Below, piece after piece: positions 1 to 64,000 of a stretch of 64,000 bases of DNA (its first letter is position 1; the number at the start of each line of letters is the position of its first letter). This DNA comes from Deltaproteobacteria bacterium. Its GTDB lineage: Bacteria > Myxococcota_A > Polyangia > Fen-1088. The notes below the pieces were generated by a model. The model made no database searches, was not told the DNA's origin, and saw only the letters and a list, made by a program, of their open reading frames with translations. The stretch spans positions 96,001-160,000 of the forward strand of contig JANRKS010000008.1 of NCBI GenBank assembly GCA_033763315.1. Reading direction: 5' to 3'. The translations under genes were made by a program, and so were the position numbers.

Positions 1-345
1 GCCCGGCTCACCTTCCCAGATCAACGCAGGCTTGTTACCGCGCGTGCCGAGGTGGCGATCCAAACAGTTCACCGATACGTTGATCTGGCCGTCTTCGAAC
101 CAACGCGTGTTGGGCATTTGGCCCGTGACCGCTTTGGTGAAGGGTTTTTGCCACGTCAATTCCGCGCGCGCCGTCTCGGACCAGAACCCTTCCGGATCTT
201 TGATCGAACGCTCGTACATGTTCTGGTACTGCGCTTGGTCGCCGATGAGCGCCTTTGCTACAAATTCCGCGGGGGGCGGGAACAACCGGTGTTCGTGCGA
301 CGCAGACTCGATGGACCCAGATTCGTTTTTCCCAGACTCGCTCAT
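1..345 (-). CDS. acs: Acetyl-CoA synthetase, N-terminal part (runs off window edge)
   Basis: Absent from the ORF track because it has no stop in the window. Manual translation from ATG at 345 gives MSESGKNESGSIESASHEHRLFPPPAEF...YQNMYERSIKDPEGFW...WFEDGQINVSVNCLDRHL...KPALIWEGEPG, the typical Acs N-terminus. An AGGAG RBS lies upstream. Confidence 0.93.
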   Translation of the reverse strand, partial: MSESGKNESGSIESASHEHRLFPPPAEFVAKALIGDQAQYQNMYERSIKDPEGFWSETARAELTWQKPFTKAVTGQMPNTRWFEDGQINVSVNCLDRHLGTRGNKPALIWEGEPG

Positions 346-357
346 AACGTTGTCTCC

Positions 358-663
358 TTAAATAGTCGGCTTCACGGCAAACGGCTGTGGGGCGCCTTCC
401 GCGGGGCCCCAGGTGGCATCCACGCGAACAACGTGCGCGGTTCGAGGTCCCTGGCGCAAAAACGCGAGGAACTCATTGAGAATGTTTGGGTGGCCTTCGG
501 CAACCACCTCCACGGTGCCTTCATGGCGGTTGCGCACCCAACCGGCCAACTTCAGCCGCAGCGCTTGCTCATGCGTCGTGGCGCGAAAGCCGACGTTCTG
601 TACGCGGCCCACAACCACCGCGTGTAAACGTTGTACTTCCGGCACGGCAGACGCCGCTGTCAC
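358..663 (-). CDS. acyP: Acylphosphatase
   Basis: Motifs VVGRVQNVGFR, GWVRN and GTVEVVAEG. The GTG at 663 overlaps the upstream stop (GTGA), giving about 101 aa. Confidence 0.9.
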   Translation of the reverse strand: MTAASAVPEVQRLHAVVVGRVQNVGFRATTHEQALRLKLAGWVRNRHEGTVEVVAEGHPNILNEFLAFLRQGPRTAHVVRVDATWGPAEGAPQPFAVKPTI

Positions 664-2123
664 GGCTGAACCTCGATTGTGCAGGTCTTCGCTTGCACCG
701 AAGTGGGGAACAACACGCCGTTGCTGGCCTCCGCTTGCCGGCCATCGGCGCGCAGCCAATGCAGTTTCACGCCGCCCTCAGGTGGCACCACGCTTGCGAG
801 CGCCACTTGACCGAGCGGTTCGATCAACACGTCGGTCATTCGCCCCGGCGCTGACGATACCGAAACGGGACCTTCGGCGCCCACCGCGAACAGCTGTGTG
901 CCCTCAGCCGTGAGTGCGGCCACCATCACCTGCGCCAACTGCGGAGGCCGCCGGATCGCCGCGCCACTTGGCAAAGGACGCGTGCGTGAAACACCCAACG
1001 TTGTGGGCTCGCCCGCAGGCAATGAATAAGATTTTCCCAACGTAAGCTTCACGCCGTCGCCCACTGACTGCACCGTAAGTGCTTGCACACGCGTGGGACG
1101 TACGCCCAATGATTCGCTGCCGGCGCGTGCGCCTGAGGCCACCCACAAGGTGTCGCCCTCCACCGAGAAACCAAGGTCGATCAACGAAGGCGCGCGCACG
1201 CTCGGGTCCACCACCACGCTGGCCACAACCGGTGCAGCGTCGCTGTTTTGCAAAGACAAAAGCACCACGCGGTTGCCGCGATCTAAGGGCAACGCAAGAA
1301 AGCGGCCGTCCGGGCTCACCGCGGCCACGACGGGCTGCCCCGCCAATGCCTCTGCGATGTCATCCGGCAAAGCCCGCGGGCGGCCGCGCGGGGGGCGCAC
1401 GGCTGATGAGGTTCGCAACACCATGACGTCATGAGCGCGAACGATCGCCAATACGGGCGCACCGGCGGCTGCGGCCAAAGCGAGCACCGGTGTGCCTTCG
1501 AGCTCAAGCGCAAACGCAGACGCGGGGCCCTTTTGCGTGGTCACGTCAAACACCGTTAAGCGACGCGCGGCCGCGTCCACACTGTAAGCGGCGCGTCCGT
1601 CAGAGGAGAACGCAAGCTTCGTCACTGAAGGTGAGCTCGCCACCACGGGCGCTGGCGCCTTGCCCGCCACGGGCATCGCCAGCCATTGCAGGGCGCCGTC
1701 GTTGGTCCATGCGGCCGCGAAACGACGCACGTTCAGTGGCACCTCGGCCACGCCCGCGCGTGTGCGTACTTGCAGCGTTTGCGGGCCCGTGCCCACGCCG
1801 GGCGGCACACGCACCACAATTCCTGCATCGGCCGTGCGGGCTTGGACAAACGCGGGCAAGCCACCGATCAAAACCGTGGGCTGCCGGCCAAAGGCGGTGC
1901 CCTGGATCCACAAGCCCTCGCCCACGACTGCCACGCCATCGCCTGGCAGGCCCGTGATATTGCCGGGCACCATGATGTCGGCGCCCCCCAACTCTTGTAT
2001 AGCCGCGATCGCAGGCTGGCCTTCGGCCTCAGCGAGATCGCGCGTGTTAACGATCTGCCCCGCAGGCAAGTGCGCGCACGACGCGAGGCCCAACCCACAC
2101 AACATCCACAGGCGGCGCTTCAT
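660..2123 (-). CDS. Lipoprotein with IPT/TIG-like domain and beta-propeller-like region
   Basis: Lipobox GLASC. LWIQGTAFGRQPTVLIGG...IVVRVPPGVGTGPQTLQVRT is IPT/TIG-like, and AFSSDGR and AVSPDGR are propeller-blade motifs. Confidence 0.65.
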   Translation of the reverse strand: MKRRLWMLCGLGLASCAHLPAGQIVNTRDLAEAEGQPAIAAIQELGGADIMVPGNITGLPGDGVAVVGEGLWIQGTAFGRQPTVLIGGLPAFVQARTADAGIVVRVPPGVGTGPQTLQVRTRAGVAEVPLNVRRFAAAWTNDGALQWLAMPVAGKAPAPVVASSPSVTKLAFSSDGRAAYSVDAAARRLTVFDVTTQKGPASAFALELEGTPVLALAAAAGAPVLAIVRAHDVMVLRTSSAVRPPRGRPRALPDDIAEALAGQPVVAAVSPDGRFLALPLDRGNRVVLLSLQNSDAAPVVASVVVDPSVRAPSLIDLGFSVEGDTLWVASGARAGSESLGVRPTRVQALTVQSVGDGVKLTLGKSYSLPAGEPTTLGVSRTRPLPSGAAIRRPPQLAQVMVAALTAEGTQLFAVGAEGPVSVSSAPGRMTDVLIEPLGQVALASVVPPEGGVKLHWLRADGRQAEASNGVLFPTSVQAKTCTIEVQP

Positions 2124-2362
2124 GCGGCTCCTTCCGTCACCCGGATGCTGACCAAGTTGTTGGGCACCAAAGGCAACTCGGCGAAGCGGGCGATCACCCG
2201 CAGCGTTTGATCAAACAACTCAACGCTTGAAAGCACCGCATAGTGCACGGGGCCTTGCGCGGGCTCAACCCCCGACAGATACCCCACCAACCGCACGCCG
2301 GTGTCGTATTCGAAGGTGACACGGTGGCTAACCATGTCGCGCAGTTGTCGGTAATCGGGCAT
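2120..2362 (-). CDS. Small hypothetical protein, possible Sm/LSm-like fold
   Basis: 80-aa ORF with an ATGA overlap to the next gene. An N-terminal helix followed by a beta pattern resembles the Sm1/Sm2 motifs. Confidence 0.6.
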   Translation of the reverse strand: MPDYRQLRDMVSHRVTFEYDTGVRLVGYLSGVEPAQGPVHYAVLSSVELFDQTLRVIARFAELPLVPNNLVSIRVTEGAA

Positions 2363-2442
2363 GCCGGAAAGGGGCGACTTTAACCCACGGGGTCACGCTG
2401 GCAAACCGCCATTTCGCGTAACCCTACGTGCGTTGCCTGGTG

Positions 2443-3132
2443 TTAAGGGTGACCCGCGGGGAGGCCGCCATGGGGGTTACCGCCACCGTGGGGAGGCATG
2501 CCGCCCGGACCACCGGGAGCGCCCAAGACCTTGTCTTCCGTTTGCAACGTCTCAAGCGGCAAAGTCACGTCCTTAGAACCCACCTTGACGCCTTGAACCT
2601 CACCGAACACGTCGCCCTTGCGACGGGTCATCGGATCGCCGTCTTTATCCAAGCGAATGGAAAGGTTCACCTCGCCATCGAATTTCATGCCCGGAATCAT
2701 GGCGTCGCGGCTGCTCACGGCAAACGGCATCGGGAAATCTTCCACCATCAACTTCTGCACCGCCAGCATGGATCCCGGTCCGGGAGGGCCACCCGCGCGG
2801 CGGGCGATGAGGAACATCACGTCGCCCTTTTTCACGTCCTTTTTGCGCGCTTTGGCCACCACGATGGTTCCCGTGATGGAATCTTCCGCTTTGGCCTCTT
2901 CGGGCACGGCCTCGGCGGCCGCCACCTCGGCGTCGGGCGGGGCGGCTGGCGGCGCCGGGGCTTTCATCTCCGCTGGGGCTGGAGGAAGAGCCGCCGGCTT
3001 GTCCGCGGGGGCCTCTGATTTACAGGCCCCGAGGGTCAAACCAACCGCAAGGGTCAAACCAACCGAGAGGGGCAAACCAACCGAGAGGGGCAACCGACTG
3101 ACGGCAAACGACAACATCGAAGAAGCGCGCAT
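2443..3132 (-). CDS. Lipoprotein with CcmI/CycH C-terminal Ig-like domain
   Basis: Lipobox LGAC and a Pro/Ala linker, then GDVMFLIARR...LAVQKL...FPMPFAVSSRDAMIPG...SIRLDKDGD, which resembles the CcmI C-terminal domain. The tail is Gly/Pro/His-rich. Confidence 0.65.
   Translation of the reverse strand: MRASSMLSFAVSRLPLSVGLPLSVGLTLAVGLTLGACKSEAPADKPAALPPAPAEMKAPAPPAAPPDAEVAAAEAVPEEAKAEDSITGTIVVAKARKKDVKKGDVMFLIARRAGGPPGPGSMLAVQKLMVEDFPMPFAVSSRDAMIPGMKFDGEVNLSIRLDKDGDPMTRRKGDVFGEVQGVKVGSKDVTLPLETLQTEDKVLGAPGGPGGMPPHGGGNPHGGLPAGHP
3031..3095. repeat. About 3.5 copies of an 18-bp tandem repeat in a signal-peptide coding region
   Basis: Units gagggtcaaaccaaccgc / aagggtcaaaccaaccga / gaggggcaaaccaaccga / gaggggcaacc. 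On the minus strand they encode LPLSVG-LPLSVG-LTLAVG-LTL. Confidence 0.8.
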
Positions 3133-3221
3133 AACGGCAAACTACAGCAGTCGCCTGCCTTTGTCAGTGACATAGCGGGGCCCGTAACGGCAGCGCCGCC
3201 TGCTATACCCCACGCCGAATT

Positions 3222-3941
3222 ATGTCGTCAGGCCCCATCCGCGCCCGCCTTTCATCTATGGTCAAGGTTTCCCGCGACGTCACCGACCTTCGCTTCGCCT
3301 TGGAAACGCCCCCAGTTTTGGACTTCAAACCAGGGCAATTCGTCACGTTCGCGGTGGGCAAAGACGACAAGAATCAGCCGATCCGCCGCAGCTATTCGTT
3401 GGCGGGCCTGGCCACCCGCGGCCACGAGCTGCGCATGCTGGTCAAGCTGCTGCCCGATGGCGCCGCCGGTGAGTTCTTCGCTAGCTTGGCGGCGGACACC
3501 GTGGTGGAGATGACGGGCCCGCACGGCTTCTTTGTGCTTGATGCCGTGCACGAGGGCGACGTGGTGCTGGCGGCCACCGGCACGGGCTTAGCGCCGATCT
3601 TGCCCATGCTGCACGACCTGGCCCAGCGCCAGGAGGTAGGACATCGCTACGTCTACTGGGGTTTGCGCGGCGAGGACGACCTATTTTTGTACGACGAGCT
3701 GCTGGCGCTGTGCGAAGCCGCACAAGCGGAGCTGTTCGTGTTTTTGTCGCAAGGCTCGGACGCGTGGACCGGCTTGCGCGGCCGCATCACCATCCCGATT
3801 CTGGAGCGGCTGCCCCTCCTCAAAGAGCCCACCTTCTATATGGTGGGCAACGGCGCCATGATCCGCGAGCTGAAGCAGGAGCTGATGGACCGCGGAATCA
3901 ACCGCAAGAAGCAGATCCGCACAGAAGCCTTCTTCGATTAG
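3222..3941 (+). CDS. FAD/NAD(P)-binding oxidoreductase (ferredoxin-NADP reductase-like)
   Basis: Motifs FKPGQF, RRSYSL, GPHGFF, ATGTGLAP and a C-terminal EAFF. Confidence 0.88.
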   Translation: MSSGPIRARLSSMVKVSRDVTDLRFALETPPVLDFKPGQFVTFAVGKDDKNQPIRRSYSLAGLATRGHELRMLVKLLPDGAAGEFFASLAADTVVEMTGPHGFFVLDAVHEGDVVLAATGTGLAPILPMLHDLAQRQEVGHRYVYWGLRGEDDLFLYDELLALCEAAQAELFVFLSQGSDAWTGLRGRITIPILERLPLLKEPTFYMVGNGAMIRELKQELMDRGINRKKQIRTEAFFD

Positions 3942-3960
3942 GCTTACAATCCCCTGGCGT

Positions 3961-5259
3961 ATGGGTAAGCCCGTTTGCTCGCCAGGCCGTCGTTGCCAAG
4001 CCCTTGTGATTGCACAAGTGGCAATGGCGTTTGCGGGGTGTGAGCCAGGTGCGCCGCAGCCTGAGTTGGAAGCGATCGAGCCCCAGCAGGGATACACAGA
4101 TCAAGTGACACCTGTGAAACTGCGCGGCCGCAATTTTATCCCGGCCTACGTGTTCGACCTTGAGCAGGATCTACAGTTTGCCCGCACTCAAGGCTTCTCT
4201 GGCGTGGTCGGCAACGCCACCACCACCGCGTCACTGCGAAACGTCGTGTGGCGTTCGGCTTCATTATTGGAGGCCACGCTCGATAAGGGCTTGGCCGGTC
4301 CGGCCACGGCGTACACGGTGAATCTGCAGGATCCGCGGGGGCAAACCGCGGTCTTGCCCAATGGCTTTGTGTCATTGGGGCCAGACACGGTGGCACCTGA
4401 AATCATCGTCAACACGCCAGGCAACCGTCCTGTAGCGCCCGGCAACACGGTACGCGTGGATTTCACCGCGCGAGATCTTGGGCCGGGCAGCCTGGCCGCC
4501 GTGATCTACAACGTGGCCAATGGTGGCAAGGTCTTGGCGAACGGCAGCTGCGCGTTGGCACCCGCGGGCGGGCCCACCGGTTGCGCCTTCGACGCCTCGG
4601 TACCGCCCACGGCGATGCTCAATGACCTATTCACGATCACGTTGACCGCCATTGATGCCTCAGCGCAAGCGAACAGCCGTGTGGTGACGTTGCCCTTCGT
4701 GCTGACCGCAAACCCCGTGTTGCAGCAGATCTCGCCGCAGCAAGGCAGCACCGCAGGCGGCACGGACGTGGTGGTGCGGGGCGCGTTCCTGCCACCCGAC
4801 GCTCAAGTGTTCGTGGGCGGCAAACCGCTGCTTCCTGACGGCGGCACGTGGCTCGATTCGTCGACCATCGTTGGCCGCACGCCACCAGGTGTCGTGGGAC
4901 GCGCTGGTGTGGAAATTCGGGCGCTCACGGGTAAATCACAGCTGTTGCCTTCGCAAGATTTCGCATACATCGACCAACTCAAGATCAGCGATGTGAGTCC
5001 CGCGCAATCACCCTCTGCCGGCGGGGCCCTGGTGACGATCACAGGCCAAGGCATCACACCGTTGACCGTCATCATTTTTGGCGATCGGCCAACAACTGGC
5101 TCGCCCCTTCTGCAACCCCAACCCAAGGGACTTAACACGATCGTGGGCGTGGCACCGCCCGGCGTGGGAAGCACTTTGGTGTGGGCGGTGGATCCGGTGC
5201 TGGGCAAGGCCCGCTGGAGCGGCACATTCACGTGGGTGAACGCCGGGGGGTCACCGTGA
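3961..5259 (+). CDS. IPT/TIG repeat lipoprotein
   Basis: Lipobox FAGC and IPT repeats (ISPQQGSTAGGTDVVVRG, VSPAQSPSAGGALVTITGQG). The exact start is uncertain. Confidence 0.75.
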   Translation: MGKPVCSPGRRCQALVIAQVAMAFAGCEPGAPQPELEAIEPQQGYTDQVTPVKLRGRNFIPAYVFDLEQDLQFARTQGFSGVVGNATTTASLRNVVWRSASLLEATLDKGLAGPATAYTVNLQDPRGQTAVLPNGFVSLGPDTVAPEIIVNTPGNRPVAPGNTVRVDFTARDLGPGSLAAVIYNVANGGKVLANGSCALAPAGGPTGCAFDASVPPTAMLNDLFTITLTAIDASAQANSRVVTLPFVLTANPVLQQISPQQGSTAGGTDVVVRGAFLPPDAQVFVGGKPLLPDGGTWLDSSTIVGRTPPGVVGRAGVEIRALTGKSQLLPSQDFAYIDQLKISDVSPAQSPSAGGALVTITGQGITPLTVIIFGDRPTTGSPLLQPQPKGLNTIVGVAPPGVGSTLVWAVDPVLGKARWSGTFTWVNAGGSP

Positions 5260-7169
5260 AGCTGCAGGGCAAGTTCATCATCCTTGCCGTTGGCGTGTGC
5301 ACAATTCCCGTCGCGATCGCCGGCTATTTTGCGGCACGCATCGGCCAAGCCGCCATCCGTGATTCAATCGAAGCGCAAGAACAAGCGGTGGCCATTCAAG
5401 TGGCTGAATATGTGGCCGGCGAACTGGCGCAAATCGAAGAGTTGTTGCGGGTGCAATCGCGCGTTGTGGATCTGACACACCGGGGAACCGAGCCGCCGTC
5501 CGCACAACGCCTGCAGAAATTCTTGCAGTTCATCTACCATCAAAAAGAAGTGTTCAGCGTCGTGGGCGTTTACACGATGGATGGCACACCGCTGGCGCCG
5601 CCCGCATACCAAGAACGGCCACGCGCCAACGAAGCGCTTGGGCAGCACGACGCCATGACGGCCGACGACGCGGCACAGGTGCCCAAGCGCGCACCTATGC
5701 TTGAAGTGCAGAAGGAGCGCGTGTCCACAAGCGAAGTGTTTCTGGCGGGCCCGCAAGGCCACCCGCAAATGATTTTGGCGCTGCCGTTTGAGACCTTGCC
5801 CGATGAACCACCGCAAGCCATCTTGGCGCAGATCTCGTTGCGGCCGATGGCGCGTTATCTGCGCAACATGGAAGGCGAAGACCGAACATTGATGTTGTTG
5901 GATCGAGCGTCCCGCGTTGTTGCCACGTCAACATCCGACGAGCAGCCGCGCTTGCGCGCCAAGATCATTCCCAACGGTTTGCCCGGCACCTTGCCCGACA
6001 ACCCGTTCGTCGCGGCATTCCGCTCCGACGGCGGCAAACGCGTGGTTGGCGCGTTCGCCCCAGCGGCGCCATACCATCTGGGCATCAGCAGCGAACGGCC
6101 CTTGTCGCAAGCGCTTGAGCCTGTGAGCCGCATGGGTTTTGCGACCTTGTATTGGGTTTCGATCTCAGGCTTTCTCGCGGCGCTGGTGGCTGCCTGGTTG
6201 GGGCGCAACCTATCCCGCCGCATCACCGACCTTGCCGATGCCGCACGCAACGTTTCGCAGGGCCGTCTCGACACACAGCTGCAGGTGCGCACCCGCGACG
6301 AATTGGGCGACTTGGCAAAAGCGTTCAACGCCATGACCACGTCGTTGGACGCGGCCAGGCAAGAAATCTTGCGGCAAACGCGAGAGATCAAAAACTGGAA
6401 CCGCAACCTTGAACGTCGGGTGGACGAAAAAACCGAACAGCTGCAGCAAGCGCAAGATTTGTTGCTGCGGTCGCGATCGCTGGCTGCCATTGGTGTATTG
6501 GGCTCTGGCGTGGCGCACGAGATCAACAACCCTTTGGCGGGTGTTTTGGGTCTGTCGCAATTGGTGCTGGCGGATATGACGGATGATCACCCTTGGCGCC
6601 CGATGATTAAAGACATCGAAGATCAGGCGCTCCGCATTCGGCACATCGTCTCGAACCTTTTGCGGCTGTCGCAGCGCCAGGTGGGCGAGGATTTCCACGC
6701 CGTGGATCTAGCGCACGTTGTGGATGACGCCCTCGAACTTTCGAGCGCCTCTGGCTTGGCGGAAGCGCACATCCGCGTGGACAAACGCATCGTGAGCCCC
6801 AGCCCGCCAATCCGCGGCAGCGCGTTTCAATTGCAAGCCGCGATCATTCACATCATCAAGAATGCATGCACTGCCATGGAGGAACGTGGGGGCGTGTTGA
6901 CGCTTGAAACGTCCTTACCGGCGGCCAAACTCTTGCAACTTCGCATCTCTGATACCGGCCAGGGCATCGCGCCTGAGAATCTGTCGCGCATTTTCGACCC
7001 GTTCTTCACCACGAAAAAACGCTGGGACGAAACCGGCATGGGGCTGGCGGTGGTGCACAAGATCATTGAGGACCATGGTGGCCAAATCCGCGCGGAAAGC
7101 CAACTGGGACAGGGCACAAGCTTCTTCTTAACGTTCCCGCTCGACGTGGGCGACAAGGTGCTGCAGTAG
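5256..7169 (+). CDS. Membrane sensor histidine kinase (periplasmic Cache-like domain, HAMP, HisKA, HATPase)
   Basis: The GTG start overlaps the upstream TGA. Two TM segments, HAMP (RTRDELGDLAKAFNAM), H-box GVAHEINNPL, DTGQGI, IFDPFFTTK and GMGLAVV. Confidence 0.92.
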   Translation: MKLQGKFIILAVGVCTIPVAIAGYFAARIGQAAIRDSIEAQEQAVAIQVAEYVAGELAQIEELLRVQSRVVDLTHRGTEPPSAQRLQKFLQFIYHQKEVFSVVGVYTMDGTPLAPPAYQERPRANEALGQHDAMTADDAAQVPKRAPMLEVQKERVSTSEVFLAGPQGHPQMILALPFETLPDEPPQAILAQISLRPMARYLRNMEGEDRTLMLLDRASRVVATSTSDEQPRLRAKIIPNGLPGTLPDNPFVAAFRSDGGKRVVGAFAPAAPYHLGISSERPLSQALEPVSRMGFATLYWVSISGFLAALVAAWLGRNLSRRITDLADAARNVSQGRLDTQLQVRTRDELGDLAKAFNAMTTSLDAARQEILRQTREIKNWNRNLERRVDEKTEQLQQAQDLLLRSRSLAAIGVLGSGVAHEINNPLAGVLGLSQLVLADMTDDHPWRPMIKDIEDQALRIRHIVSNLLRLSQRQVGEDFHAVDLAHVVDDALELSSASGLAEAHIRVDKRIVSPSPPIRGSAFQLQAAIIHIIKNACTAMEERGGVLTLETSLPAAKLLQLRISDTGQGIAPENLSRIFDPFFTTKKRWDETGMGLAVVHKIIEDHGGQIRAESQLGQGTSFFLTFPLDVGDKVLQ

Positions 7170-7171
7170 CC

Positions 7172-8116
7172 ATGGCAAGCCGCAAGCTGCGTAAAGGTTT
7201 GATGCTTGTGGCCGGCGCCGCCGTGGTGGGCGTTGTGTTGGTTGTGGCAGGCATCGTGTCGCGGCAGTTGTTCGAGCAGCCAAGAAAAACCAGCGGGCTC
7301 GTGGCGCCACGGCCGCGAAGCCTCGCCAAGCCACGCACAGACGACGATCGCTTTCGTGTTGCCGGTGTGCAGGGCACCGTTGAATTCTTGCAAGATCAAA
7401 AGCTTTACGTGCTGCAAGCCGGAGATCTGTTGTCGCTGTCAGACGTGATTCGCACCGGGCCAGGGGCACGTGTTTTGTTGCGCCGCAAAGGCAGCGAGCT
7501 TGAGGTGCGTGAGAACCTTGAGATTCAGCTGCAGTCCATCGCCGACAAACAAGCCGAATTCAGCATCCTGCGTGGCAGCGGCGATATGACAGCCACCGTA
7601 GAAGACAGCGAAGCCATCGTAAAGATTCGCTCGGATCAAACGCAGGCCACAAACCAAGGACCTTCGCGCTGGGTGGTGGCGCGCACAGAGGCGGGGCAAG
7701 TGGCGGTGGCCGTGAGCGCGGGCAGTGTTGAATTTGCAGGGCGCGGGCGCAGCGTGACGGTCAAAGCCGGAAGCGAAAGCGTGGCGCGCGCCAATGGAGC
7801 GCCCACCGATCCCGTGCAAACGCCTGAAGACCTGCTGTTGGACGTGGTGTGGCCAGAGACGACGGAAACGCTGCACACCACGAAGGTCGAAGGCAAGGCG
7901 GGCGCAACCACAAAGGTATTGATCAACGGCAAACGTGTCTTGGTGGACGCGGACGGGCGGTTTTCAGCCGACCTACCTTTGCAGGTGGGCCGCAACGCGG
8001 TGGACGTGGAAGCTCGCGATCTACAAGGCCGCACCAAGAAGGTGTCACAAACGATCACGCGCACACCGAAAGCCCCCGCGCTCGAATCTGCGAAAGAGGA
8101 TCTCTGGGCGCCATGA
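7172..8116 (+). CDS. Membrane-anchored FecR-like domain protein with C-terminal Ig-like domain
   Basis: N-terminal TM. LQAGDLLSLSDVIRTGPGARV and VAVSAGSVEF are FecR-like, and VLINGKRVLVDADGRFSADLPLQVGRNAVDVEARD is Ig-like. Confidence 0.72.
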   Translation: MASRKLRKGLMLVAGAAVVGVVLVVAGIVSRQLFEQPRKTSGLVAPRPRSLAKPRTDDDRFRVAGVQGTVEFLQDQKLYVLQAGDLLSLSDVIRTGPGARVLLRRKGSELEVRENLEIQLQSIADKQAEFSILRGSGDMTATVEDSEAIVKIRSDQTQATNQGPSRWVVARTEAGQVAVAVSAGSVEFAGRGRSVTVKAGSESVARANGAPTDPVQTPEDLLLDVVWPETTETLHTTKVEGKAGATTKVLINGKRVLVDADGRFSADLPLQVGRNAVDVEARDLQGRTKKVSQTITRTPKAPALESAKEDLWAP

Positions 8117-9909
8117 GCTTGGGGTTGTCTGTCGCCGCGTGGGCGGGTCTATTGTGGCTCGCCTCGCCCACGGCAGCCGCGCCCCCTCCCGATCCGTCGC
8201 CCCTGGTGGCCACCGCGCCCGCCGCTCACAACATCGATTTGGGCCTGGTTCTATCGTTGGGGCAACCGAGCTTGGTGCTGGGCGTGGATCAGGACGTGAT
8301 GGTGCACGTGTCGCTGCCACCGGACGCGCCCGGACAGCTTGGTAACGTTTCGCTGAAAACCAGCGCCGGTGAGATCATTGATCTTGCGCGCGACAGTGAA
8401 CGTTCGATGAGCGCGCGCTGGGTGCTGCCCGCGCGGCGGTTTCCCCAAGGGGCGATCCTCATCGCCAGCACGGATGATGCGAAGCTGGGTGCACTGTGTG
8501 TGCCTTTGCCTGCGGTGGCCGCACCGGCTTTTCACACGGATCCCGGCGCAGAGGTGACGCTCACGGTGGCGGGGCGTGTGTTTGGACCAAAACGCGCCAA
8601 CGCGCAGGGGGAAGTGCGCGTTCCTGTGGTGGTGCCGCCAGGCGCCGCGATCGCGATTGCCACATCCAAGAACGAACACGGCAAAACCGCCGAAGAAACG
8701 ATCGATCTGGGGCACCCACCGTTTTCGCGGGTGATGATCTGGGCGCCGCCCACAGCCGTATCTGGCATGCCCGTGCAAACATGGGTGTTCGGACTTGACC
8801 AGGCCGCGCGGCCCTTGTCTTACGGGACGCTCAGCGTACGGTCGCATGCACGAACCGAAGCAAACACCCTCACTTCAGCGCGATGGGCGCAACCGTTGGA
8901 CGGCGGCGACGGGTGGTCCCGCTTTTTGCTTGCACCACCCGCTTCGCCTCCGAACAGCAAAGTCATCGTGCAGGCGTTCGATGCGCCCGCCGCGCGCGTA
9001 GACAAGGGCCAACCAGAAGAGCAGCCACCACGCAGCCAAACCGAGATCACGGTTTTGGCGGGTCCCGCCGCGCGCTATGTGATGATCCCGAACCGCTCTC
9101 ACATCACGGTGGGCACGGCGCAAACGTTGACAGTTGTGGTGCGGGCCGAAGACGCGTTTGGGAACCCCACCAGCGCGCGCGGTGTCCAGCTCTACATCGA
9201 CGGTGAACGCGCCAACAACGTAACCCCGCTGGATGGCCCTGTGCGCTTGGTTGTGCCGGCGCCACGCAACGCCGTGAGGCCGTCTCGGCTGCGCATCGAG
9301 GCCATTGGCAAAGGTGCCTACGCTTTTCACGAGGTGGTTGTGGATGGCGTGACTGCGCCGGTGACGCCGGTGCGAACACAAGCGCGCGTGCCTCTGCATG
9401 GGGCGGTCTTGCTGCGCTCCGGCGCCGTATGGAGCCGCGAGGCGGGCACGGGGTTCGCTGCGTGGCTCGATGGTGCCTTCGCATTACACCGAATCCGAGG
9501 CTGGCCCCCCACCCTGTTCATCACAGGCACCGTGGGCTACCTCGGTCGATCAAAAATTTTGGCGTCAAACGAAAGCGTGTCGCGGCTGGCACTGCACGCC
9601 GCTCCCGCTCTTGTGGGTGTGGCGTGGCATCTGCAACCTTGGCGGGGCGTAGACGCTTCGTTGGGATTGGCGGCCGGCGGCGCTCGCTTGGCCCTGCAGA
9701 CCGAAACGCTGGGCGCGGTGACCTCGGGGAGCGCTTGGGTGCCCGCGCTTCGCTTATGCAGTGAGTTGGCGATGGGCACACGAGCGTATCAATTGGCCGT
9801 GGGTGTAAGTTACGCTCAGATCCCCGGCACGCAGCTCTCTTCGCGGGACATTGTGCGCGGGAATTTGGGTGGTTTGGAATTGGGAATCGGGGCTCGATAC
9901 CACTGGTAA
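8113..9909 (+). CDS. Secreted protein with Ig-like domains and a probable C-terminal outer-membrane beta-barrel
   Basis: ATGA overlap with the upstream gene and a signal peptide. The last ~180 aa form amphipathic strands ending ELGIGARYHW, a beta-signal-like sequence. Confidence 0.6.
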   Translation: MSLGLSVAAWAGLLWLASPTAAAPPPDPSPLVATAPAAHNIDLGLVLSLGQPSLVLGVDQDVMVHVSLPPDAPGQLGNVSLKTSAGEIIDLARDSERSMSARWVLPARRFPQGAILIASTDDAKLGALCVPLPAVAAPAFHTDPGAEVTLTVAGRVFGPKRANAQGEVRVPVVVPPGAAIAIATSKNEHGKTAEETIDLGHPPFSRVMIWAPPTAVSGMPVQTWVFGLDQAARPLSYGTLSVRSHARTEANTLTSARWAQPLDGGDGWSRFLLAPPASPPNSKVIVQAFDAPAARVDKGQPEEQPPRSQTEITVLAGPAARYVMIPNRSHITVGTAQTLTVVVRAEDAFGNPTSARGVQLYIDGERANNVTPLDGPVRLVVPAPRNAVRPSRLRIEAIGKGAYAFHEVVVDGVTAPVTPVRTQARVPLHGAVLLRSGAVWSREAGTGFAAWLDGAFALHRIRGWPPTLFITGTVGYLGRSKILASNESVSRLALHAAPALVGVAWHLQPWRGVDASLGLAAGGARLALQTETLGAVTSGSAWVPALRLCSELAMGTRAYQLAVGVSYAQIPGTQLSSRDIVRGNLGGLELGIGARYHW

Positions 9910-9946
9910 TTTGGCCGCAGAAACGTGCGACAATCATCAAAACGCC

Positions 9947-10780
9947 ATGGAAGACATCGCCGGCCCCTGGGACAGCTTCACCGCTCATCTTCCCATCACC
10001 CCCAACACGCCAGTGGTTGTGTCGGTGCCTCACGCCGGCACCAGCACGCGGGGGTTTGAGGATGCCTTGGCAAGCAACTTGGACGTGCGTTGCGATGCCG
10101 ATCTGTGGGTCGATGAACTCTATGAAGGATCGCCCGCCGGTGCGTTCATAAAAGCGAATTTGTCGCGCTTCGTTTGCGATCTCAACCGCCACCCTGACGA
10201 CGTATCGGCCCACGCCGTGCCAGAGCACCCTGCCCCTCGCAATAGCCATGGCCGCGGCTTTATTTGGGAGATCACAACGGAAGGCAAGGCCGCCATGGCG
10301 CGCCCCTTGAGCTTGCAAGAGTGGAAGCGGCGCCAGGAAATCCACGCCGCTTACTACGGTGCCTTGGCCACCGCGTTGGACAGAGCGCGATCTAAGTTTG
10401 GTTTTGCGGTGTTGGTGGATGGCCATTCGATGCCCTCTCGGGGCAAAGCGGCCCACACCGACCCTGGCACCGAGCGCGCCGCAATCGTTCCTGGAGATAG
10501 ACAGGGCAAAACCTGCGCGGCCGCCTTGTCCCGCTTGGTGCAAGATCACTTCTTGCAAAGCGGTTATGGCGTAAAATTCAACGATCCGTATCAAGGCGGT
10601 TTTATCACCACGCACCATGGCCATCCCCACGAGCAGGTGCACGCGATTCAGATCGAGATGCGACGGGATCTTTATATGAACGAGCTCACGTTCGAGAAGC
10701 AGGCCGCGGGTTTCGATCGATTGCGCTTTTCCCTAGAGGCGTTGCTACGCACGCTAGACCAGTTTGATCCACGCAGCTAA
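9947..10780 (+). CDS. N-formylglutamate amidohydrolase family protein
   Basis: Motifs VVSVPHAG, DLWVDELY, SRFVCDLNR, VDGHSMPS, NDPYQGGFIT and AIQIEMRRDLY. Confidence 0.9.
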   Translation: MEDIAGPWDSFTAHLPITPNTPVVVSVPHAGTSTRGFEDALASNLDVRCDADLWVDELYEGSPAGAFIKANLSRFVCDLNRHPDDVSAHAVPEHPAPRNSHGRGFIWEITTEGKAAMARPLSLQEWKRRQEIHAAYYGALATALDRARSKFGFAVLVDGHSMPSRGKAAHTDPGTERAAIVPGDRQGKTCAAALSRLVQDHFLQSGYGVKFNDPYQGGFITTHHGHPHEQVHAIQIEMRRDLYMNELTFEKQAAGFDRLRFSLEALLRTLDQFDPRS

Positions 10781-10795
10781 GCGAGCGACTGACAA

Positions 10796-12043
10796 ATGAA
10801 CAAGCCCCAGCAACCGCCACGCGAGCAAGAAGTCAGCTCTCCCCAAAGGGTGGAAAGGCTTGAACGCGCGCTCTACGAAAGCGAAGCGCGTTACAGGATG
10901 ATCGTTGAGGCGTCCGTCGAAGGCGTTTGGACGGTCGATGCGGAGGGCGTCACAACGTTCGTAAACCAGAGCATGGCCGACATGCTTGGCTACGAACGAC
11001 ACGAGATGTTGGGCAAGGGGATGTTCGCGTTCATGGACGAAGTGGCCCAGGCCGAAGCCCAACTAAGAATGGCGCGGCGGCGGCAAGGCGAACGCGAACG
11101 ACACACGTTTCGCTTGCGCCACAAGAACGGCCGCGATGTGTATACGGTCATGGCGAGCACGCCCTTGCATGATGCACAGGGGACGTTCATCGGCGCCCTG
11201 GCGATGGTCACTGATGAAACATCGCGGCGCAGGGACGCCGATGAACAAGAACAACGTGAACTTGAACTTGTGCGTTTGGACAAGCTCATGTCATTGACCG
11301 CTTTGGTGGGCGGCGTGATACACGAGATCAACAACCCGAACCACTTCATCACGTTAAATGTGCCGCTGCTGCGCCGGGCTTTCACGGACGCGGTGTCGAT
11401 GCTGGACGAGCGTTATCAAGACCACCCGCACATGACGCTTTCTGGCCTGCCCTACCTGGAAATGCGGCATGAACTGCCGCGAATGTTGGATCAGATCCTC
11501 ACAGGCGCCGACCGCATTCGCCACATCGTGGGTGAATTGCGCGCTTACGTGAACAACGACATGCCCGGGCCCTTGCGGCCTGTAAACATTAACGATGTGG
11601 TGGCATCGGCCATGACTTTGCTTGAGGGGCGCGTTCGTCGCGGCACCGATCGCTTTTCGCAGCAGCTGGGCCAAGGCTTGCCGCTGATCTTGGCCGACAG
11701 CCGCCGCCTTGTTCAGGTGGTGGTGAATCTGGTGCTCAACGCCTTGGAGGCCATCACCGACCGCACCCAGAGCGTGAAAGTGCAAACCGCCACCACAGCC
11801 GATCGCAAGCAGGTGTTGCTGATCGTGAGCGACGCGGGACCTGGCATGACCGAGGACGTCCTCGCCAAAGCGAAAGCGCCGTTTTTTTCCACCAAACGCA
11901 CCACGGGCGGTGCGGGTTTGGGGCTGCCAGTGGCAGAACGCATTTTGGCCGAGGCCCGCGGGCGCCTTGAGCTTGTGTCGCAGCCTGGCCAAGGAACGTT
12001 GGCGAAGGTGATGTTGCCCGCGCTCGAAGTTCAAACGCCTTGA
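10796..12043 (+). CDS. Cytoplasmic PAS-domain histidine kinase
   Basis: PAS domain (FVNQSMADMLGY), H-box IHEINNP, NLVLNA, DAGPGM, PFFSTK and GAGLGL. No TM segment. Confidence 0.9.
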   Translation: MNKPQQPPREQEVSSPQRVERLERALYESEARYRMIVEASVEGVWTVDAEGVTTFVNQSMADMLGYERHEMLGKGMFAFMDEVAQAEAQLRMARRRQGERERHTFRLRHKNGRDVYTVMASTPLHDAQGTFIGALAMVTDETSRRRDADEQEQRELELVRLDKLMSLTALVGGVIHEINNPNHFITLNVPLLRRAFTDAVSMLDERYQDHPHMTLSGLPYLEMRHELPRMLDQILTGADRIRHIVGELRAYVNNDMPGPLRPVNINDVVASAMTLLEGRVRRGTDRFSQQLGQGLPLILADSRRLVQVVVNLVLNALEAITDRTQSVKVQTATTADRKQVLLIVSDAGPGMTEDVLAKAKAPFFSTKRTTGGAGLGLPVAERILAEARGRLELVSQPGQGTLAKVMLPALEVQTP

Positions 12044-13524
12044 TAGCGCAGCGCCAAGATGGTGATGTCATCGTCTTGCACGGGCGCCCATTCGATGCAC
12101 GCCTGCACAACTTTTTGCACCACCACATCTGGCGCTTCGTTGCCGTTGGCCTCCACCATCTCAATGACGCGGTCGAGCCCGAATTGTTTACCTTCGGCTG
12201 TTTGAGCCTCGATGAGCCCATCGGTGTAGAGCACCATGAGATCACCACGTTCCAGCTTTAAGGTGGAATCGATGATGGCGCGGCTCACGTTGGCCACAGC
12301 GCCCATCCATGTGCCCGGTGTGGGAATGACTTCGCACTTCTTATCGCGGGCACGCCAAACCAGAATCTCCTCGTGCGCGCCTGCAAACACGATGTTGCCG
12401 TCAGACTCGTAACGCATAAGCGTGAAGGTGACGTGTTCGTCGCTGCCCAAGCGCTCGCGGATGTTGTCAAACAACACGCGGTTAAGAATCTCGATGGCTT
12501 CTTTGGGGCTCATGCGCGCGCGTTGGCGAGTTAAAGCAGCCACCACGCTTTGCACCATCAACATGATCAGACCGGCTTTGAGACCGTGGCCCGCCACGTC
12601 GCCCACGCCAATCCAGGCGCCCCCCTGCGTGGGCACCACATCGTAATAATCACCACCCACTTCCTCGGCAGGCACCATAGCGGCCGAGATCTGCATGCCA
12701 TCCACCGACAACCGCTGCGGCAAAATGGACGTTTGGATGCGCTTGGCGATCTCCAACTCGCGCGCCGTGCGCAAAGCGCGGTGGGTGAGGCTGATGATCG
12801 GGCCCAAGTAGAAATTCACGAAGAAGAGGCTCAACAGCAACGCGGCCACGCAGCCAAGGCCGGCGGCGCCCAATATGTTGTTGCGCAGGTTTTCACCCGC
12901 CACCAACTTCGCGGTGGAGATGACAAGCGCCAGATTGCCCACCACGCGGCCTTCGATCTGCGACTGCGCCCACGACACCAGGTAACCGTCGCCTTGCCGG
13001 ATGTCCCCCGCGGCGCCCGCAAACAACATGGGCACAGGCTCGGGCGCTTTGCCGTGCACCGACAGCACTTTGTTGTCCGCATCGGTCACCACGATGGCAA
13101 CCACGTCGGGCCCCTGAATGTACGGAGCGCACGCCGTTTTGATCAGGGCCTCATCGGCCACAACCACGGCGAAGTCGACGGCTTGTGCCAGCTCCTTTGC
13201 ACCGCGGCGGGTCTTCCACTCAAGCTCGGCGCGCATTGATGGCGTCAGCTCCGCGAAGATGCGCGACACCAGCAAAAAGATGAGCCCCGACAGTGCCACC
13301 AAAAGCACCGTAATGAACAGCGTCAGCGTGACCTTTAAGCGCAGGCCCGATAGGAGCCGTAACGTCTTGGGATCCTTGCCGTGAGGCGCGGCGGCATTCG
13401 GCGCTGAAGGAGTGCTGGCAGGCACAGGCGAGCCGAATCTGACGGCTGGCATGTCCGTGGTCATAAAGCCCGGACGAGGCGCCGCCCCCTGCTTGGTCCC
13501 ATTCACGTTCGGTTCCCCTGCCAA
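12031..13524 (-). CDS. Membrane-bound PP2C/SpoIIE-family phosphatase (RsbU/SiaA-like)
   Basis: Two TMs flank a periplasmic domain. Motifs AKRIQ, VGGDYYD, GDVAGHG, YTDGLIEA and QDDDITIL. TTG start with a GAGGA RBS. Confidence 0.9.
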   Translation of the reverse strand: MAGEPNVNGTKQGAAPRPGFMTTDMPAVRFGSPVPASTPSAPNAAAPHGKDPKTLRLLSGLRLKVTLTLFITVLLVALSGLIFLLVSRIFAELTPSMRAELEWKTRRGAKELAQAVDFAVVVADEALIKTACAPYIQGPDVVAIVVTDADNKVLSVHGKAPEPVPMLFAGAAGDIRQGDGYLVSWAQSQIEGRVVGNLALVISTAKLVAGENLRNNILGAAGLGCVAALLLSLFFVNFYLGPIISLTHRALRTARELEIAKRIQTSILPQRLSVDGMQISAAMVPAEEVGGDYYDVVPTQGGAWIGVGDVAGHGLKAGLIMLMVQSVVAALTRQRARMSPKEAIEILNRVLFDNIRERLGSDEHVTFTLMRYESDGNIVFAGAHEEILVWRARDKKCEVIPTPGTWMGAVANVSRAIIDSTLKLERGDLMVLYTDGLIEAQTAEGKQFGLDRVIEMVEANGNEAPDVVVQKVVQACIEWAPVQDDDITILALRYQGV

Positions 13525-13667
13525 GTGTCCTCACGAAAGGCTTCGGCGTTTGCGCGGCGAGCTTGAGCCATCTTAACGAATGACGAAACAAACACAATGC
13601 GTCAAATAACTATTCGCAACACGGGATGAAAGTTTTCGACGCGGCCGCCGATGCTTGAATCCTGAAC

Positions 13668-14159
13668 ATGGCGGAAGAGGGACTAAGCCTCGAGCTGACG
13701 CTAGACACGGATCCTAGGATCGTGTCGATCACGCGAAGGTTCGTGGAGCAGGCGATGGAAAAGCTGGTGGACGACGCCGACGCCGTCTTCCGCGTGGCCA
13801 TGGCTGCGCACGAGCTGCTGGAAAACGCCGCCAAGTACGCCGAAAATCGCCAAGCCTCATTGGCGTTGCGGCTTGAACCGAACCTCACCGGCGGCCGCCA
13901 AGCTGTCTTGACAATGATGAACCAAACGAGCGCCGCTCACATCGAGCGTCTTCGCCAGAACTTCGCCGAGATGAACACGCGCGATGACCCCTACGATTAC
14001 TACTTTGAGCTCATGCGCCGCAATCCGGGCGACACTTCGAGCTCAGGGTTGGGCTTGGCGCGCATCCGCGCGGAGGGTGAAATGAAGTTGGCATTCGATA
14101 CCGTCGGGACGCAGGTCTTCATACGAGCAACGGCGGACATTCCCGAAAGGAGGGCATGA
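13668..14159 (+). CDS. Anti-sigma-factor-type GHKL Ser/Thr kinase (RsbW/SiaB-like)
   Basis: N-box AAHELLENAAKYA and G2 box SSGLGLARI. 163 aa with no HisKA domain. Confidence 0.75.
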   Translation: MAEEGLSLELTLDTDPRIVSITRRFVEQAMEKLVDDADAVFRVAMAAHELLENAAKYAENRQASLALRLEPNLTGGRQAVLTMMNQTSAAHIERLRQNFAEMNTRDDPYDYYFELMRRNPGDTSSSGLGLARIRAEGEMKLAFDTVGTQVFIRATADIPERRA

Positions 14160-14539
14160 TGGGCCAAGCCGAGATTCCAGCCATCCGGGAGAATGACTTC
14201 TCCGCCAGCGCACGCGTCGACGGGGGCAAGGTGCAAACCACCCTCACGGGCAACGCCGACCTCAATGTGAAGTCGCAGCTCGATGGCTTCTTGCTTTCGT
14301 TGCACCAGCACGCGCTCACCGACTCAGTCAGCGAGGTTGTGGTGGATGTGCGCAACCTTGAGTTCATCAACTCGTCCTGCCTCAAAGCGTTTGTGACTTG
14401 GATCAGTTCAGTACAAGCGCAGCCCTCTGACGATCAATACCGCATCGTTTTTCTTTCAAGCCCCCGCCTCCATTGGCAGCGCCGCAGCTTGCACGCGCTG
14501 TCGTGTTTCGCAAACGACCTTGTCAGCATTCAGACGTGA
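14156..14539 (+). CDS. STAS-domain anti-anti-sigma-type protein (RsbV/SiaC-like)
   Basis: VVVDVRNLEFINSSCLKAFV contains the conserved phospho-acceptor Ser. ATGA overlap with the kinase gene. Confidence 0.78.
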   Translation: MMGQAEIPAIRENDFSASARVDGGKVQTTLTGNADLNVKSQLDGFLLSLHQHALTDSVSEVVVDVRNLEFINSSCLKAFVTWISSVQAQPSDDQYRIVFLSSPRLHWQRRSLHALSCFANDLVSIQT

Positions 14540-15456
14540 AAGCCGAAGCCAAAGACATCGCCCCTCTAGAGTTCGAACGCTCTAGCTCACCCGCGTGGCG
14601 TGCCGCCCTGCCGTTTTTGGACATGGTGGCAAACAGCCTGGAATCGGGGGTGTTGGTCATTGATGCGTCCCGCAAGATTGTTTTGTGCAGTGGGCCCATG
14701 GCAGCCACGTTCGGCTTGCCGGTGGAAGACGTGTTGGCCATGACACCTGAGGCTTTGATGGATTTCGTCACGGGTTTGGTGGACGATCCGCCGCCGGTGA
14801 TTCGGGACGGGCGCCTGCTGCCGTTCGAAAGCCGCATCACGTGCGAAGAGTTTGAGTTGTCGCGCCCCAATCGATCAGTGGTGCGTTGGGTGGCACGGCG
14901 GGTTTCCGAACCCGAAGAGTCCATCATAGTCGTCTGCACGGACATTACCGCCGAAGTGGATTTGGTGGCTGCATACGAGCGCCTGTCGATGACGGACCGG
15001 CTCACGGGCCTGTCGAACCGCCGCGGCGCTGAACAGTTTGTGCGCCGCGAGTCGTCCAAGTTTAAGCGCTATGGCGGCAACATGAGCGTGGTGATCATGG
15101 ACGTGGATCACTTCAAAGCTGTCAACGATACCTATGGTCACAACGTGGGCGATCAAGTGCTGCGCGCCGTTGGCGCCACCATTGCCGATGTGATTCGTGT
15201 GTGCGACTTTGCGGCCCGTTGGGGCGGCGAAGAGTTTTTGGTCGTGCTACCCAACACCAACCTCGAAGGCGGGAGGCTGTGTGCCGAGCGTTTGCGGCAG
15301 GCCGTTGAACACATCGTGTTCCCCGGCGGCTTGGCCGTGACCATATCGGCCGGTGTGGCGGAGATGGGGCGTTCCGAAGATCCGATGGTCCTGATTGGCC
15401 GCGCTGACGAATTGCTTTACAAGGCCAAACACGAAGGCCGCAATTGCGTGCGGTGA
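14536..15456 (+). CDS. PAS-GGDEF diguanylate cyclase
   Basis: The GTG overlaps the STAS stop. Motifs TDRLTGLSNRR, DVDHFKAVNDTYGH, I-site RVCD and active site GGEEF. Confidence 0.92.
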   Translation: MKAEAKDIAPLEFERSSSPAWRAALPFLDMVANSLESGVLVIDASRKIVLCSGPMAATFGLPVEDVLAMTPEALMDFVTGLVDDPPPVIRDGRLLPFESRITCEEFELSRPNRSVVRWVARRVSEPEESIIVVCTDITAEVDLVAAYERLSMTDRLTGLSNRRGAEQFVRRESSKFKRYGGNMSVVIMDVDHFKAVNDTYGHNVGDQVLRAVGATIADVIRVCDFAARWGGEEFLVVLPNTNLEGGRLCAERLRQAVEHIVFPGGLAVTISAGVAEMGRSEDPMVLIGRADELLYKAKHEGRNCVR

Positions 15457-15478
15457 GGCGCCTGGCCTATCCTCGCTC

Positions 15479-16261
15479 TTACGCTTCCCTTTTTTCCGCC
15501 GCGGACCGCTGCCGCGCCGCCTCGTAAAGCAGGATCGCCGCTGCCGCCGAAGCGTTGAGCGACGCGATCTTTCCAGCCATGGGGATGCGCAACACGCCGT
15601 CGCAACGCCGCGCCACGGCTTCGCGCAGGCCGCGGCCTTCTGAGCCAATAACGAAGGCGGTTGGCACCGTGAGATCGGCCTCCCACACATCGGTGCCTTC
15701 GTCGACGCCCGTGCCCCACACTTTCACGCCGCTTTCGCGCAGCTTATCGATGCTGCCCAAGAAGTTGTGAACGCGCGCTATGCTGACGCGCTCGGTGGCG
15801 CCGGCCGACGCCTTGATCGCGCCCGCCGTGATCGGCGCGGCCTTGTGATCCGGAATCGCCACGCCGTGCGCACCAAACACTTCCGCGCTGCGCACGATGG
15901 CACCCACGTTCTGTGGATCCGTTAAGCCATCCAGCATCACCAGCAAAGCAGGTTGGTTGGCCGCAGCCGCTGCTTCCAGCATCGTAGGCACATGCACGTA
16001 TTTGTACGCGCCGGCGATGGCCACGATGCCTTGGTGTCCGCTGCTGCCAGCAAGATCGGCCACCAATTGGCGCGGGCGCCATTCCACAGCGATGCCACGA
16101 TCTTTGGCCACGGTAAGCACCGCTTGCACTTCAGGCGAGCGTTGACCTTCAGCCACATAAACCACCGACACGTCGCGAGGGCGCGCGCGGCACAACTCTT
16201 CTACAGGGCGCAGGCCAAAAACCACACGGCCATCATCCACGCCACCTTCAACGTCGTTCAC
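15479..16261 (-). CDS. rlmB: 23S rRNA (Gm2251)-methyltransferase
   Basis: Motifs HQGIVA, DPQNVGAIVRSAEVFG, KASAGA, GSEGRGLR and SLNASAA. Confidence 0.92.
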   Translation of the reverse strand: MNDVEGGVDDGRVVFGLRPVEELCRARPRDVSVVYVAEGQRSPEVQAVLTVAKDRGIAVEWRPRQLVADLAGSSGHQGIVAIAGAYKYVHVPTMLEAAAAANQPALLVMLDGLTDPQNVGAIVRSAEVFGAHGVAIPDHKAAPITAGAIKASAGATERVSIARVHNFLGSIDKLRESGVKVWGTGVDEGTDVWEADLTVPTAFVIGSEGRGLREAVARRCDGVLRIPMAGKIASLNASAAAAILLYEAARQRSAAEKREA

Positions 16262-16976
16262 TTTGTTGCTCCTAAGGCGCCATCAATCTCAGCGGCCAAG
16301 GCAGCAAACGCTGCGGCCGGTTGGGCAGCGTCGCGCAGGGGGCGCCCCACCACCAAATAATCAGCACCCGCCGCGATGGCTTCGGCTGGCGTGCCCACAC
16401 GTTTCTGATCGCCCAAGGCGGCCCCCGCGGGGCGAATGCCTGGAACCACTAGCAGCAAATCGTTGTCAAAACCGCGCACGGTGGCCACCTCTTGCGGTGA
16501 ACACACCAAGCCTGCGCCGCCCGCCTCGCGCAACACGCGCGCCCGACGAGCCACCACGTCCGCAACAGATCCCGTCAAACCATCGGCTTGCAGATCGGAT
16601 TGTTGCAAGCTTGTAAGCACGGTAACGCCCAAGATCTTCATCTGGCCTTCCGTGGCTTCAACGGCACGCTTGATCATCTCGTGGCCGCCGCTGGCATGAA
16701 CCGTCAGCAACTCAACGCCGAGGCGACGCACAGACGCCACCGCGCGAGCCACCGTTTCAGAGATGTCGTGTAGCTTCAGATCTAAGAAAACGCGGCCGTT
16801 GCGGCGCTTTACAGCTTCAATGGCCCTCGCACCTTCGGCCAAGAACAGCTCAAGCCCCACTTTGTACCACCGTGGCTGTGCTTCCAAGCGATCGAGAAAC
16901 GTTTCAAGCTGTGCAAGATCGGGCACGTCCAGCGCCACGATCACGCGCTCGCGGCCGGGCGCCGATAATCGTGCGT

Positions 16977-16980
<4 letters not shown>
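16258..16980 (-). CDS. pyrF: Orotidine-5'-phosphate decarboxylase
   Basis: Motifs IVALD, YKVGLEL, FLDLKLHDI, VPGIRP, GDQKRV and ADYLVVGRP. Confidence 0.96.
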
Positions 16981-18698
<1,718 letters not shown>

Positions 18699-18893
18699 GG
18701 GGCCGGGTCATATCACGGCCGCAGGCGCTTGGGGCGGCCATGCCGGGCCTTATCCCTGGCAAAGTTTGCAAAAGCGCAACCAAGACGTCATCCATCCGAA
18801 ACAGCCCTTGCCGCATACTCAGAAGGCATAGGGGCTGGTCGATAACCAGGCCCCGTGCAGGAAACAACGAAATTAGAGACGGAGGGAGGGGCT

Positions 18894-19082
18894 ATGAATT
18901 TGCGACACATTCGTCCGGGAACGCCTGACTGGCAAGACGCGGTTGAGGAAGGTTTGCGGGGCAGCGAGCGGCTGAACCCGGAGGAGCTTTACAAACTGCG
19001 TCAGATTTTGGCGATGGAGCAAACGCTGATGGGCATGCCGTCGCCTTGGCTGGGCAAAGCCGCCCGCGTGCGTTCCTCGTAG
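18894..19082 (+). CDS. Small hypothetical protein (62 aa)
   Basis: Strong GGAGGGAGG RBS before ATG 18894. The ORF fills the gap divergent from proS. Confidence 0.5.
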   Translation: MNLRHIRPGTPDWQDAVEEGLRGSERLNPEELYKLRQILAMEQTLMGMPSPWLGKAARVRSS

Positions 19083-19135
19083 GCGCAACGCTCGTTCGGC
19101 TGCGTCAAGGGCGCGGGCTTGGTAAGAAGCCGGCC

Positions 19136-21076
19136 ATGCGCGGTTTGACGCCTCTTTGTTTTGTCCTGGGTGTGGCTTTGGCGGTGTCGTCCTGCGCGAC
19201 AGGCGCGCGGGCACAGGGTAATGCGGCCGCATCCACGCCGCCCATCGAGCCACCACCGGTAACCGCGCCGGACGGGACTGAGTCCCAGGCCCCGCCGGTG
19301 TCTGGCGTTGAGGCGAGCAGCGGTGCCGAGGCGGACTTTCAGCTCGCCACCACGAAGCATCTGTCAGGGGACCTGGCAGGCGCAAAGGCCCTGGCATTGG
19401 AGCTGCGTGGGCAACCGGCCGTGCGCGAGCGCGCCAACGCCCTGCTGGCTTTGGTGTTCTTGGAGCAAGGCGATCCGGCGCAGGCTCGACGAACCTTGAC
19501 GCCTGGTCCGGCCGCCGCGAGCGCCACGAATTTTCTAGCCGCCGTGGCCGACGCGCGGCTTGGCCAAGCTGCGGCGGCGTGGCCCACGCTTGCCCCCTTG
19601 CTTCGCGCGGAGGCGCCGCTGGTGCCTGGGCTCACAGCGGACGTCGCCACGGCCATGTTATTTGTGGCGGGCGCCGAAAGCGCCGCGGGCACAGGACACG
19701 TCAGCGACGCTTTGCAAGCATGGCAACGTTATGCGGACACGGGACGACCTGCAGAAAAAGCTTTTGCTCTGCGCAGGGCCGAAGCGGGTGTGGCAGCGCT
19801 CAGTGAGAAGGACGCGTTGGTGCTTTACCAAAACAGCCGCAGCAATCTGTCACGGGTTGTGCTGGCATCCAAGGCGGCTGTGGCGCTCGCAGGCAGCGGC
19901 CAAGCGGAGGCGGCACGCAAGGCCACCGAAGAAGCGGCCTCGCTGCGACGGGAGTTCGACAACACAGCCACGACCGGCGCGGCCGTGTGGGCCGGCACGG
20001 GCGATCCGGGGCGCTTGGGTCTATCGATTCCACTTTCGGGCAAAGGGCAACCATTGGGCTTGGCCATCACGCGCGGTGCGGTGGTAGCCATTGGAACGCC
20101 ATCCAGCAACAAGGATGTGGGTCCCGCGCAAGTGATGGTGCGAGACACCGCGGGCCGTGGGGGTCCGTTAACAGCCGCCACTGAGCTCGCTCGCGAAGAG
20201 GCTGTGCTGGGCGTCGTGGGCTTGGCCGATGCGGCCACGATCGAACAAATGTCCCGCGATGGTGTGCCCTACTTGGTTATGGGTGGCGCAAATCCCGGTG
20301 CACAAACCACGTCGTTCCAATTGGTGCACGGGAGTGAAGCGCGAATCCGGGCGCTGGCAGATCTGGCCCAAGCGCGCGGGATTCGCTCGTTTGCGATGCT
20401 GGCGCCTGACAACGACAGCGGCCGTCGTGCATGTGAGACGTTTCGGCAAGCGGTGGCCGCCACGCGCGGGCAAGTGGTTGCAGAAGCAAAGTATCCACCC
20501 AACGCCACGGCGTTCACCAAGGAAGTGGAAGCGTTGAAGAAGCAACGTTGGGAGGCGCTGTTCGTGCCCGACAGTGCTGACAAACTTGAACTGATAGGGC
20601 CTGCGTTGGCGGTGGCCGATCTGTGGGCGCAGCCCACGGCTAGTGTGGTGGCGGCGGCCAAAGAGAAGCCGAAGCGTGGTGCAAGCAAGCGCAACATCTT
20701 AATGCTTTCCACCGCCGCTGGCGTTTCGAAGAAAACGTTGGACCACGCTGGACGGTATTTGCAGGGCGCTTTGCTGGCGCCCGGCTATCACCCTGATCCA
20801 GATCAACCTTCGGCCGCGCGCTTTGTGAACGAGTTCCGCGGGCTTTACGGTCGCGATCCAGGCGCGAGCGATGCGTATGGCTTTGATGGCGTTCACTTGT
20901 TGAGAGCATGCGTTGAGCGCGGGGCACGCAGCCGCGCGGATGTATTGCGTATCTTGGCCAGCGGCGTGGAATTTCCAGGCGTCACAGGCAGCTTGCGGTT
21001 TGGGCCGGATCACGGGCGCATGGATCGCGCGCTTATTTACGAGGTAAGCGACGATCGCATTCGCGCGCAGCCTTAG
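19136..21076 (+). CDS. LpoA/LppC-like lipoprotein (TPR-like helical region plus type I periplasmic-binding-protein domain)
   Basis: Lipobox VSSC and an Ala-rich helical region. The C-terminal domain has LGLSIPLSG, VRDT, EALFVPDS, YGFDG and FPGVTGSLRF. Confidence 0.75.
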   Translation: MRGLTPLCFVLGVALAVSSCATGARAQGNAAASTPPIEPPPVTAPDGTESQAPPVSGVEASSGAEADFQLATTKHLSGDLAGAKALALELRGQPAVRERANALLALVFLEQGDPAQARRTLTPGPAAASATNFLAAVADARLGQAAAAWPTLAPLLRAEAPLVPGLTADVATAMLFVAGAESAAGTGHVSDALQAWQRYADTGRPAEKAFALRRAEAGVAALSEKDALVLYQNSRSNLSRVVLASKAAVALAGSGQAEAARKATEEAASLRREFDNTATTGAAVWAGTGDPGRLGLSIPLSGKGQPLGLAITRGAVVAIGTPSSNKDVGPAQVMVRDTAGRGGPLTAATELAREEAVLGVVGLADAATIEQMSRDGVPYLVMGGANPGAQTTSFQLVHGSEARIRALADLAQARGIRSFAMLAPDNDSGRRACETFRQAVAATRGQVVAEAKYPPNATAFTKEVEALKKQRWEALFVPDSADKLELIGPALAVADLWAQPTASVVAAAKEKPKRGASKRNILMLSTAAGVSKKTLDHAGRYLQGALLAPGYHPDPDQPSAARFVNEFRGLYGRDPGASDAYGFDGVHLLRACVERGARSRADVLRILASGVEFPGVTGSLRFGPDHGRMDRALIYEVSDDRIRAQP

Positions 21077-21125
21077 GAGCTGTGGAGCCCGCGCCACAAC
21101 GAACATCGCCAAGGTGCTTTCCTAG

Positions 21126-21257
21126 CGCCTGCGAAGCCGATACCTTGTGGCCCGCAACCTCGCCGACAGCTATGGCCCGCGACGGGTCGAAGCCGGGTCC
21201 TATTTCGTCATCGGAGACAACCGCGACACCAGCAACGATTCACGGGTCTGGGGCCCG
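21126..21257 (+). pseudogene. Signal peptidase I C-terminal fragment
   Basis: Translates to ...SYGPRRVEAGSYFVIGDNRDTSNDSRVWGP, the SPase I box E. An in-frame TAG lies at 21123 and the catalytic Ser/Lys boxes are absent. Confidence 0.7.
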
Positions 21258-21324
21258 TGCTTGAGGCTCTGCACGAAAAATTTTCGCGCGAGGGCCACAC
21301 CAGACGTTGCCGTCGGGTTAAGCT

Positions 21325-22224
21325 GTGTTCATGTTCAAGCGAAGAGCAACGGTATGGGTGTTGCCGCTGGTTCTCAGCGGGTGCGGGACGGGGCGCAAAT
21401 CGCAGTGGGAAACCCCACAGCCGCCAGCGGCAACAGTGGCACAAACGAAAACCGCCGAGCCAGCGAACGACGCGGGCGCCGCAGCGGAGAACAGCTGGCA
21501 ACGCAGGTCATCCAAGGCGGCTTTGCAAGACGCCGTCGCCCGCTGGGAATCGATCCTCGCGGCCAACCCCGCCGATGGTGCTACTTGGGCAAAAATCTCG
21601 CGGGCCTACTATTTCCTTGCCGATGGTTATCTGCGAACCGACCCCAAGTCGGATGCTTACCTCGACACTTTTGAGAAGGGAACCGGCGCAGGCGAGCGCG
21701 CGCTGGCGGCCATCAGCCCCGAGTTTAAAGCGCGTGTGGTCAAGGGTGATGACGTGGAGGACGCGATCAAAGTGGTGGGCCCTGAGGGGCTTGCGGCCAT
21801 GTATTGGTACGCCGTGAACTTAAGCAAATGGTCAAGGGCCAAGGGTTTGGCCGCGTTGCTGGGGAATAAAGAACGGGTCAAAAGCGTCGTATCGAGAGTG
21901 CTTGAACTTGACGAGACGTTCTTTCACGGCGCCCCTCATCGCTATTTTGGCGCTTATTGGGCCCTGGTGCCCGTCGGCCGCGACCTGGAGAAAAGCAAAC
22001 AGCATTTCGACAAGAGCCTGGCGCTCGCGCCTCATTACGCGGGAACGAAGGTGCTGATGGCCGAAAGCTACGCCGTGAAAAAGCAAGACAAGGCGCTCTT
22101 TCTCAAACTTCTCGATGAGGTGCTGGCCATGCCCGAAGATGCGATCGCCGATCTGGTGCCCGAAACGCGCGTTGAAAAAGACAAAGCCCGAGAACTAAAG
22201 GCGAAGGTCGATGAGCTCTTTTAG
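21325..22224 (+). CDS. TRAP-T associated TatT-family lipoprotein
   Basis: Lipobox LSGC and a TPR-like helical sequence (LELDETFFHGAPHRYFG...SKQHFDKSL). It lies directly upstream of dctP. Confidence 0.78.
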   Translation: MFMFKRRATVWVLPLVLSGCGTGRKSQWETPQPPAATVAQTKTAEPANDAGAAAENSWQRRSSKAALQDAVARWESILAANPADGATWAKISRAYYFLADGYLRTDPKSDAYLDTFEKGTGAGERALAAISPEFKARVVKGDDVEDAIKVVGPEGLAAMYWYAVNLSKWSRAKGLAALLGNKERVKSVVSRVLELDETFFHGAPHRYFGAYWALVPVGRDLEKSKQHFDKSLALAPHYAGTKVLMAESYAVKKQDKALFLKLLDEVLAMPEDAIADLVPETRVEKDKARELKAKVDELF

Positions 22225-23242
22225 CCCGAAAGTGAAGCGTCGTCGGCTGCTAGCTGCCGGCGCAGGCGTTGGGGTGGGTACGCTGTTGCCGCGAGCACAG
22301 GCGCAAACCACCTTCACGCTGAAGCTGGCGACGGTTGCGCCTGAGGGCACGCCTTGGGCCGAGCAAGTCGCGGAGTACAGCAAGAAAGTGCAGGCCGAAT
22401 CCAACGGGCGGCTGCGCATCAAGGCGTTCTTGGGCGGGGCGCTCGGGGACGAGATTCAAACCATCGGTGAGTGTCGCCGCGGCTCGATTGGGATGTGGGG
22501 CGGCACCACGGGATCGCTGGCTTCATCGGTGCCTGAGATATCCGTACTGGAGCTGCCCTATCTGTTTCGATCGGCGCAAGAGGCAGATCACATCCTTGAT
22601 AAGGTGCTGGCAGAAGAGCTGCGCAGGCGTCTTCTGGCACGCGGCTTTGTGGTGGTGCTGTGGTCTGAAAATGGCTTTCGATCGTTCGGCACAAAATGGG
22701 GACCCATTCGCGCGCCTGGTGATTTGCAGGGCCACAAAATGCGATCGCAAGAAAGCCTGGTGCACCTCGAAACTTACCGCGCGTTGGGGGCATTGCCGCA
22801 ACCCATTGCCATCACGGAGGTTTTGCCGGCCCTGCAAACGGGCGTGGTGGATGGCTTCGACAACACGCCGCTATACACCTTTGCAGCGTCGTGGCACTTG
22901 GCGATCAAGCATTTCACATTATCGCAGCACATTTATCAGCCCGGGCTGATTCTGCTTTCAAAGAAGGAATACGATAAGCTGCCGCCCAATCTGCAGAAGA
23001 TCCTCACCAGCGATCTAGATAAGATCACAATGAATGGGCGAGCCGCGGTCCGAGAGATGGATCCCCTGCTGTTGCAGAATTTCAACGCGGCCAAGATCCC
23101 CGTGTACACGCCGTCGGCGGCCGAGCGGGCGGCGCTGGCCAAAGCAACCTCGGTGGTTGAACAGAAACTTGTGAAGGCGGTGCCCACCGTGAAGCCTTTG
23201 CTGGCGTCGATCAAGAAAGCCCTGGGGTCACGCAAAGGATGA
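22211..23242 (+). CDS. dctP: TRAP transporter substrate-binding protein
   Basis: Tat-like signal KRRRLL. Motifs LKLATVAPEGTPW, LGDE, ELPYLF, ENGFR and LQTGVVDG. Confidence 0.9.
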   Translation: MSSFSPKVKRRRLLAAGAGVGVGTLLPRAQAQTTFTLKLATVAPEGTPWAEQVAEYSKKVQAESNGRLRIKAFLGGALGDEIQTIGECRRGSIGMWGGTTGSLASSVPEISVLELPYLFRSAQEADHILDKVLAEELRRRLLARGFVVVLWSENGFRSFGTKWGPIRAPGDLQGHKMRSQESLVHLETYRALGALPQPIAITEVLPALQTGVVDGFDNTPLYTFAASWHLAIKHFTLSQHIYQPGLILLSKKEYDKLPPNLQKILTSDLDKITMNGRAAVREMDPLLLQNFNAAKIPVYTPSAAERAALAKATSVVEQKLVKAVPTVKPLLASIKKALGSRKG

Positions 23243-24003
23243 GCGACGAACGCGGCGGGGCGCGACGGTCGTTGATGCGTCTTGAAGCCCTTGTGACGGC
23301 GTTCGAGCGCGGGCTGATCATCGTTTTATTGGCCACCATGGCGGGTGCGGTGTTTCTGGACGCGCTTCATCGCATCTTCGCTGCAAAATCTGGCCGCACG
23401 GAGCGGCTTGTGGCGGCCATTCTGCCGGCGGCTTCCGGTGCGTTGTCACAGGTCATTGCACCCACGCTTTTGGCTTTGGGCAGCTTCGGTGTTGTGTACG
23501 CAGCCTTGCGCACACGGCAGCAAGGTGTGGGTGCACGCAAACGTTCGCTGTTGATCGCCGCGATCATCACGGTGGCGTTGGTGGCCGGCACACGCTTGCT
23601 GGTGCTGGGCTTGCCCAATGGGCTTGTGTGGTCTCAGCAGATGGCGTTGTGCTTTATGTTGTGGCTGGGCCTTACAGGCGCATCGCTGGCCACCCGCGAA
23701 CACGGCCACATTGTGTTTGAGCTGGCGTCCAAGCTGTGGCCGTCCTCGCTAAAGATGCCCGTGGAGTGGTTGTCACGGCTCTTGGCGGCGGGATTCTCGC
23801 TGTTTTTGGCCTACCTGTCAGTCGTTCACGCGCACGAGCACTACGTGGAATGGGCCACCTCTGACGGCCTCGCCGGCTTGTTCGAAGCCTTCCGCGTGCC
23901 CAAGTGGTTCGTTTACGGCTTCTTCCCCATTCCGCTCACCATCATGGGATTGCGCTTCTTGGCATTTGGTGTGCGTGCGCCCGAGGAGGGCATCACAACA
24001 TGA
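23239..24003 (+). CDS. dctQ: TRAP transporter small permease (extended)
   Basis: Multi-TM protein with WSQQMALCFMLWLGLTGASLATREHGHI, located between dctP and dctM. Confidence 0.82.
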   Translation: MSDERGGARRSLMRLEALVTAFERGLIIVLLATMAGAVFLDALHRIFAAKSGRTERLVAAILPAASGALSQVIAPTLLALGSFGVVYAALRTRQQGVGARKRSLLIAAIITVALVAGTRLLVLGLPNGLVWSQQMALCFMLWLGLTGASLATREHGHIVFELASKLWPSSLKMPVEWLSRLLAAGFSLFLAYLSVVHAHEHYVEWATSDGLAGLFEAFRVPKWFVYGFFPIPLTIMGLRFLAFGVRAPEEGITT

Positions 24004-25481
24004 TCTTGGCACTGGTGCTGTTCGTGCTGCTGGTGCTGGGTGTGCCGCTGTTCGTTGTCATTGGTGTGGCCGCGGCGGTTGCCTTCGGTGTTTACGCGGG
24101 GCACGGCGGTGTTGAGGGGCTTGTGGTGTTGGTGGTGAAGTTGTCCAGCCTCACCACCAAAAACGTCTTTCTCGCGATTCCGTTTTTCATCGTGTCAGGT
24201 GCGGTGATGGGCGCGGGCAGCATCGCGGCTCGCCTTGTTGCTGTGGCCGAGGCGCTGGTGGGCGGCATGCGCGGCGGGTTGGCCGTGGCAGCCCTGTTTG
24301 CCAGCGTGATTTTCGCAGCGTTGAGCGGCTCGTCGCCCGTGACGCTGATAGCGATCGGCGGCATCATGTTTCCGGCGATGCTCAAGGCCGGCTACCGCGA
24401 GCCGTTTGCGCTTGGGTTCGTGACCACCGCAGGCAGCTTGGGTTGCCTTGTGCCCCCTTCCATTCCTATGCTGGTTTACGCCATCAGTGTCACGGGCACC
24501 AGCTCCGTGGATGTGCGCGATCTGTTCTTGGCTGGCTTGGGCGCGGCTTTCGTCGTGGTGTTGATGCTCGCGGTCTACGCCATTTTTGCCGCGGGGCCCG
24601 TGCAGGCCACAGCCGCGTTTTCATGGTCGCGCTTGAAAACCGCGTTGCGTGAAGGTGCGTGGGCGCTGGCGTTGCCCGTTTTGATCTTGGGCGGCATTTA
24701 TGGCGGGTTGTTCACCCCCACCGAAGCCTCCGCGGTGAGCGTGGTTTATGCAGTGGTGGTTGAGGTTTTTATTCATCGCTCGCTGACGCTCGCACAGCTG
24801 CCCCAGGTGATTGTGAAGGCAACCACGCACATGGGCGGCCTGCTGCTGGTGATCGCGCTGTCGCTGGCCGTGAACGACTTTATGGTGGAAGCCGAAGTGG
24901 CTGAAGCGGCCTTGCAGCAGATTCGCGCGTGGGGGCTGGGTGCGATTGGCTTCATGATGGTGGTGAATGTGTTCCTGGTGGTCACGGGCATGTTTATGGA
25001 TTCGATCAGCGCGATCGTTCTGTTTACACCCGTCATTGCGCCGGCCGCTGTAGCGCTGGGAATCGATCCCCTGCATTTGGGCGTGGTGTTCATCGTGAAT
25101 ATGGAGATCGGCTATTTGGCGCCTCCCATTGCCACCAATCTGTTCGTGGCTTCAACCGTGTTCAAGAAGCCGTTCGGTCTGGTGGTGCGTGCTGTCATGC
25201 CTACGCTGTTAATTCTGTGCGCGGGGTTGCTGCTGCTGACCTACGTGCCCACGTTGACAGTTGGGCCGGTGCATGCCCTGCGAGGGGGTGCGTTCTTTCG
25301 GCCGTTTGCCACCACGGCGGCGCCGCCCCCGCAGCAAAATACGCCTACTCAATCCCCTGCGGAGCCAGCACCCGCTCAAGGCAACCGCGTGATGTCGATC
25401 GAAGAAATGATGCGTATCAACCGCGCCAAACGCGAAGCTGCACAACCAGCGAAACAGGTTGAAGCAGCACCCGCGCCCTAG
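24000..25481 (+). CDS. dctM: TRAP transporter large permease
   Basis: ATGA overlap with dctQ. Motifs LAIPFF, GGLA, LSGSS, LVPPSIPM, GGLFTPTEAS, GIDPLHLG and EIGYLAPP. Confidence 0.92.
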   Translation: MILALVLFVLLVLGVPLFVVIGVAAAVAFGVYAGHGGVEGLVVLVVKLSSLTTKNVFLAIPFFIVSGAVMGAGSIAARLVAVAEALVGGMRGGLAVAALFASVIFAALSGSSPVTLIAIGGIMFPAMLKAGYREPFALGFVTTAGSLGCLVPPSIPMLVYAISVTGTSSVDVRDLFLAGLGAAFVVVLMLAVYAIFAAGPVQATAAFSWSRLKTALREGAWALALPVLILGGIYGGLFTPTEASAVSVVYAVVVEVFIHRSLTLAQLPQVIVKATTHMGGLLLVIALSLAVNDFMVEAEVAEAALQQIRAWGLGAIGFMMVVNVFLVVTGMFMDSISAIVLFTPVIAPAAVALGIDPLHLGVVFIVNMEIGYLAPPIATNLFVASTVFKKPFGLVVRAVMPTLLILCAGLLLLTYVPTLTVGPVHALRGGAFFRPFATTAAPPPQQNTPTQSPAEPAPAQGNRVMSIEEMMRINRAKREAAQPAKQVEAAPAP

Positions 25482-25524
25482 TCAGTTGCCTCAGGCTGAT
25501 GAGCCATGCTAAACGGGGTGGGCC

Positions 25525-26736
25525 ATGGACCAGCTCAGCTCCGACCTTGCTTCGCTGCGCATCAGCCGCGACGAGCCCACCGGTCCCTCACGTACGCGTG
25601 GCGTGGCCTTCGTCTTGGTGGGCGTAGCAGCGGTTGCGGCGGTGGGTTACTTTGCGGTCACGGCCATCGGCGCCCGGGTATTCAAGCAGACTGTTGAAGC
25701 CACGACGATCGCGCTGATCTCGCCAAGCCAGGCCGCCATCCAGGTCACGTCCACCGGTTACGTGGTGCCCCAAGTGACCTCCAAGGTGGGCGTGAAGGTG
25801 GCGGGCCGGATCGAAAGCGTGCTGGTCAAAGAAGGCGACGTCGTCAAAAAAGGCGATGTGATCGCCACCTTGGCCAACGCCGAGCAACGCAGCGCCATCA
25901 ACGCGGCTTCGTCACGCGTGTTGGTGGCGCGGGCGCGGATAGAAACGGCGAAGGCAAACTTGGCCGAAGTCACGCGGCAGCTTGAACGCTCGCGCAACCT
26001 CTTGGCAGGCAACGCCGTGCCGCGGGCACAGGTTGAAGACCTAACGGCACGAGCCGAAGCGCTAAGCCAAGCCGAAAAAGCCGCGCGCGCAGAGGCGGTG
26101 GCGTCCGAAGCCGAAGCGCAAACGCTGCGAGTGGCACTAGATGATCGCGTGATCCTGGCTCCCATCGACGGGACGGTTGTGGCCAAACCGGTTGCCGCGG
26201 GTGAAAGCGTAAACCTCTCGTCGTCGGTGGCTGAACTCGCTGACTTTTCAAGCATCGTTGTGGAGACAGATGTGCCGGAAGCCCGCTTAGGCCTGGTTAG
26301 CGTAGGCGCGCCGTGCGAGATCGTGCTCGATGCGTATCCTACGCGTCGCTACCGCGGTGTGGCCTCTGAGATCGGTCGTCGCGTGAACCGAGCCAAAGCC
26401 ACGGTCGTTGTGAAGGTTCGTTTTGAGGACAGCACCGATGGCGTGTTGCCCGAGATGGCTGCACGCGTGAGCTTCCTTCGCGAGAAGTTGTCGGACGCGG
26501 CGCTGCAAGAAAAGCCTAAGAAAGTGGTGGCTAAAGAAGCGATCGTCGAGCGAGACGGGCGCTCAGTTTTGTTCGTCATTGAAAACGGGCAGATCAAAGA
26601 GACGTCCGTACAACTGGGAGACACGGTCGGATCCAGCGTTGAACTCAAAGAGGGTCCCGCAGCTGGCGTGCGCGTGGTGCGAAACCCCACGGCCGAATTA
26701 CGCAGCGGCACCAAGGTAAAAACGTCCGAAGATTAG
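25525..26736 (+). CDS. Efflux periplasmic adaptor (MacA-like membrane fusion protein)
   Basis: N-terminal TM, VKEGDVVKKGDVIATL, a coiled coil, APIDGTV and VLPEMAARVSF. Confidence 0.9.
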   Translation: MDQLSSDLASLRISRDEPTGPSRTRGVAFVLVGVAAVAAVGYFAVTAIGARVFKQTVEATTIALISPSQAAIQVTSTGYVVPQVTSKVGVKVAGRIESVLVKEGDVVKKGDVIATLANAEQRSAINAASSRVLVARARIETAKANLAEVTRQLERSRNLLAGNAVPRAQVEDLTARAEALSQAEKAARAEAVASEAEAQTLRVALDDRVILAPIDGTVVAKPVAAGESVNLSSSVAELADFSSIVVETDVPEARLGLVSVGAPCEIVLDAYPTRRYRGVASEIGRRVNRAKATVVVKVRFEDSTDGVLPEMAARVSFLREKLSDAALQEKPKKVVAKEAIVERDGRSVLFVIENGQIKETSVQLGDTVGSSVELKEGPAAGVRVVRNPTAELRSGTKVKTSED

Positions 26737-26774
26737 GACGACGGCTTTAAGCACAGAAGAACGGAGCTAGCGAC

Positions 26775-27455
26775 ATGAGCACGGATTCCCCCATCGTTTC
26801 CCTCACAGGGATTCGCAAAACCTTCTACCGCGGCAAAGAGCCACTCACCGTTCTTGACGGTCTGACGTTGGAGATCCCCTCGGGGTCATTCGAAGCGCTG
26901 ATGGGGCCATCGGGCTCGGGTAAATCAACTCTGCTGAATCTGATTGCTGGTTTGGATCGCCCTACCCAAGGCACGGCGATCGTAGCTGGCGTGAACATCG
27001 GCGAAAAGAGCGATGGCGAGCTTGCAAAGTTTCGCGCCCGTCACATAGGGTTCATCTTTCAGGCTTACAACTTGATGCCCGTATTGACGGCCCAAGAAAA
27101 TGTTGAGCTGCCCTTGTTGCTCACCAAACTATCGGGCGCCGAGCGAAAAAAGCGCGCACAAACCGCGTTGCGCGTGGTGGGCCTTGAGGAGCGCAGCCAC
27201 CACTACCCCCGGCAGCTCTCCGGTGGGCAAGAACAGCGCGTGGCCATTGCAAGGGCCATCGTCAACGATCCGACCATCATCGTGGCGGACGAACCCACAG
27301 GCGATTTGGATCGCAAAAGCGCCGATGAGATCCTGAACTTGCTTGAACGTTTGAACACGGAATTCAAAAAGACCATCCTGATGGTTACGCACGATCCAGC
27401 CGCCGCCGAACGGGCGCGCGTCACGCGCAAGCTAGACAAAGGCCAGCTGCAATGA
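26775..27455 (+). CDS. ABC transporter ATP-binding protein (LolD/MacB-type)
   Basis: Motifs GPSGSGKST, LSGGQEQRVAIARA, ADEPTG and VTHD. Confidence 0.95.
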   Translation: MSTDSPIVSLTGIRKTFYRGKEPLTVLDGLTLEIPSGSFEALMGPSGSGKSTLLNLIAGLDRPTQGTAIVAGVNIGEKSDGELAKFRARHIGFIFQAYNLMPVLTAQENVELPLLLTKLSGAERKKRAQTALRVVGLEERSHHYPRQLSGGQEQRVAIARAIVNDPTIIVADEPTGDLDRKSADEILNLLERLNTEFKKTILMVTHDPAAAERARVTRKLDKGQLQ

Positions 27456-28621
27456 TCAACCTGCTGCGCATCGCCGCGCGAAATCTTTTGCGCAACAAAA
27501 CGCGCACGGTGCTCACCATCCTCGGCGCCTCCGTTGCGATCATTGCGTTCGTCATGCTTCGCACCGTTTTGTCGGCGTGGTCCACGGCGGCTGATTACGC
27601 AGCCAAGGATCGGATCGCCACCCGCCATAAGGTCAGCTTCGTGATCACGATGCCCAAGAACTACTTGGACCAAGTGCGCGCGGTGCCCGGCGTTTCGGAG
27701 GCCACCTACGCCATTTGGTTCGGCGGCAAGAACCCCAAGAAGCCCGAGCAGTTTTTCGCGACGATCGCGTCTGATCCGGCCTCGATGTTGAGCGTCTACG
27801 ATGAGTTGGTCCTGCCGCCCGATCAAAAGCAGAACTTCCTGGCCGATAAGCAAGGCGCGATTATTGGCGACGTCCTGGCCCGGCAGTTGGGGCTCAAGGT
27901 GGGCGATCGCTTCACGCTTCAAGGCAGCATTTTTCCAGGCGATTGGCCTTTGAACATATCGGGGATCTATACGGCGACGAAGAAGTCGATGGATAGGTCC
28001 AGCTTGTTCTTTCACTATTCATACGTGAACGATTCGTTGCCGCCGGATCGCCAAGACCAAATCGGGTGGATCGCCGCGAGGGTGGCAGACCCCGGGCGCG
28101 GCCCTGAAATCTCGGCGGCCATCGACCGATTATTTGATTCTAAGGACGTTCAAACGGTGACCATGAGCGAACGCGCCATGAACCTGTCTTTTATGGGCAT
28201 GATCAGCTCGTTGTTGCGCGCACTTGATGTCATCTCGATCATCATCTTGGTGATCATGATGATGATCTTGGGCAACACAATCGCGATGGGCGTTCGTGAG
28301 CGCACACGTGAGTATGGTGTGCTGCGCGCAATTGGCTTTCCGCCATCATCGATTGCTTTGTTTGTCATGGGCGAAGCGCTGGTGACTGGCGTTGTAACCG
28401 GTGTGGTGGGTCTTGCCCTTTCTGTGCCGTTGGTTGAACAAGGCTTGGGCCGTTGGCTCGAAGAGAATATGGGCGCTTGGTTCCCCTACTTCCGCATCGA
28501 CACACAGACCTATGTCATGGGCATGGGGTTGGCAATCTTACTGGCCCTGGCTGCGTCCATCATTCCGGCACGCAATGCTTTTCGACTTCAGGTTACCGAC
28601 GCGCTTCGGCGGCTGGTTTAA
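27452..28621 (+). CDS. ABC transporter permease (MacB/FtsX-type)
   Basis: Motifs RNLLRNKTRT and ERTREYGVLRAIGF. 1+3 TM topology. Confidence 0.9.
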   Translation: MINLLRIAARNLLRNKTRTVLTILGASVAIIAFVMLRTVLSAWSTAADYAAKDRIATRHKVSFVITMPKNYLDQVRAVPGVSEATYAIWFGGKNPKKPEQFFATIASDPASMLSVYDELVLPPDQKQNFLADKQGAIIGDVLARQLGLKVGDRFTLQGSIFPGDWPLNISGIYTATKKSMDRSSLFFHYSYVNDSLPPDRQDQIGWIAARVADPGRGPEISAAIDRLFDSKDVQTVTMSERAMNLSFMGMISSLLRALDVISIIILVIMMMILGNTIAMGVRERTREYGVLRAIGFPPSSIALFVMGEALVTGVVTGVVGLALSVPLVEQGLGRWLEENMGAWFPYFRIDTQTYVMGMGLAILLALAASIIPARNAFRLQVTDALRRLV

Positions 28622-28633
28622 GGAAGGTTCGCT

Positions 28634-29794
28634 ATGGTTCCTATTTCATATAACCTGCGCAATCTGAAGGTTCGCAAGACCACCAGTGCCGCCGCTGCGT
28701 TCGGGCTAGCGTTGGTCGTGTTCGTCTTTGCTTCGGTCTTGATGTTGTCGAACGGCATCCAGAAAACGTTGGGGCGCTCGGCAAGTTCCGATGTGGCCAT
28801 CGTGCTGCGCAAAGGCGCCACGGCCGAGATTGAAAGTGTGATTGAAGAGTCCAGCGTCAATCTGGTGCTCAATGACACCGCCCTGCCAGCCCCCGCATCG
28901 GGGCCCCGCGGTGTGTCCGAATTGGTGGTTGTGATCTTGCTCGACAAGATCGGCGCCAGTGGCGTTTCGAACGCACAGGTGCGAGGCATAAGCCCAGACA
29001 CCCTGGCCTTTCGATCCAGCGTCAAAATCGTTGAAGGACGTGCGGCTCAACAGGGGTCCGACGAAGTTGTGATTGGCAAAGCGGTGGCGGGACGGTTCAA
29101 GGGGCTATCCCTGGGCGAATCGTTCGAGCTTAAGAAAAACCGCCCCGTGAAGGTTGTGGGTATTTTCGCGGACGGGGGATCTTCCCTTGAGTCGGAAGTG
29201 TGGGCTGATATCGACACCGTGCGCACGTCGTTTAAGCGCGAAGGTTACACGTCGGCCGTTCGTGTCCGTGTGCAACCTGCAGCGTTTGACGCATACAAGA
29301 CCAGCATCGAGTCGAATCGTCAGCTCAACATGCAGGTGCTCAAGGAGTCTGAGTATTTCGACAAACAGTCTGAAGGCACGGCGATGTTCATCACAGCGCT
29401 GGGCATAATGATCGCTGTGTTCTTCTCGATTGGCGCGATGTTGGGCGCCATGATCACGATGCATGGTGCCGTGGCCAACCGACAGCGTGAAATCGGAACG
29501 TTGCGCGCCTTGGGCTTCTCGAAAACCAGCATCTTGTTCTCCTTCTTGCTCGAGTCGATCATCTTATCGATCATTGGCGGCGGAATTGGAGCGATTGCCT
29601 CGTTAGCCATGGGTTTCGTAAGTTTCTCGATGGTGAACTTCGCCAGCTGGTCCGAAATTGTGTTTCGTTTCGAACCCGAGGCGGGCGTGATTGTGGGCTC
29701 GATGATCTTTGCCTCGGTGATGGGTTTGGTGGGAGGCTTCTTGCCCGCCATCAGAGCATCGCGGATCAACCCGATCGAAGCCATGCGGGCGTGA
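28634..29794 (+). CDS. ABC transporter permease (MacB/FtsX-type)
   Basis: Motifs RQREIGTLRALGF and PAIRASRINPIEAMR. Confidence 0.9.
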   Translation: MVPISYNLRNLKVRKTTSAAAAFGLALVVFVFASVLMLSNGIQKTLGRSASSDVAIVLRKGATAEIESVIEESSVNLVLNDTALPAPASGPRGVSELVVVILLDKIGASGVSNAQVRGISPDTLAFRSSVKIVEGRAAQQGSDEVVIGKAVAGRFKGLSLGESFELKKNRPVKVVGIFADGGSSLESEVWADIDTVRTSFKREGYTSAVRVRVQPAAFDAYKTSIESNRQLNMQVLKESEYFDKQSEGTAMFITALGIMIAVFFSIGAMLGAMITMHGAVANRQREIGTLRALGFSKTSILFSFLLESIILSIIGGGIGAIASLAMGFVSFSMVNFASWSEIVFRFEPEAGVIVGSMIFASVMGLVGGFLPAIRASRINPIEAMRA

Positions 29795-29882
29795 ATCGGG
29801 TTAGCACCGTGTTGAGCTGCGCAGACGTGTCCAGCCAGAAAGCCCTGCGCGCCACGCTCCGGGCCGCCATTTAAGGTTCTGC

Positions 29883-30272
29883 ATGCACACGGAGACAGCT
29901 CGATATAACTCTGCGCTCGCGTCCGCCGATCGGGAAATCGCTCAGCTGCTGGCAGAGGCGATTGATCGTCATCTTCCCGAAGCCGAAAACAAGATCTGGC
30001 ACGCTCATCCGGTGTGGTTTCTCGATGGCAACCCGGTGGTTGGATACAGCAAGCTTAAAAGCTGCGTGCGTTTGCTGTTTTGGAGTGGCCAGTCGTTTGA
30101 GGAAGCTGGGTTAAAGCCGGAAGGCAAGTTCAAAGCGGCGGAAGCACGGTACTCCTCCGTTGACCAGATCGACCCCCAAAAGCTTCGGCGTTGGTTGGCG
30201 GAGGCGCGAGATGTTCAGTGGGACTACAAGAACATCGTGCGGCGCAAGGGCCGATTGGACCGCTTAAAGTAA
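29883..30272 (+). CDS. DUF1801 family protein
   Basis: Motifs KIWHAHPVWFLDGNPVVGY, LLFWSGQSFEE and QWDYKNIVRRKG. Confidence 0.82.
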   Translation: MHTETARYNSALASADREIAQLLAEAIDRHLPEAENKIWHAHPVWFLDGNPVVGYSKLKSCVRLLFWSGQSFEEAGLKPEGKFKAAEARYSSVDQIDPQKLRRWLAEARDVQWDYKNIVRRKGRLDRLK

Positions 30273-30300
30273 CACCAGGGCGGCGGACTGCTTTGCACCG

Positions 30301-31137
30301 ATGACGCGCGAGCGACTTTTCCTTCGGCTTGATGGCGACCCACTCTATGCGCCGGAAACTTCGGTGCCTCGCGGGACCATGAACGAGCTTGCGGTGCGCC
30401 CAGAGCTGCGCCAACACATCGCCCACATTGCCGTGTACCGCGAAACGCTGGCAACCGCGGTGGTTGAGCATGTTGTGCCCGACGGGGCTGTGCGACTCAT
30501 GTTTGACCTTGGCGCGGGAATGGGGCAGGCGCTGGTGGCAGGTCCGTCGGCGCAGCCCCTTGCCCTGCACCTGCAGGGAACGATGGCGGGCCTCACCGTG
30601 ACCTTGCGCCCAGGCGCGGCGGCCGAGCTGTTACTTACGCCCGCAGGCGAACTTCATGACCGTTGCCTACCGCTTCGTGAGTTCAAGGGGTTTGACATCG
30701 ATGAACTAAGCGAACGGTTGTTCGTCGCCCGCGACGATGCCGAAAGGGCGATGCTTGTGCAAACAACCCTGCGAAGTCGGCTGGCTGGCGATCACGCTTC
30801 CGAACGCGACCGCACCCTCCGTGCACTTGCAGTGTTGTCGAGCAGCCGTCGTACGCTGGGTGAGGCTTCAGAGTCGGTAGGCGTCGGTGAGCGCCGCCTG
30901 CAGCAGATCTTCGAGCAAAACGTTGGGCTTTCGCCACGGCTTTACCGCAGGCTCATCCGCGTGCATGAATGCTTACGGGCCCTGCGGAAGAACCGGCAAC
31001 CGCGCTGGCCCCAGCTTGCGCTCGAGCATGGCTTTTCCGACCAAGCGCACCTTTCGCGTGAGTTTCGTGCGTTCACAGGTGTGCCTCCCACCGAATTTCT
31101 GGCGCGCGTTTCGGGTTCTTTCAAGACGACAGGGTGA
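30301..31137 (+). CDS. AraC-family transcriptional regulator
   Basis: N-terminal VVPDG and a C-terminal double HTH (ERRLQQIFEQNVGLSP, GFSDQAHLSREFRAFTGVPP). Confidence 0.9.
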   Translation: MTRERLFLRLDGDPLYAPETSVPRGTMNELAVRPELRQHIAHIAVYRETLATAVVEHVVPDGAVRLMFDLGAGMGQALVAGPSAQPLALHLQGTMAGLTVTLRPGAAAELLLTPAGELHDRCLPLREFKGFDIDELSERLFVARDDAERAMLVQTTLRSRLAGDHASERDRTLRALAVLSSSRRTLGEASESVGVGERRLQQIFEQNVGLSPRLYRRLIRVHECLRALRKNRQPRWPQLALEHGFSDQAHLSREFRAFTGVPPTEFLARVSGSFKTTG

Positions 31138-31158
31138 CCTTGGCGCACCGTATTGGGT

Positions 31159-32085
31159 ATGCAAAGCAAGAACGTTGGAAAAGAGGCGCCCTTGGCAGGG
31201 CGGGTGGCGCTGGTGACTGGGGCCAGCCGTGGTGCGGGCAAGGGCATTGCGATTGAACTTGGTGCGGCGGGTGCCACCGTGTACGTCACCGGCCGCAGCA
31301 CCCGACGCGATGGCTCGCCCTCGAGCTATGCGGACATCATGCGGCTATCAAATTTGTCGTTCCTGCCGGGCACCATTGATGACACGGCCGATGAGGTCAC
31401 ACGTGCTGGCGGCCGAGGTGTGCCTTGCGTATGTGATCACTCTCGGGATGATCAGGTGGCAGCGTTGTTCGAGCGCATACTACGTGATGAAGGCCGCCTT
31501 GATGTGCTTGTGAACAACGCTTGGGGAGGCCACGAAGCGTTCGACGGCGTGTTCGAAGCGCCGTTTTGGGAGCGGCCGCTTGGCGAATGGGACGCGATGA
31601 TGGATCGTGGCGTGCGCAACCATTGGCTTGCCAGCCGTCACGCGGCGCCTTTGTTCGTCAAGCAGCGCAGCGGACTGGTGGTGACGACCACGTTCTGGGA
31701 TCGGGGGCGCTACCTTCACGGCAACCTGATGTACGATCTCGCCAAATCCGCGATGAGCCGGCTGGCGTTTGCCATTGCCGAAGAACTGCGCGACCACGGT
31801 GCAACTTCCGTTGCCCTATCGCCGGGGTGGATGCGCACAGAGCTTGTCCTCGCCGGGCACAACACAGACGAGCAGCGATGGCAGGAGGTGCCCGCGCTTG
31901 CGGGGACTGAATCGCCGCGCTACCTCGGCCGTGCCGTGGTGGCCCTGGCCTGTGACTCCGGCACGCAGGCACGCACGGGCCAAACACTGCGCGTGGCCGA
32001 TCTCGCACGTGAGCTAGGTTTTACCGATGTGGACGGACGCTGGGTGCCATCTTTTGAATTGCCTGAACGGCAGGGCACGCCGTAG
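31159..32085 (+). CDS. SDR-family oxidoreductase
   Basis: Motifs TGASRGAG, LDVLVNNA, YxxxK (YDLAK) and SPGWMRTE. Confidence 0.92.
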   Translation: MQSKNVGKEAPLAGRVALVTGASRGAGKGIAIELGAAGATVYVTGRSTRRDGSPSSYADIMRLSNLSFLPGTIDDTADEVTRAGGRGVPCVCDHSRDDQVAALFERILRDEGRLDVLVNNAWGGHEAFDGVFEAPFWERPLGEWDAMMDRGVRNHWLASRHAAPLFVKQRSGLVVTTTFWDRGRYLHGNLMYDLAKSAMSRLAFAIAEELRDHGATSVALSPGWMRTELVLAGHNTDEQRWQEVPALAGTESPRYLGRAVVALACDSGTQARTGQTLRVADLARELGFTDVDGRWVPSFELPERQGTP

Positions 32086-32114
32086 AGCGGCTTGAGGCAC
32101 GACGTTGGTGTCGC

Positions 32115-34928
32115 TTAAGGCGCTTCTGACACACGCTCTGCGTCGCCTACCAGACGCAACCCCACGGGCAGCGCTTCCCCAAGCGCGATGTAAGCTTCGC
32201 GCGTCTCAAGCTCAACAACTTCAGTCACCATGCGGGCGGTTCGCTCTGCGCCCACGATGCCGCGCAAGCGCTGCCCCAGCCGCTCTCGCGTCGCTTCATT
32301 GATGTCGCGGCTGCGATCGTCCGTGCGGCGTCCCAGCTGCGCCATCGGAAACGCAGGCTTTCCAGACTCAGGCCAATCCACGGCGATCAAAGCTTCGATC
32401 CAGTCGCTCACGCGCGCGGGGGGCACCACGGTGTCAAGCGGGCCGTACAAAGGCACGCGTGCGCCCAAACGGCCGAGCGCCCAGAAATAGCCGGCCTCAC
32501 CGCGCACCCGTTTGCTCTCGATCATGCGACGTACCAACTCATCACCCAGCACCGCCTTCTGCGCCGCCGTGCAACGTTCAAGGTTGCCCAAACACCGCAG
32601 CATCTCGGCGGCTTCTTGGGGGCTGGGCTTCATTTCGTACCAGCGCTTCTTGCCCTGGCTGCTGGGCAAGAACAGCTGCGCCAACCGCAAGTACAGTTGA
32701 TGTTGTTGCCCTTTGTTCAAACCGCCGGCAATGCGCCGCCACGTGATCCACCAACCCAGGCGGCACGCTTCATCTTTGGGGTGTTGCAGATCTTGGTGAA
32801 ACACCACGCCCCACATTTGTTTGGCGCGCCATTCGTCGGCGGGTGCGCCGCAACCGGGGCGCAAGCAGAAGCCTGCGAGGTTGAGCCAACGCGCCTCGTG
32901 TTGGGCTGATTTGGTTCTAGCTTCCACCACCTCAAAAGCCGCATCAAAAAGCGCCCGCGCCACGCTCATGGACCATTGCTCGCGCGGCGTGCCCAGCACT
33001 TGCTCAAGGGACTTGATCAAACCGGGGATGGCGTCGGGTTGATCTTGAAATGCTGACTTGATCAAGCCCTGCGCTTGCAACACCTGCGGCTCGATCGATT
33101 CGGACTCGCCTACTTGTGCTTCTTGTTGTTGCACGCCGCCCGAACGCATGTCGAACGACAGCTTCCAGCGCAGCGGTTCGTTGCCCTCGCTGGCGTTGCT
33201 CTGTCGGCACCACAAATCAAGCGTGCCCATCTCGGTGGTGTGAACCTCGATCTGAACGTTTACCTGGGTGTGGCCGGGCGCGCGCGCGACTGTCACAAGC
33301 GGGGGCAATTCAAGCAAGTCGCTGCCGTCATCGATCGTTTCGGCCAAACCATCGCCGGCCGATACAACGGTGCCCGGCAGATCTTCCCTTGTGGTGGACG
33401 AGAACAAACGGAAACTCACGGGTCGGTTGGTGAGCAACACGAAGCTTCGATCCAGCTTCACCGATTGCCCGTCTTCAAGACCGCGCGGCGCCAAACACAC
33501 GGCCCGTTCTGCACCGTCGCTGCGGCCCACGCCGATGTAAAAGCTGCGCGCCGTTCCGCCGCCAATGCGTGCGCCCAGACCGCGACGAACAAGACCGTAG
33601 TAGCTTGCCCCTTCGGCCACCGCCAATTCTGGCCGCAGACTCACAAGCTCACGCGGCGCGGGCGCGTCCGGTTGCCACACAGCCAACTGTTCGATCACGC
33701 GTTTGCGCAGCGACAGCGGCGTCATAGCGCCACCGTTGAAAAGCACGGCGTCCACACGATTGACGTTGTGGCGCTGGAGGAACGACCCCAAGTGGCGTGT
33801 GATGGCCGGGTCGGCGGCATACGGCAAACCGTATTCTTGCAGGCCGCTGCGCGTGCGCTTGCGCGGCTCTTCTTTGCGCACCAAAGGAAAGAACCCATCG
33901 AACAACGTGCGCGAAATCAGATCGCGTGAAAGCTCGGTGGCAAGCGTGCCACCAATCAGCTTGGAACCGCGGCCAGGGATTGTGATCGGCAACGCTTTGC
34001 CACTTTCGTCGGCAAGCAGCTTCTCTTTGCCGAGGCGGCACGCATGCACCAAGGCGTGCCACTGCACAGAATCCAGCTTTTTGCCGCCACCACTTTCAGT
34101 GAGCGGTGCTTCCAGCCACTTCGCGAGAGTGAGATCGATGTTGTCGCCACCCAGCAACAAATGCTCGCCCACGGCGACGCGCTCGAAGCTTTCACCATCT
34201 TCACCAACGGTAATGATCGTGAAGTCGCTGGTGCCACCCCCCACATCAAAAACCAAAACCGTGTCGCCCGCAGCAAGCTGCGTTTTGCTGGCGCGCGCGT
34301 GAATCCACGCGTAAAAAGCCGCCTGCGGCTCTTCCAGCAAAACCAGGTGAGGCAAGCCCGCTTTTTGCGCGGCGGCCACCGTTAACTCGCGGGCCACTTC
34401 ATCGAAGGAAGCGGGCACCGTCACGATCACCTCCTGGTCGGCGAACAGTGTGCCTTCTTGCTGCTTCCACGCATGATCCCACGCGTGCGCCACATGCGAG
34501 AGGATCTGCGCCGACGCGTCCACCGGCGACAATTTACGGCCTTCGTTGACGCCCCAAGGAAGGATAGGCGCCTCACGATTAACACCCGCGTGGCACAACC
34601 ACGACTTGGCCGAAGCGATCATGTTCTGCGGCTGCCGCGCGCCTTCATTTCGGGCCAGCTCGCCCACGAAAGCGGCCGGTGCTGCCTGGCCCTCGGCTTG
34701 CGCGTTGTTGTGCCACGGCAGCGTTACCTGCGCCCGCGTAAAGTCATGGCCTGACAACAGGTAAACGAACGACGGCAGCTGCGTGCGTGTTGCCACTTCA
34801 CCGGCGGCGATGAGTTGCGGTATGGCAAACACTTGCACGCGCTGGTCGGCGGCCTGCATGTCAACAAACGCCACCGCTGTGTTTGTGGTGCCAAGGTCGA
34901 TGCCGATAACAAAACGAGACTGTTTCAC
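32115..34928 (-). CDS. Atypical Hsp70-family protein with C-terminal helical domain (DUF3731-like)
   Basis: NBD motifs GIDLGTTN, TVPASF, LEEPQAA, DVGGGTSDF and LGGDNID. The C-terminal WLNLAGFCLRPG and WALGRLGARVPLYG region replaces the DnaK lid. Confidence 0.85.
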   Translation of the reverse strand: MKQSRFVIGIDLGTTNTAVAFVDMQAADQRVQVFAIPQLIAAGEVATRTQLPSFVYLLSGHDFTRAQVTLPWHNNAQAEGQAAPAAFVGELARNEGARQPQNMIASAKSWLCHAGVNREAPILPWGVNEGRKLSPVDASAQILSHVAHAWDHAWKQQEGTLFADQEVIVTVPASFDEVARELTVAAAQKAGLPHLVLLEEPQAAFYAWIHARASKTQLAAGDTVLVFDVGGGTSDFTIITVGEDGESFERVAVGEHLLLGGDNIDLTLAKWLEAPLTESGGGKKLDSVQWHALVHACRLGKEKLLADESGKALPITIPGRGSKLIGGTLATELSRDLISRTLFDGFFPLVRKEEPRKRTRSGLQEYGLPYAADPAITRHLGSFLQRHNVNRVDAVLFNGGAMTPLSLRKRVIEQLAVWQPDAPAPRELVSLRPELAVAEGASYYGLVRRGLGARIGGGTARSFYIGVGRSDGAERAVCLAPRGLEDGQSVKLDRSFVLLTNRPVSFRLFSSTTREDLPGTVVSAGDGLAETIDDGSDLLELPPLVTVARAPGHTQVNVQIEVHTTEMGTLDLWCRQSNASEGNEPLRWKLSFDMRSGGVQQQEAQVGESESIEPQVLQAQGLIKSAFQDQPDAIPGLIKSLEQVLGTPREQWSMSVARALFDAAFEVVEARTKSAQHEARWLNLAGFCLRPGCGAPADEWRAKQMWGVVFHQDLQHPKDEACRLGWWITWRRIAGGLNKGQQHQLYLRLAQLFLPSSQGKKRWYEMKPSPQEAAEMLRCLGNLERCTAAQKAVLGDELVRRMIESKRVRGEAGYFWALGRLGARVPLYGPLDTVVPPARVSDWIEALIAVDWPESGKPAFPMAQLGRRTDDRSRDINEATRERLGQRLRGIVGAERTARMVTEVVELETREAYIALGEALPVGLRLVGDAERVSEAP

Positions 34929-36757
34929 CGATCTTCCTTGTGGCGAACCGAGTATTCAAGCTTCCATCGGCCCTCGTTGTGGGCGCCCATCGCGTCACGC
35001 GACACACACCAAAGCTCTAGCGTGCCAAGTTCAGTCACACGCGATTCAAGCGCCACCGGGATGGCGTCACCCGTGTGCGCATCACCACTGGCGGGAAGCA
35101 GGGTGTGCACGGGTGCAAGTTCAACTAGTTCTGCTTGCTCTGGATCCACAAGCGTTCCAGCAACATCTTGCTTGCGTTCGCTGGAGGCGAAGAAACGAAA
35201 TTCCGCTGTCTCACCCACCACCAACCCCAGATCTTCTTCAGGCAGCTTCACCGCGGTGCCCTCCTCCATGCCGAAGGGCGCCACACACAACGCCTTGATC
35301 GGCGGAGGGAATCCCGGAATGGCCGGCCTCGCAGACTCGATGCCGATGTAATAAGCGCGCGCCGTGCCCCCTCGAATGCGGATGCCCCTGCCCTGCCGAA
35401 CCAAGCCGTAGTAGACCGCACCCAACGCCACCGCCATATCCAAGTCGGTGCCGGTGAGAATGGGCGTGTCGTTGCGTCCGGCCCATAGACCCACTGCCTG
35501 GGTCACGCGATCACGCAGCAAAGGTGATTGCATGACGCCGCCGTTGAACAACACGGCGCTTGGTCGTTGCCCGTGCCTCGATAGAAATTCGGCCAGATGT
35601 CGCGTCACTGCAGCATCATTTGCATAGGGAAGGCCGAGTTCTCTTAAGCCCGCGCCGCGGCGCTTGAGCGGCCGCGCGTCCGCGGGCACGAACGGGAAGA
35701 AACCCTCAAGCACAAAATGATGAACCTGCTCTTGCGTTAACTCGGTACGCAAAGTGCCACCGATGAGCTTGGTGCTGCGGCCAAGAATCGTGATCGGCAC
35801 CGAGGGGGGTGGCTGTGATGACAAGAGTTGCTCTTTGGCGCGCCGGCAGGCGAACACCAGAGCGCGGTGTTGCATCGGTGAAAGCTTGGCGCCCGCCTCG
35901 CCCAGTTGCTGCATGCACAGGTGGGCCAGCGCCAGATCCATGTTGTCGCCGCCAAGCAAGATGTGGTCACCCACCGCCACCCGCTCAAGCGCCAGGTTGC
36001 CTGTGCCGTCATCGTTGGCCTTGATGATAGAGAAGTCGGTGGTGCCACCTCCCACGTCGCACACCAGTACCGAGTCATTCGGCTTAAGGCGTTGCCTCCA
36101 CGCGTCTTGGCTGTGAGCGAGCCACGCATAAAAGGCGGCCTGCGGCTCTTCGAGCAACGTGACGTTTTCGAGACCGGCTTGCCGCGCGGCCACCATAGTC
36201 AGCTCCTTGGCCACGGCATCGAACGAAGCGGGCACGGTGACGAGAACGTCTTGCTCTTCAAGCGGCGCATCGGGGTGTGCATGGTTCCATGCGTCCCTAA
36301 TGTGCGAAAGGTACATCGAAGAGGCTTCAACCGGCGAAAGCCGCGCGCCTTCATCAGGTTGATCGAACTCTGCATCAGTTGATTGCACCTGGGCCCCGCG
36401 CCACGGCAGCAGAGCCGCCGTGCGATCGATTCCAGGATGCGACAGCCACGACTTAGCCGATGAAATCACCCGGTGTGGCAACTCGGCCCCGCGCTCACGC
36501 GCAAACAAACCCACTGTGTGCGAAGGTTCATCCACCCACGGCAATGACATCTCGCGCGCGGCCACTTCGTGTTCGCTGGGCAACAACAAGAACGAAGGCA
36601 GCGTGGCCTTGCTTTGCACAACCCCTGCGGCAACCGCTTGGGTGACGGCGAAAGGTTCAATGCGCGGCGGCCCTCCCTGTTCGAGAGCCGCCGTATCCAC
36701 GGCAGCCACCGCGCAATTGGTGGTGCCTAAATCAATCCCAACGATGAAACGAGCCAT
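34925..36757 (-). CDS. Atypical Hsp70-family protein
   Basis: ATG 36757 starts MARFIVGIDLGTTN. Also TVPASFD, EEPQAA, DVGGGTTDF and LGGDNMD. ATGA-type overlap with the paralog. Confidence 0.87.
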   Translation of the reverse strand: MARFIVGIDLGTTNCAVAAVDTAALEQGGPPRIEPFAVTQAVAAGVVQSKATLPSFLLLPSEHEVAAREMSLPWVDEPSHTVGLFARERGAELPHRVISSAKSWLSHPGIDRTAALLPWRGAQVQSTDAEFDQPDEGARLSPVEASSMYLSHIRDAWNHAHPDAPLEEQDVLVTVPASFDAVAKELTMVAARQAGLENVTLLEEPQAAFYAWLAHSQDAWRQRLKPNDSVLVCDVGGGTTDFSIIKANDDGTGNLALERVAVGDHILLGGDNMDLALAHLCMQQLGEAGAKLSPMQHRALVFACRRAKEQLLSSQPPPSVPITILGRSTKLIGGTLRTELTQEQVHHFVLEGFFPFVPADARPLKRRGAGLRELGLPYANDAAVTRHLAEFLSRHGQRPSAVLFNGGVMQSPLLRDRVTQAVGLWAGRNDTPILTGTDLDMAVALGAVYYGLVRQGRGIRIRGGTARAYYIGIESARPAIPGFPPPIKALCVAPFGMEEGTAVKLPEEDLGLVVGETAEFRFFASSERKQDVAGTLVDPEQAELVELAPVHTLLPASGDAHTGDAIPVALESRVTELGTLELWCVSRDAMGAHNEGRWKLEYSVRHKEDR

Positions 36758-36788
36758 CTGAGTGTCTTGTCCTATTTGGCAAACGCGC

Positions 36789-37376
36789 CTAAGCCACGCG
36801 CACTTCGGCAGGCGCAAGCACCCTTCGATCCACGCCGTCACTCAGATGAGGAAAGCGAACCTCCACGGCACGCCAGCCGTGATGAACCAGCGTGCCTCGA
36901 AACGGCGGTGCGCCGCGTGTTTCGCCTAAGAGCCGCACTTCTGCCGGATCAAACCCAGCCGGCACAACCACAGCCGATTCCTCTTGCCCTGGCAAAACCG
37001 GTTCAAGTTTCAAGTGCACCTCCAGCACCTTGCGGCAGCCCCGGTGCACGTCACGTACGGCCGCGCCAATGTCTTGATCGCGGTAGCCGTCGAGCGACTC
37101 ACGCATAAAGTCCACAAAACGACCCTCGCGCTGAAGCAATGACAGCAACGCCAAGGCGCCTTCGCCTCTGAGACCGGCTTTATCCACGTTCGCGTTCACA
37201 GGCTTGGCCGGCGGGGGCTGGGCGGGCACGAGCTCAACGACGGGAAGAGGCGTTGGTGGGGGCGGGGCAGGCGACGGCCGCAGCTCTTCCGGCAAGAACG
37301 GCGCGATTTGAGGGGGCAAACGCCCGCGAAACAGCAAGGCAAAGAAACAGACGAAGGCCAGGTAGATTCTAGTCAT
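36789..37376 (-). CDS. DUF2760 family protein (GrpE-like C-terminus)
   Basis: Motifs ALALLSLLQREGRFVDF, IGAAVRDVHRGC and PPFRGTLVHHGW...VLAPAEVRV. It lies upstream of two Hsp70 genes. Confidence 0.8.
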   Translation of the reverse strand: MTRIYLAFVCFFALLFRGRLPPQIAPFLPEELRPSPAPPPPTPLPVVELVPAQPPPAKPVNANVDKAGLRGEGALALLSLLQREGRFVDFMRESLDGYRDQDIGAAVRDVHRGCRKVLEVHLKLEPVLPGQEESAVVVPAGFDPAEVRLLGETRGAPPFRGTLVHHGWRAVEVRFPHLSDGVDRRVLAPAEVRVA

Positions 37377-37510
37377 GGGCGATCCGGGCGGTAGTTTGAC
37401 CACCAAGCGGCGCAGCACAAGGGGCAGGTGTGCGCCGCCCTAACTCAACGCGGCTTTGGGACGAGGCCATTTGCTTTGCACCTTCGCCCCCGTAGCGCTA
37501 TGACCGCGGC

Positions 37511-38470
37511 GTGACGCCCATTCGGTATCAACGGCTTACCACTTTCGTCATTTTGGCCAACTTGGCCGTCATCGTCTGGGGCGCCTTCGTGCGCGCGTCG
37601 GGCTCGGGGGCCGGGTGTGGCAACCACTGGCCCATGTGCAACGGCCAGGTGCTGCCGGCGATGGGAAGCACAAAGACGATGATCGAGTTTACCCACCGGG
37701 TAACGTCGGGCCTCGCTTTGATTGGCGTGGTTCTGCAATATGTCTTCGCGCGACGCTTGTTCGCCAAAGGCACCGCCGCGCGGCGAGCTGCGGGCTTTGC
37801 GCTCCTGTTCATCGTGACCGAAGCGTTGGTGGGTGCGGGCTTGGTGCTATTCGAGATGGTGGCGCACAACAAATCGGTGGCGCGTGCGTGGTGGATGACG
37901 GCGCACCTGCTCAACACGTTCGCTTTGGTGGCGGCGTTGACGCTCGCGTGGTGGCACGCGCGCCCGCGCAAGCCCTTGGTGTTGCCCACGCATCGCTATG
38001 TCGCGCTTTCGAATCTGTGTTTGGCGGGCGTCACCATTGTGGCCCTGTCGGGAGCGATCGCGGCCTTGGGCGATACATTATTTCCTGCGTCAAGCTTGGC
38101 CGCGGGCTTTGCCCACGACTTCATCGCCACGGCGCACCTGTTTGTGCGTTTGCGCATCTGGCACCCATTCTTGGCCGTCAGTGTGGGCGCGTTGTTGCTT
38201 GCCGTCAGCGGCCGCTTGCTGCTGGCCGAGGGATTCGAAGGCGTACGCAACACGGCCACCGCCATAGCGGCGCTGGTGGTGTTGCAACTGTCGCTCGGCA
38301 TCGTGAATCTGTTGCTGTTGGCCCCGGTGCCGTTGCAGCTGATTCATCTGCTGGTGGCCGACCTGCTGTGGATGACGCTTGTGGTTTTGCGCGCGCAAAT
38401 GGGCGCTGCCGCGAAGCTGCCCCAAGTGGCCGGCGTGCACGTGCCGGCACCCCGCCTTCACACTTCTTAA
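37511..38470 (+). CDS. ctaA: Heme A synthase (COX15/CtaA)
   Basis: Motifs GAFVRASGSGAGC..WPMCNG and IEFTHR, with conserved His in TM helices. Confidence 0.87.
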   Translation: MTPIRYQRLTTFVILANLAVIVWGAFVRASGSGAGCGNHWPMCNGQVLPAMGSTKTMIEFTHRVTSGLALIGVVLQYVFARRLFAKGTAARRAAGFALLFIVTEALVGAGLVLFEMVAHNKSVARAWWMTAHLLNTFALVAALTLAWWHARPRKPLVLPTHRYVALSNLCLAGVTIVALSGAIAALGDTLFPASSLAAGFAHDFIATAHLFVRLRIWHPFLAVSVGALLLAVSGRLLLAEGFEGVRNTATAIAALVVLQLSLGIVNLLLLAPVPLQLIHLLVADLLWMTLVVLRAQMGAAAKLPQVAGVHVPAPRLHTS

Positions 38471-38554
38471 CACGCACCCGCGCAAGCCCTTAACACTGGG
38501 GCTGCATTGTTCTTCCTGTGGGCACAACGCCCAGAAACCACAGGAGATGAACAG

Positions 38555-39136
38555 ATGATTGGATGCGCGATTGTTGGTGGGCTGCTGTTTTTGGGTGCAG
38601 CCAAGATGATTCACCGCCACCGGTATGGTTATGCGTGCGGCGGCCGTTGGGCCAACCACGGCTGCCACGGCCATGCGCGGTTCGGCCACGGCTATGGCGG
38701 GCCCAGCGGCTTTGGCGGGTACGGCGGCAGCGAACATACAGGCGACATGAACGACCAAGGACCCGAAACCTGGGAGCGTGGAGGGCCCCCGCGGTGGATC
38801 TTGAACCGCGTGTTGTCGCGGCTGCAAACCAGCCCCTCGCAAAGCCGCGAAGTAACCGCCGCATTCGAGGAATTTACCGATGAAATCAAGGAGCTGCGTG
38901 GCGAGGGCAAACGCACGCGCGAAGATCTATCAAAGGCATTGCGCAACGCCGTGTTTGACGAAGTCCTGTTGGGTGAGCTTTACGCCCGCCACGACAACGT
39001 CATCGAAAAGGGGCGCAAGGCATTTGTGGGGCTGCTGGCGCGCGTTCATGGCGTGCTTGAAGAAGAACAGCGCGAGCGGTTGGCAGACCTGCTCGACAAA
39101 GGGCCGCGATTTTGGCGGCATCGGGCGAACTGGTAG
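38555..39136 (+). CDS. Spy/CpxP-like (periplasmic heavy-metal sensor-type) protein with His/Gly-rich segment
   Basis: AGGAG RBS, an N-terminal hydrophobic segment, RLQTSPSQ and VHGVLEEEQRERL (LTxxQ-like). It precedes an OmpR-family pair. Confidence 0.7.
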   Translation: MIGCAIVGGLLFLGAAKMIHRHRYGYACGGRWANHGCHGHARFGHGYGGPSGFGGYGGSEHTGDMNDQGPETWERGGPPRWILNRVLSRLQTSPSQSREVTAAFEEFTDEIKELRGEGKRTREDLSKALRNAVFDEVLLGELYARHDNVIEKGRKAFVGLLARVHGVLEEEQRERLADLLDKGPRFWRHRANW

Positions 39137-39145
39137 GCTAGGCCG

Positions 39146-39835
39146 GTGAGCCTGCGAATCCTCCTCATCGACGACGACGTGCGATTGTTTGAAGTGCTGG
39201 CCACGTACTTAGGCCCGAACGGGGTGGTGCTTGAACACGCCCCGGACGGGCCGCGCGGCCTGCAAGCGCTCGAACGCGGTGTGTTCGATGGTGTTTTGTT
39301 GGACGTGATGATGCCGGGCATGGATGGGCTGGAGGTGTGCCGCCGCTTGCGCGCCAAAAGCCGCATCCCCGTGATCATGCTTACGGCGAAAGGCGATGAG
39401 GCCGACCGCGTGGTGGGTTTGGAGATCGGTGCGGACGATTATGTAGCGAAGCCGTTTTCGCCGCGCGAACTGCTGGCACGACTGCGGGCGCTGATGCGTC
39501 GATCACAACCCGATGTGCAAGCGGAGCTGCTTGTGCTCGCCGGGCTGCACATTGAGGTGGGCGCACGGGTGGTTCGCAAAGGCGCTGACGTGCTGGATCT
39601 GACGGCGATCGAGTTCGATATTCTGTTGGCACTCGCACGCCGTGCGGGGCGCGTGGTGCCACGCGAGGCCCTGCTCTCCGAGGCGGGCCGCGGTGACATC
39701 GCGGTTAGCGATCGAACCGTTGACGTGCATGTGTCACACCTGCGCCGCAAACTGGGCGACGACCCTCGCACGCCCACACTTATCAAAACGGTGCGTGGCA
39801 TAGGGTATGTGATGGCGAAAGACGGTTCACAGTGA
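39146..39835 (+). CDS. OmpR-family response regulator (CpxR-like)
   Basis: Motifs LLIDDD, LLDVMMPG, GADDYVAKPF, RTVDVHVSHLRRKL and IKTVRGIGY. Confidence 0.95.
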   Translation: MSLRILLIDDDVRLFEVLATYLGPNGVVLEHAPDGPRGLQALERGVFDGVLLDVMMPGMDGLEVCRRLRAKSRIPVIMLTAKGDEADRVVGLEIGADDYVAKPFSPRELLARLRALMRRSQPDVQAELLVLAGLHIEVGARVVRKGADVLDLTAIEFDILLALARRAGRVVPREALLSEAGRGDIAVSDRTVDVHVSHLRRKLGDDPRTPTLIKTVRGIGYVMAKDGSQ

Positions 39836-40902
39836 AACAGCAGCGCGTGCGCGACGAAGATTGTGGCCCGCCGTGGATGAAAAGCATGCCGCCGCGGACC
39901 GCACCGCGCAGCGCTTGGCGTGCGTTTCGCCACGATCTGCGGCTTTATTACGGCGCGCATCTGCATCGCCGTTTGTTCTTGTGGTTTGGCTTCGCCATCT
40001 TTATCACCATCGCCAGCGTCGAGTTTACGGCCCGCTGGCACGATCATTCGTGGGCAAGCCGCCCGCATCCCAAATCGTGGTTCCTGATTATTCCCGCTGT
40101 GATCTTGTGGATGGCGTCGGGCAAAGTGGCCCGCCGTATTTCGCGGCCGCTTTATCAGTTGGTTCAAGTTTCAAAAGACATTGGCAACGGCAATCTGCAA
40201 GCGCGGGCGCGCCTTCACCATGGCGGCTTCGATGAGATCGCCGTGCTGTCCGGATCGATCAACGACATGGCGGCGCGCATTGAAAAGCAGCTTGCCGATC
40301 AACGCGAACTGTTGGCGGGCGTGTCACACGAGCTGCGCACGCCGTTGGCCCGGCTGCGCGTGCTGATGGAAATCGTGCGCGAGCGCGGCTCGGGTGGCGA
40401 CACGATCGATCAAATGGAGCGCGAGGTGGTTGAGATCGATGCCCTGGTGGCCGAGCTGTTGGCCAGCGCGCGTTTAGACTTTCAAACCGTCGACAAACGG
40501 GCGCTGCAAATCGCCGATGTGGCCCAACGCGCGCTTGAGCGTGCCGGCGTGCCGGTGACGTGTCTTCAAGTGCAAAACGAAATAGGCACCTTGCGGGCCG
40601 ACCCCACCCTGCTGGCACGGGCGTTGGCAAATCTGTTGGATAATGCGCTAAAACACGGCAAAGGCGTGGCGCACGTGCGGGTGTTTCAAGAGGGCGCCGA
40701 CGTGGCTTTCGAGGTTCAAGATCACGGCGCCGGGTTTCCAGCCGATGCGCTTAGCGAGGAAGCAAGCCCGCGGCCGTCTCAAGAATCGTTGGGGCTAGGC
40801 TTGGTTCTGGTGCGCCGGATTGCGAAAGCGCACGGCGGCTCGCTGCAGCTCGCGAACAGCGATGGCGGCGGGCGCGCGGTGCTGCGTTTGCCTTTGGCTT
40901 GA
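39832..40902 (+). CDS. HAMP-domain sensor histidine kinase
   Basis: Two TMs with a short loop, HAMP, VSHELRTPL, NLLDNA, DHGAG and GLGL. Confidence 0.92.
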   Translation: MKQQRVRDEDCGPPWMKSMPPRTAPRSAWRAFRHDLRLYYGAHLHRRLFLWFGFAIFITIASVEFTARWHDHSWASRPHPKSWFLIIPAVILWMASGKVARRISRPLYQLVQVSKDIGNGNLQARARLHHGGFDEIAVLSGSINDMAARIEKQLADQRELLAGVSHELRTPLARLRVLMEIVRERGSGGDTIDQMEREVVEIDALVAELLASARLDFQTVDKRALQIADVAQRALERAGVPVTCLQVQNEIGTLRADPTLLARALANLLDNALKHGKGVAHVRVFQEGADVAFEVQDHGAGFPADALSEEASPRPSQESLGLGLVLVRRIAKAHGGSLQLANSDGGGRAVLRLPLA

Positions 40903-40906
40903 AGAT

Positions 40907-42760
40907 CTACGTTGCCCGCAATTCGTCGCGCAGGCCTGACGCGCGCTCTACGTGGCGTTCAACAGCCGCCGTGAACACAACCGCTGAAGCGTAGATATCA
41001 ACCTTCTGTTTGGCGCGCGTGATCGCCGTATAAACCAATTCGCGCGTCAGCACGTGCGAGACTTTTTCTGGCAACAACAGTGCCACATGATCGAATTCGG
41101 AGCCCTGACTCTTGTGCACCGTCATCGCGAACACAGTTTCGTGCGCGGGCAACCGTGCAGGCGCGAAGGTGCGAGTGGTGCCTTCGCCCTGCCCTGCGAG
41201 CTGCGCAAAATGTGCCAAAGGCACGCCTGTGGTGCGATCCAAACAAATGACGCCCACATCGCCGTTGTAAAGCTCAAGCACCGGATCGTTGGCGGTGATC
41301 AAGATTGGCCGCCCATCATACCAAAGCTGATCCGGACGAATCACGTCATGCGCGGCCAACCAATTCTCCACCTGCGGGTTCACCCAATCGGCACCCGTGG
41401 GACCACGCCGGTGCGCACACAGCACCTTGAACCGCGACAACATCACCAAGCGCTCTTGCGGCGACGCTGTGGCAATCGTGGCGAAGGTTAGCATAAGCTG
41501 GTTGCGCAAGGTCTCAGGCAGCGCATTTGCAAGCGGCGGCAACAAGCGCACATCTTGGCTGCTCTCGGCCAATGCCAACGCTCGCGGGGCGTCGCTGGCA
41601 TTCACGGCGCGCGCCACGGCGCCGATGCCGCTGTCCTGCGCGTAACGGCGGCTGAGGGTAAGGCTCATGCAGCCATCCATGAGGCCGGGAGGCAACGCTT
41701 CGTTCACCGACTCTGGTGGCACGTCGATGCCCACTTCACGCAAACGGGACGCCATGGCGGCAGAGATGGCCTTGGCTTCGTCGCCGTAGATGTCCGCCAA
41801 GATTGATCCGGCTTCCACCGAAGCGAGTTGGTCTTTATCGCCAAGCAAGATCAAACGCGCTTGCGCCGGCACCGCCGCCAGCAATTTTGACATCAGCGCT
41901 AGATCGACCATCGAAGCCTCATCCACCAACACCACGTCGGCAGGCATCGGGTTGCTTTCGTTGTGGCGAAAACGGGTGGGCGTTTGCGGCAAGTAGCCGA
42001 GCGCCCGGTGGATCGTTGACGTGGGGGTAAGCACAGCGTCGCGCACAGCCGGCGTCACATCCAAAGCCGCCACGGCCCCGGCCATCGATTCAGCCAAACG
42101 CTGTGCGGCCTTGCCCGTGGGTGCCAAGGCTTTCACGCGAAAGGGCGTGCCTTGCGTCGCCAGCGCCTGCTCCTGCAGCAGCGCCAAGATGCGTGCGACC
42201 GTGAATGTTTTGCCGGTGCCCGGCCCGCCCGAAATGACACTGAAGCGACGCAAGACCGCGACGGCGGCGGCGTGCTTCTGTTCGTTCGCGTTTGCGGAAA
42301 ACAAACGCTGCAAACCATCGGATAAAAGTGCGGTGTCTACGCTTTCGAAGGCAGCGGCACGCCCCCGCAAGGCCAACGCCAAGCGGTGCTGGTAGCGCGC
42401 GTATCGGTACAAATAGAGCCTGCCGTGTGCGTCCAAGATCAGAGGACGCGGTTGCGCTTCATCAATGGCCGTTGCCACCAAGGCGCTGCTCTGCAAAGCC
42501 TGCTGCCACGCATCGAACGTCGGCAACACGGGCCCGGCGGCTTCTTCATCTTCCGGCGGCGATAGCGCCGCGCCGGCAACGCGATGAAGGTCCACGCACA
42601 CGTGGCCTTGTTGCACCGCCCGGCTGGCCAACGCCGCCGACAACGCCACGAGTGAACTTGTGCCTGGCACCAATCGCTGCAGCGCGAGCGCCAGCTGCAT
42701 ATCGATGGCGCCTAACACCTGCGACTGCAACAGCGCCGGCAAATCATACTCTTGCGTCAC
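40907..42760 (-). CDS. recD: Exodeoxyribonuclease V alpha subunit
   Basis: Motifs ISGGPGTGKT, APTGKAA, VDEASMVD, LGDKDQLASV and AMTVHKSQGSEF. Confidence 0.95.
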   Translation of the reverse strand: MTQEYDLPALLQSQVLGAIDMQLALALQRLVPGTSSLVALSAALASRAVQQGHVCVDLHRVAGAALSPPEDEEAAGPVLPTFDAWQQALQSSALVATAIDEAQPRPLILDAHGRLYLYRYARYQHRLALALRGRAAAFESVDTALLSDGLQRLFSANANEQKHAAAVAVLRRFSVISGGPGTGKTFTVARILALLQEQALATQGTPFRVKALAPTGKAAQRLAESMAGAVAALDVTPAVRDAVLTPTSTIHRALGYLPQTPTRFRHNESNPMPADVVLVDEASMVDLALMSKLLAAVPAQARLILLGDKDQLASVEAGSILADIYGDEAKAISAAMASRLREVGIDVPPESVNEALPPGLMDGCMSLTLSRRYAQDSGIGAVARAVNASDAPRALALAESSQDVRLLPPLANALPETLRNQLMLTFATIATASPQERLVMLSRFKVLCAHRRGPTGADWVNPQVENWLAAHDVIRPDQLWYDGRPILITANDPVLELYNGDVGVICLDRTTGVPLAHFAQLAGQGEGTTRTFAPARLPAHETVFAMTVHKSQGSEFDHVALLLPEKVSHVLTRELVYTAITRAKQKVDIYASAVVFTAAVERHVERASGLRDELRAT

Positions 42761-45700
42761 GCGTGCACCTGCCCTGGCGGAAAGATGGCATCAAGGGCGG
42801 CCAACCGTGCTTCGCTTGGCCGCTGAAAATACACCCCGGACATCGGCCGTTGAGGGCCGCCCATGCCACGCAAAAACACATAGAAAACCCCGCCAAAGTG
42901 CGTGCGGCTGTCATAGCCGGGCAGCGTGCGGGCCAAATGGCGTGCCACCGCCAAAGCGTACAGATGCGATTGCAAGTGATAGTGGCCATCGACCATGGCC
43001 GTCTCAAGACGATCAGGCGCATAGTCGGCCCACGCGCGGCCAAGGTGGTTGGTTTTGTAATCCAGCACAAAAAAGCGCCCCGCGTGCTCGAATACAAGAT
43101 CGACGAAGCCTTTGACGAAACCCGTAAGCGCCCCCAGATGCAATTTGCTCACCTCGCGCGCGTAGCGCTCTTCGGCGGGCGTGGCGGCATCCACCGCGAA
43201 GGCGTGCGCGAGCTGCACCTGCAGCGGCGTCTCGTTGCTGACGTTGCCCAGGGGCAAAGCAAATTCAAGTTCAGCGATCCGCTTTTGCGGCGGCAGATCG
43301 GCCAAACAGAAAGCGCCGCGGCCATCATCAAGCGGGGTGCGGACGATGCTGCTGAGCACCTGCGGCAGCACATCCGACCATGGCGTTTCATCGTAGCGGT
43401 AAAGCTGTAGTTGCGCGCGCACGGCCGGAACCAAGGCTTGGGCCGATGCCGCGAAATCCATCGTTTCCAACAATTCGTGGAAAAAGTTACCTGCCTTGGC
43501 GCCGCGCGGGAAGGCACCGAGCGGCACTTGCGACCCTCGCTCGGGCAACGCTTGGATCAGGGAAAGTTCATCATGATCACGTGCCACGGCGAGTGAAGCG
43601 GTGGCGTGATCGGCCGCCGCTGTCATGCCTGAGAAGCTGGTGGTGCGCTGCCACACAGTCACGCGTGTGGCCGGCTCACGTGCAGGCAAGAGCGGCGCCA
43701 GCGGTGTGCGGCTCACATAGGGAACGCCACGATCTTGCAGATTCGCGCGGCGCACAGAAACGGCCCCCTCACAACGCGCGCTCCACAGCTCAAGCGGCGC
43801 CCGCAACTCTGGTTCCGTCAAGCGCCCTAAGCTGCCGAAGATGTCATCGCCCACGGCGCGCGTGCCCAACGGATACAACAGCGACGCCAATGACGTCTCC
43901 TTAAACTCGCGCGATGAGTAGCCCCACAGCAACACGCAGCGGTGTTTGGCGCGCGTGAGTGCCACATACAGCAAGCGCACGTTCTCGGCCAGCGTCTCCA
44001 GCCGGGCCATCGCCACATGCTCCCCCATGGCGGCCGAACCCACATCCAAAGTCACGCTGCCATCGGCTTCGTGAAAACGCACAGCCTTTTGGTCCGCGGA
44101 GAACATCAAGATCTCATTCGCCACATACGGGCAAAACACGATCGGATATTCAAGCCCCTTTGAACGATGAACCGTGGTTAGCTTGACGGCGGCTTCATCG
44201 CTTTCAAGCCGGATCTGCGCCTCTTCGGGGGCCACACCCCCTTCGGCGTTTGACGGCGCCTGCCCCAACCAGTGCACAACGCCGGCAGGCCCCAGATGCC
44301 CCTGCCGCGCCGCCCGATGGACAAGCTCCATCAAGTGCAGGAGGTTCGTCACCCGTCGCTCGCCATCGGTCAACCCCAACAGGCGCGGTTGCACCTGCTC
44401 GTGTTCCAAGAAGCGCCTGAACATCTGCACGAAGCCACGGCTGATCCACAGCTCGTGCCAGCTGCGAAAAACCTCGGACCACAGCGACCAGCCAGAGGCG
44501 TCGCTTTCAAGCGCCACCAATTCATGTGCGGACAACCCGAGCAACCGCGTGGCCAAGGCGTTGCGCAACAGCGCGGCATTGGTAGGTTCAGCCACGGCCG
44601 CCAACACCACCAGCAGCTCTTTGGCCTCGTCGGAGTCGAGCACGCTCTTATCGCCCAATAGCACGGCCGGGATCTGCAAGGCACGCAAGGCCTCTTGCAC
44701 ATCAACCGCTTGCTGGTTCGTGCGCGTAAGAACGGCGATGTCTGCCGGCACCACGCTTCGACCAGCGATCGTGGTGGGCCCGGCCAACAAACGTGAGATG
44801 TCCGCCGCGACGAGCGCCGCCATATGGTTGCGCGGATCCACAGCGCCACCCTCGTCATCGCACGTGAGCACCACCTCTATCGGCGTTGTTGCCACGCCAC
44901 TTTGGGTCGCAAACACATCTTGCACGTCGGGACGCGGTGCCACCGGGCGAAAGTCGATGCCTTCCAAGACGAATGGCCGAGGCAGCATCTCGCGAGGCGC
45001 AAACAGCGAGTTTACCGCAGCGATCAAGCCAGCGTCAGAGCGCCAATTGACCCCCATAGAGTGATGTTGAGTGCCGGGCGCCTGCACCGCCGCGATGTAC
45101 GCGTTCACATCAGCCCCGCGAAAACCGTAGATGGCTTGCTTCGGATCGCCGATCAAAAACAAAGGCCCTTCGCCACCGTGAAACAACGATTCGAAGATCT
45201 CGAATTGGACAGGATCGGTGTCCTGAAATTCGTCGATCAAGGCCGCCTTGAACCGCTTGCGTACAGCGTTGACAAGATGCCTCGCCGCGGGCCCGCGCAA
45301 CGCGTGGCGAAGGTGCAATAACAGGTCGTCGAACGTGATGGCGCCCAGGCTTTGTTTTCGCGCCTTCAATTCGTCGCGAAGAAACGTGGTGAATCGATGT
45401 TTCGCGGAAACCAATGCCGCAGGGCCCGCCTTCCCGCTAAGCAGTTGCGCCACATCTTCGAGCACATCGAAAACAGGGTGAACCGGCGCCCCCGACCCGC
45501 GCGCGACGATGCCGCTGCGTGAAAGCTGCTTTACGCCCGCTGGAGCCTCCGCTGGCGCCGCCACATCTCGAACCAGCTCATCAATTTGGTTGCACCAATT
45601 GGTCACGTGGTTCGCTGTGGGAGCCTTGTAGCCGGCCGCTTTTGTGCAGATCAAGCGCTCCACCACAGGCCGGTTCCACACTTCACCTAAGCGCCCGCGC

Positions 45701-46353
45701 AGCAACGCCCACGTCTTTTCGCGCTCGAGCGGGTCGGCTGGCACAACCTTCGCATCGGGGTTGCGCAACAGCTTATCGGCCAACCCTTGCCACAAGCGGC
45801 GTGTGTCACGCTCGGCCCCTAAGATCGCACGGACATCGGCCACGCTCTGGGTGGCCAGATCTTTTGAATGAAAATCGTCGACCGCTTCATCCCGCAAAGG
45901 GCGCGCGTCAGCGATGAGTTCCGCTTCAAAAGGAACGCCGCTTTCCAAAGCGGCCTCCTGCAACACCCGGTGGCAAAACCCGTGAATGGTGGAGATGGGA
46001 GCCTCGTCCACTTCCTCTAAGGCGAGCGCCAACCATTGTCGGTCAACCGCCGCAGTCGCGCGCCGTTGCTGGGCGTACGCGCCCAGATCAGTGGAAGGAG
46101 GGGCCGCCTGAGAGGCCACAAGCTCAAAGGCTTCAAAAGCCTGCCGCAACCGCCGGCGTACGCGATCGCGCAGCTCCGCTGTGGCCGCTTCGGTGAATGT
46201 CACCACCAAGATGTCTTTGATGCGCAGGCGGCGCTCGACCACAAGGCGTGTCACCAGCGAAGTGATGGCGTACGTTTTTCCCGTGCCTGCGCTCGCGTCC
46301 ACGACGTTGCGCCCCTGCAAAGCCACGGCAAAAGCATCGAAGTTGGGGCTCAC
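42757..46353 (-). CDS. recB: Exodeoxyribonuclease V beta subunit
   Basis: Motifs ASAGTGKT, IDEFQDTD, IGDPKQAIYGFRGAD, SKGLEY, LLYVALTRA and the nuclease motif GFVDLVF...LDYKTN. Confidence 0.95.
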   Translation of the reverse strand: MSPNFDAFAVALQGRNVVDASAGTGKTYAITSLVTRLVVERRLRIKDILVVTFTEAATAELRDRVRRRLRQAFEAFELVASQAAPPSTDLGAYAQQRRATAAVDRQWLALALEEVDEAPISTIHGFCHRVLQEAALESGVPFEAELIADARPLRDEAVDDFHSKDLATQSVADVRAILGAERDTRRLWQGLADKLLRNPDAKVVPADPLEREKTWALLRGRLGEVWNRPVVERLICTKAAGYKAPTANHVTNWCNQIDELVRDVAAPAEAPAGVKQLSRSGIVARGSGAPVHPVFDVLEDVAQLLSGKAGPAALVSAKHRFTTFLRDELKARKQSLGAITFDDLLLHLRHALRGPAARHLVNAVRKRFKAALIDEFQDTDPVQFEIFESLFHGGEGPLFLIGDPKQAIYGFRGADVNAYIAAVQAPGTQHHSMGVNWRSDAGLIAAVNSLFAPREMLPRPFVLEGIDFRPVAPRPDVQDVFATQSGVATTPIEVVLTCDDEGGAVDPRNHMAALVAADISRLLAGPTTIAGRSVVPADIAVLTRTNQQAVDVQEALRALQIPAVLLGDKSVLDSDEAKELLVVLAAVAEPTNAALLRNALATRLLGLSAHELVALESDASGWSLWSEVFRSWHELWISRGFVQMFRRFLEHEQVQPRLLGLTDGERRVTNLLHLMELVHRAARQGHLGPAGVVHWLGQAPSNAEGGVAPEEAQIRLESDEAAVKLTTVHRSKGLEYPIVFCPYVANEILMFSADQKAVRFHEADGSVTLDVGSAAMGEHVAMARLETLAENVRLLYVALTRAKHRCVLLWGYSSREFKETSLASLLYPLGTRAVGDDIFGSLGRLTEPELRAPLELWSARCEGAVSVRRANLQDRGVPYVSRTPLAPLLPAREPATRVTVWQRTTSFSGMTAAADHATASLAVARDHDELSLIQALPERGSQVPLGAFPRGAKAGNFFHELLETMDFAASAQALVPAVRAQLQLYRYDETPWSDVLPQVLSSIVRTPLDDGRGAFCLADLPPQKRIAELEFALPLGNVSNETPLQVQLAHAFAVDAATPAEERYAREVSKLHLGALTGFVKGFVDLVFEHAGRFFVLDYKTNHLGRAWADYAPDRLETAMVDGHYHLQSHLYALAVARHLARTLPGYDSRTHFGGVFYVFLRGMGGPQRPMSGVYFQRPSEARLAALDAIFPPGQVHA

Positions 46354-49300
46354 GACCGCGGCCCTTCCTCAAGCGTTCGGTGCGCCAACAAAGGGCCCAC
46401 CACCCGTTCGGCCAGCTCTTCGAATGCAGGCCCGCGTGAGTGCAATGCCGCAAACGGCGGCGCATCGTCACCCAAGGCGCGCGTCCAATGAAACAAAAAC
46501 TTGCTTGCGTCCCTATACGCATTCACGGCGCGTTCCATCGCGGGCCGTTTGGCGTTCTTGCCAGGATCAACGAACGCAAACGCCGCGTCGGCCTGAAAGC
46601 GCAGTGGCGCTTGCTGGCCTTGCAAGAACAACGTGACCAGCTCTTGCAGCAACGGTTGTGGTTGCTCTACCCGGCGAAAGCGCAAAAGCATAGGGATCTC
46701 GAGATCGGGGGCGGGTCCGATCAGCATCGTCACGGGAGGAACATCGGCCGGGGCCAGCCAACACAACATTAAATGGCTGACCCACGCTCGCAGCTGGCGC
46801 CCCGGCTTCAAGCGTCCGAACTGCAGCGACACCGCGCCTGAGCTGTACAGCCCATCCAGCGTGCCCACCAAGTGAACCCCGGATGAAAGCTTTTTGTCGA
46901 AAGGCACGGGCGGCGAAGGCACGGCCATCAGGCCGGTTGCCACCGCGGCGATGCCACTGGCCTGTTGCGAAACTTCTTCTAAGAACACCTGCCCCAGCGA
47001 ACCAAATGGCAAAAGGCCTGTGGCGCGCGAAACGGCAAACACCTGCTCTTGCAGCGCCTGCCCCGCGCCCCGTAAGCCCGCCAGCACACGCGAGCCCACG
47101 TCGTGACGTTGCAGACCACTTAATTGCGTGGGTTCGCGGCTCGGCAAATCGTGCCCCACCTCTGGAAAATCAACGCGCACCCGCCGCTGCAAAAAGAACC
47201 GCAACGGATCGTTGAAGAAGCGCTGCAGATCGGAGAATGCCACTTGCGCCTCCTGCATCGGCGGCAGGGCCTGCGTCACGAAAGGCGGCGGCTCAACCAA
47301 CGAACGCCCCAAACGGCTGGCGGCTTGGTGGAATTGGCCCGCATAACTCCACAAGCGTGCGTCTTGACCGGTGAAATAGCGACGCGAAAAGCCTTGCAAC
47401 GGGTGGCGCACGACCAGCGCCTGTTCCAGCCGATCGCGCGTCACTTCGGGCGTCACCAAAGCGTCAAGCAACTCGCTTAACAACACCGAAGGTGGCCGGA
47501 CGGCGTTGTCGCGCACACTTTGGCCCGTGTATGTGATGAGCAGCTGCTCACGGGCGGCACACAACGTTTCTAAGAACAGATAACGGTCGTCAAGCCGTCG
47601 ATCACGGTCGCCTGGCTGCGGCCCCTGCGGCCCCCGCACCACCAGATCGAAATCCGTGGTCCGCGTGGCGCGCGGGAACGCGCCGTCGTTGAGGCCAAGA
47701 ATGCACACCACACGAAACGGAATCGAACGCATCGGCACCATCGCGCAAAACGTGACGCCGCCGGCAAGAAAACCACGTTCAGGCAACGCCGCATCAACGC
47801 GCTCTTGCAGCCAAGCACGCATCACACCCAGATCCACGTCACCCGTAAAGCCCGCCGATTCAGCTTCACTTTGTAAGGCGCCGAGCGCTTGCCGGATGTG
47901 CTGATGCTGCCAATCCGAAGCTTCGTCGTTGCCAACCAGGTCGCTTAGAAGCACTAAGAATGCTTCGCGCCACGCAGGCACGGTGCGAGGCGCTTGCAGG
48001 GTCTTGATGTGACCGAATAAAGTCTGCAAAAAGCCCACCACCACACCCAGATCCGCCGCTTGCTTGCCTTCAATTTCGTCGTACGGCAAAACGCCGGCAA
48101 ACAGCGCTTGGCCGGCCGTGGGCAGCGCGTACCCCAACAACAGACGATCAAGACCGAACTCCCAGGTATTCTGGTTGTTGGCGGGTTGTCCGTGTTGTTG
48201 TCTGTGATCCGCGTCTAAGCCCCAACGCACGCCCGCGCCCATCAACCATTCCGTGAGCAGATCCAGATCGGCGCCTTGTAGGCCCAAGCGCGATTCGATG
48301 GCCGAGGCGGTGATAAGATCCAACACCGCCGGCGCGCTCATGCGCGAGCCGACCAAATCAAGCGCACGAAAGAACGCATCCACCACGGGGCTATCAGCGC
48401 GCAGTTTGCGATCAGCGATGCGGAAAGGAATGTGCGTGGTCGCGGTGGGATCTTCACCGAACACAGCCTCAACAAAGGGCGCGTACGTCTCCACGTCCGT
48501 CATCATCACCACAACTTCGTGCGGCGCGACGGGATCTTGGGCGCGCGTCATCAGCGCGAGCAGTTGATCGCGGCACACCTGAACTTCGCGCATGGGGCTG
48601 TGGCAAGCGTGAATGCTAATGCTGCCGTCAAGCGCGGGGCCGGCGGGTGGCGCGGCGACAGGCGCCGCCGAAAGAAATGGCAGCGCCATTTGCGCCGTGG
48701 TGCGCGCGGGTTTGCCCTTGCTAGGGATGGGCGACGCCTCCACCGGTGCGGTAGGCGCGGCGTGCAAGTCAAACATCCGCGCTTGCAGCCGGCTCAACAA
48801 CGTGCGCCCGTCGGGCCTCTGATACCGCTCATCCATGGCTTCGCCCAACGTCAAACGTTCGACGGTGTCGCCCAACACACGACGAAAGTCAGCGCCAACA
48901 GTACCGCAAGATGAAACAAGCGGGTGCCCCGGATCCAAATACAAGGCTTGCGGATCTTGGCCGGAGGCCACGGCGCGCGCCCATTCGGTGCGGCTGGTGC
49001 TGTTCCACCAGTCTTTGTCAGAGGGCGAGAACACAAAAATATGCGTTTGCACCCAGCGGCTCGCCGCCAACAACACGCGCACATACGCAGGCGGCAGGCT
49101 GGAGATGCCGAACACGCACACGCGTTCGGGCAAACCGGCGGGCCGGTGCTGTTGCTCTTGCGCCTTGGCGTGCCACAGCTGCTGAACGGCTGCGAAATGT
49201 TGAGCGCCAAACTTGGGTTCGATGCGCCGCCATAGAGCGGCTTGCCACTGTTGCCCCTCATCAATGCCGCCCGTGTCGCCTTGCGACCAAGCCTGCACCA

Positions 49301-49745
49301 ACTCGGGCCGATACGTGATGTAACGATCAAACAGCGTGCCCAAACGACGCGCCAGCTGAAAGCGTTTGGTGCCTCGCTCGTCCTGCTTGAGGTAAGCGCC
49401 GAGGCGCGCAAACGCCGGGTCGTGCAAGCAACTCTCAAATTCCGCGAGCACAAGCCAAGTCAACTGATCTTCGGAAACTTGTGCCGCGGCGGCCGCTTGC
49501 TGTCCCAGCAGCGCTTCCACGCAGCGCTCGGTGTACTTGCGCGGAAAGCTGAAATCGCCGTGGGCAAAGACACCAAAGGCCCCCGCCAAACGCTGCGTCA
49601 GATAAGCAGCCATCCCCCGCCCCTGAACCACGATCGTCTCGCGTGCAAAGGGGCCGCCTTGTTGCGTCGCCACCACTTGCACCAGCGCGTCCACCAACGC
49701 TTCGGTGCGATTGCTATAGTGGGTGTAGATCGGCTCTGGGGTCAC
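46350..49745 (-). CDS. recC: Exodeoxyribonuclease V gamma subunit
   Basis: Motifs SNRTEAL, LFDRYITYRP, HACHSPMREV, GVRWG, PMRSIPFRVVCILGLNDG and DDRYLFLE. Confidence 0.95.
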   Translation of the reverse strand: MTPEPIYTHYSNRTEALVDALVQVVATQQGGPFARETIVVQGRGMAAYLTQRLAGAFGVFAHGDFSFPRKYTERCVEALLGQQAAAAAQVSEDQLTWLVLAEFESCLHDPAFARLGAYLKQDERGTKRFQLARRLGTLFDRYITYRPELVQAWSQGDTGGIDEGQQWQAALWRRIEPKFGAQHFAAVQQLWHAKAQEQQHRPAGLPERVCVFGISSLPPAYVRVLLAASRWVQTHIFVFSPSDKDWWNSTSRTEWARAVASGQDPQALYLDPGHPLVSSCGTVGADFRRVLGDTVERLTLGEAMDERYQRPDGRTLLSRLQARMFDLHAAPTAPVEASPIPSKGKPARTTAQMALPFLSAAPVAAPPAGPALDGSISIHACHSPMREVQVCRDQLLALMTRAQDPVAPHEVVVMMTDVETYAPFVEAVFGEDPTATTHIPFRIADRKLRADSPVVDAFFRALDLVGSRMSAPAVLDLITASAIESRLGLQGADLDLLTEWLMGAGVRWGLDADHRQQHGQPANNQNTWEFGLDRLLLGYALPTAGQALFAGVLPYDEIEGKQAADLGVVVGFLQTLFGHIKTLQAPRTVPAWREAFLVLLSDLVGNDEASDWQHQHIRQALGALQSEAESAGFTGDVDLGVMRAWLQERVDAALPERGFLAGGVTFCAMVPMRSIPFRVVCILGLNDGAFPRATRTTDFDLVVRGPQGPQPGDRDRRLDDRYLFLETLCAAREQLLITYTGQSVRDNAVRPPSVLLSELLDALVTPEVTRDRLEQALVVRHPLQGFSRRYFTGQDARLWSYAGQFHQAASRLGRSLVEPPPFVTQALPPMQEAQVAFSDLQRFFNDPLRFFLQRRVRVDFPEVGHDLPSREPTQLSGLQRHDVGSRVLAGLRGAGQALQEQVFAVSRATGLLPFGSLGQVFLEEVSQQASGIAAVATGLMAVPSPPVPFDKKLSSGVHLVGTLDGLYSSGAVSLQFGRLKPGRQLRAWVSHLMLCWLAPADVPPVTMLIGPAPDLEIPMLLRFRRVEQPQPLLQELVTLFLQGQQAPLRFQADAAFAFVDPGKNAKRPAMERAVNAYRDASKFLFHWTRALGDDAPPFAALHSRGPAFEELAERVVGPLLAHRTLEEGPRS

Positions 49746-49809
49746 GAACGAGCGATTATGACGGGTATCGAATCAGCGTAAAGCCCCCCGGGGATATCTG
49801 CAGTTCGTG

Positions 49810-52800
49810 CTAGCGTGTGTCAGCGGGCAAGCCGCGCTCCGGAACCACGGTAGCCGCCCTGTTGCGCACGCGGTCCAAAGCGGACCGCAAGCCCTTGATG
49901 CGCAGTGGATCAGCATCGGATTCGATCGATCGATTCTGCAGCGCCGCCGCCGCGGCCTGCCAGCTGCCACTTCTCCACGCCACTTGCAGGCGCTCTTCGG
50001 AGGAGACAACGGCCCCTTCACGTTCGGCCGCCAGCAGCGTGTCCCAGGCCCAATCCCAAAGGTGGCGGCGCGCATACCAACGTGACAACGCCATCAGGCG
50101 CGTGGCTTCTGCCACACCTGCTTGCCGTTGCATCGGAGGGTGAGCCCAGGCCTCCTTGCTTTCCAGCAAGTCTGCTGTGTGCAAGAAGTTCTTCGCCGCC
50201 ACAACCACAATGTCGGTGGCTGATGGCGAGAAAGAGACGTGCGGCTCAAGGCTGTCCGCCGTGGCGATCTGAAAAGCGTGCAAGGATTGCCCACGCCTGC
50301 CGTCCCACAGACGCACGGAACCGTCGCCGCTTGCACTCATGACGCGCCCGTTGCGACCGCTCGTCACGGTCACGACCTCTCCAGTGTGGCCCTCCATCCG
50401 TTGTAACTCTATGCCTTTGAATGTGTCGACCACGGAAACAACACGATCACTTCCGCCCACGGCTACGGTTCGGCCATCGTCCGCAAACGACGTGGACCCC
50501 AGGATGCGATCGACTCCTTGCAACCGGGCTTTCCACAGCAGGCGCCTCTGTTGCAATTGCCACATTGCCACTTGCCCATGATCGCCCGATAAAACAAGGC
50601 GTTGACCGTCCCGTGACACGTCCGCGGACCACACGCTGTTGACGCCCGCTTGACCCAACGTCCAAATCGCCTCGCCGGTGTTCGCATCTAGGAGGCGCAA
50701 CGTACCGCTGAGATCGCCCACAACGATGAACCTTTCGTCGGGTGTGTGCGCCGTCGCGCGCGCCCACCCTTGCGTCACGCGAACAGCAAACAATCGTTTG
50801 CCTTGTGGCAAATCCCACACGGAAACCACGCCTGCACCGTTGATCGTTCGCGCACGCATTTGTCCCATGGGTAAGGTCAAAGCGTCAGGCGACTCGTCGG
50901 TCGTTGTTCGATAAAGCTCAGCACCGGTGCTGCGATCCCACCAGGCAAGGTCAGCCCCTGGCCCCTGGGTGAGTATCTGGCGGGCGTCCTGTGAAAAATG
51001 TGCCGCAAAGGTCCCCTCCGTCACATGCCCCCAAAACCACAAGCTGGCCTCGTCGCCCACCCGAAACAGATAAAGCTCACCTTTTGTATCGCCCGCGATC
51101 AGCAATCTGCCGCTGAGGTCCAACGCTGTGGCCGTCAACAGGCCATGTTCAACGGCAAGGGTGCGATCGGCCTTCCCACTGCCCTTCCATTGTCTCACGC
51201 TGCCATCAAAGCTCGCCGTGAGGTAAAGCCCTGAGCCAGGGTCAACGTGAACGCGAGGCACGGCGTGGGTGTGGCCAAGAAACGTGTTCAAAATCGCGAG
51301 CTGTGGATAGCTCAGCTCCGCAAACGAGCCGCTATAGCCAGATGTCACAAGCCGAGGCGGCTGGCCGACGAACTCGGTGGACAGGCTGAATGTGTTCTGG
51401 AAATTACGCATCCGGCTGATTTCTTTGCCGTCGAGAGACGACCAAACGCGCACCGTTTCGTCGGCCCCGCCCCCGATGATGAATTGCCCATCAGGGCTGA
51501 TCGTGAGGGCGCGCAACGTTCCCCGCAACTCAACCGTATGCCAAAGCTCTTTCCGCGAAGCGTAGTCGTAAAGGCGCAGCGTTCCTTTTTCATCACCCAG
51601 AGCCAATCGCTTTCCATCCGGCGAAAACGCGGCTCCTCGCAGCGGTTCAGGGACCACAAGCAGGACCTCAGCAGGGCCAAAGGCCTTGCCATCAAAACGC
51701 CATCGCTCAAGCACGCCCGCGGCGTTGCCACTGACCAATTCGGTGCGTGCGGGGTTTGCCTGCACAAAGTATCGCTTTGGCCCCACGGCAGCGAGCACCT
51801 GCAACGGCGCACCCGTGCGCAGGTCAAACGCGATGAGCTCTCCGTTATCAGAACAAGACACGAATAGATCTTGGCCGGGCAACACCTCTATCCCACGCAC
51901 ACGTTGGTTGTGGCCCTTGGTCCGCCACACGGGGGGCCCTGCGCTGCGGCCAGCATCCAAAGCGCCCAAAACCGCAGACGTGTCGTCGGCGTGTTGACGC
52001 GCGAAGATCTCGCTGGCCTCCGCATAGCGGTCGCGCGCGTCGCTCCAACGTTCGCTCGCAACCCAGGCGTCACCTTCCGCCACCAGCGCTTGCGCCAGCC
52101 TTAGTTCAGTCAAGTTGCGTGCGCGGGTCACGTTCAAAGCATAAAACACTGAACCCACGGACAACGAAAGCACCAGACACATCGACAGCAAGCTCACCCA
52201 AGCCAACGTTCGGTGGCGCCGCGTCCACTTAAGGACGCGTGTCAGCGGACCAATCGGCCCAGCTGAGATTGGTTGGCCGGCCAAGTGCCGACGCAAGTCA
52301 TCGGCCAAGGCGCGCGCGGAGCTATAGCGATGCCGCGGCTCCTTTCCCATGGCTTTGCCGACGATGTGTTCGACTTCACTTTGCACACCACTTGTGATCT
52401 GCCGCAGCGGCGGCGGATCGAAACGCATTAAGCGATAAATGATCTCAAAAGGTGTATCGCCGGAAAATGGCGGTCGCCCCGCAAGCATGTGGTAAAGCGT
52501 CGCGCCCAGGCTGTACACATCGGACCGCTCATCACATCGCCCCGCCTTGGCTTGTTCAGGCGGCATATATTCAAGCGTGCCCAAGATAGAACCCGCCGTG
52601 GTAAGCGTGGATCCACCCTCCGTGGCACGTGCCACGCCGAAGTCCAACACCCATGGGTGCCCATCGTTGTCCAGCATCAAGTTTGAAGGCTTTATGTCAC
52701 GGTGGATCACGCCGTGCTCGTGCGCATACTGCACGGCCTCCGCAACGTCGGCCATCACCTCCAAGCAGCGCCGCGGCGGCAGCCGCACGTCTGCCAGGGT

Positions 52801-53130
52801 TTGACCTTCCACAAGGCGCATCGTCATAAACGGTCGGCTGCGCACCGAGCTAAACTCATAAAGCGGAATGATGTTCGGATGCGACAGCCGCGCCACCATC
52901 TTGGCTTCGCGGCTAAAGCGCTCGATGCGATCCGAATGGCTGTCCACGAGGAACTTCAGCGCGACGAATCGACCTACGCGCAGATCCCACGCGCGATGAA
53001 CTTCACCTCCGCCGCCGTGACCGAGTAAGCCCACGACGACGTATGAGCCAAACACGTTGTCGGGGCTTCTTGCGGCTTGCCGAACTTCGGCAGGCACTTT
53101 GGACTCGTTAGTCCGCGGATCAACCGACAT
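49810..53130 (-). CDS. Hanks-type Ser/Thr protein kinase with TM segment and WD40 repeats
   Basis: Kinase motifs LGHGGGGEV, VALK, HRDIKPSN, DFG and GTLEYMPPEQ, followed by a TM and GH...WD repeats. Confidence 0.9.
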   Translation of the reverse strand: MSVDPRTNESKVPAEVRQAARSPDNVFGSYVVVGLLGHGGGGEVHRAWDLRVGRFVALKFLVDSHSDRIERFSREAKMVARLSHPNIIPLYEFSSVRSRPFMTMRLVEGQTLADVRLPPRRCLEVMADVAEAVQYAHEHGVIHRDIKPSNLMLDNDGHPWVLDFGVARATEGGSTLTTAGSILGTLEYMPPEQAKAGRCDERSDVYSLGATLYHMLAGRPPFSGDTPFEIIYRLMRFDPPPLRQITSGVQSEVEHIVGKAMGKEPRHRYSSARALADDLRRHLAGQPISAGPIGPLTRVLKWTRRHRTLAWVSLLSMCLVLSLSVGSVFYALNVTRARNLTELRLAQALVAEGDAWVASERWSDARDRYAEASEIFARQHADDTSAVLGALDAGRSAGPPVWRTKGHNQRVRGIEVLPGQDLFVSCSDNGELIAFDLRTGAPLQVLAAVGPKRYFVQANPARTELVSGNAAGVLERWRFDGKAFGPAEVLLVVPEPLRGAAFSPDGKRLALGDEKGTLRLYDYASRKELWHTVELRGTLRALTISPDGQFIIGGGADETVRVWSSLDGKEISRMRNFQNTFSLSTEFVGQPPRLVTSGYSGSFAELSYPQLAILNTFLGHTHAVPRVHVDPGSGLYLTASFDGSVRQWKGSGKADRTLAVEHGLLTATALDLSGRLLIAGDTKGELYLFRVGDEASLWFWGHVTEGTFAAHFSQDARQILTQGPGADLAWWDRSTGAELYRTTTDESPDALTLPMGQMRARTINGAGVVSVWDLPQGKRLFAVRVTQGWARATAHTPDERFIVVGDLSGTLRLLDANTGEAIWTLGQAGVNSVWSADVSRDGQRLVLSGDHGQVAMWQLQQRRLLWKARLQGVDRILGSTSFADDGRTVAVGGSDRVVSVVDTFKGIELQRMEGHTGEVVTVTSGRNGRVMSASGDGSVRLWDGRRGQSLHAFQIATADSLEPHVSFSPSATDIVVVAAKNFLHTADLLESKEAWAHPPMQRQAGVAEATRLMALSRWYARRHLWDWAWDTLLAAEREGAVVSSEERLQVAWRSGSWQAAAAALQNRSIESDADPLRIKGLRSALDRVRNRAATVVPERGLPADTR

Positions 53131-53223
53131 AAAGCTGGAAAGGTGTGGCTTACATCGGCGCCTCACAAAGGCGGCTTTAGGCTTGCACGTGCGCGCAGGT
53201 GCCCGAGGCCCCCACACAGATCG

Positions 53224-53940
53224 TCAGCGCCACTTCTCCAAATACACCGCTGCCTCTTGTTTCCACGCCTGGCTGGCAAAATTCCCAACGCTTGCGTGGG
53301 TTAATGCCAGAGGCCAGGTGCCGACCTTCAAGCCTGCGTTGCGCGCCGTCCGGCAAAAGTCGAGGTCATAACAGTGAAAGCTAAAACGGGTGTCGAACGT
53401 CACCTTGGCTTGGCGCAAGCGTTTGACGTTTACGCCCAGAAACACGCCATCCAGAAGCTCACACGCCGCCGGGGTAGACCCATAGAAACTGACCGGCGGC
53501 GCCGTCGGATCGCCGTGCCCTACGGCGCCAGACATAGTGCTGCGGTCCTGCCAGCCCGCAGGCGAAAGATCGGCATTGAACTTCAACGCCCATGAAGGCT
53601 GTGCCATATCGGGGGCGGTGTTGCCCGCCACGCCCACCACATCGAAACGCGCGAACGCTTCAGTTAACCGCTCAAGCAAGAACCAATCATGAACAAACAC
53701 GTCGTCGTGTACGAACAGCAAAAAGTCGTCATCAGCGGCGTGAGCTAGAAAATCATTGTAGGCGGCGGCCAGGCCGGTGACCGCGTGCGGGGGACCGTTG
53801 TCCACAAGCAAAGCAATGCGTGGCAAACGCTCGCGGGGCACGCTACGCAGGCTTTTACCCAAGAGCGAGGACTCCACAAAATCCGACCGCGACAGCCGCG
53901 ACACGGAACACAGTGTTGTGTTGGCAGGCGTGAGCTTCAT
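53224..53940 (-). CDS. Glycosyltransferase family 2-like protein
   Basis: Motifs LAAAYN, LLFVHDDV, VVGVAG, LLDGVFL and FDTRFSFHCYDLDFC. The ATG overlaps the upstream stop. Confidence 0.78.
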   Translation of the reverse strand: MKLTPANTTLCSVSRLSRSDFVESSLLGKSLRSVPRERLPRIALLVDNGPPHAVTGLAAAYNDFLAHAADDDFLLFVHDDVFVHDWFLLERLTEAFARFDVVGVAGNTAPDMAQPSWALKFNADLSPAGWQDRSTMSGAVGHGDPTAPPVSFYGSTPAACELLDGVFLGVNVKRLRQAKVTFDTRFSFHCYDLDFCRTARNAGLKVGTWPLALTHASVGNFASQAWKQEAAVYLEKWR

Positions 53941-55055
53941 GTGTGAGCCTTGTGTTTCACCGCCGCACATACCGCGGTGAACAACTTGGTGTAAAGCGGC
54001 AAGCCCACATGCCAACTGCGGTTCGCGTTCACATAACGCTTTTGCTCTGCCAACGCTTGTTCGCGTCTTTGCTCATCGTGAACCAACATCTGCAGTTGCG
54101 CTAGCCACCCCGCCTGCGTGTTGTCTGCTAACAGATCGCATTCGCCTTGATAAGCGGCCACGCGGCTGGCCACCGTCACGGTGTTGGAAACCACGTACTG
54201 ATAAAACTTCACGGCAGAGCGGCATCGGTTAAAACGTGTGTCCTGCAAAGGGCACACACCAATATCAAAGTTCAAAGCCGCCAATCGCGCTGGAAAAGCG
54301 TCATAGGGAACGCTTGGCACATGTTGGTACGTCACGCCTTCCAACGCGTCTGCCATGCGGCCAAAAGCGGCCACAGCCGGGTTCTGTGCACGTGCTTTTG
54401 AAGTCACTTGTCTGGCCTTTTGCACGGTGCCATCGAAGTTCTGATCAAACATCCCAAAGATCACAAACTCAACGTCTGTTTGTCTCTGCAAAGCGGCCAC
54501 TGCAGGCAGCAGCAGCGTGAGGTCGTCCGCATGTGTGGGGCCGCCACACCAGCCAACGCGCACACGGGCGTTGTTGCCAGCGCGCTGGGGCCAAGCGTCG
54601 GTATCAATCATGTTTGGCACCACCATGATGTTGCGCGCATAGCTGCCAAGCTCCTGTTTCAACGTGGGCGTTGTCACCGTCACGACGTGCGCAGAGCCAC
54701 ACAACCGCTTCATCAGGTCAAGGTGGGGCGCCAAATCCGCATCGAACGACACGCCATCCGCCGGAAAGAAATACGGATCGTCGGTGTCGCAAATCAAAGC
54801 CACACCTGCGCCCAACGCCGCCGCCAGCAGCGGCGCCATCCAGGGCGCCGATTGGCTGTTGAAATCAACCAAGTGCAAGAACACGGCGTCCACACCCGCC
54901 AAAGCCGCGGCCGGATCAGCCATCCCCCGCAATGCCTCAAGCGGCGCGCAGCTGACCACGTGAGCCTCGGCCAAGCGGCGCAACGGATCCCTGATCCGAA
55001 TCACCTTTGACGGGTTGTCGGCCAGTTGCTCCGAATAAAGCACGTTCAATGGCAC
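53937..55055 (-). CDS. GT-B (family 4-like) glycosyltransferase
   Basis: Motifs CDTDD, VTVTTPTL, VVPNMID, RVGWCGG..H..DL and FDIGVCPL.DTRFNRCRSAVKFYQY. The start is uncertain (GTG 55055 or ATG 55130). Confidence 0.78.
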   Translation of the reverse strand: MPLNVLYSEQLADNPSKVIRIRDPLRRLAEAHVVSCAPLEALRGMADPAAALAGVDAVFLHLVDFNSQSAPWMAPLLAAALGAGVALICDTDDPYFFPADGVSFDADLAPHLDLMKRLCGSAHVVTVTTPTLKQELGSYARNIMVVPNMIDTDAWPQRAGNNARVRVGWCGGPTHADDLTLLLPAVAALQRQTDVEFVIFGMFDQNFDGTVQKARQVTSKARAQNPAVAAFGRMADALEGVTYQHVPSVPYDAFPARLAALNFDIGVCPLQDTRFNRCRSAVKFYQYVVSNTVTVASRVAAYQGECDLLADNTQAGWLAQLQMLVHDEQRREQALAEQKRYVNANRSWHVGLPLYTKLFTAVCAAVKHKAHT

Positions 55056-55161
55056 GGGGTGCGTACACGTTAAATCAACGTGCGCCTCAAAGCCACTTGC
55101 GCCCCACCCGCAAAAATGCCGAACGGCCATCGTTCGCCGTCCATGGCACAATGGCCGGCGG

Positions 55162-58146
55162 ATGCTCCGATCGCTTGCAATCGCAGTGGCTCTGCTGGCC
55201 ACTTGGCCGGCCCGTGCCGCGGCACCCATCACGTTTGTGCCCCATCGCCCCAGTGGCGCCGTGTTCACAAGCGCGCAGACGCCCGACGGCTACATGTGGT
55301 TTGGCACATTGAATGGCCTTTATCGCTTCGATGGCGTTCGTTACGATCGCTTCGCCCCCGAGAACACGCCCGCGTTCTCACACGCCCGCATCTACCATCT
55401 GGCGGTGACCACCGACGGACGGCTGTGGGTGGCCAGCGGCAACCCGGGCGCACAAAAAGGGCCGTGGGAACGCGGCGGCCCTGGCTTATGGGTGAAAGAC
55501 AAGGCGGGCTTCATCGCCATGCACCAAGCCTTGCCAAGCCCGTGGGTGATGTCGTTGGCCGCCGACGATCACAACCGTCTGTGGGTCGGTACCCAAGAGG
55601 GGCTGGTGGTCGTTGAGGGCAACAAGGTTACGCAGCTTGGGTTTCCCGAACACACCGATCACAACGTTTTTCATGTGCGCCCCGACGGCGAAGGCCGCGT
55701 TTGGATCGGCGCGCAACCTGGTCTCTTTCGCTTTGAAGACGGGCGCTTCACGCAAACGGACGCCGGGCTTTACCCTATCTCCTCGTCCACTGCACCGGAT
55801 GGCACGCTGTGGATGACGAACCTCCACGCGGTTTACCGCCTTTTGCCCGGGCATGATCAGTGGGAACTTTGGCTCAAGGGCGTTGACGTAGGCTTGTCGC
55901 AGATTCGCGCCGTCGCCCAAGATCTGCGTGGCCACGTCTGGGTGGCCGGCTCGGGCCTCGCACGCGTCGATCCCGTCACCAAAAAGACGTCCCCTTTCCA
56001 AGCGATGGATGTCACTTCCGATCCCAATCGCTTCATGATCCATTCGCTGCTGTTTGATCGCGAGGGCAGCTTGTGGGCGGGCTCGCGCGAAGGTGGTGTG
56101 TTTCAAGGCACGCCCGCGCGGGTCGCCAATTACGGCAGCCGCGAAGGTATGCCAGGCGACGTTGGTTTTTCATGCTTGGCCGGCGACGACGCTCACGTCT
56201 ATTTGGCTTACGGAGGCGGTGTCACGCGGGTCATCGACGACACATTCGAGCCGCTGACCGATCTGCCCAACGCTCCGAGGGCGCCGGTTCGTTCAATGGC
56301 ACAGGCGCCTGATCACAGCGTGTGGATGGTGGGTGAGGAAGGTTTCGTGCATCGCCTGGCTCACAAGGCGTTTGCGAAACTGAGCTTGGCCAGCTCAGAC
56401 GCGAAGACGGGCCCCGCCAGCAGCTTGATATTCGATGAACACGGAGATCTTTGGATTGCCTTCGATGGTGGCGTCGTGGGTCGCTACGTTGTACCCGAGG
56501 CGTCAGCTCCCACCGAACCTCTCACACCTGTGCAATCCTTCACGAGCAAGGATGGTCTGTGCCAAGGGCGCCATCTGGTGGCCGCACGTCGACGCGCCGG
56601 GGGCGTTTGGTTTGGCTCGTACGACGAAGGCATCTCACAAGTGTCCGCGGAAGGCGCGACTTGCATCAAAGGCGGTGGCATACCGATTGGCACGATCATG
56701 GGGCTGCATGAAGAGCCTGATGGATCGTTGTACTTCGGCGTCAACGGCATACCCGGCCTGTTTCGGCGGCGGCCGAGCAAGCTATCGCATTACGCGCAAG
56801 GCATCTCGGCCACCGCGTTCGGCATCACCAGCGATCTGCGTGGCCATCTGTGGATGGGATCGTCGGCGGGGGCGCTCAAAGTGACGGTTGCGGATCTGGA
56901 TGCGAACGATGCCTCACCTGATCCCGCGCACGCGCCCTTGCCTTGGCTTGCGTTCTCACACGCGGATGGTTTGCGCGGCGACGAAAGCATGGGGGGCACA
57001 TCGCCGGCCGCGGCCCTCGGCCACGACGGCCGGTTTTGGTTTCCCACGTTGCGCGGCTTTTCAGCCATCGCCGATCCCGAAACATTGACACCCGTACCAC
57101 TCGTGCCGCCCACGGTGCAAAACGTCCGCGCCAACGACGACGAACTTTTGGGCGCGGGCCCGCACGTCTTGCCTGCAGGCACCAAAAGCTTTGCCATTTC
57201 CTACACCAGCGCCACCTTCACGCTGCCAAGCCAGCTTTCCTTTGAGTATCAACTGCAAGGCTTTGATTCCAGTTGGGTGCAGGCACAAAATCGACGCGCG
57301 GCCTTCTACACGAACGTGCCGCCGGGCCGATACCAGTTCATGCTGCGCGTGCGCCGCGGCGGCGGCCGGCCTGTATCGATGCTGCAACCCATGGTGATCA
57401 GGGTTTCACCGTTCTTTTATCAAACTTGGGCGTTTTACCTTGTGGTCGCAGCCCTCGTGCTTGCCGCTGCGTTCGCCGCCCACAAACTGCGTTTGGCACA
57501 GCTGGAAAGCCGCCATTTTGCCATCCACGTCGAACGCGCGCGCTTGGCCCGCGAGCTGCACGATCATCTGGGCCAAGGTTTTACGGCAATCGGTTTTGCT
57601 TTGGACGCTTTGCGCGCGCGGCTCAAAGGCAACGACAGCGCCCATGTGGCGGAGCAGGCGCGTGGCATCCTTGAACACTGTCAGATCGAAACGCGGAGAT
57701 TGGTGTGGGATCTGCGTTCAGAGGCCGAGCGGCATCCCGATCTGCAGGCGGCGTTGCGGCAAATGGTGGAACGGTCGCGGGTGGAAGGCGGGCCGCAGAT
57801 CGAGTTTGTTTGCGAGGGGCAAAGCCAGGTCTCAGGGATGGCACAACACGAGCTGCCACTCATCGCCCAAGAAGCGGTCACCAACGCCCTTCGCCACGCT
57901 CAGGCCGAACGCATCACTGTGAGCTTGCAGTGCAGCGACGCCACCACCACGATCACCGTCACTGACGACGGCAAGGGCTTCCCCGCCAAGCCCGGCGGCG
58001 GCTCGCCCGCCCTTGACGGCCACTTTGGCCTCGTGGGCATGGAAGAGCGCGCGCGACGCTTGCAGGCGGATCTGCAGATTCACAGCGGCCCGGGCGTCGG
58101 CACGGAGATTTCGATCACGGTGTCGAACAACCACGTGAAACCGTAG
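55162..58146 (+). CDS. Sensor histidine kinase with periplasmic beta-propeller (Reg_prop), Y_Y_Y and HisKA_3 domains
   Basis: Repeats such as QTPDGYMWFGTLNGLYRFDG, Y_Y_Y (YTNVPPGRYQF), a TM, ERARLARELHD, DDGKGF and GHFGLVGMEERA. Confidence 0.92.
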   Translation: MLRSLAIAVALLATWPARAAAPITFVPHRPSGAVFTSAQTPDGYMWFGTLNGLYRFDGVRYDRFAPENTPAFSHARIYHLAVTTDGRLWVASGNPGAQKGPWERGGPGLWVKDKAGFIAMHQALPSPWVMSLAADDHNRLWVGTQEGLVVVEGNKVTQLGFPEHTDHNVFHVRPDGEGRVWIGAQPGLFRFEDGRFTQTDAGLYPISSSTAPDGTLWMTNLHAVYRLLPGHDQWELWLKGVDVGLSQIRAVAQDLRGHVWVAGSGLARVDPVTKKTSPFQAMDVTSDPNRFMIHSLLFDREGSLWAGSREGGVFQGTPARVANYGSREGMPGDVGFSCLAGDDAHVYLAYGGGVTRVIDDTFEPLTDLPNAPRAPVRSMAQAPDHSVWMVGEEGFVHRLAHKAFAKLSLASSDAKTGPASSLIFDEHGDLWIAFDGGVVGRYVVPEASAPTEPLTPVQSFTSKDGLCQGRHLVAARRRAGGVWFGSYDEGISQVSAEGATCIKGGGIPIGTIMGLHEEPDGSLYFGVNGIPGLFRRRPSKLSHYAQGISATAFGITSDLRGHLWMGSSAGALKVTVADLDANDASPDPAHAPLPWLAFSHADGLRGDESMGGTSPAAALGHDGRFWFPTLRGFSAIADPETLTPVPLVPPTVQNVRANDDELLGAGPHVLPAGTKSFAISYTSATFTLPSQLSFEYQLQGFDSSWVQAQNRRAAFYTNVPPGRYQFMLRVRRGGGRPVSMLQPMVIRVSPFFYQTWAFYLVVAALVLAAAFAAHKLRLAQLESRHFAIHVERARLARELHDHLGQGFTAIGFALDALRARLKGNDSAHVAEQARGILEHCQIETRRLVWDLRSEAERHPDLQAALRQMVERSRVEGGPQIEFVCEGQSQVSGMAQHELPLIAQEAVTNALRHAQAERITVSLQCSDATTTITVTDDGKGFPAKPGGGSPALDGHFGLVGMEERARRLQADLQIHSGPGVGTEISITVSNNHVKP

Positions 58147-58179
58147 ACATTCGCGTGCCGCTCGCTGAAACTAAACACT

Positions 58180-58815
58180 GTGACCGATCCCACGAACCAC
58201 ATCCGCATCCTTTTGGCGGAAGACAACTTGCTCACACGGTTGGGCACCACCACTTTGTTGGAAACGGAAAGCGATCTGAAAATCGTTGCGACGGCGGCCG
58301 ACGGCGAAGAAGCCGTGGCGCTCTACAACCAGCACCTTCCGGACGTCGCCATCGTGGATCTGAAGATGCCGAAGCTTGATGGGGTGGCCGCCATTGAAGC
58401 CATTCGAAAGCAGCACGCGGAGGCGAAGATCCTAATCCTTACGCACTACCAGGGCGAAGAAGATATCTTCTTGGCGCTTAAAGCCGGTGCGATGGGATAT
58501 GTGTCCAAAGAGATCCGCGGTGAGGCCTTGATCGAGGCCATCCGCACGGTGGCGCGGGGCAGACGCTACTTGCCCCCCGACCTGGCCGAGCGCCTTCGCG
58601 ATCGCGAGCAACGCCCGCCGCTGTCCCCGCGCGAGCGTGAAGTTCTGCGGCTCATATCCAAGGGCCTGACCAACCAACAGATTTCGGAAACGCTGGGTAT
58701 CTCACCTAAGACCACAGCCATCTACGTGGGCAGCCTGCTCCAAAAGCTGGACGCGCAGAGCCGCACAGAAGCCGTGGCCATCGCCATGGAGCGGGGCATT
58801 TTGTCGGCCCTGTGA
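58180..58815 (+). CDS. NarL/LuxR-family response regulator
   Basis: Motifs IRILLAEDN, VDLKMP, AGAMGY and LSPREREVLRLISKGLTNQQI. Confidence 0.95.
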   Translation: MTDPTNHIRILLAEDNLLTRLGTTTLLETESDLKIVATAADGEEAVALYNQHLPDVAIVDLKMPKLDGVAAIEAIRKQHAEAKILILTHYQGEEDIFLALKAGAMGYVSKEIRGEALIEAIRTVARGRRYLPPDLAERLRDREQRPPLSPREREVLRLISKGLTNQQISETLGISPKTTAIYVGSLLQKLDAQSRTEAVAIAMERGILSAL

Positions 58816-58969
58816 CAAACCTCCCCCTTTTTCGCGCTTCTTTGTCTCCATTCACAGCCGACGCCCGTTTCGGGTTATGCTGCTCGCGCTCGCGGCCTAA
58901 TTTGAGCCCCGATGCCTGGAATAGAACCGGTGTGACGCCTGTCTCATCTAGACAAAAAGCGGTTCACTC

Positions 58970-59005
58970 AAAAAAAAATGAAACCGTCGCCCCGCGGCGA
59001 ACGTA
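58970..59005 (+). promoter_or_regulatory. Putative ECF-sigma promoter with upstream A-tract
   Basis: A9 tract at 58970-58978, then TGAAAC (58979-58984), a 17-nt spacer and CGTA (59002-59005). It lies 43 nt upstream of the precursor ATG. Confidence 0.6.
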
Positions 59006-59048
59006 CTTGTGAACGTCCACTAGACCCACCAACAGGAGACTGAGTTAC

Positions 59049-59375
59049 ATGAGCACGAAGGCAACGTTGATCGCAGCTATGGCCGCTGGTTTTTTGACCG
59101 CCGGCCTTCCTTTGGCCGCCCACGCCAGCCACATGGATGGCAAGTCTGTGGCCGCCGAAAAGGGCAGCTGCAAGGGCAAAGACGGCTGTAAGGGCAAAGA
59201 CGGCTGTAAGGGCAAGGACGGCAAGAAATTTGCCGCCGAAAAGGGCAGCTGTAAAGGCAAAGACGGCTGCAAAGGCAAGGACGGCTGCAAGGGCAAGGAC
59301 GGCAAGAAAGTCGCCGCCGAAAAAGGCAGCTGCAAAGGCAAAGACGGCTGCAAAGGCAAAGACGGCAAGAAGTAG
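59049..59375 (+). CDS. Secreted Cys/Lys-rich RiPP precursor (bufferin/oxazolin-class, MNIO substrate) with 8 CKGKDG repeats
   Basis: AGGAG RBS at 59034 and a Sec signal ending AHA. Repeats vary only at synonymous positions in this frame. It lies directly upstream of the DUF692 and DUF2063 genes. Confidence 0.88.
   Translation: MSTKATLIAAMAAGFLTAGLPLAAHASHMDGKSVAAEKGSCKGKDGCKGKDGCKGKDGKKFAAEKGSCKGKDGCKGKDGCKGKDGKKVAAEKGSCKGKDGCKGKDGKK
59151..59372 (+). repeat. Nested coding tandem repeat: 18-bp units within 81-bp units
   Basis: 81-bp units start at 59151, 59232 and 59313, and the third lacks one 18-bp unit. Unit consensus TGYAARGGCAARGACGGC. Confidence 0.95.
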
Positions 59376-59393
59376 TTCTTCCGCGCACTCTTC

Positions 59394-59430
59394 AAAAAGC
59401 AGCTCTCCTGCAAACGGGGGCTGCTTTTTT
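59394..59430 (+). terminator. Intrinsic terminator-like hairpin between precursor and MNIO gene
   Basis: AAAAAGCAGCTCTC-ctgcaaac-GGGGGCTGCTTTTTT forms a stem with two G-U pairs followed by a U6 tract. Confidence 0.75.
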
Positions 59431-59451
59431 CCTTTCTGGGGAATGATGACG

Positions 59452-60360
59452 ATGCCAAGCAAATCCAGCCACACCGATGTGCCCTTCTTGGGGTTTGGCC
59501 TAGGTCTGCGAACGCCACACTACAGTGAGATCGAAGAGGGTCCCGTCGGCGTCGATTGGTTCGAGGCCATCAGCGAAAACTTCATGCGCCCGGGTGGCAA
59601 CCCACGGCGCGTGCTGCGTGCCATCCGTGAACGCTTCCCCGTCGTACTGCACGGTGTGTCCTTGTCCATCGGTGCGGTTGATCCTTTGAACGAGGAGTAC
59701 CTCAACACGTTGGCGGCGCTGGTCAAAGACGTGGAGCCCACACTGGTATCGGATCACTTGTGCTGGAGCGGCAACCAAGGCTTGTACGCGCATGATCTGC
59801 TGCCGCTGCCTTACACCGAAGAAGCCCTGGAGCATGTGGCAAAACGCATCTTGCAAGTGCAGGACAAGCTCAAGCGCCGCTTGGTGATCGAAAACGTTTC
59901 CAGTTACATGGCGTTTGCGCAATCCACCATGACCGAATGGGAGTTTCTGACCGAGGTGTGCCGCAAAGCTGATTGCTTGCTACTGCTCGACGTGAACAAC
60001 ATCTTCGTCAGCGCCCACAATCACAAGTTTGATGGCTTGGCGTTCATCAATGGCGTGCCCGCTGATCGCGTGGCGCAGATCCATGTGGCCGGGCACCGCA
60101 AGCGCGGCGAACTGCTGCTGGACACGCATGATCACGCTGTGCCCGAAGGGGTGTGGGCTTTATACGAAGCCGCCATCCGGCGCTGTGGCCCCGTATCCAC
60201 TCTGGTGGAGTGGGACGCCGAGATACCTCCTTTGGCCGACGTGATCGCACAAGCGGATCGCGCACGCAGCATCGCCCTACGCGTGCATGGGCCGTTGCAA
60301 GTGCCTCATGGGGAACGTCACACAGTGGCTCCCGCACGCAAAGGGGCGCAACGTGGCTAA
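59452..60360 (+). CDS. Multinuclear non-heme iron oxidase (MNIO, DUF692; BufB/HvfB-like)
   Basis: Motifs GLGLRTPHY, WFEAISENFM, LHGVSLSIG, VSDHLCW, DLLPLPYTEE, IENVSSY, LLLDVNN, QIHVAGH, LDTHD and TLVEWD. The start is one of ATG 59443, 59446 or 59452. Confidence 0.95.
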   Translation: MPSKSSHTDVPFLGFGLGLRTPHYSEIEEGPVGVDWFEAISENFMRPGGNPRRVLRAIRERFPVVLHGVSLSIGAVDPLNEEYLNTLAALVKDVEPTLVSDHLCWSGNQGLYAHDLLPLPYTEEALEHVAKRILQVQDKLKRRLVIENVSSYMAFAQSTMTEWEFLTEVCRKADCLLLLDVNNIFVSAHNHKFDGLAFINGVPADRVAQIHVAGHRKRGELLLDTHDHAVPEGVWALYEAAIRRCGPVSTLVEWDAEIPPLADVIAQADRARSIALRVHGPLQVPHGERHTVAPARKGAQRG

Positions 60361-61168
60361 AGCGCCGCATTTGCCGCTGGCCGCGTTGCAAGAGCGGCTG
60401 TTTAACTTGATCACCGCTCGCGACAACGTCGATGAGACATTGGCCGCACAAGGCCTGCCCCAAAGCCACGTCACCGATCACATATTGGGCGACGATCGCC
60501 TTGATGGCGTTGGCCGCCTCAACATCTACAACAACATGTACTTCTTCCGGTTGTTGGAAGACGTATTGCAAGCGGATTACCCAACGGTGGCCGCGGTGCT
60601 GGGAGAAGAAGGTTTTCGTTCATTGGTGGCCGATTATCTGCAAGCCTGCCCTTCCATCAAACCTTCCGCACGGTATGCCAGTGAACGGTTGCCCTTGTTT
60701 TTGTCGACGTGGGGCACCCCAACGCCTGTGTGGTTGCCATCGCTTGCGGCTTTGGAATGGGCGCGCGTGGACGTTTTCGATGACGCGGATGACGAGAAAC
60801 TGACGCTGCAGCAAGCGCAAGCCACAAGCGATCTGCCTTCGTTGCGGTTGATCCTCGTTACCGCTCACCGCACAGTGAGCTCGTCACACTTGATAGCCGA
60901 CGTATGGCGGGCCGTGGAACACGAAGAAGCTCCGCCTGAGCCCGCCGCGGAGGCTTGCACGTTGCTGGTGTGGCGCGAAGACGCCATGGTTTACCACCGC
61001 CCGCTTTCGGCGGATGAAACGGCCTTCTGGCCGAAGCTGCAAAGCGGCCTTTGCTTTGGTGACCTTTGCGAACACTTGGGCCAAAAGTATTCTGACGCAG
61101 AGGCGGCCGCCACAGCGGTGCAGCTTTTGACAGCTTGGCTAAATGATGGGCTTCTGGCGGCGCGCTAA
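60353..61168 (+). CDS. DUF2063-family MNIO partner protein (BufC/HvfC-like)
   Basis: The GTG overlaps the MNIO stop. Motifs LAALQERLF, RLNIYNNMYFFRL, DYPTV, LAALEWA and LLVWRED. Confidence 0.87.
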   Translation: MAKAPHLPLAALQERLFNLITARDNVDETLAAQGLPQSHVTDHILGDDRLDGVGRLNIYNNMYFFRLLEDVLQADYPTVAAVLGEEGFRSLVADYLQACPSIKPSARYASERLPLFLSTWGTPTPVWLPSLAALEWARVDVFDDADDEKLTLQQAQATSDLPSLRLILVTAHRTVSSSHLIADVWRAVEHEEAPPEPAAEACTLLVWREDAMVYHRPLSADETAFWPKLQSGLCFGDLCEHLGQKYSDAEAAATAVQLLTAWLNDGLLAAR

Positions 61169-61809
61169 CGCCGTTGCCCCACCCACACAGATTCGTGAAA
61201 GCGCGTGCCGCCGCGTTGTTTGAAGCGCTCGTTGTCGCCTAAGGCGTCCACGCGTTCGATCAAAGCCACGTCGAACGCATCGCCATAAAGCGCCTGTACG
61301 ACGTCAGGCTCCACCGAGAAGGGCGGACCGGAAGGCAAATCATGCTCGAAGGTCACCAACAAAAGCTTCGTGCCTGGGTGGCTTAACGCGGCCAAGCGGC
61401 GCGCGTACCCCTCGCGCAGGGTTTCGGGCAAAGCCACAACCGCCGCGCGATCGTAGATGGCGTCCACGGGCCCCACAAGCTCGGACGTGACGGCCAACAT
61501 ATCTGCGACCCAAATCATCACATTCAAGTGGTGGTAACCGACCCAGCCGTGTCGTTCGACGCGCGCCGGAATCACGCCCGCTTCAGCGAAATAAGCTTGG
61601 GCGGCGTCTTCCACAAACTCGACGCCCACAACCGAAAAACCACGTGCGGCGAGGAAGGTCATGTCGAGCGTCTTGCCACACAAGGGCACCAACACCGTTC
61701 CCTTGTCGCCCAATGATTCGACGTGCGCCGCCAAGCGGGGGTTCACGTCAGCCAGATGAAAGGCCGTCTGCCCCGCAGCCCAACGCTCTTCCCAAAACGA
61801 TTTTTCCAT
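61165..61809 (-). CDS. tpm: Thiopurine S-methyltransferase family protein
   Basis: ATG 61809. Motifs FWEERW, VLVPLCGKTLDM, GFSVVGVE, IYDRAAVVALP and GPPFSV. Confidence 0.9.
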   Translation of the reverse strand: MEKSFWEERWAAGQTAFHLADVNPRLAAHVESLGDKGTVLVPLCGKTLDMTFLAARGFSVVGVEFVEDAAQAYFAEAGVIPARVERHGWVGYHHLNVMIWVADMLAVTSELVGPVDAIYDRAAVVALPETLREGYARRLAALSHPGTKLLLVTFEHDLPSGPPFSVEPDVVQALYGDAFDVALIERVDALGDNERFKQRGGTRFHESVWVGQRR

Positions 61810-61814
61810 AGACG

Positions 61815-62978
61815 TTAAACGGCAGCCGCTGCCGCACGGTCCCGGCTTGAAAGACGACGTTCGTTGATCACCACCGCGATGAACGCCGGGTACGTGCCAA
61901 GCGCAAAGGCAAAGAATGCGACCAGTGGCATCTGCAACGCTGTCAGCGTCGCAATGATCAGGATGAACGTATCGCGGCGGGTGGCTTCGCGTGCGGCTTT
62001 GAGCAGTTTGCCCAATGGCCCATCGGTGCTTGCTTTGCCCGTGACCGTGTCGGGGATCGCCATCAAATCCCCGATGCCCATGCGAATCATGCGCCGGTAA
62101 AGCAGGAACGACATCGCCACCTGCACGGCCAAGGTCAACGCACCAAACGCCATCAGGTCCGATCGCCCCAACACCACCGCTTGCCCATAAGCCAAGCCAA
62201 AACAAAACGCGTAATTGGTGACGTCATCACCCACGGTGTCGAGCCACTGCCCCCGATCAGAGAACGTATAGGTCAAACGGGCGATCTCACCATCGCAGCC
62301 ATCCAAGACCGACTGCACCTGGAACAGCAAACCAGCCAGGGCCAACATCCACCAGGGTTGGCCCTGCCCCACCATGAAAGCGGCAACCAACCCAAGACAA
62401 CCGATGCTGATCGTCACCATGTTGGGCGTGATGCCGGTGCGCACGAGCAAGCTGGAGCAAAACAGAGACATATAACGGTTGAGGTTTCGCGAGATGAAGC
62501 CATCAATGGGCTTGCGCAACGACAGCAACAACGATCGGTGCGCCCGCGCCGCCGACGCACGATCCACCACGCGCAAGGCAAAGCCACGCCCCGATTCCGC
62601 GACGCCCTGGCCAAGCTTCAGCAAAGCGCCGTCTAGATCACCAACGAAGGCGTCGAGGTCTGACGCCGGCACGCGCGCCAATGGCAAACCGCTCGGCAAC
62701 GCATCCGCTGTGATCATCTGGCGATCAAAAACGGCGTCGCTCGTGGTCACAAGCACGGTGCCTTCACGTGGCACCGCGGCCAAAGCCACCTCTCCCACCG
62801 CGGCGCGCTTTGAGGTCGGTCGCGTGCCGGGGCCCACGAACGCCACTTGCTTCACGCCGGAAAACGAAAGCGCCAGCAAGACACGTTCGCCCAACGTCAG
62901 GCCCAGCAACTTCCGCTTCGCACCATCACCCGCGGGGCAAATCACAATGGCTGTATGCGGAGGCGTGGTCGTTGTCAT
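61815..62978 (-). CDS. CDP-alcohol phosphatidyltransferase with N-terminal soluble domain
   Basis: Motifs DGFISRNLNR, ITPNMVT and DGCDGEIARL...GQWLDTVGD. Confidence 0.87.
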   Translation of the reverse strand: MTTTTPPHTAIVICPAGDGAKRKLLGLTLGERVLLALSFSGVKQVAFVGPGTRPTSKRAAVGEVALAAVPREGTVLVTTSDAVFDRQMITADALPSGLPLARVPASDLDAFVGDLDGALLKLGQGVAESGRGFALRVVDRASAARAHRSLLLSLRKPIDGFISRNLNRYMSLFCSSLLVRTGITPNMVTISIGCLGLVAAFMVGQGQPWWMLALAGLLFQVQSVLDGCDGEIARLTYTFSDRGQWLDTVGDDVTNYAFCFGLAYGQAVVLGRSDLMAFGALTLAVQVAMSFLLYRRMIRMGIGDLMAIPDTVTGKASTDGPLGKLLKAAREATRRDTFILIIATLTALQMPLVAFFAFALGTYPAFIAVVINERRLSSRDRAAAAAV

Positions 62979-63179
62979 GGTGGTCTTCTGCACTAGGCTG
63001 CGAACGGTGTCACACCTAGAAGGCGCGTGCAACCTAGGGTGCGGCCGGGGCCCACACGCAGGCTGCGCAGCGCAGCACCTAACCCGACAAAACCAAGCGC
63101 GGCGCTGTAAAACCTTGTGATTTGAAGGGTGCTTCGGCGCGCTTGGCGTTGCTGCGCTTGGGCGCCTGGCCGATACTCG

Positions 63180-64000
63180 ATGGCTATGCCCCTCAAGCAG
63201 TTCAAGGGTCTATGTGTGGCCGCGGCCCTATGCGCCACCTTTTCGCCCGCCGTCGCATCGGCCAGCCTCTTATGGAAGGGCGATTTTGAGACGGGCAACT
63301 TGTCGCAATGGAGCTTCAAATTCTCTGAGAAGCAACTGCGAACCGTGGCCACGCCCGTGCGTGAGGGCAAGTTCGCGCTTGAGGCTACGGCGGTGGCCAC
63401 GGGCGATCGTGTGGAGGTGCAAAATGGCATGGCACAGGCCAGCGATGGCACTGACCGTTATTACGCTTGGAGCGTGATGACCCCGAAGGCGTTGGGCCCC
63501 AACGATCACCAAACGGGGTATTTCGAGACGAAGAACAGTTACAAGCAGATCATGGCCTTCGTGATCAAGGGCACCGACATTTCACTGGACACGCGCGCGC
63601 CAAACTCGCAGCGCCGCTGGACAGGCAAGGGCAAGTTCACGGTGGGCGTGTGGCACGATTTCGTTTTCCACGTCAAATGGTCTCGCGACGCGGCCACGGG
63701 ATTGATCGAATTGTGGTTCGACGGACAAAAGGTGCTGGGCCCCGTATCCCTGCCCACGCTGTGGGACGCCAACGATGCGTTCTTTCAGATTGGATTTCTG
63801 TCTGGCACCGCTGGCGAGGTGATCTACATCGATGAAGCCAAAGTGGCCACGGCCTTGGAAGACGTGCTGCAAATGGCACCGCCTCCCCCGGACGCGGGCG
63901 TGCCGGTGGGTGGCGCTGGGGGCGGCGGCGGCGGCGGCCAAGGTGGCCAAGGTGCCATGGCGGCGGGCGGCGCGGGCGGCGCGAAAGTGGGCGGCGCGGG
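63180..64000 (+). CDS. Secreted polysaccharide-lyase-like (heparin lyase I-like jelly-roll) protein, partial
   Basis: Absent from the ORF track because it has no stop. Manual translation gives a signal peptide, LLWKGDFETGNLSQW, PVREGKFAL, RYYAWSV, GVWHDFVFHVKWS...GLIELWFDG and VIYIDE, then a Pro/Gly-rich linker to the window end. Confidence 0.75.
   Translation, partial: MAMPLKQFKGLCVAAALCATFSPAVASASLLWKGDFETGNLSQWSFKFSEKQLRTVATPVREGKFALEATAVATGDRVEVQNGMAQASDGTDRYYAWSVMTPKALGPNDHQTGYFETKNSYKQIMAFVIKGTDISLDTRAPNSQRRWTGKGKFTVGVWHDFVFHVKWSRDAATGLIELWFDGQKVLGPVSLPTLWDANDAFFQIGFLSGTAGEVIYIDEAKVATALEDVLQMAPPPPDAGVPVGGAGGGGGGGQGGQGAMAAGGAGGAKVGGA

Follow-up and report, generated by a model that had tools for sequence, protein, structure and literature searches.

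The three genes at 58970..61168 of the window (the whole 64,000-nucleotide stretch of DNA analyzed here) stand in A-B-C order and encode a precursor, an MNIO enzyme and a DUF2063 partner. We read them, together with the mechanism proposed below and with a probability of about 80%, as a cluster that makes a Buf2-type bufferin, a captophorin of the Cys-Lys group, in a genome of myxobacterial kind. This assignment is carried by the gene anatomy, the enzyme family, the fold of the partner, the precursor's homology to BufA2 genes and the enrichment of a promoter motif. The precursor is a repeat-expanded variant of a known RiPP class, and its very regular repeated core is the only unusual trait. An initial annotation had described a RiPP locus in which an MNIO and a DUF2063 protein accompany a Cys-rich precursor destined for export, a description that model scores and gene order support. 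The features of the locus and its surroundings are as follows.

55162..58815, + strand: histidine kinase (Reg_prop/Y_Y_Y, HisKA_3) and LuxR-type response regulator, directly upstream, context only
58980..59005, + strand: candidate ECF (SigF-type) promoter, GAAACC-N16-CGTA, with 43 nt between its end and the precursor ATG
59049..59375, + strand: bufA-like precursor gene, ORF of 108 aa
~59049-59126, + strand: signal peptide of the precursor, cleavage between AHA and S judged by eye
59151..59366, + strand: 81-nt (27-aa) tandem repeat, 2.7 copies, TRF score 369, 91% matches
59394..59429, + strand: stem-loop with a 14-bp stem and a T-run, in the gap between the precursor gene and the MNIO gene
59443..60360, + strand: MNIO (DUF692) maturase, BufB-type, free of stops; the start may be ATG 59452
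60353..61168, + strand: DUF2063 partner (BufC / PME1 type), GTG start, overlapping the MNIO stop by 8 nt
61165..61800, - strand: thiopurine S-methyltransferase-family gene, convergent, PF05724 187.6 bits, context only

The precursor and its repeat array

An AGGAG lies 9 nt upstream of the precursor ATG, and by eye the N-terminus of the product (MSTK, then a hydrophobic core) is a Sec-type signal. The core that follows comprises 82 amino acids, among them 8 Cys, 26 Lys and 20 Gly. The Cys residues occupy positions 41, 47, 53, 68, 74, 80, 95 and 101 (spacings of 6, 6, 15, 6, 6, 15 and 6), all eight fall within CKGKDG and each is followed by Lys, which confirms the earlier description of a Sec-signal precursor with 8 Cys. 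The Lys-Cys dipeptide that would indicate the EGKCG (Buf_EGKCG/oxazolin) type is absent from the precursor. The array is not a chance pattern, because it is encoded by the 81-nt tandem repeat, whose units read AAEKGS-(CKGKDG)3-KK and hold 3 + 3 + 2 Cys. Contigs from four DNA runs provided fragments only. The X2 and X3 pieces together tile ~58985-60160, covering the precursor and the 5' portion of the MNIO gene with differences of a few percent; no contig of the four runs spans the whole array, and the copy number given here is therefore that of this assembly.

Structure prediction gave no confident fold for the precursor (pLDDT 43), and the core is probably disordered. This would fit a multi-core precursor, in which AAEKGS-(CKGKDG)n-KK units are cleaved into small peptides with 2-3 thiooxazoles each. 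The array does consist of three near-identical 27-aa units, every one opened by AAEKGS and closed by KK, and like openings (AEK, ADK or GEK before the first Cys) recur in relatives. Nevertheless, the Pfam scan of the window ORFs found no protease gene within or adjoining the locus, single-unit relatives exist, and known bufferins stay single-chain after removal of the signal peptide (PMC11626156), which makes processing of this kind quite unlikely. Within a unit Gly occupies every third residue (GKD-GCK repeats, six triplets per unit), and the precursor gives weak matches to Pfam Collagen PF01391 (21.4 bits, cut-off 27.2) and to Scl adhesin models (SclB cut-off 325). These matches are all below their cut-offs, the runs of six triplets are interrupted and contain no Pro, and the gene sits in a RiPP cluster; that it encodes a secreted low-complexity protein of collagen-like or purely structural nature is hardly conceivable.

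The initial annotation had placed the precursor closest to BufA2, and it does share the signal peptide and the CKGK motif with canonical relatives: BLASTP against a BufA2-type relative gave 43% identity (E = 2e-14), mainly over these two parts. The annotation had also called for profile-model searches, which had a divided outcome. On the one hand, the MNIO passes the BufB model (see below). On the other hand, the precursor reaches only 18.6 bits against the BufA2 model NF050166 (cut-off 60), a model that all seven of the canonical relatives' precursors tested as a positive control pass with 67-90 bits. The six- or twelve-Cys layout of BufA2 does not apply to its 8 Cys in uniform CKGKDG context, and the relatives' first Cys (xVHC) and last Cys (ECKxKGG) have no counterpart in it. 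Because it fails the BufA2 model, has no outer Cys pair and lacks a confident fold, the precursor may behave unlike the characterized bufferins. It shows the general marks of a bufferin precursor, namely a Sec signal and a gene directly before an MNIO gene, and multiple Cys-Lys motifs at an MNIO + PME1 locus place it in the captophorin Cys-Lys group. DUF2282 (PF10048) was not matched by the precursor, and the best match in the genome scored 16.1 bits, below the cut-off of 22.4. A search for longer or fused precursor forms returned no protein of 190-2000 aa at E <= 0.001, which is weak evidence.

The maturation enzyme and its partner

The MNIO was said to be intact, and the gene bears this out. 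Its product scores 364.4 bits against PF05114 (MbnB_TglH_ChrH; cut-off 25) over profile positions 2-261 of 263, and 369.2 bits against the BufB equivalog NF050167 (cut-off 310) over the whole profile (positions 1-262). It stays under the cut-offs of HvfB NF003818 (266.6 bits, cut-off 360), of the MbnB model (49.7 bits, cut-off 325) and of the ApyH and ChrH models. The alternative start at ATG 59452 has the better spacing from GGGGA. The 45 homologues aligned all share H70, H105, E150, D183, N186, H214, D227, H229, E256 and D258, and from the MbnB and TglH structures we take these positions to be the iron ligands and the catalytic Asp. The comparison residue for the latter is Asp249 of FonB (PMC13097082).

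After the proposed catalytic Asp the enzyme carries Ala-Glu (EWDAE), while an Asp at the following site has been reported for Cys-Lys MNIOs of Pseudomonadota (PMC13097082). This is a point against the Buf2-type assignment. Enzymes with EWDAE also adjoin canonical 6-Cys precursors.

The DUF2063 partner, at first described as translationally coupled, does overlap the MNIO gene. Its most likely start is the GTG at 60353, with AAGGGG 6 nt upstream, and its product scores 50.9 bits against PF09836 (DUF2063; cut-off 27.2) and 42.2 bits against HvfC NF050145, below the cut-off of 142. The AF2 model (pLDDT 90.2) was matched by Foldseek to TglI (8hi7_A, E = 2.4e-6) and to NGO1945 (3DEE, TM 0.82 on target, rmsd 2.9 A); a PDB sequence search with the partner found no match at E <= 1. 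The DUF2063 assignment, the 3DEE-like fold and the position directly after the MNIO gene identify it as a PME1/BufC-type protein.

The orthologous locus in related genomes

The MNIO is present in 18 of 24 same-family genomes. Across 19 relatives' loci the partner homologue always follows the MNIO gene directly (19/19), and the gene upstream is a canonical 6-Cys BufA2-like gene in 11, a short or repeat CKGK precursor with 2 to 6 Cys in 6, and was not found in the remaining 2. Repeat types at the orthologous locus have 2, 2, 3, 5, 5, 6 and 8 Cys. Their signal peptides are near-identical to those of the canonical 6-Cys precursors, and canonical BufA2 genes with the same signal peptide and CKGK motif occupy the orthologous locus in sister genera. 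Many metagenomic relatives of the precursor exist. The MNIO tree, rooted at midpoint with 8 outgroup rows hand-picked from 48 loci, joins repeat types and canonical types in an unresolved polytomy of 28 rows, at which one origin of the repeat types is not separable from several.

These loci also bear on whether the precursor is the substrate of the enzyme at all. It could be a Cys/Lys-rich peptide that is exported unmodified and binds metal by plain thiolates, as its failure against the BufA2 model might suggest, and FonBC left motifs with a charged residue after the Cys unprocessed (PMC13097082). FonB, however, belongs to the Lys-Cys group, and BufB2-type enzymes act on Cys-Lys sites (PMC13097082). 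Moreover, the precursor has a homologous signal peptide and stands at the conserved bufA position before a BufB equivalog, as in 17 of the 19 relatives' loci. An unprocessed peptide is very improbable, and we retain the bufferin reading.

As for the neighborhood, the thiopurine S-methyltransferase-family gene is conserved in synteny in both same-genus genomes. The two-component system directly upstream was considered as a dedicated regulator and is unsupported in that role: the kinase is absent from the neighborhoods of genomes G001 and G002, and of the response regulator only the C-terminal half is found upstream in the same-genus genome G002, with no match in G001. Neither DoxX nor a sigma/anti-sigma pair was found in the window (Pfam scan of 47 of the 49 picked ORFs plus the thiopurine S-methyltransferase ORF). 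The initial annotation had counted this absence as a difference from known systems; it is normal in Buf2-type clusters as these have been reported (PMC11626156, PMC12452194).

The hairpin and the proposed mechanism

The stem-loop between the precursor and MNIO genes, also noted at the outset, has a minimum free energy of -25.1 kcal/mol (z = -3.4), a stability that none of 200 shuffled sequences reaches. It recurs in the same position in all eight folded loci (this one and seven relatives'), the shuffle control referring to this locus. It is probably a partial terminator or a transcript stabilizer that sets the precursor:enzyme ratio.

We propose the following course. The precursor would be made in excess, as the stem-loop 3' of its gene probably curbs read-through to the enzyme genes. 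The BufB-type iron enzyme and its DUF2063/RRE partner would then oxidize the Cys of the CKG motifs to 5-thiooxazoles, with a loss of ~4 Da per Cys at up to eight sites per peptide. The Sec system would export the product and the signal peptide would be cleaved off, leaving a flexible, Lys-rich peptide, with eight thiooxazoles if all sites react, that may bind copper in the periplasm. The cluster is probably driven by a SigF-like ECF sigma whose gene lies in another part of the genome.

The promoter motif, a second precursor and the putative regulon

The promoter called initially stood in part. A sigma-70 scan found nothing on the + strand upstream of the precursor, whereas an ECF-type motif is present at 58980-59005, within the interval first annotated. 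It departs from the family motif at one position of the -35 element, and from the Caulobacter sigma-F site, GTAACC-N16-CGAA (PMC3511200), by two substitutions. Among 25 regions upstream of family precursor genes, 14 contain the related form GTAAC-N15-17-CGTA (expected 0.00037 per 163 nt in the genome) and 17 a looser form (0.024 expected), counts to be read with a motif that was defined after inspecting the sequences and with genomes that are mutually related.

The genome has a second repeat precursor with 4 Cys, on another contig and with DoxX directly after it, which scores 26.2 bits against NF050166 (cut-off 60). A recent duplication was considered as the source of the two genes and rejected, as the signal-peptide region is visibly diverged (75% mean column identity in the alignment). 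The second precursor is probably served by the same MNIO/partner pair, which would then act on it in trans. Motifs of the SigF-type GTAACC-N16-CGTA family precede both precursors, two DoxX genes and an ECF sigma gene with a ZAS-type anti-sigma candidate; the gene after the sigma carries an HxxxCxxC motif, and DoxX and the sigma gene sit on contigs other than the cluster's. The genome is 91% complete, and a search of it for NrsF, which normally acts as the SigF anti-sigma, gave no match. Loose motifs stand upstream of a copper P-type (P1B) ATPase gene and of an MsrB-MsrA gene. The strict form and the weaker one with GAAACC, as at the cluster, together have 145 matches genome-wide, and single matches such as that at the ATPase may thus be chance. 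The sigma factor, the DoxX genes and the copper pump probably work with the peptide.

The same enzymes and chemistry could instead serve to bind another metal or to scavenge periplasmic oxidants. Consistent with this, chromate and cadmium induce the Caulobacter sigma-F targets, DUF692 operons among them (PMC3511200), the SigF/NrsF regulon of Azospira meets reactive chlorine with a Met-rich peptide that is sacrificed (PMC4436054), certain bufferin fusions are part of mercury clusters (PMC12452194), and here MsrB-MsrA bears the loose motif. Yet the motif is equally found at the copper-type ATPase, and the characterized bufferins and captophorins bind copper and guard against it (PMC11626156, PMC13097082). 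We consider a function other than copper buffering unlikely.

Taken jointly, the observations lead us to a tentative proposal, somewhat unlikely to hold in all its parts, of a distributed repeat-expanded bufferin. In one Polyangia-like lineage, disordered tandem CKGK(D/G/E)G arrays would have replaced the folded 6-Cys BufA2 domain, with array copy number shifting quickly at the orthologous locus. In this genome a single BufB/BufC pair would act on both unlinked precursors, the second of which has DoxX beside it, and the whole would be under a SigF-like sigma whose anti-sigma is a ZAS-type membrane protein and not NrsF. A separate recognition element may be present in every 27-aa unit, made up of AAEKGS, the Cys array and KK.

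Comparison with known systems

Bufferins and captophorins are among the largest RiPP families, and to our knowledge bench studies cover only folded (Buf1, Buf2) and EGKCG-repeat members. Like MbnABC, the cluster pairs a Cys-acting MNIO with a partner and would yield a copper-binding RiPP; methanobactin is a secreted chalkophore with oxazolone-thioamide groups, made with a leader peptide and not a Sec signal. More than 24,000 MNIO-PME1 loci have been reported (PMC13097082). The enzyme and the partner belong to the same families as those of BufA1BCD (SigF/NrsF, DUF2282), and DoxX and a putative SigF-type regulon figure here too. The system differs from BufA1BCD in having no DUF2282 match over the cut-off, DoxX and sigma on other contigs, and a gene with an HxxxCxxC motif in place of NrsF. 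Sigma and NrsF genes have been described in Buf1 BGCs and not in Buf2 BGCs (PMC12452194).

FonABC and HvfABC likewise combine an MNIO and a DUF2063/RRE partner with an exported repeat precursor, many Cys and a link to copper, and 5-thiooxazoles have been demonstrated for fontiphorin, oxazolin and gonophorin (PMC13097082). The precursors of these three repeat EGKCG, with Lys before Cys, whereas Lys-Cys does not occur here, and the MNIO has EWDA where the H. somni MNIO (3BWW) has Asp-Phe. Closer in sequence are the CK-style ORFs of Gadgil et al. 2026 (PMC13097082, Data set S2; WP_083270191.1 and WP_129046240.1 entries), which combine a signal peptide with KDGCK/CKGKD repeats. These are presented as catalog entries of the captophorin-precursor class with 4-5 copies of the 5-mer; their arrays are less regular (CKAKE, CKSKD) than the one described here and their signal peptide is another. 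The string CKGKDGCKGKDG occurs once in that data set, and here all eight sites are identical. In the full-text literature CKGKDG, KDGCK, GCKGKD and CKGKGG gave no match, their only occurrence being in a supplementary table. Since the Cys-Lys precursor group is already named as a captophorin category and KDGCK-repeat ORFs beside PME1 genes are listed (PMC13097082), the 'undescribed subfamily' of the initial annotation was too strong a term, and the current picture of the bufferin/captophorin family is unchanged.

The closest counterpart is BufA2-BufB2-BufC2 of Caulobacter vibrioides, with the same A-B-C order, Sec signal, CKG-type Cys, BufB-model pass and, as a candidate, SigF-type motif; the motif here would widen the link between SigF and bufferins, so far one of Alphaproteobacteria, to include a myxobacterial group. 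The buf2 cluster of Caulobacter consists of bufA2B2C2 and has no bufD, is copper-induced and protective, and in its product the four central Cys each lose 4.03 Da, with an absorbance near 305 nm (PMC11626156). The cluster here, like Buf2, is without DoxX and a sigma pair. Unlike Buf2, its precursor has neither the outer Cys pair, which in Buf2 forms the disulfide, nor the C-terminal G(W/F)xEM...C.KGG part, and a tandem array of eight identical CKGKDG sites takes the place of the folded 6-Cys domain. This regular array, its relatives with 2-6 sites and the canonical BufA2 at the sister-genus locus form a natural series that could be used to find the number of Cys handled by a BufB-type enzyme, the smallest unit it recognizes and any scaling of copper capacity with repeat number.

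The locus and its precursor

The locus is made up of three genes, all in the same direction, and two associated elements:

58980-59005: candidate SigF-type promoter (GAAACC-N16-CGTA)
59049-59375, + strand: precursor gene, 108-aa ORF
59394-59429: stem-loop after the precursor gene (14-bp stem and T-run)
59443 (or 59452) to 60360, + strand: MNIO gene, BufB-type
60208-60228: EWDAEIP, MNIO residues 256-262
60353 (GTG, the most likely start), + strand: DUF2063 partner gene, with AAGGGG 6 nt upstream and an 8-nt overlap with the MNIO stop

The precursor N-terminus, composed of MSTK, a hydrophobic stretch and a signal region closing (by eye) in AHA-S, reads as a Sec signal. The 82-aa core peptide contains 8 Cys, 26 Lys, 20 Gly, and 9 Asp, and all eight Cys occur in a CKGKDG context with spacings of 6, 6, 15, 6, 6, 15, and 6. 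The underlying DNA is an 81-nt tandem repeat (2.7 copies, 91% matches, score 369) that codes for three AAEKGS-(CKGKDG)n-KK units. Cleavage of these units as multiple cores into smaller peptides appears quite improbable. Since Gly falls at every third residue inside each unit (GKD-GCK-GKD..., 59160-59366), the precursor gave weak, below-threshold matches to collagen and Scl adhesin models; a collagen-like structural protein is nevertheless hardly conceivable. Structure prediction yielded no confident fold (pLDDT 43).

The cluster is preceded at 55162-58815 by a large histidine kinase (Reg_prop/Y_Y_Y propeller repeats) and a LuxR-type response regulator, which end 233 nt before the precursor in an adjacency that is not kept in the genus. 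Two genes converge on the cluster (61165-63032, - strand), a position shared by both same-genus genomes; one is of the thiopurine S-methyltransferase family and the other carries a CDP-alcohol phosphatidyltransferase domain. The window also carries RecBCD genes (40907-49745), a gene at 49810-53217 that joins a Ser/Thr kinase to WD40 propellers, and three genes on the - strand (32115-37418) for DUF2760, an Hsp70-like protein, and a second, DnaK-related Hsp70-like protein carrying DUF3731.

The enzyme pair

The initial annotation had described a DUF692 and DUF2063 pair with an exported Cys-rich precursor, and gene anatomy, BufB score and partner fold all agree with this. Among the model searches it proposed, PF05114 and DUF2063 were recovered and BufA2 was not. 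The MNIO scored 369.2 bits against the NCBIfam BufB equivalog (cut-off 310) and 364 bits against PF05114, and fell under the cut-offs of the HvfB, ApyH, ChrH, and MbnB models. Ten of its His/Glu/Asp/Asn positions are unchanged across 45 aligned homologues, and its nearest named relatives come from deltaproteobacterial or Myxococcota MAGs (53-61% identity). That the product is an unmodified thiolate peptide is very unlikely. EWDAE aligns at the Asp of the Asp-Phe in the Haemophilus somni MNIO (3BWW). Pseudomonadota MNIOs linked to BufA2-type precursors have ERDD(N/A)IP at this position, which fits the Asp reported there for Cys-Lys MNIOs (PMC13097082). Outside Pseudomonadota, EWDAE is widespread. 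Because it also adjoins canonical 6-Cys precursors in several phyla, it is not specific to the repeat core.

The N-terminal domain of the partner is DUF2063 (50.9 bits). No PDB entry matched this protein by sequence, but 17 sequences sufficed for a confident AlphaFold model (pLDDT 90.2). The top structural matches were TglI (8hi7_A, E = 2.4e-6) and NGO1945 (3DEE, TM 0.82 on target), followed lower in the list by MbnC, all of which are known MNIO partner proteins. The enzyme pair is an ordinary family member.

Relatives and origin of the repeat core

Within a sample of 40 related genomes, the MNIO was present in 18 of the 24 from the same family. We compared the neighborhoods of the 19 best MNIO loci from other genomes, and a DUF2063 homologue followed the MNIO in all of them. 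Upstream lay a canonical 6-Cys BufA2-like gene in 11 loci and a short or repeat CKGK-type gene in six (5 Cys in G001 and 6 in G002, both same-genus genomes, and 5, 3, 2, and 2 in the relatives G014, G019, G011, and G013). No upstream precursor was seen in the other two, one at a contig end and one without a candidate. All seven canonical precursors tested passed the BufA2 model threshold (67-90 bits), whereas three repeat-type relatives tested reached 21-33 bits and the window precursor 18.6 (cut-off 60).

The signal peptides of both types are nearly identical; for example, the canonical core of relative G006 lies behind MTTKGTLIAAMAAGFL..., as against MSTKATLIAAMAAGFL... in the window precursor. 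From this similarity, the repeat type is a derivative of BufA2: the signal peptide and central CKGK sites are retained, and the outer pair of Cys has disappeared along with the C-terminal portion. In the MNIO tree the window enzyme groups with two same-genus relatives (support 100/95). This group falls inside a polytomy holding both precursor types, and therefore the tree does not fix the number of repeat-type origins.

Hairpin, promoter motif, and a second precursor

The stem-loop at 59394-59429 (MFE -25.1 kcal/mol, z = -3.4) was equalled in none of 200 shuffles. A precursor/enzyme intergenic stem-loop folded at eight of eight loci (the window and seven relatives), the shuffle control being that of the window locus. 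Across the family, the strict motif GTAAC-N15-17-CGTA occurred upstream of precursor genes in 14 of 25 stretches, each 163 nt long, against a genome rate of 0.00037 per 163 nt (35 matches in 15.3 Mb, both strands counted), and a looser form in 17 of 25 against 0.024 expected; the pattern was defined after the sequences had been seen, and the genomes are kin of one another. In Caulobacter, the sigma-F site with experimental support reads GTAACC-N16-CGAA (PMC3511200). Transcription of the locus probably starts from the candidate SigF-type promoter, and the hairpin would set an excess of precursor.

Motif-bearing genes were also found on other contigs of this genome:

L079:1483-1692, contig C2: second repeat precursor, 69 aa, 4 Cys, all in CKGKDG
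L079:1483-2322 (C2:182643-183482): this precursor with a DoxX gene
L129:1814-3144 (C5:275813-277143), - strand: ECF sigma gene (Sigma70_r2/r4) and membrane ORF
L132, C2:4209-6665: copper-type P1B ATPase (YHS and HMBD domains; TIGR01511, 597 bits versus 397)
L137, C9:39965-40462: second DoxX
L139, C35:19354-20499: MsrB-MsrA fusion

The C2 precursor (26.2 bits on the BufA2 model) has a strict GTAAC-N15-CGTA motif, whose end lies 52 nt ahead of the earliest candidate start codon, a GTG. The DoxX gene (PF07681, 75.5 bits) follows this precursor after 33 nt, with a stem-loop in between. The two precursor genes have diverged at the DNA level, and the profile used here found only one precursor each in G001 and G002. 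The assembly holds only two MNIO genes, and since the other one (contig C7) is of a distant type without a DUF2063 neighbor, the window BufB/BufC pair likely matures both precursors. The C7 MNIO (L002:1063-3140, around 180125-180856) scored 122 bits on PF05114, under every NCBIfam MNIO cut-off, and is flanked by an overlapping 279-aa lipoprotein-like ORF upstream, a 113-aa ORF downstream and IS66-type remnants.

The strict motif, here GTAACC-N16-CGTA, lies 6 nt ahead of the C5 sigma gene. Overlapping this gene is an ORF for a 255-aa multi-pass membrane protein, which carries HxxxCxxC (ZAS-like) in its N-terminal region and matches no Pfam or NCBIfam family. The two are candidates for the sigma/anti-sigma pair of the bufferin regulon. 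The genome, which is 91% complete, yielded no NrsF. The variant GAAAC-N15-17-CGTA precedes the P1B ATPase, the C9 DoxX and the MsrB-MsrA fusion, which may share the regulon or match by chance, as GTAAC and GAAAC forms combined give 145 matches genome-wide and single ones may be fortuitous. A different stress or metal role for the locus is unlikely.

Comparison with known systems

A search of 5.8 billion proteins with the precursor returned 173 proteins of 59-189 aa at E <= 0.01. Among the 120 matches listed, 79 had at least one CKGKDG, 26 at least two, and five had three, the largest count, versus eight in the window precursor. Named matches were mostly from Verrucomicrobiota MAGs, with a signal peptide unlike that of the window precursor, and some join CKGKD repeats to a BufA2-like center. 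No longer form of the precursor (190-2000 aa) was recovered at E <= 0.001 (weak evidence).

The initial annotation had suggested an undescribed subfamily, but Data set S2 of PMC13097082 already contains CK-style ORFs with KDGCK repeats (the called repeat in four rows, 2-5 copies) and one occurrence of the CKGKDGCKGKDG string. A full-text literature search with precursor motif strings found no paper, so the type is catalogued but neither discussed nor studied in the literature searched. Many precursor genes sit apart from MNIO genes, and small precursors of 1-18 Cys outside any class, numbering in the hundreds, stand ahead of MNIOs of the large cluster (PMC12452194). The window precursor fails the BufA2 model, fits the published Cys-Lys group (PMC13097082) and is a repeat-expanded variant. 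The locus offers a natural repeat series of use for enzymology and leaves the picture of the bufferin/captophorin family unchanged.

PMC13097082 names MNIO-PME1 products, which bear 5-thiooxazoles, captophorins. PMC11626156 reports for Caulobacter Buf2 a loss of 4.03 Da on each of four central Cys, a probable disulfide between the outer two, and absorbance near 305 nm; copper induces both buf operons, which belong to the SigF regulon. The absence of DoxX and of a sigma/anti-sigma pair, proposed earlier as a distinction, is true of the 64-kb window in a Pfam scan of 47 of 49 selected ORFs and the thiopurine S-methyltransferase-family ORF, but does not set the locus apart: buf2 is bufA2B2C2 without bufD, modification does not need DoxX (PMC11626156), and sigma and NrsF genes are reported in Buf1 and not Buf2 clusters (PMC12452194). 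We consider it likely (probability about 0.8) that this is a Buf2-type system, whose product would carry up to eight 5-thiooxazoles along a flexible Lys-rich chain and bind copper in the periplasm. Compared with Buf2, the window precursor keeps the central CKGK sites and the signal peptide but has neither the outer pair of Cys nor the C-terminal portion.
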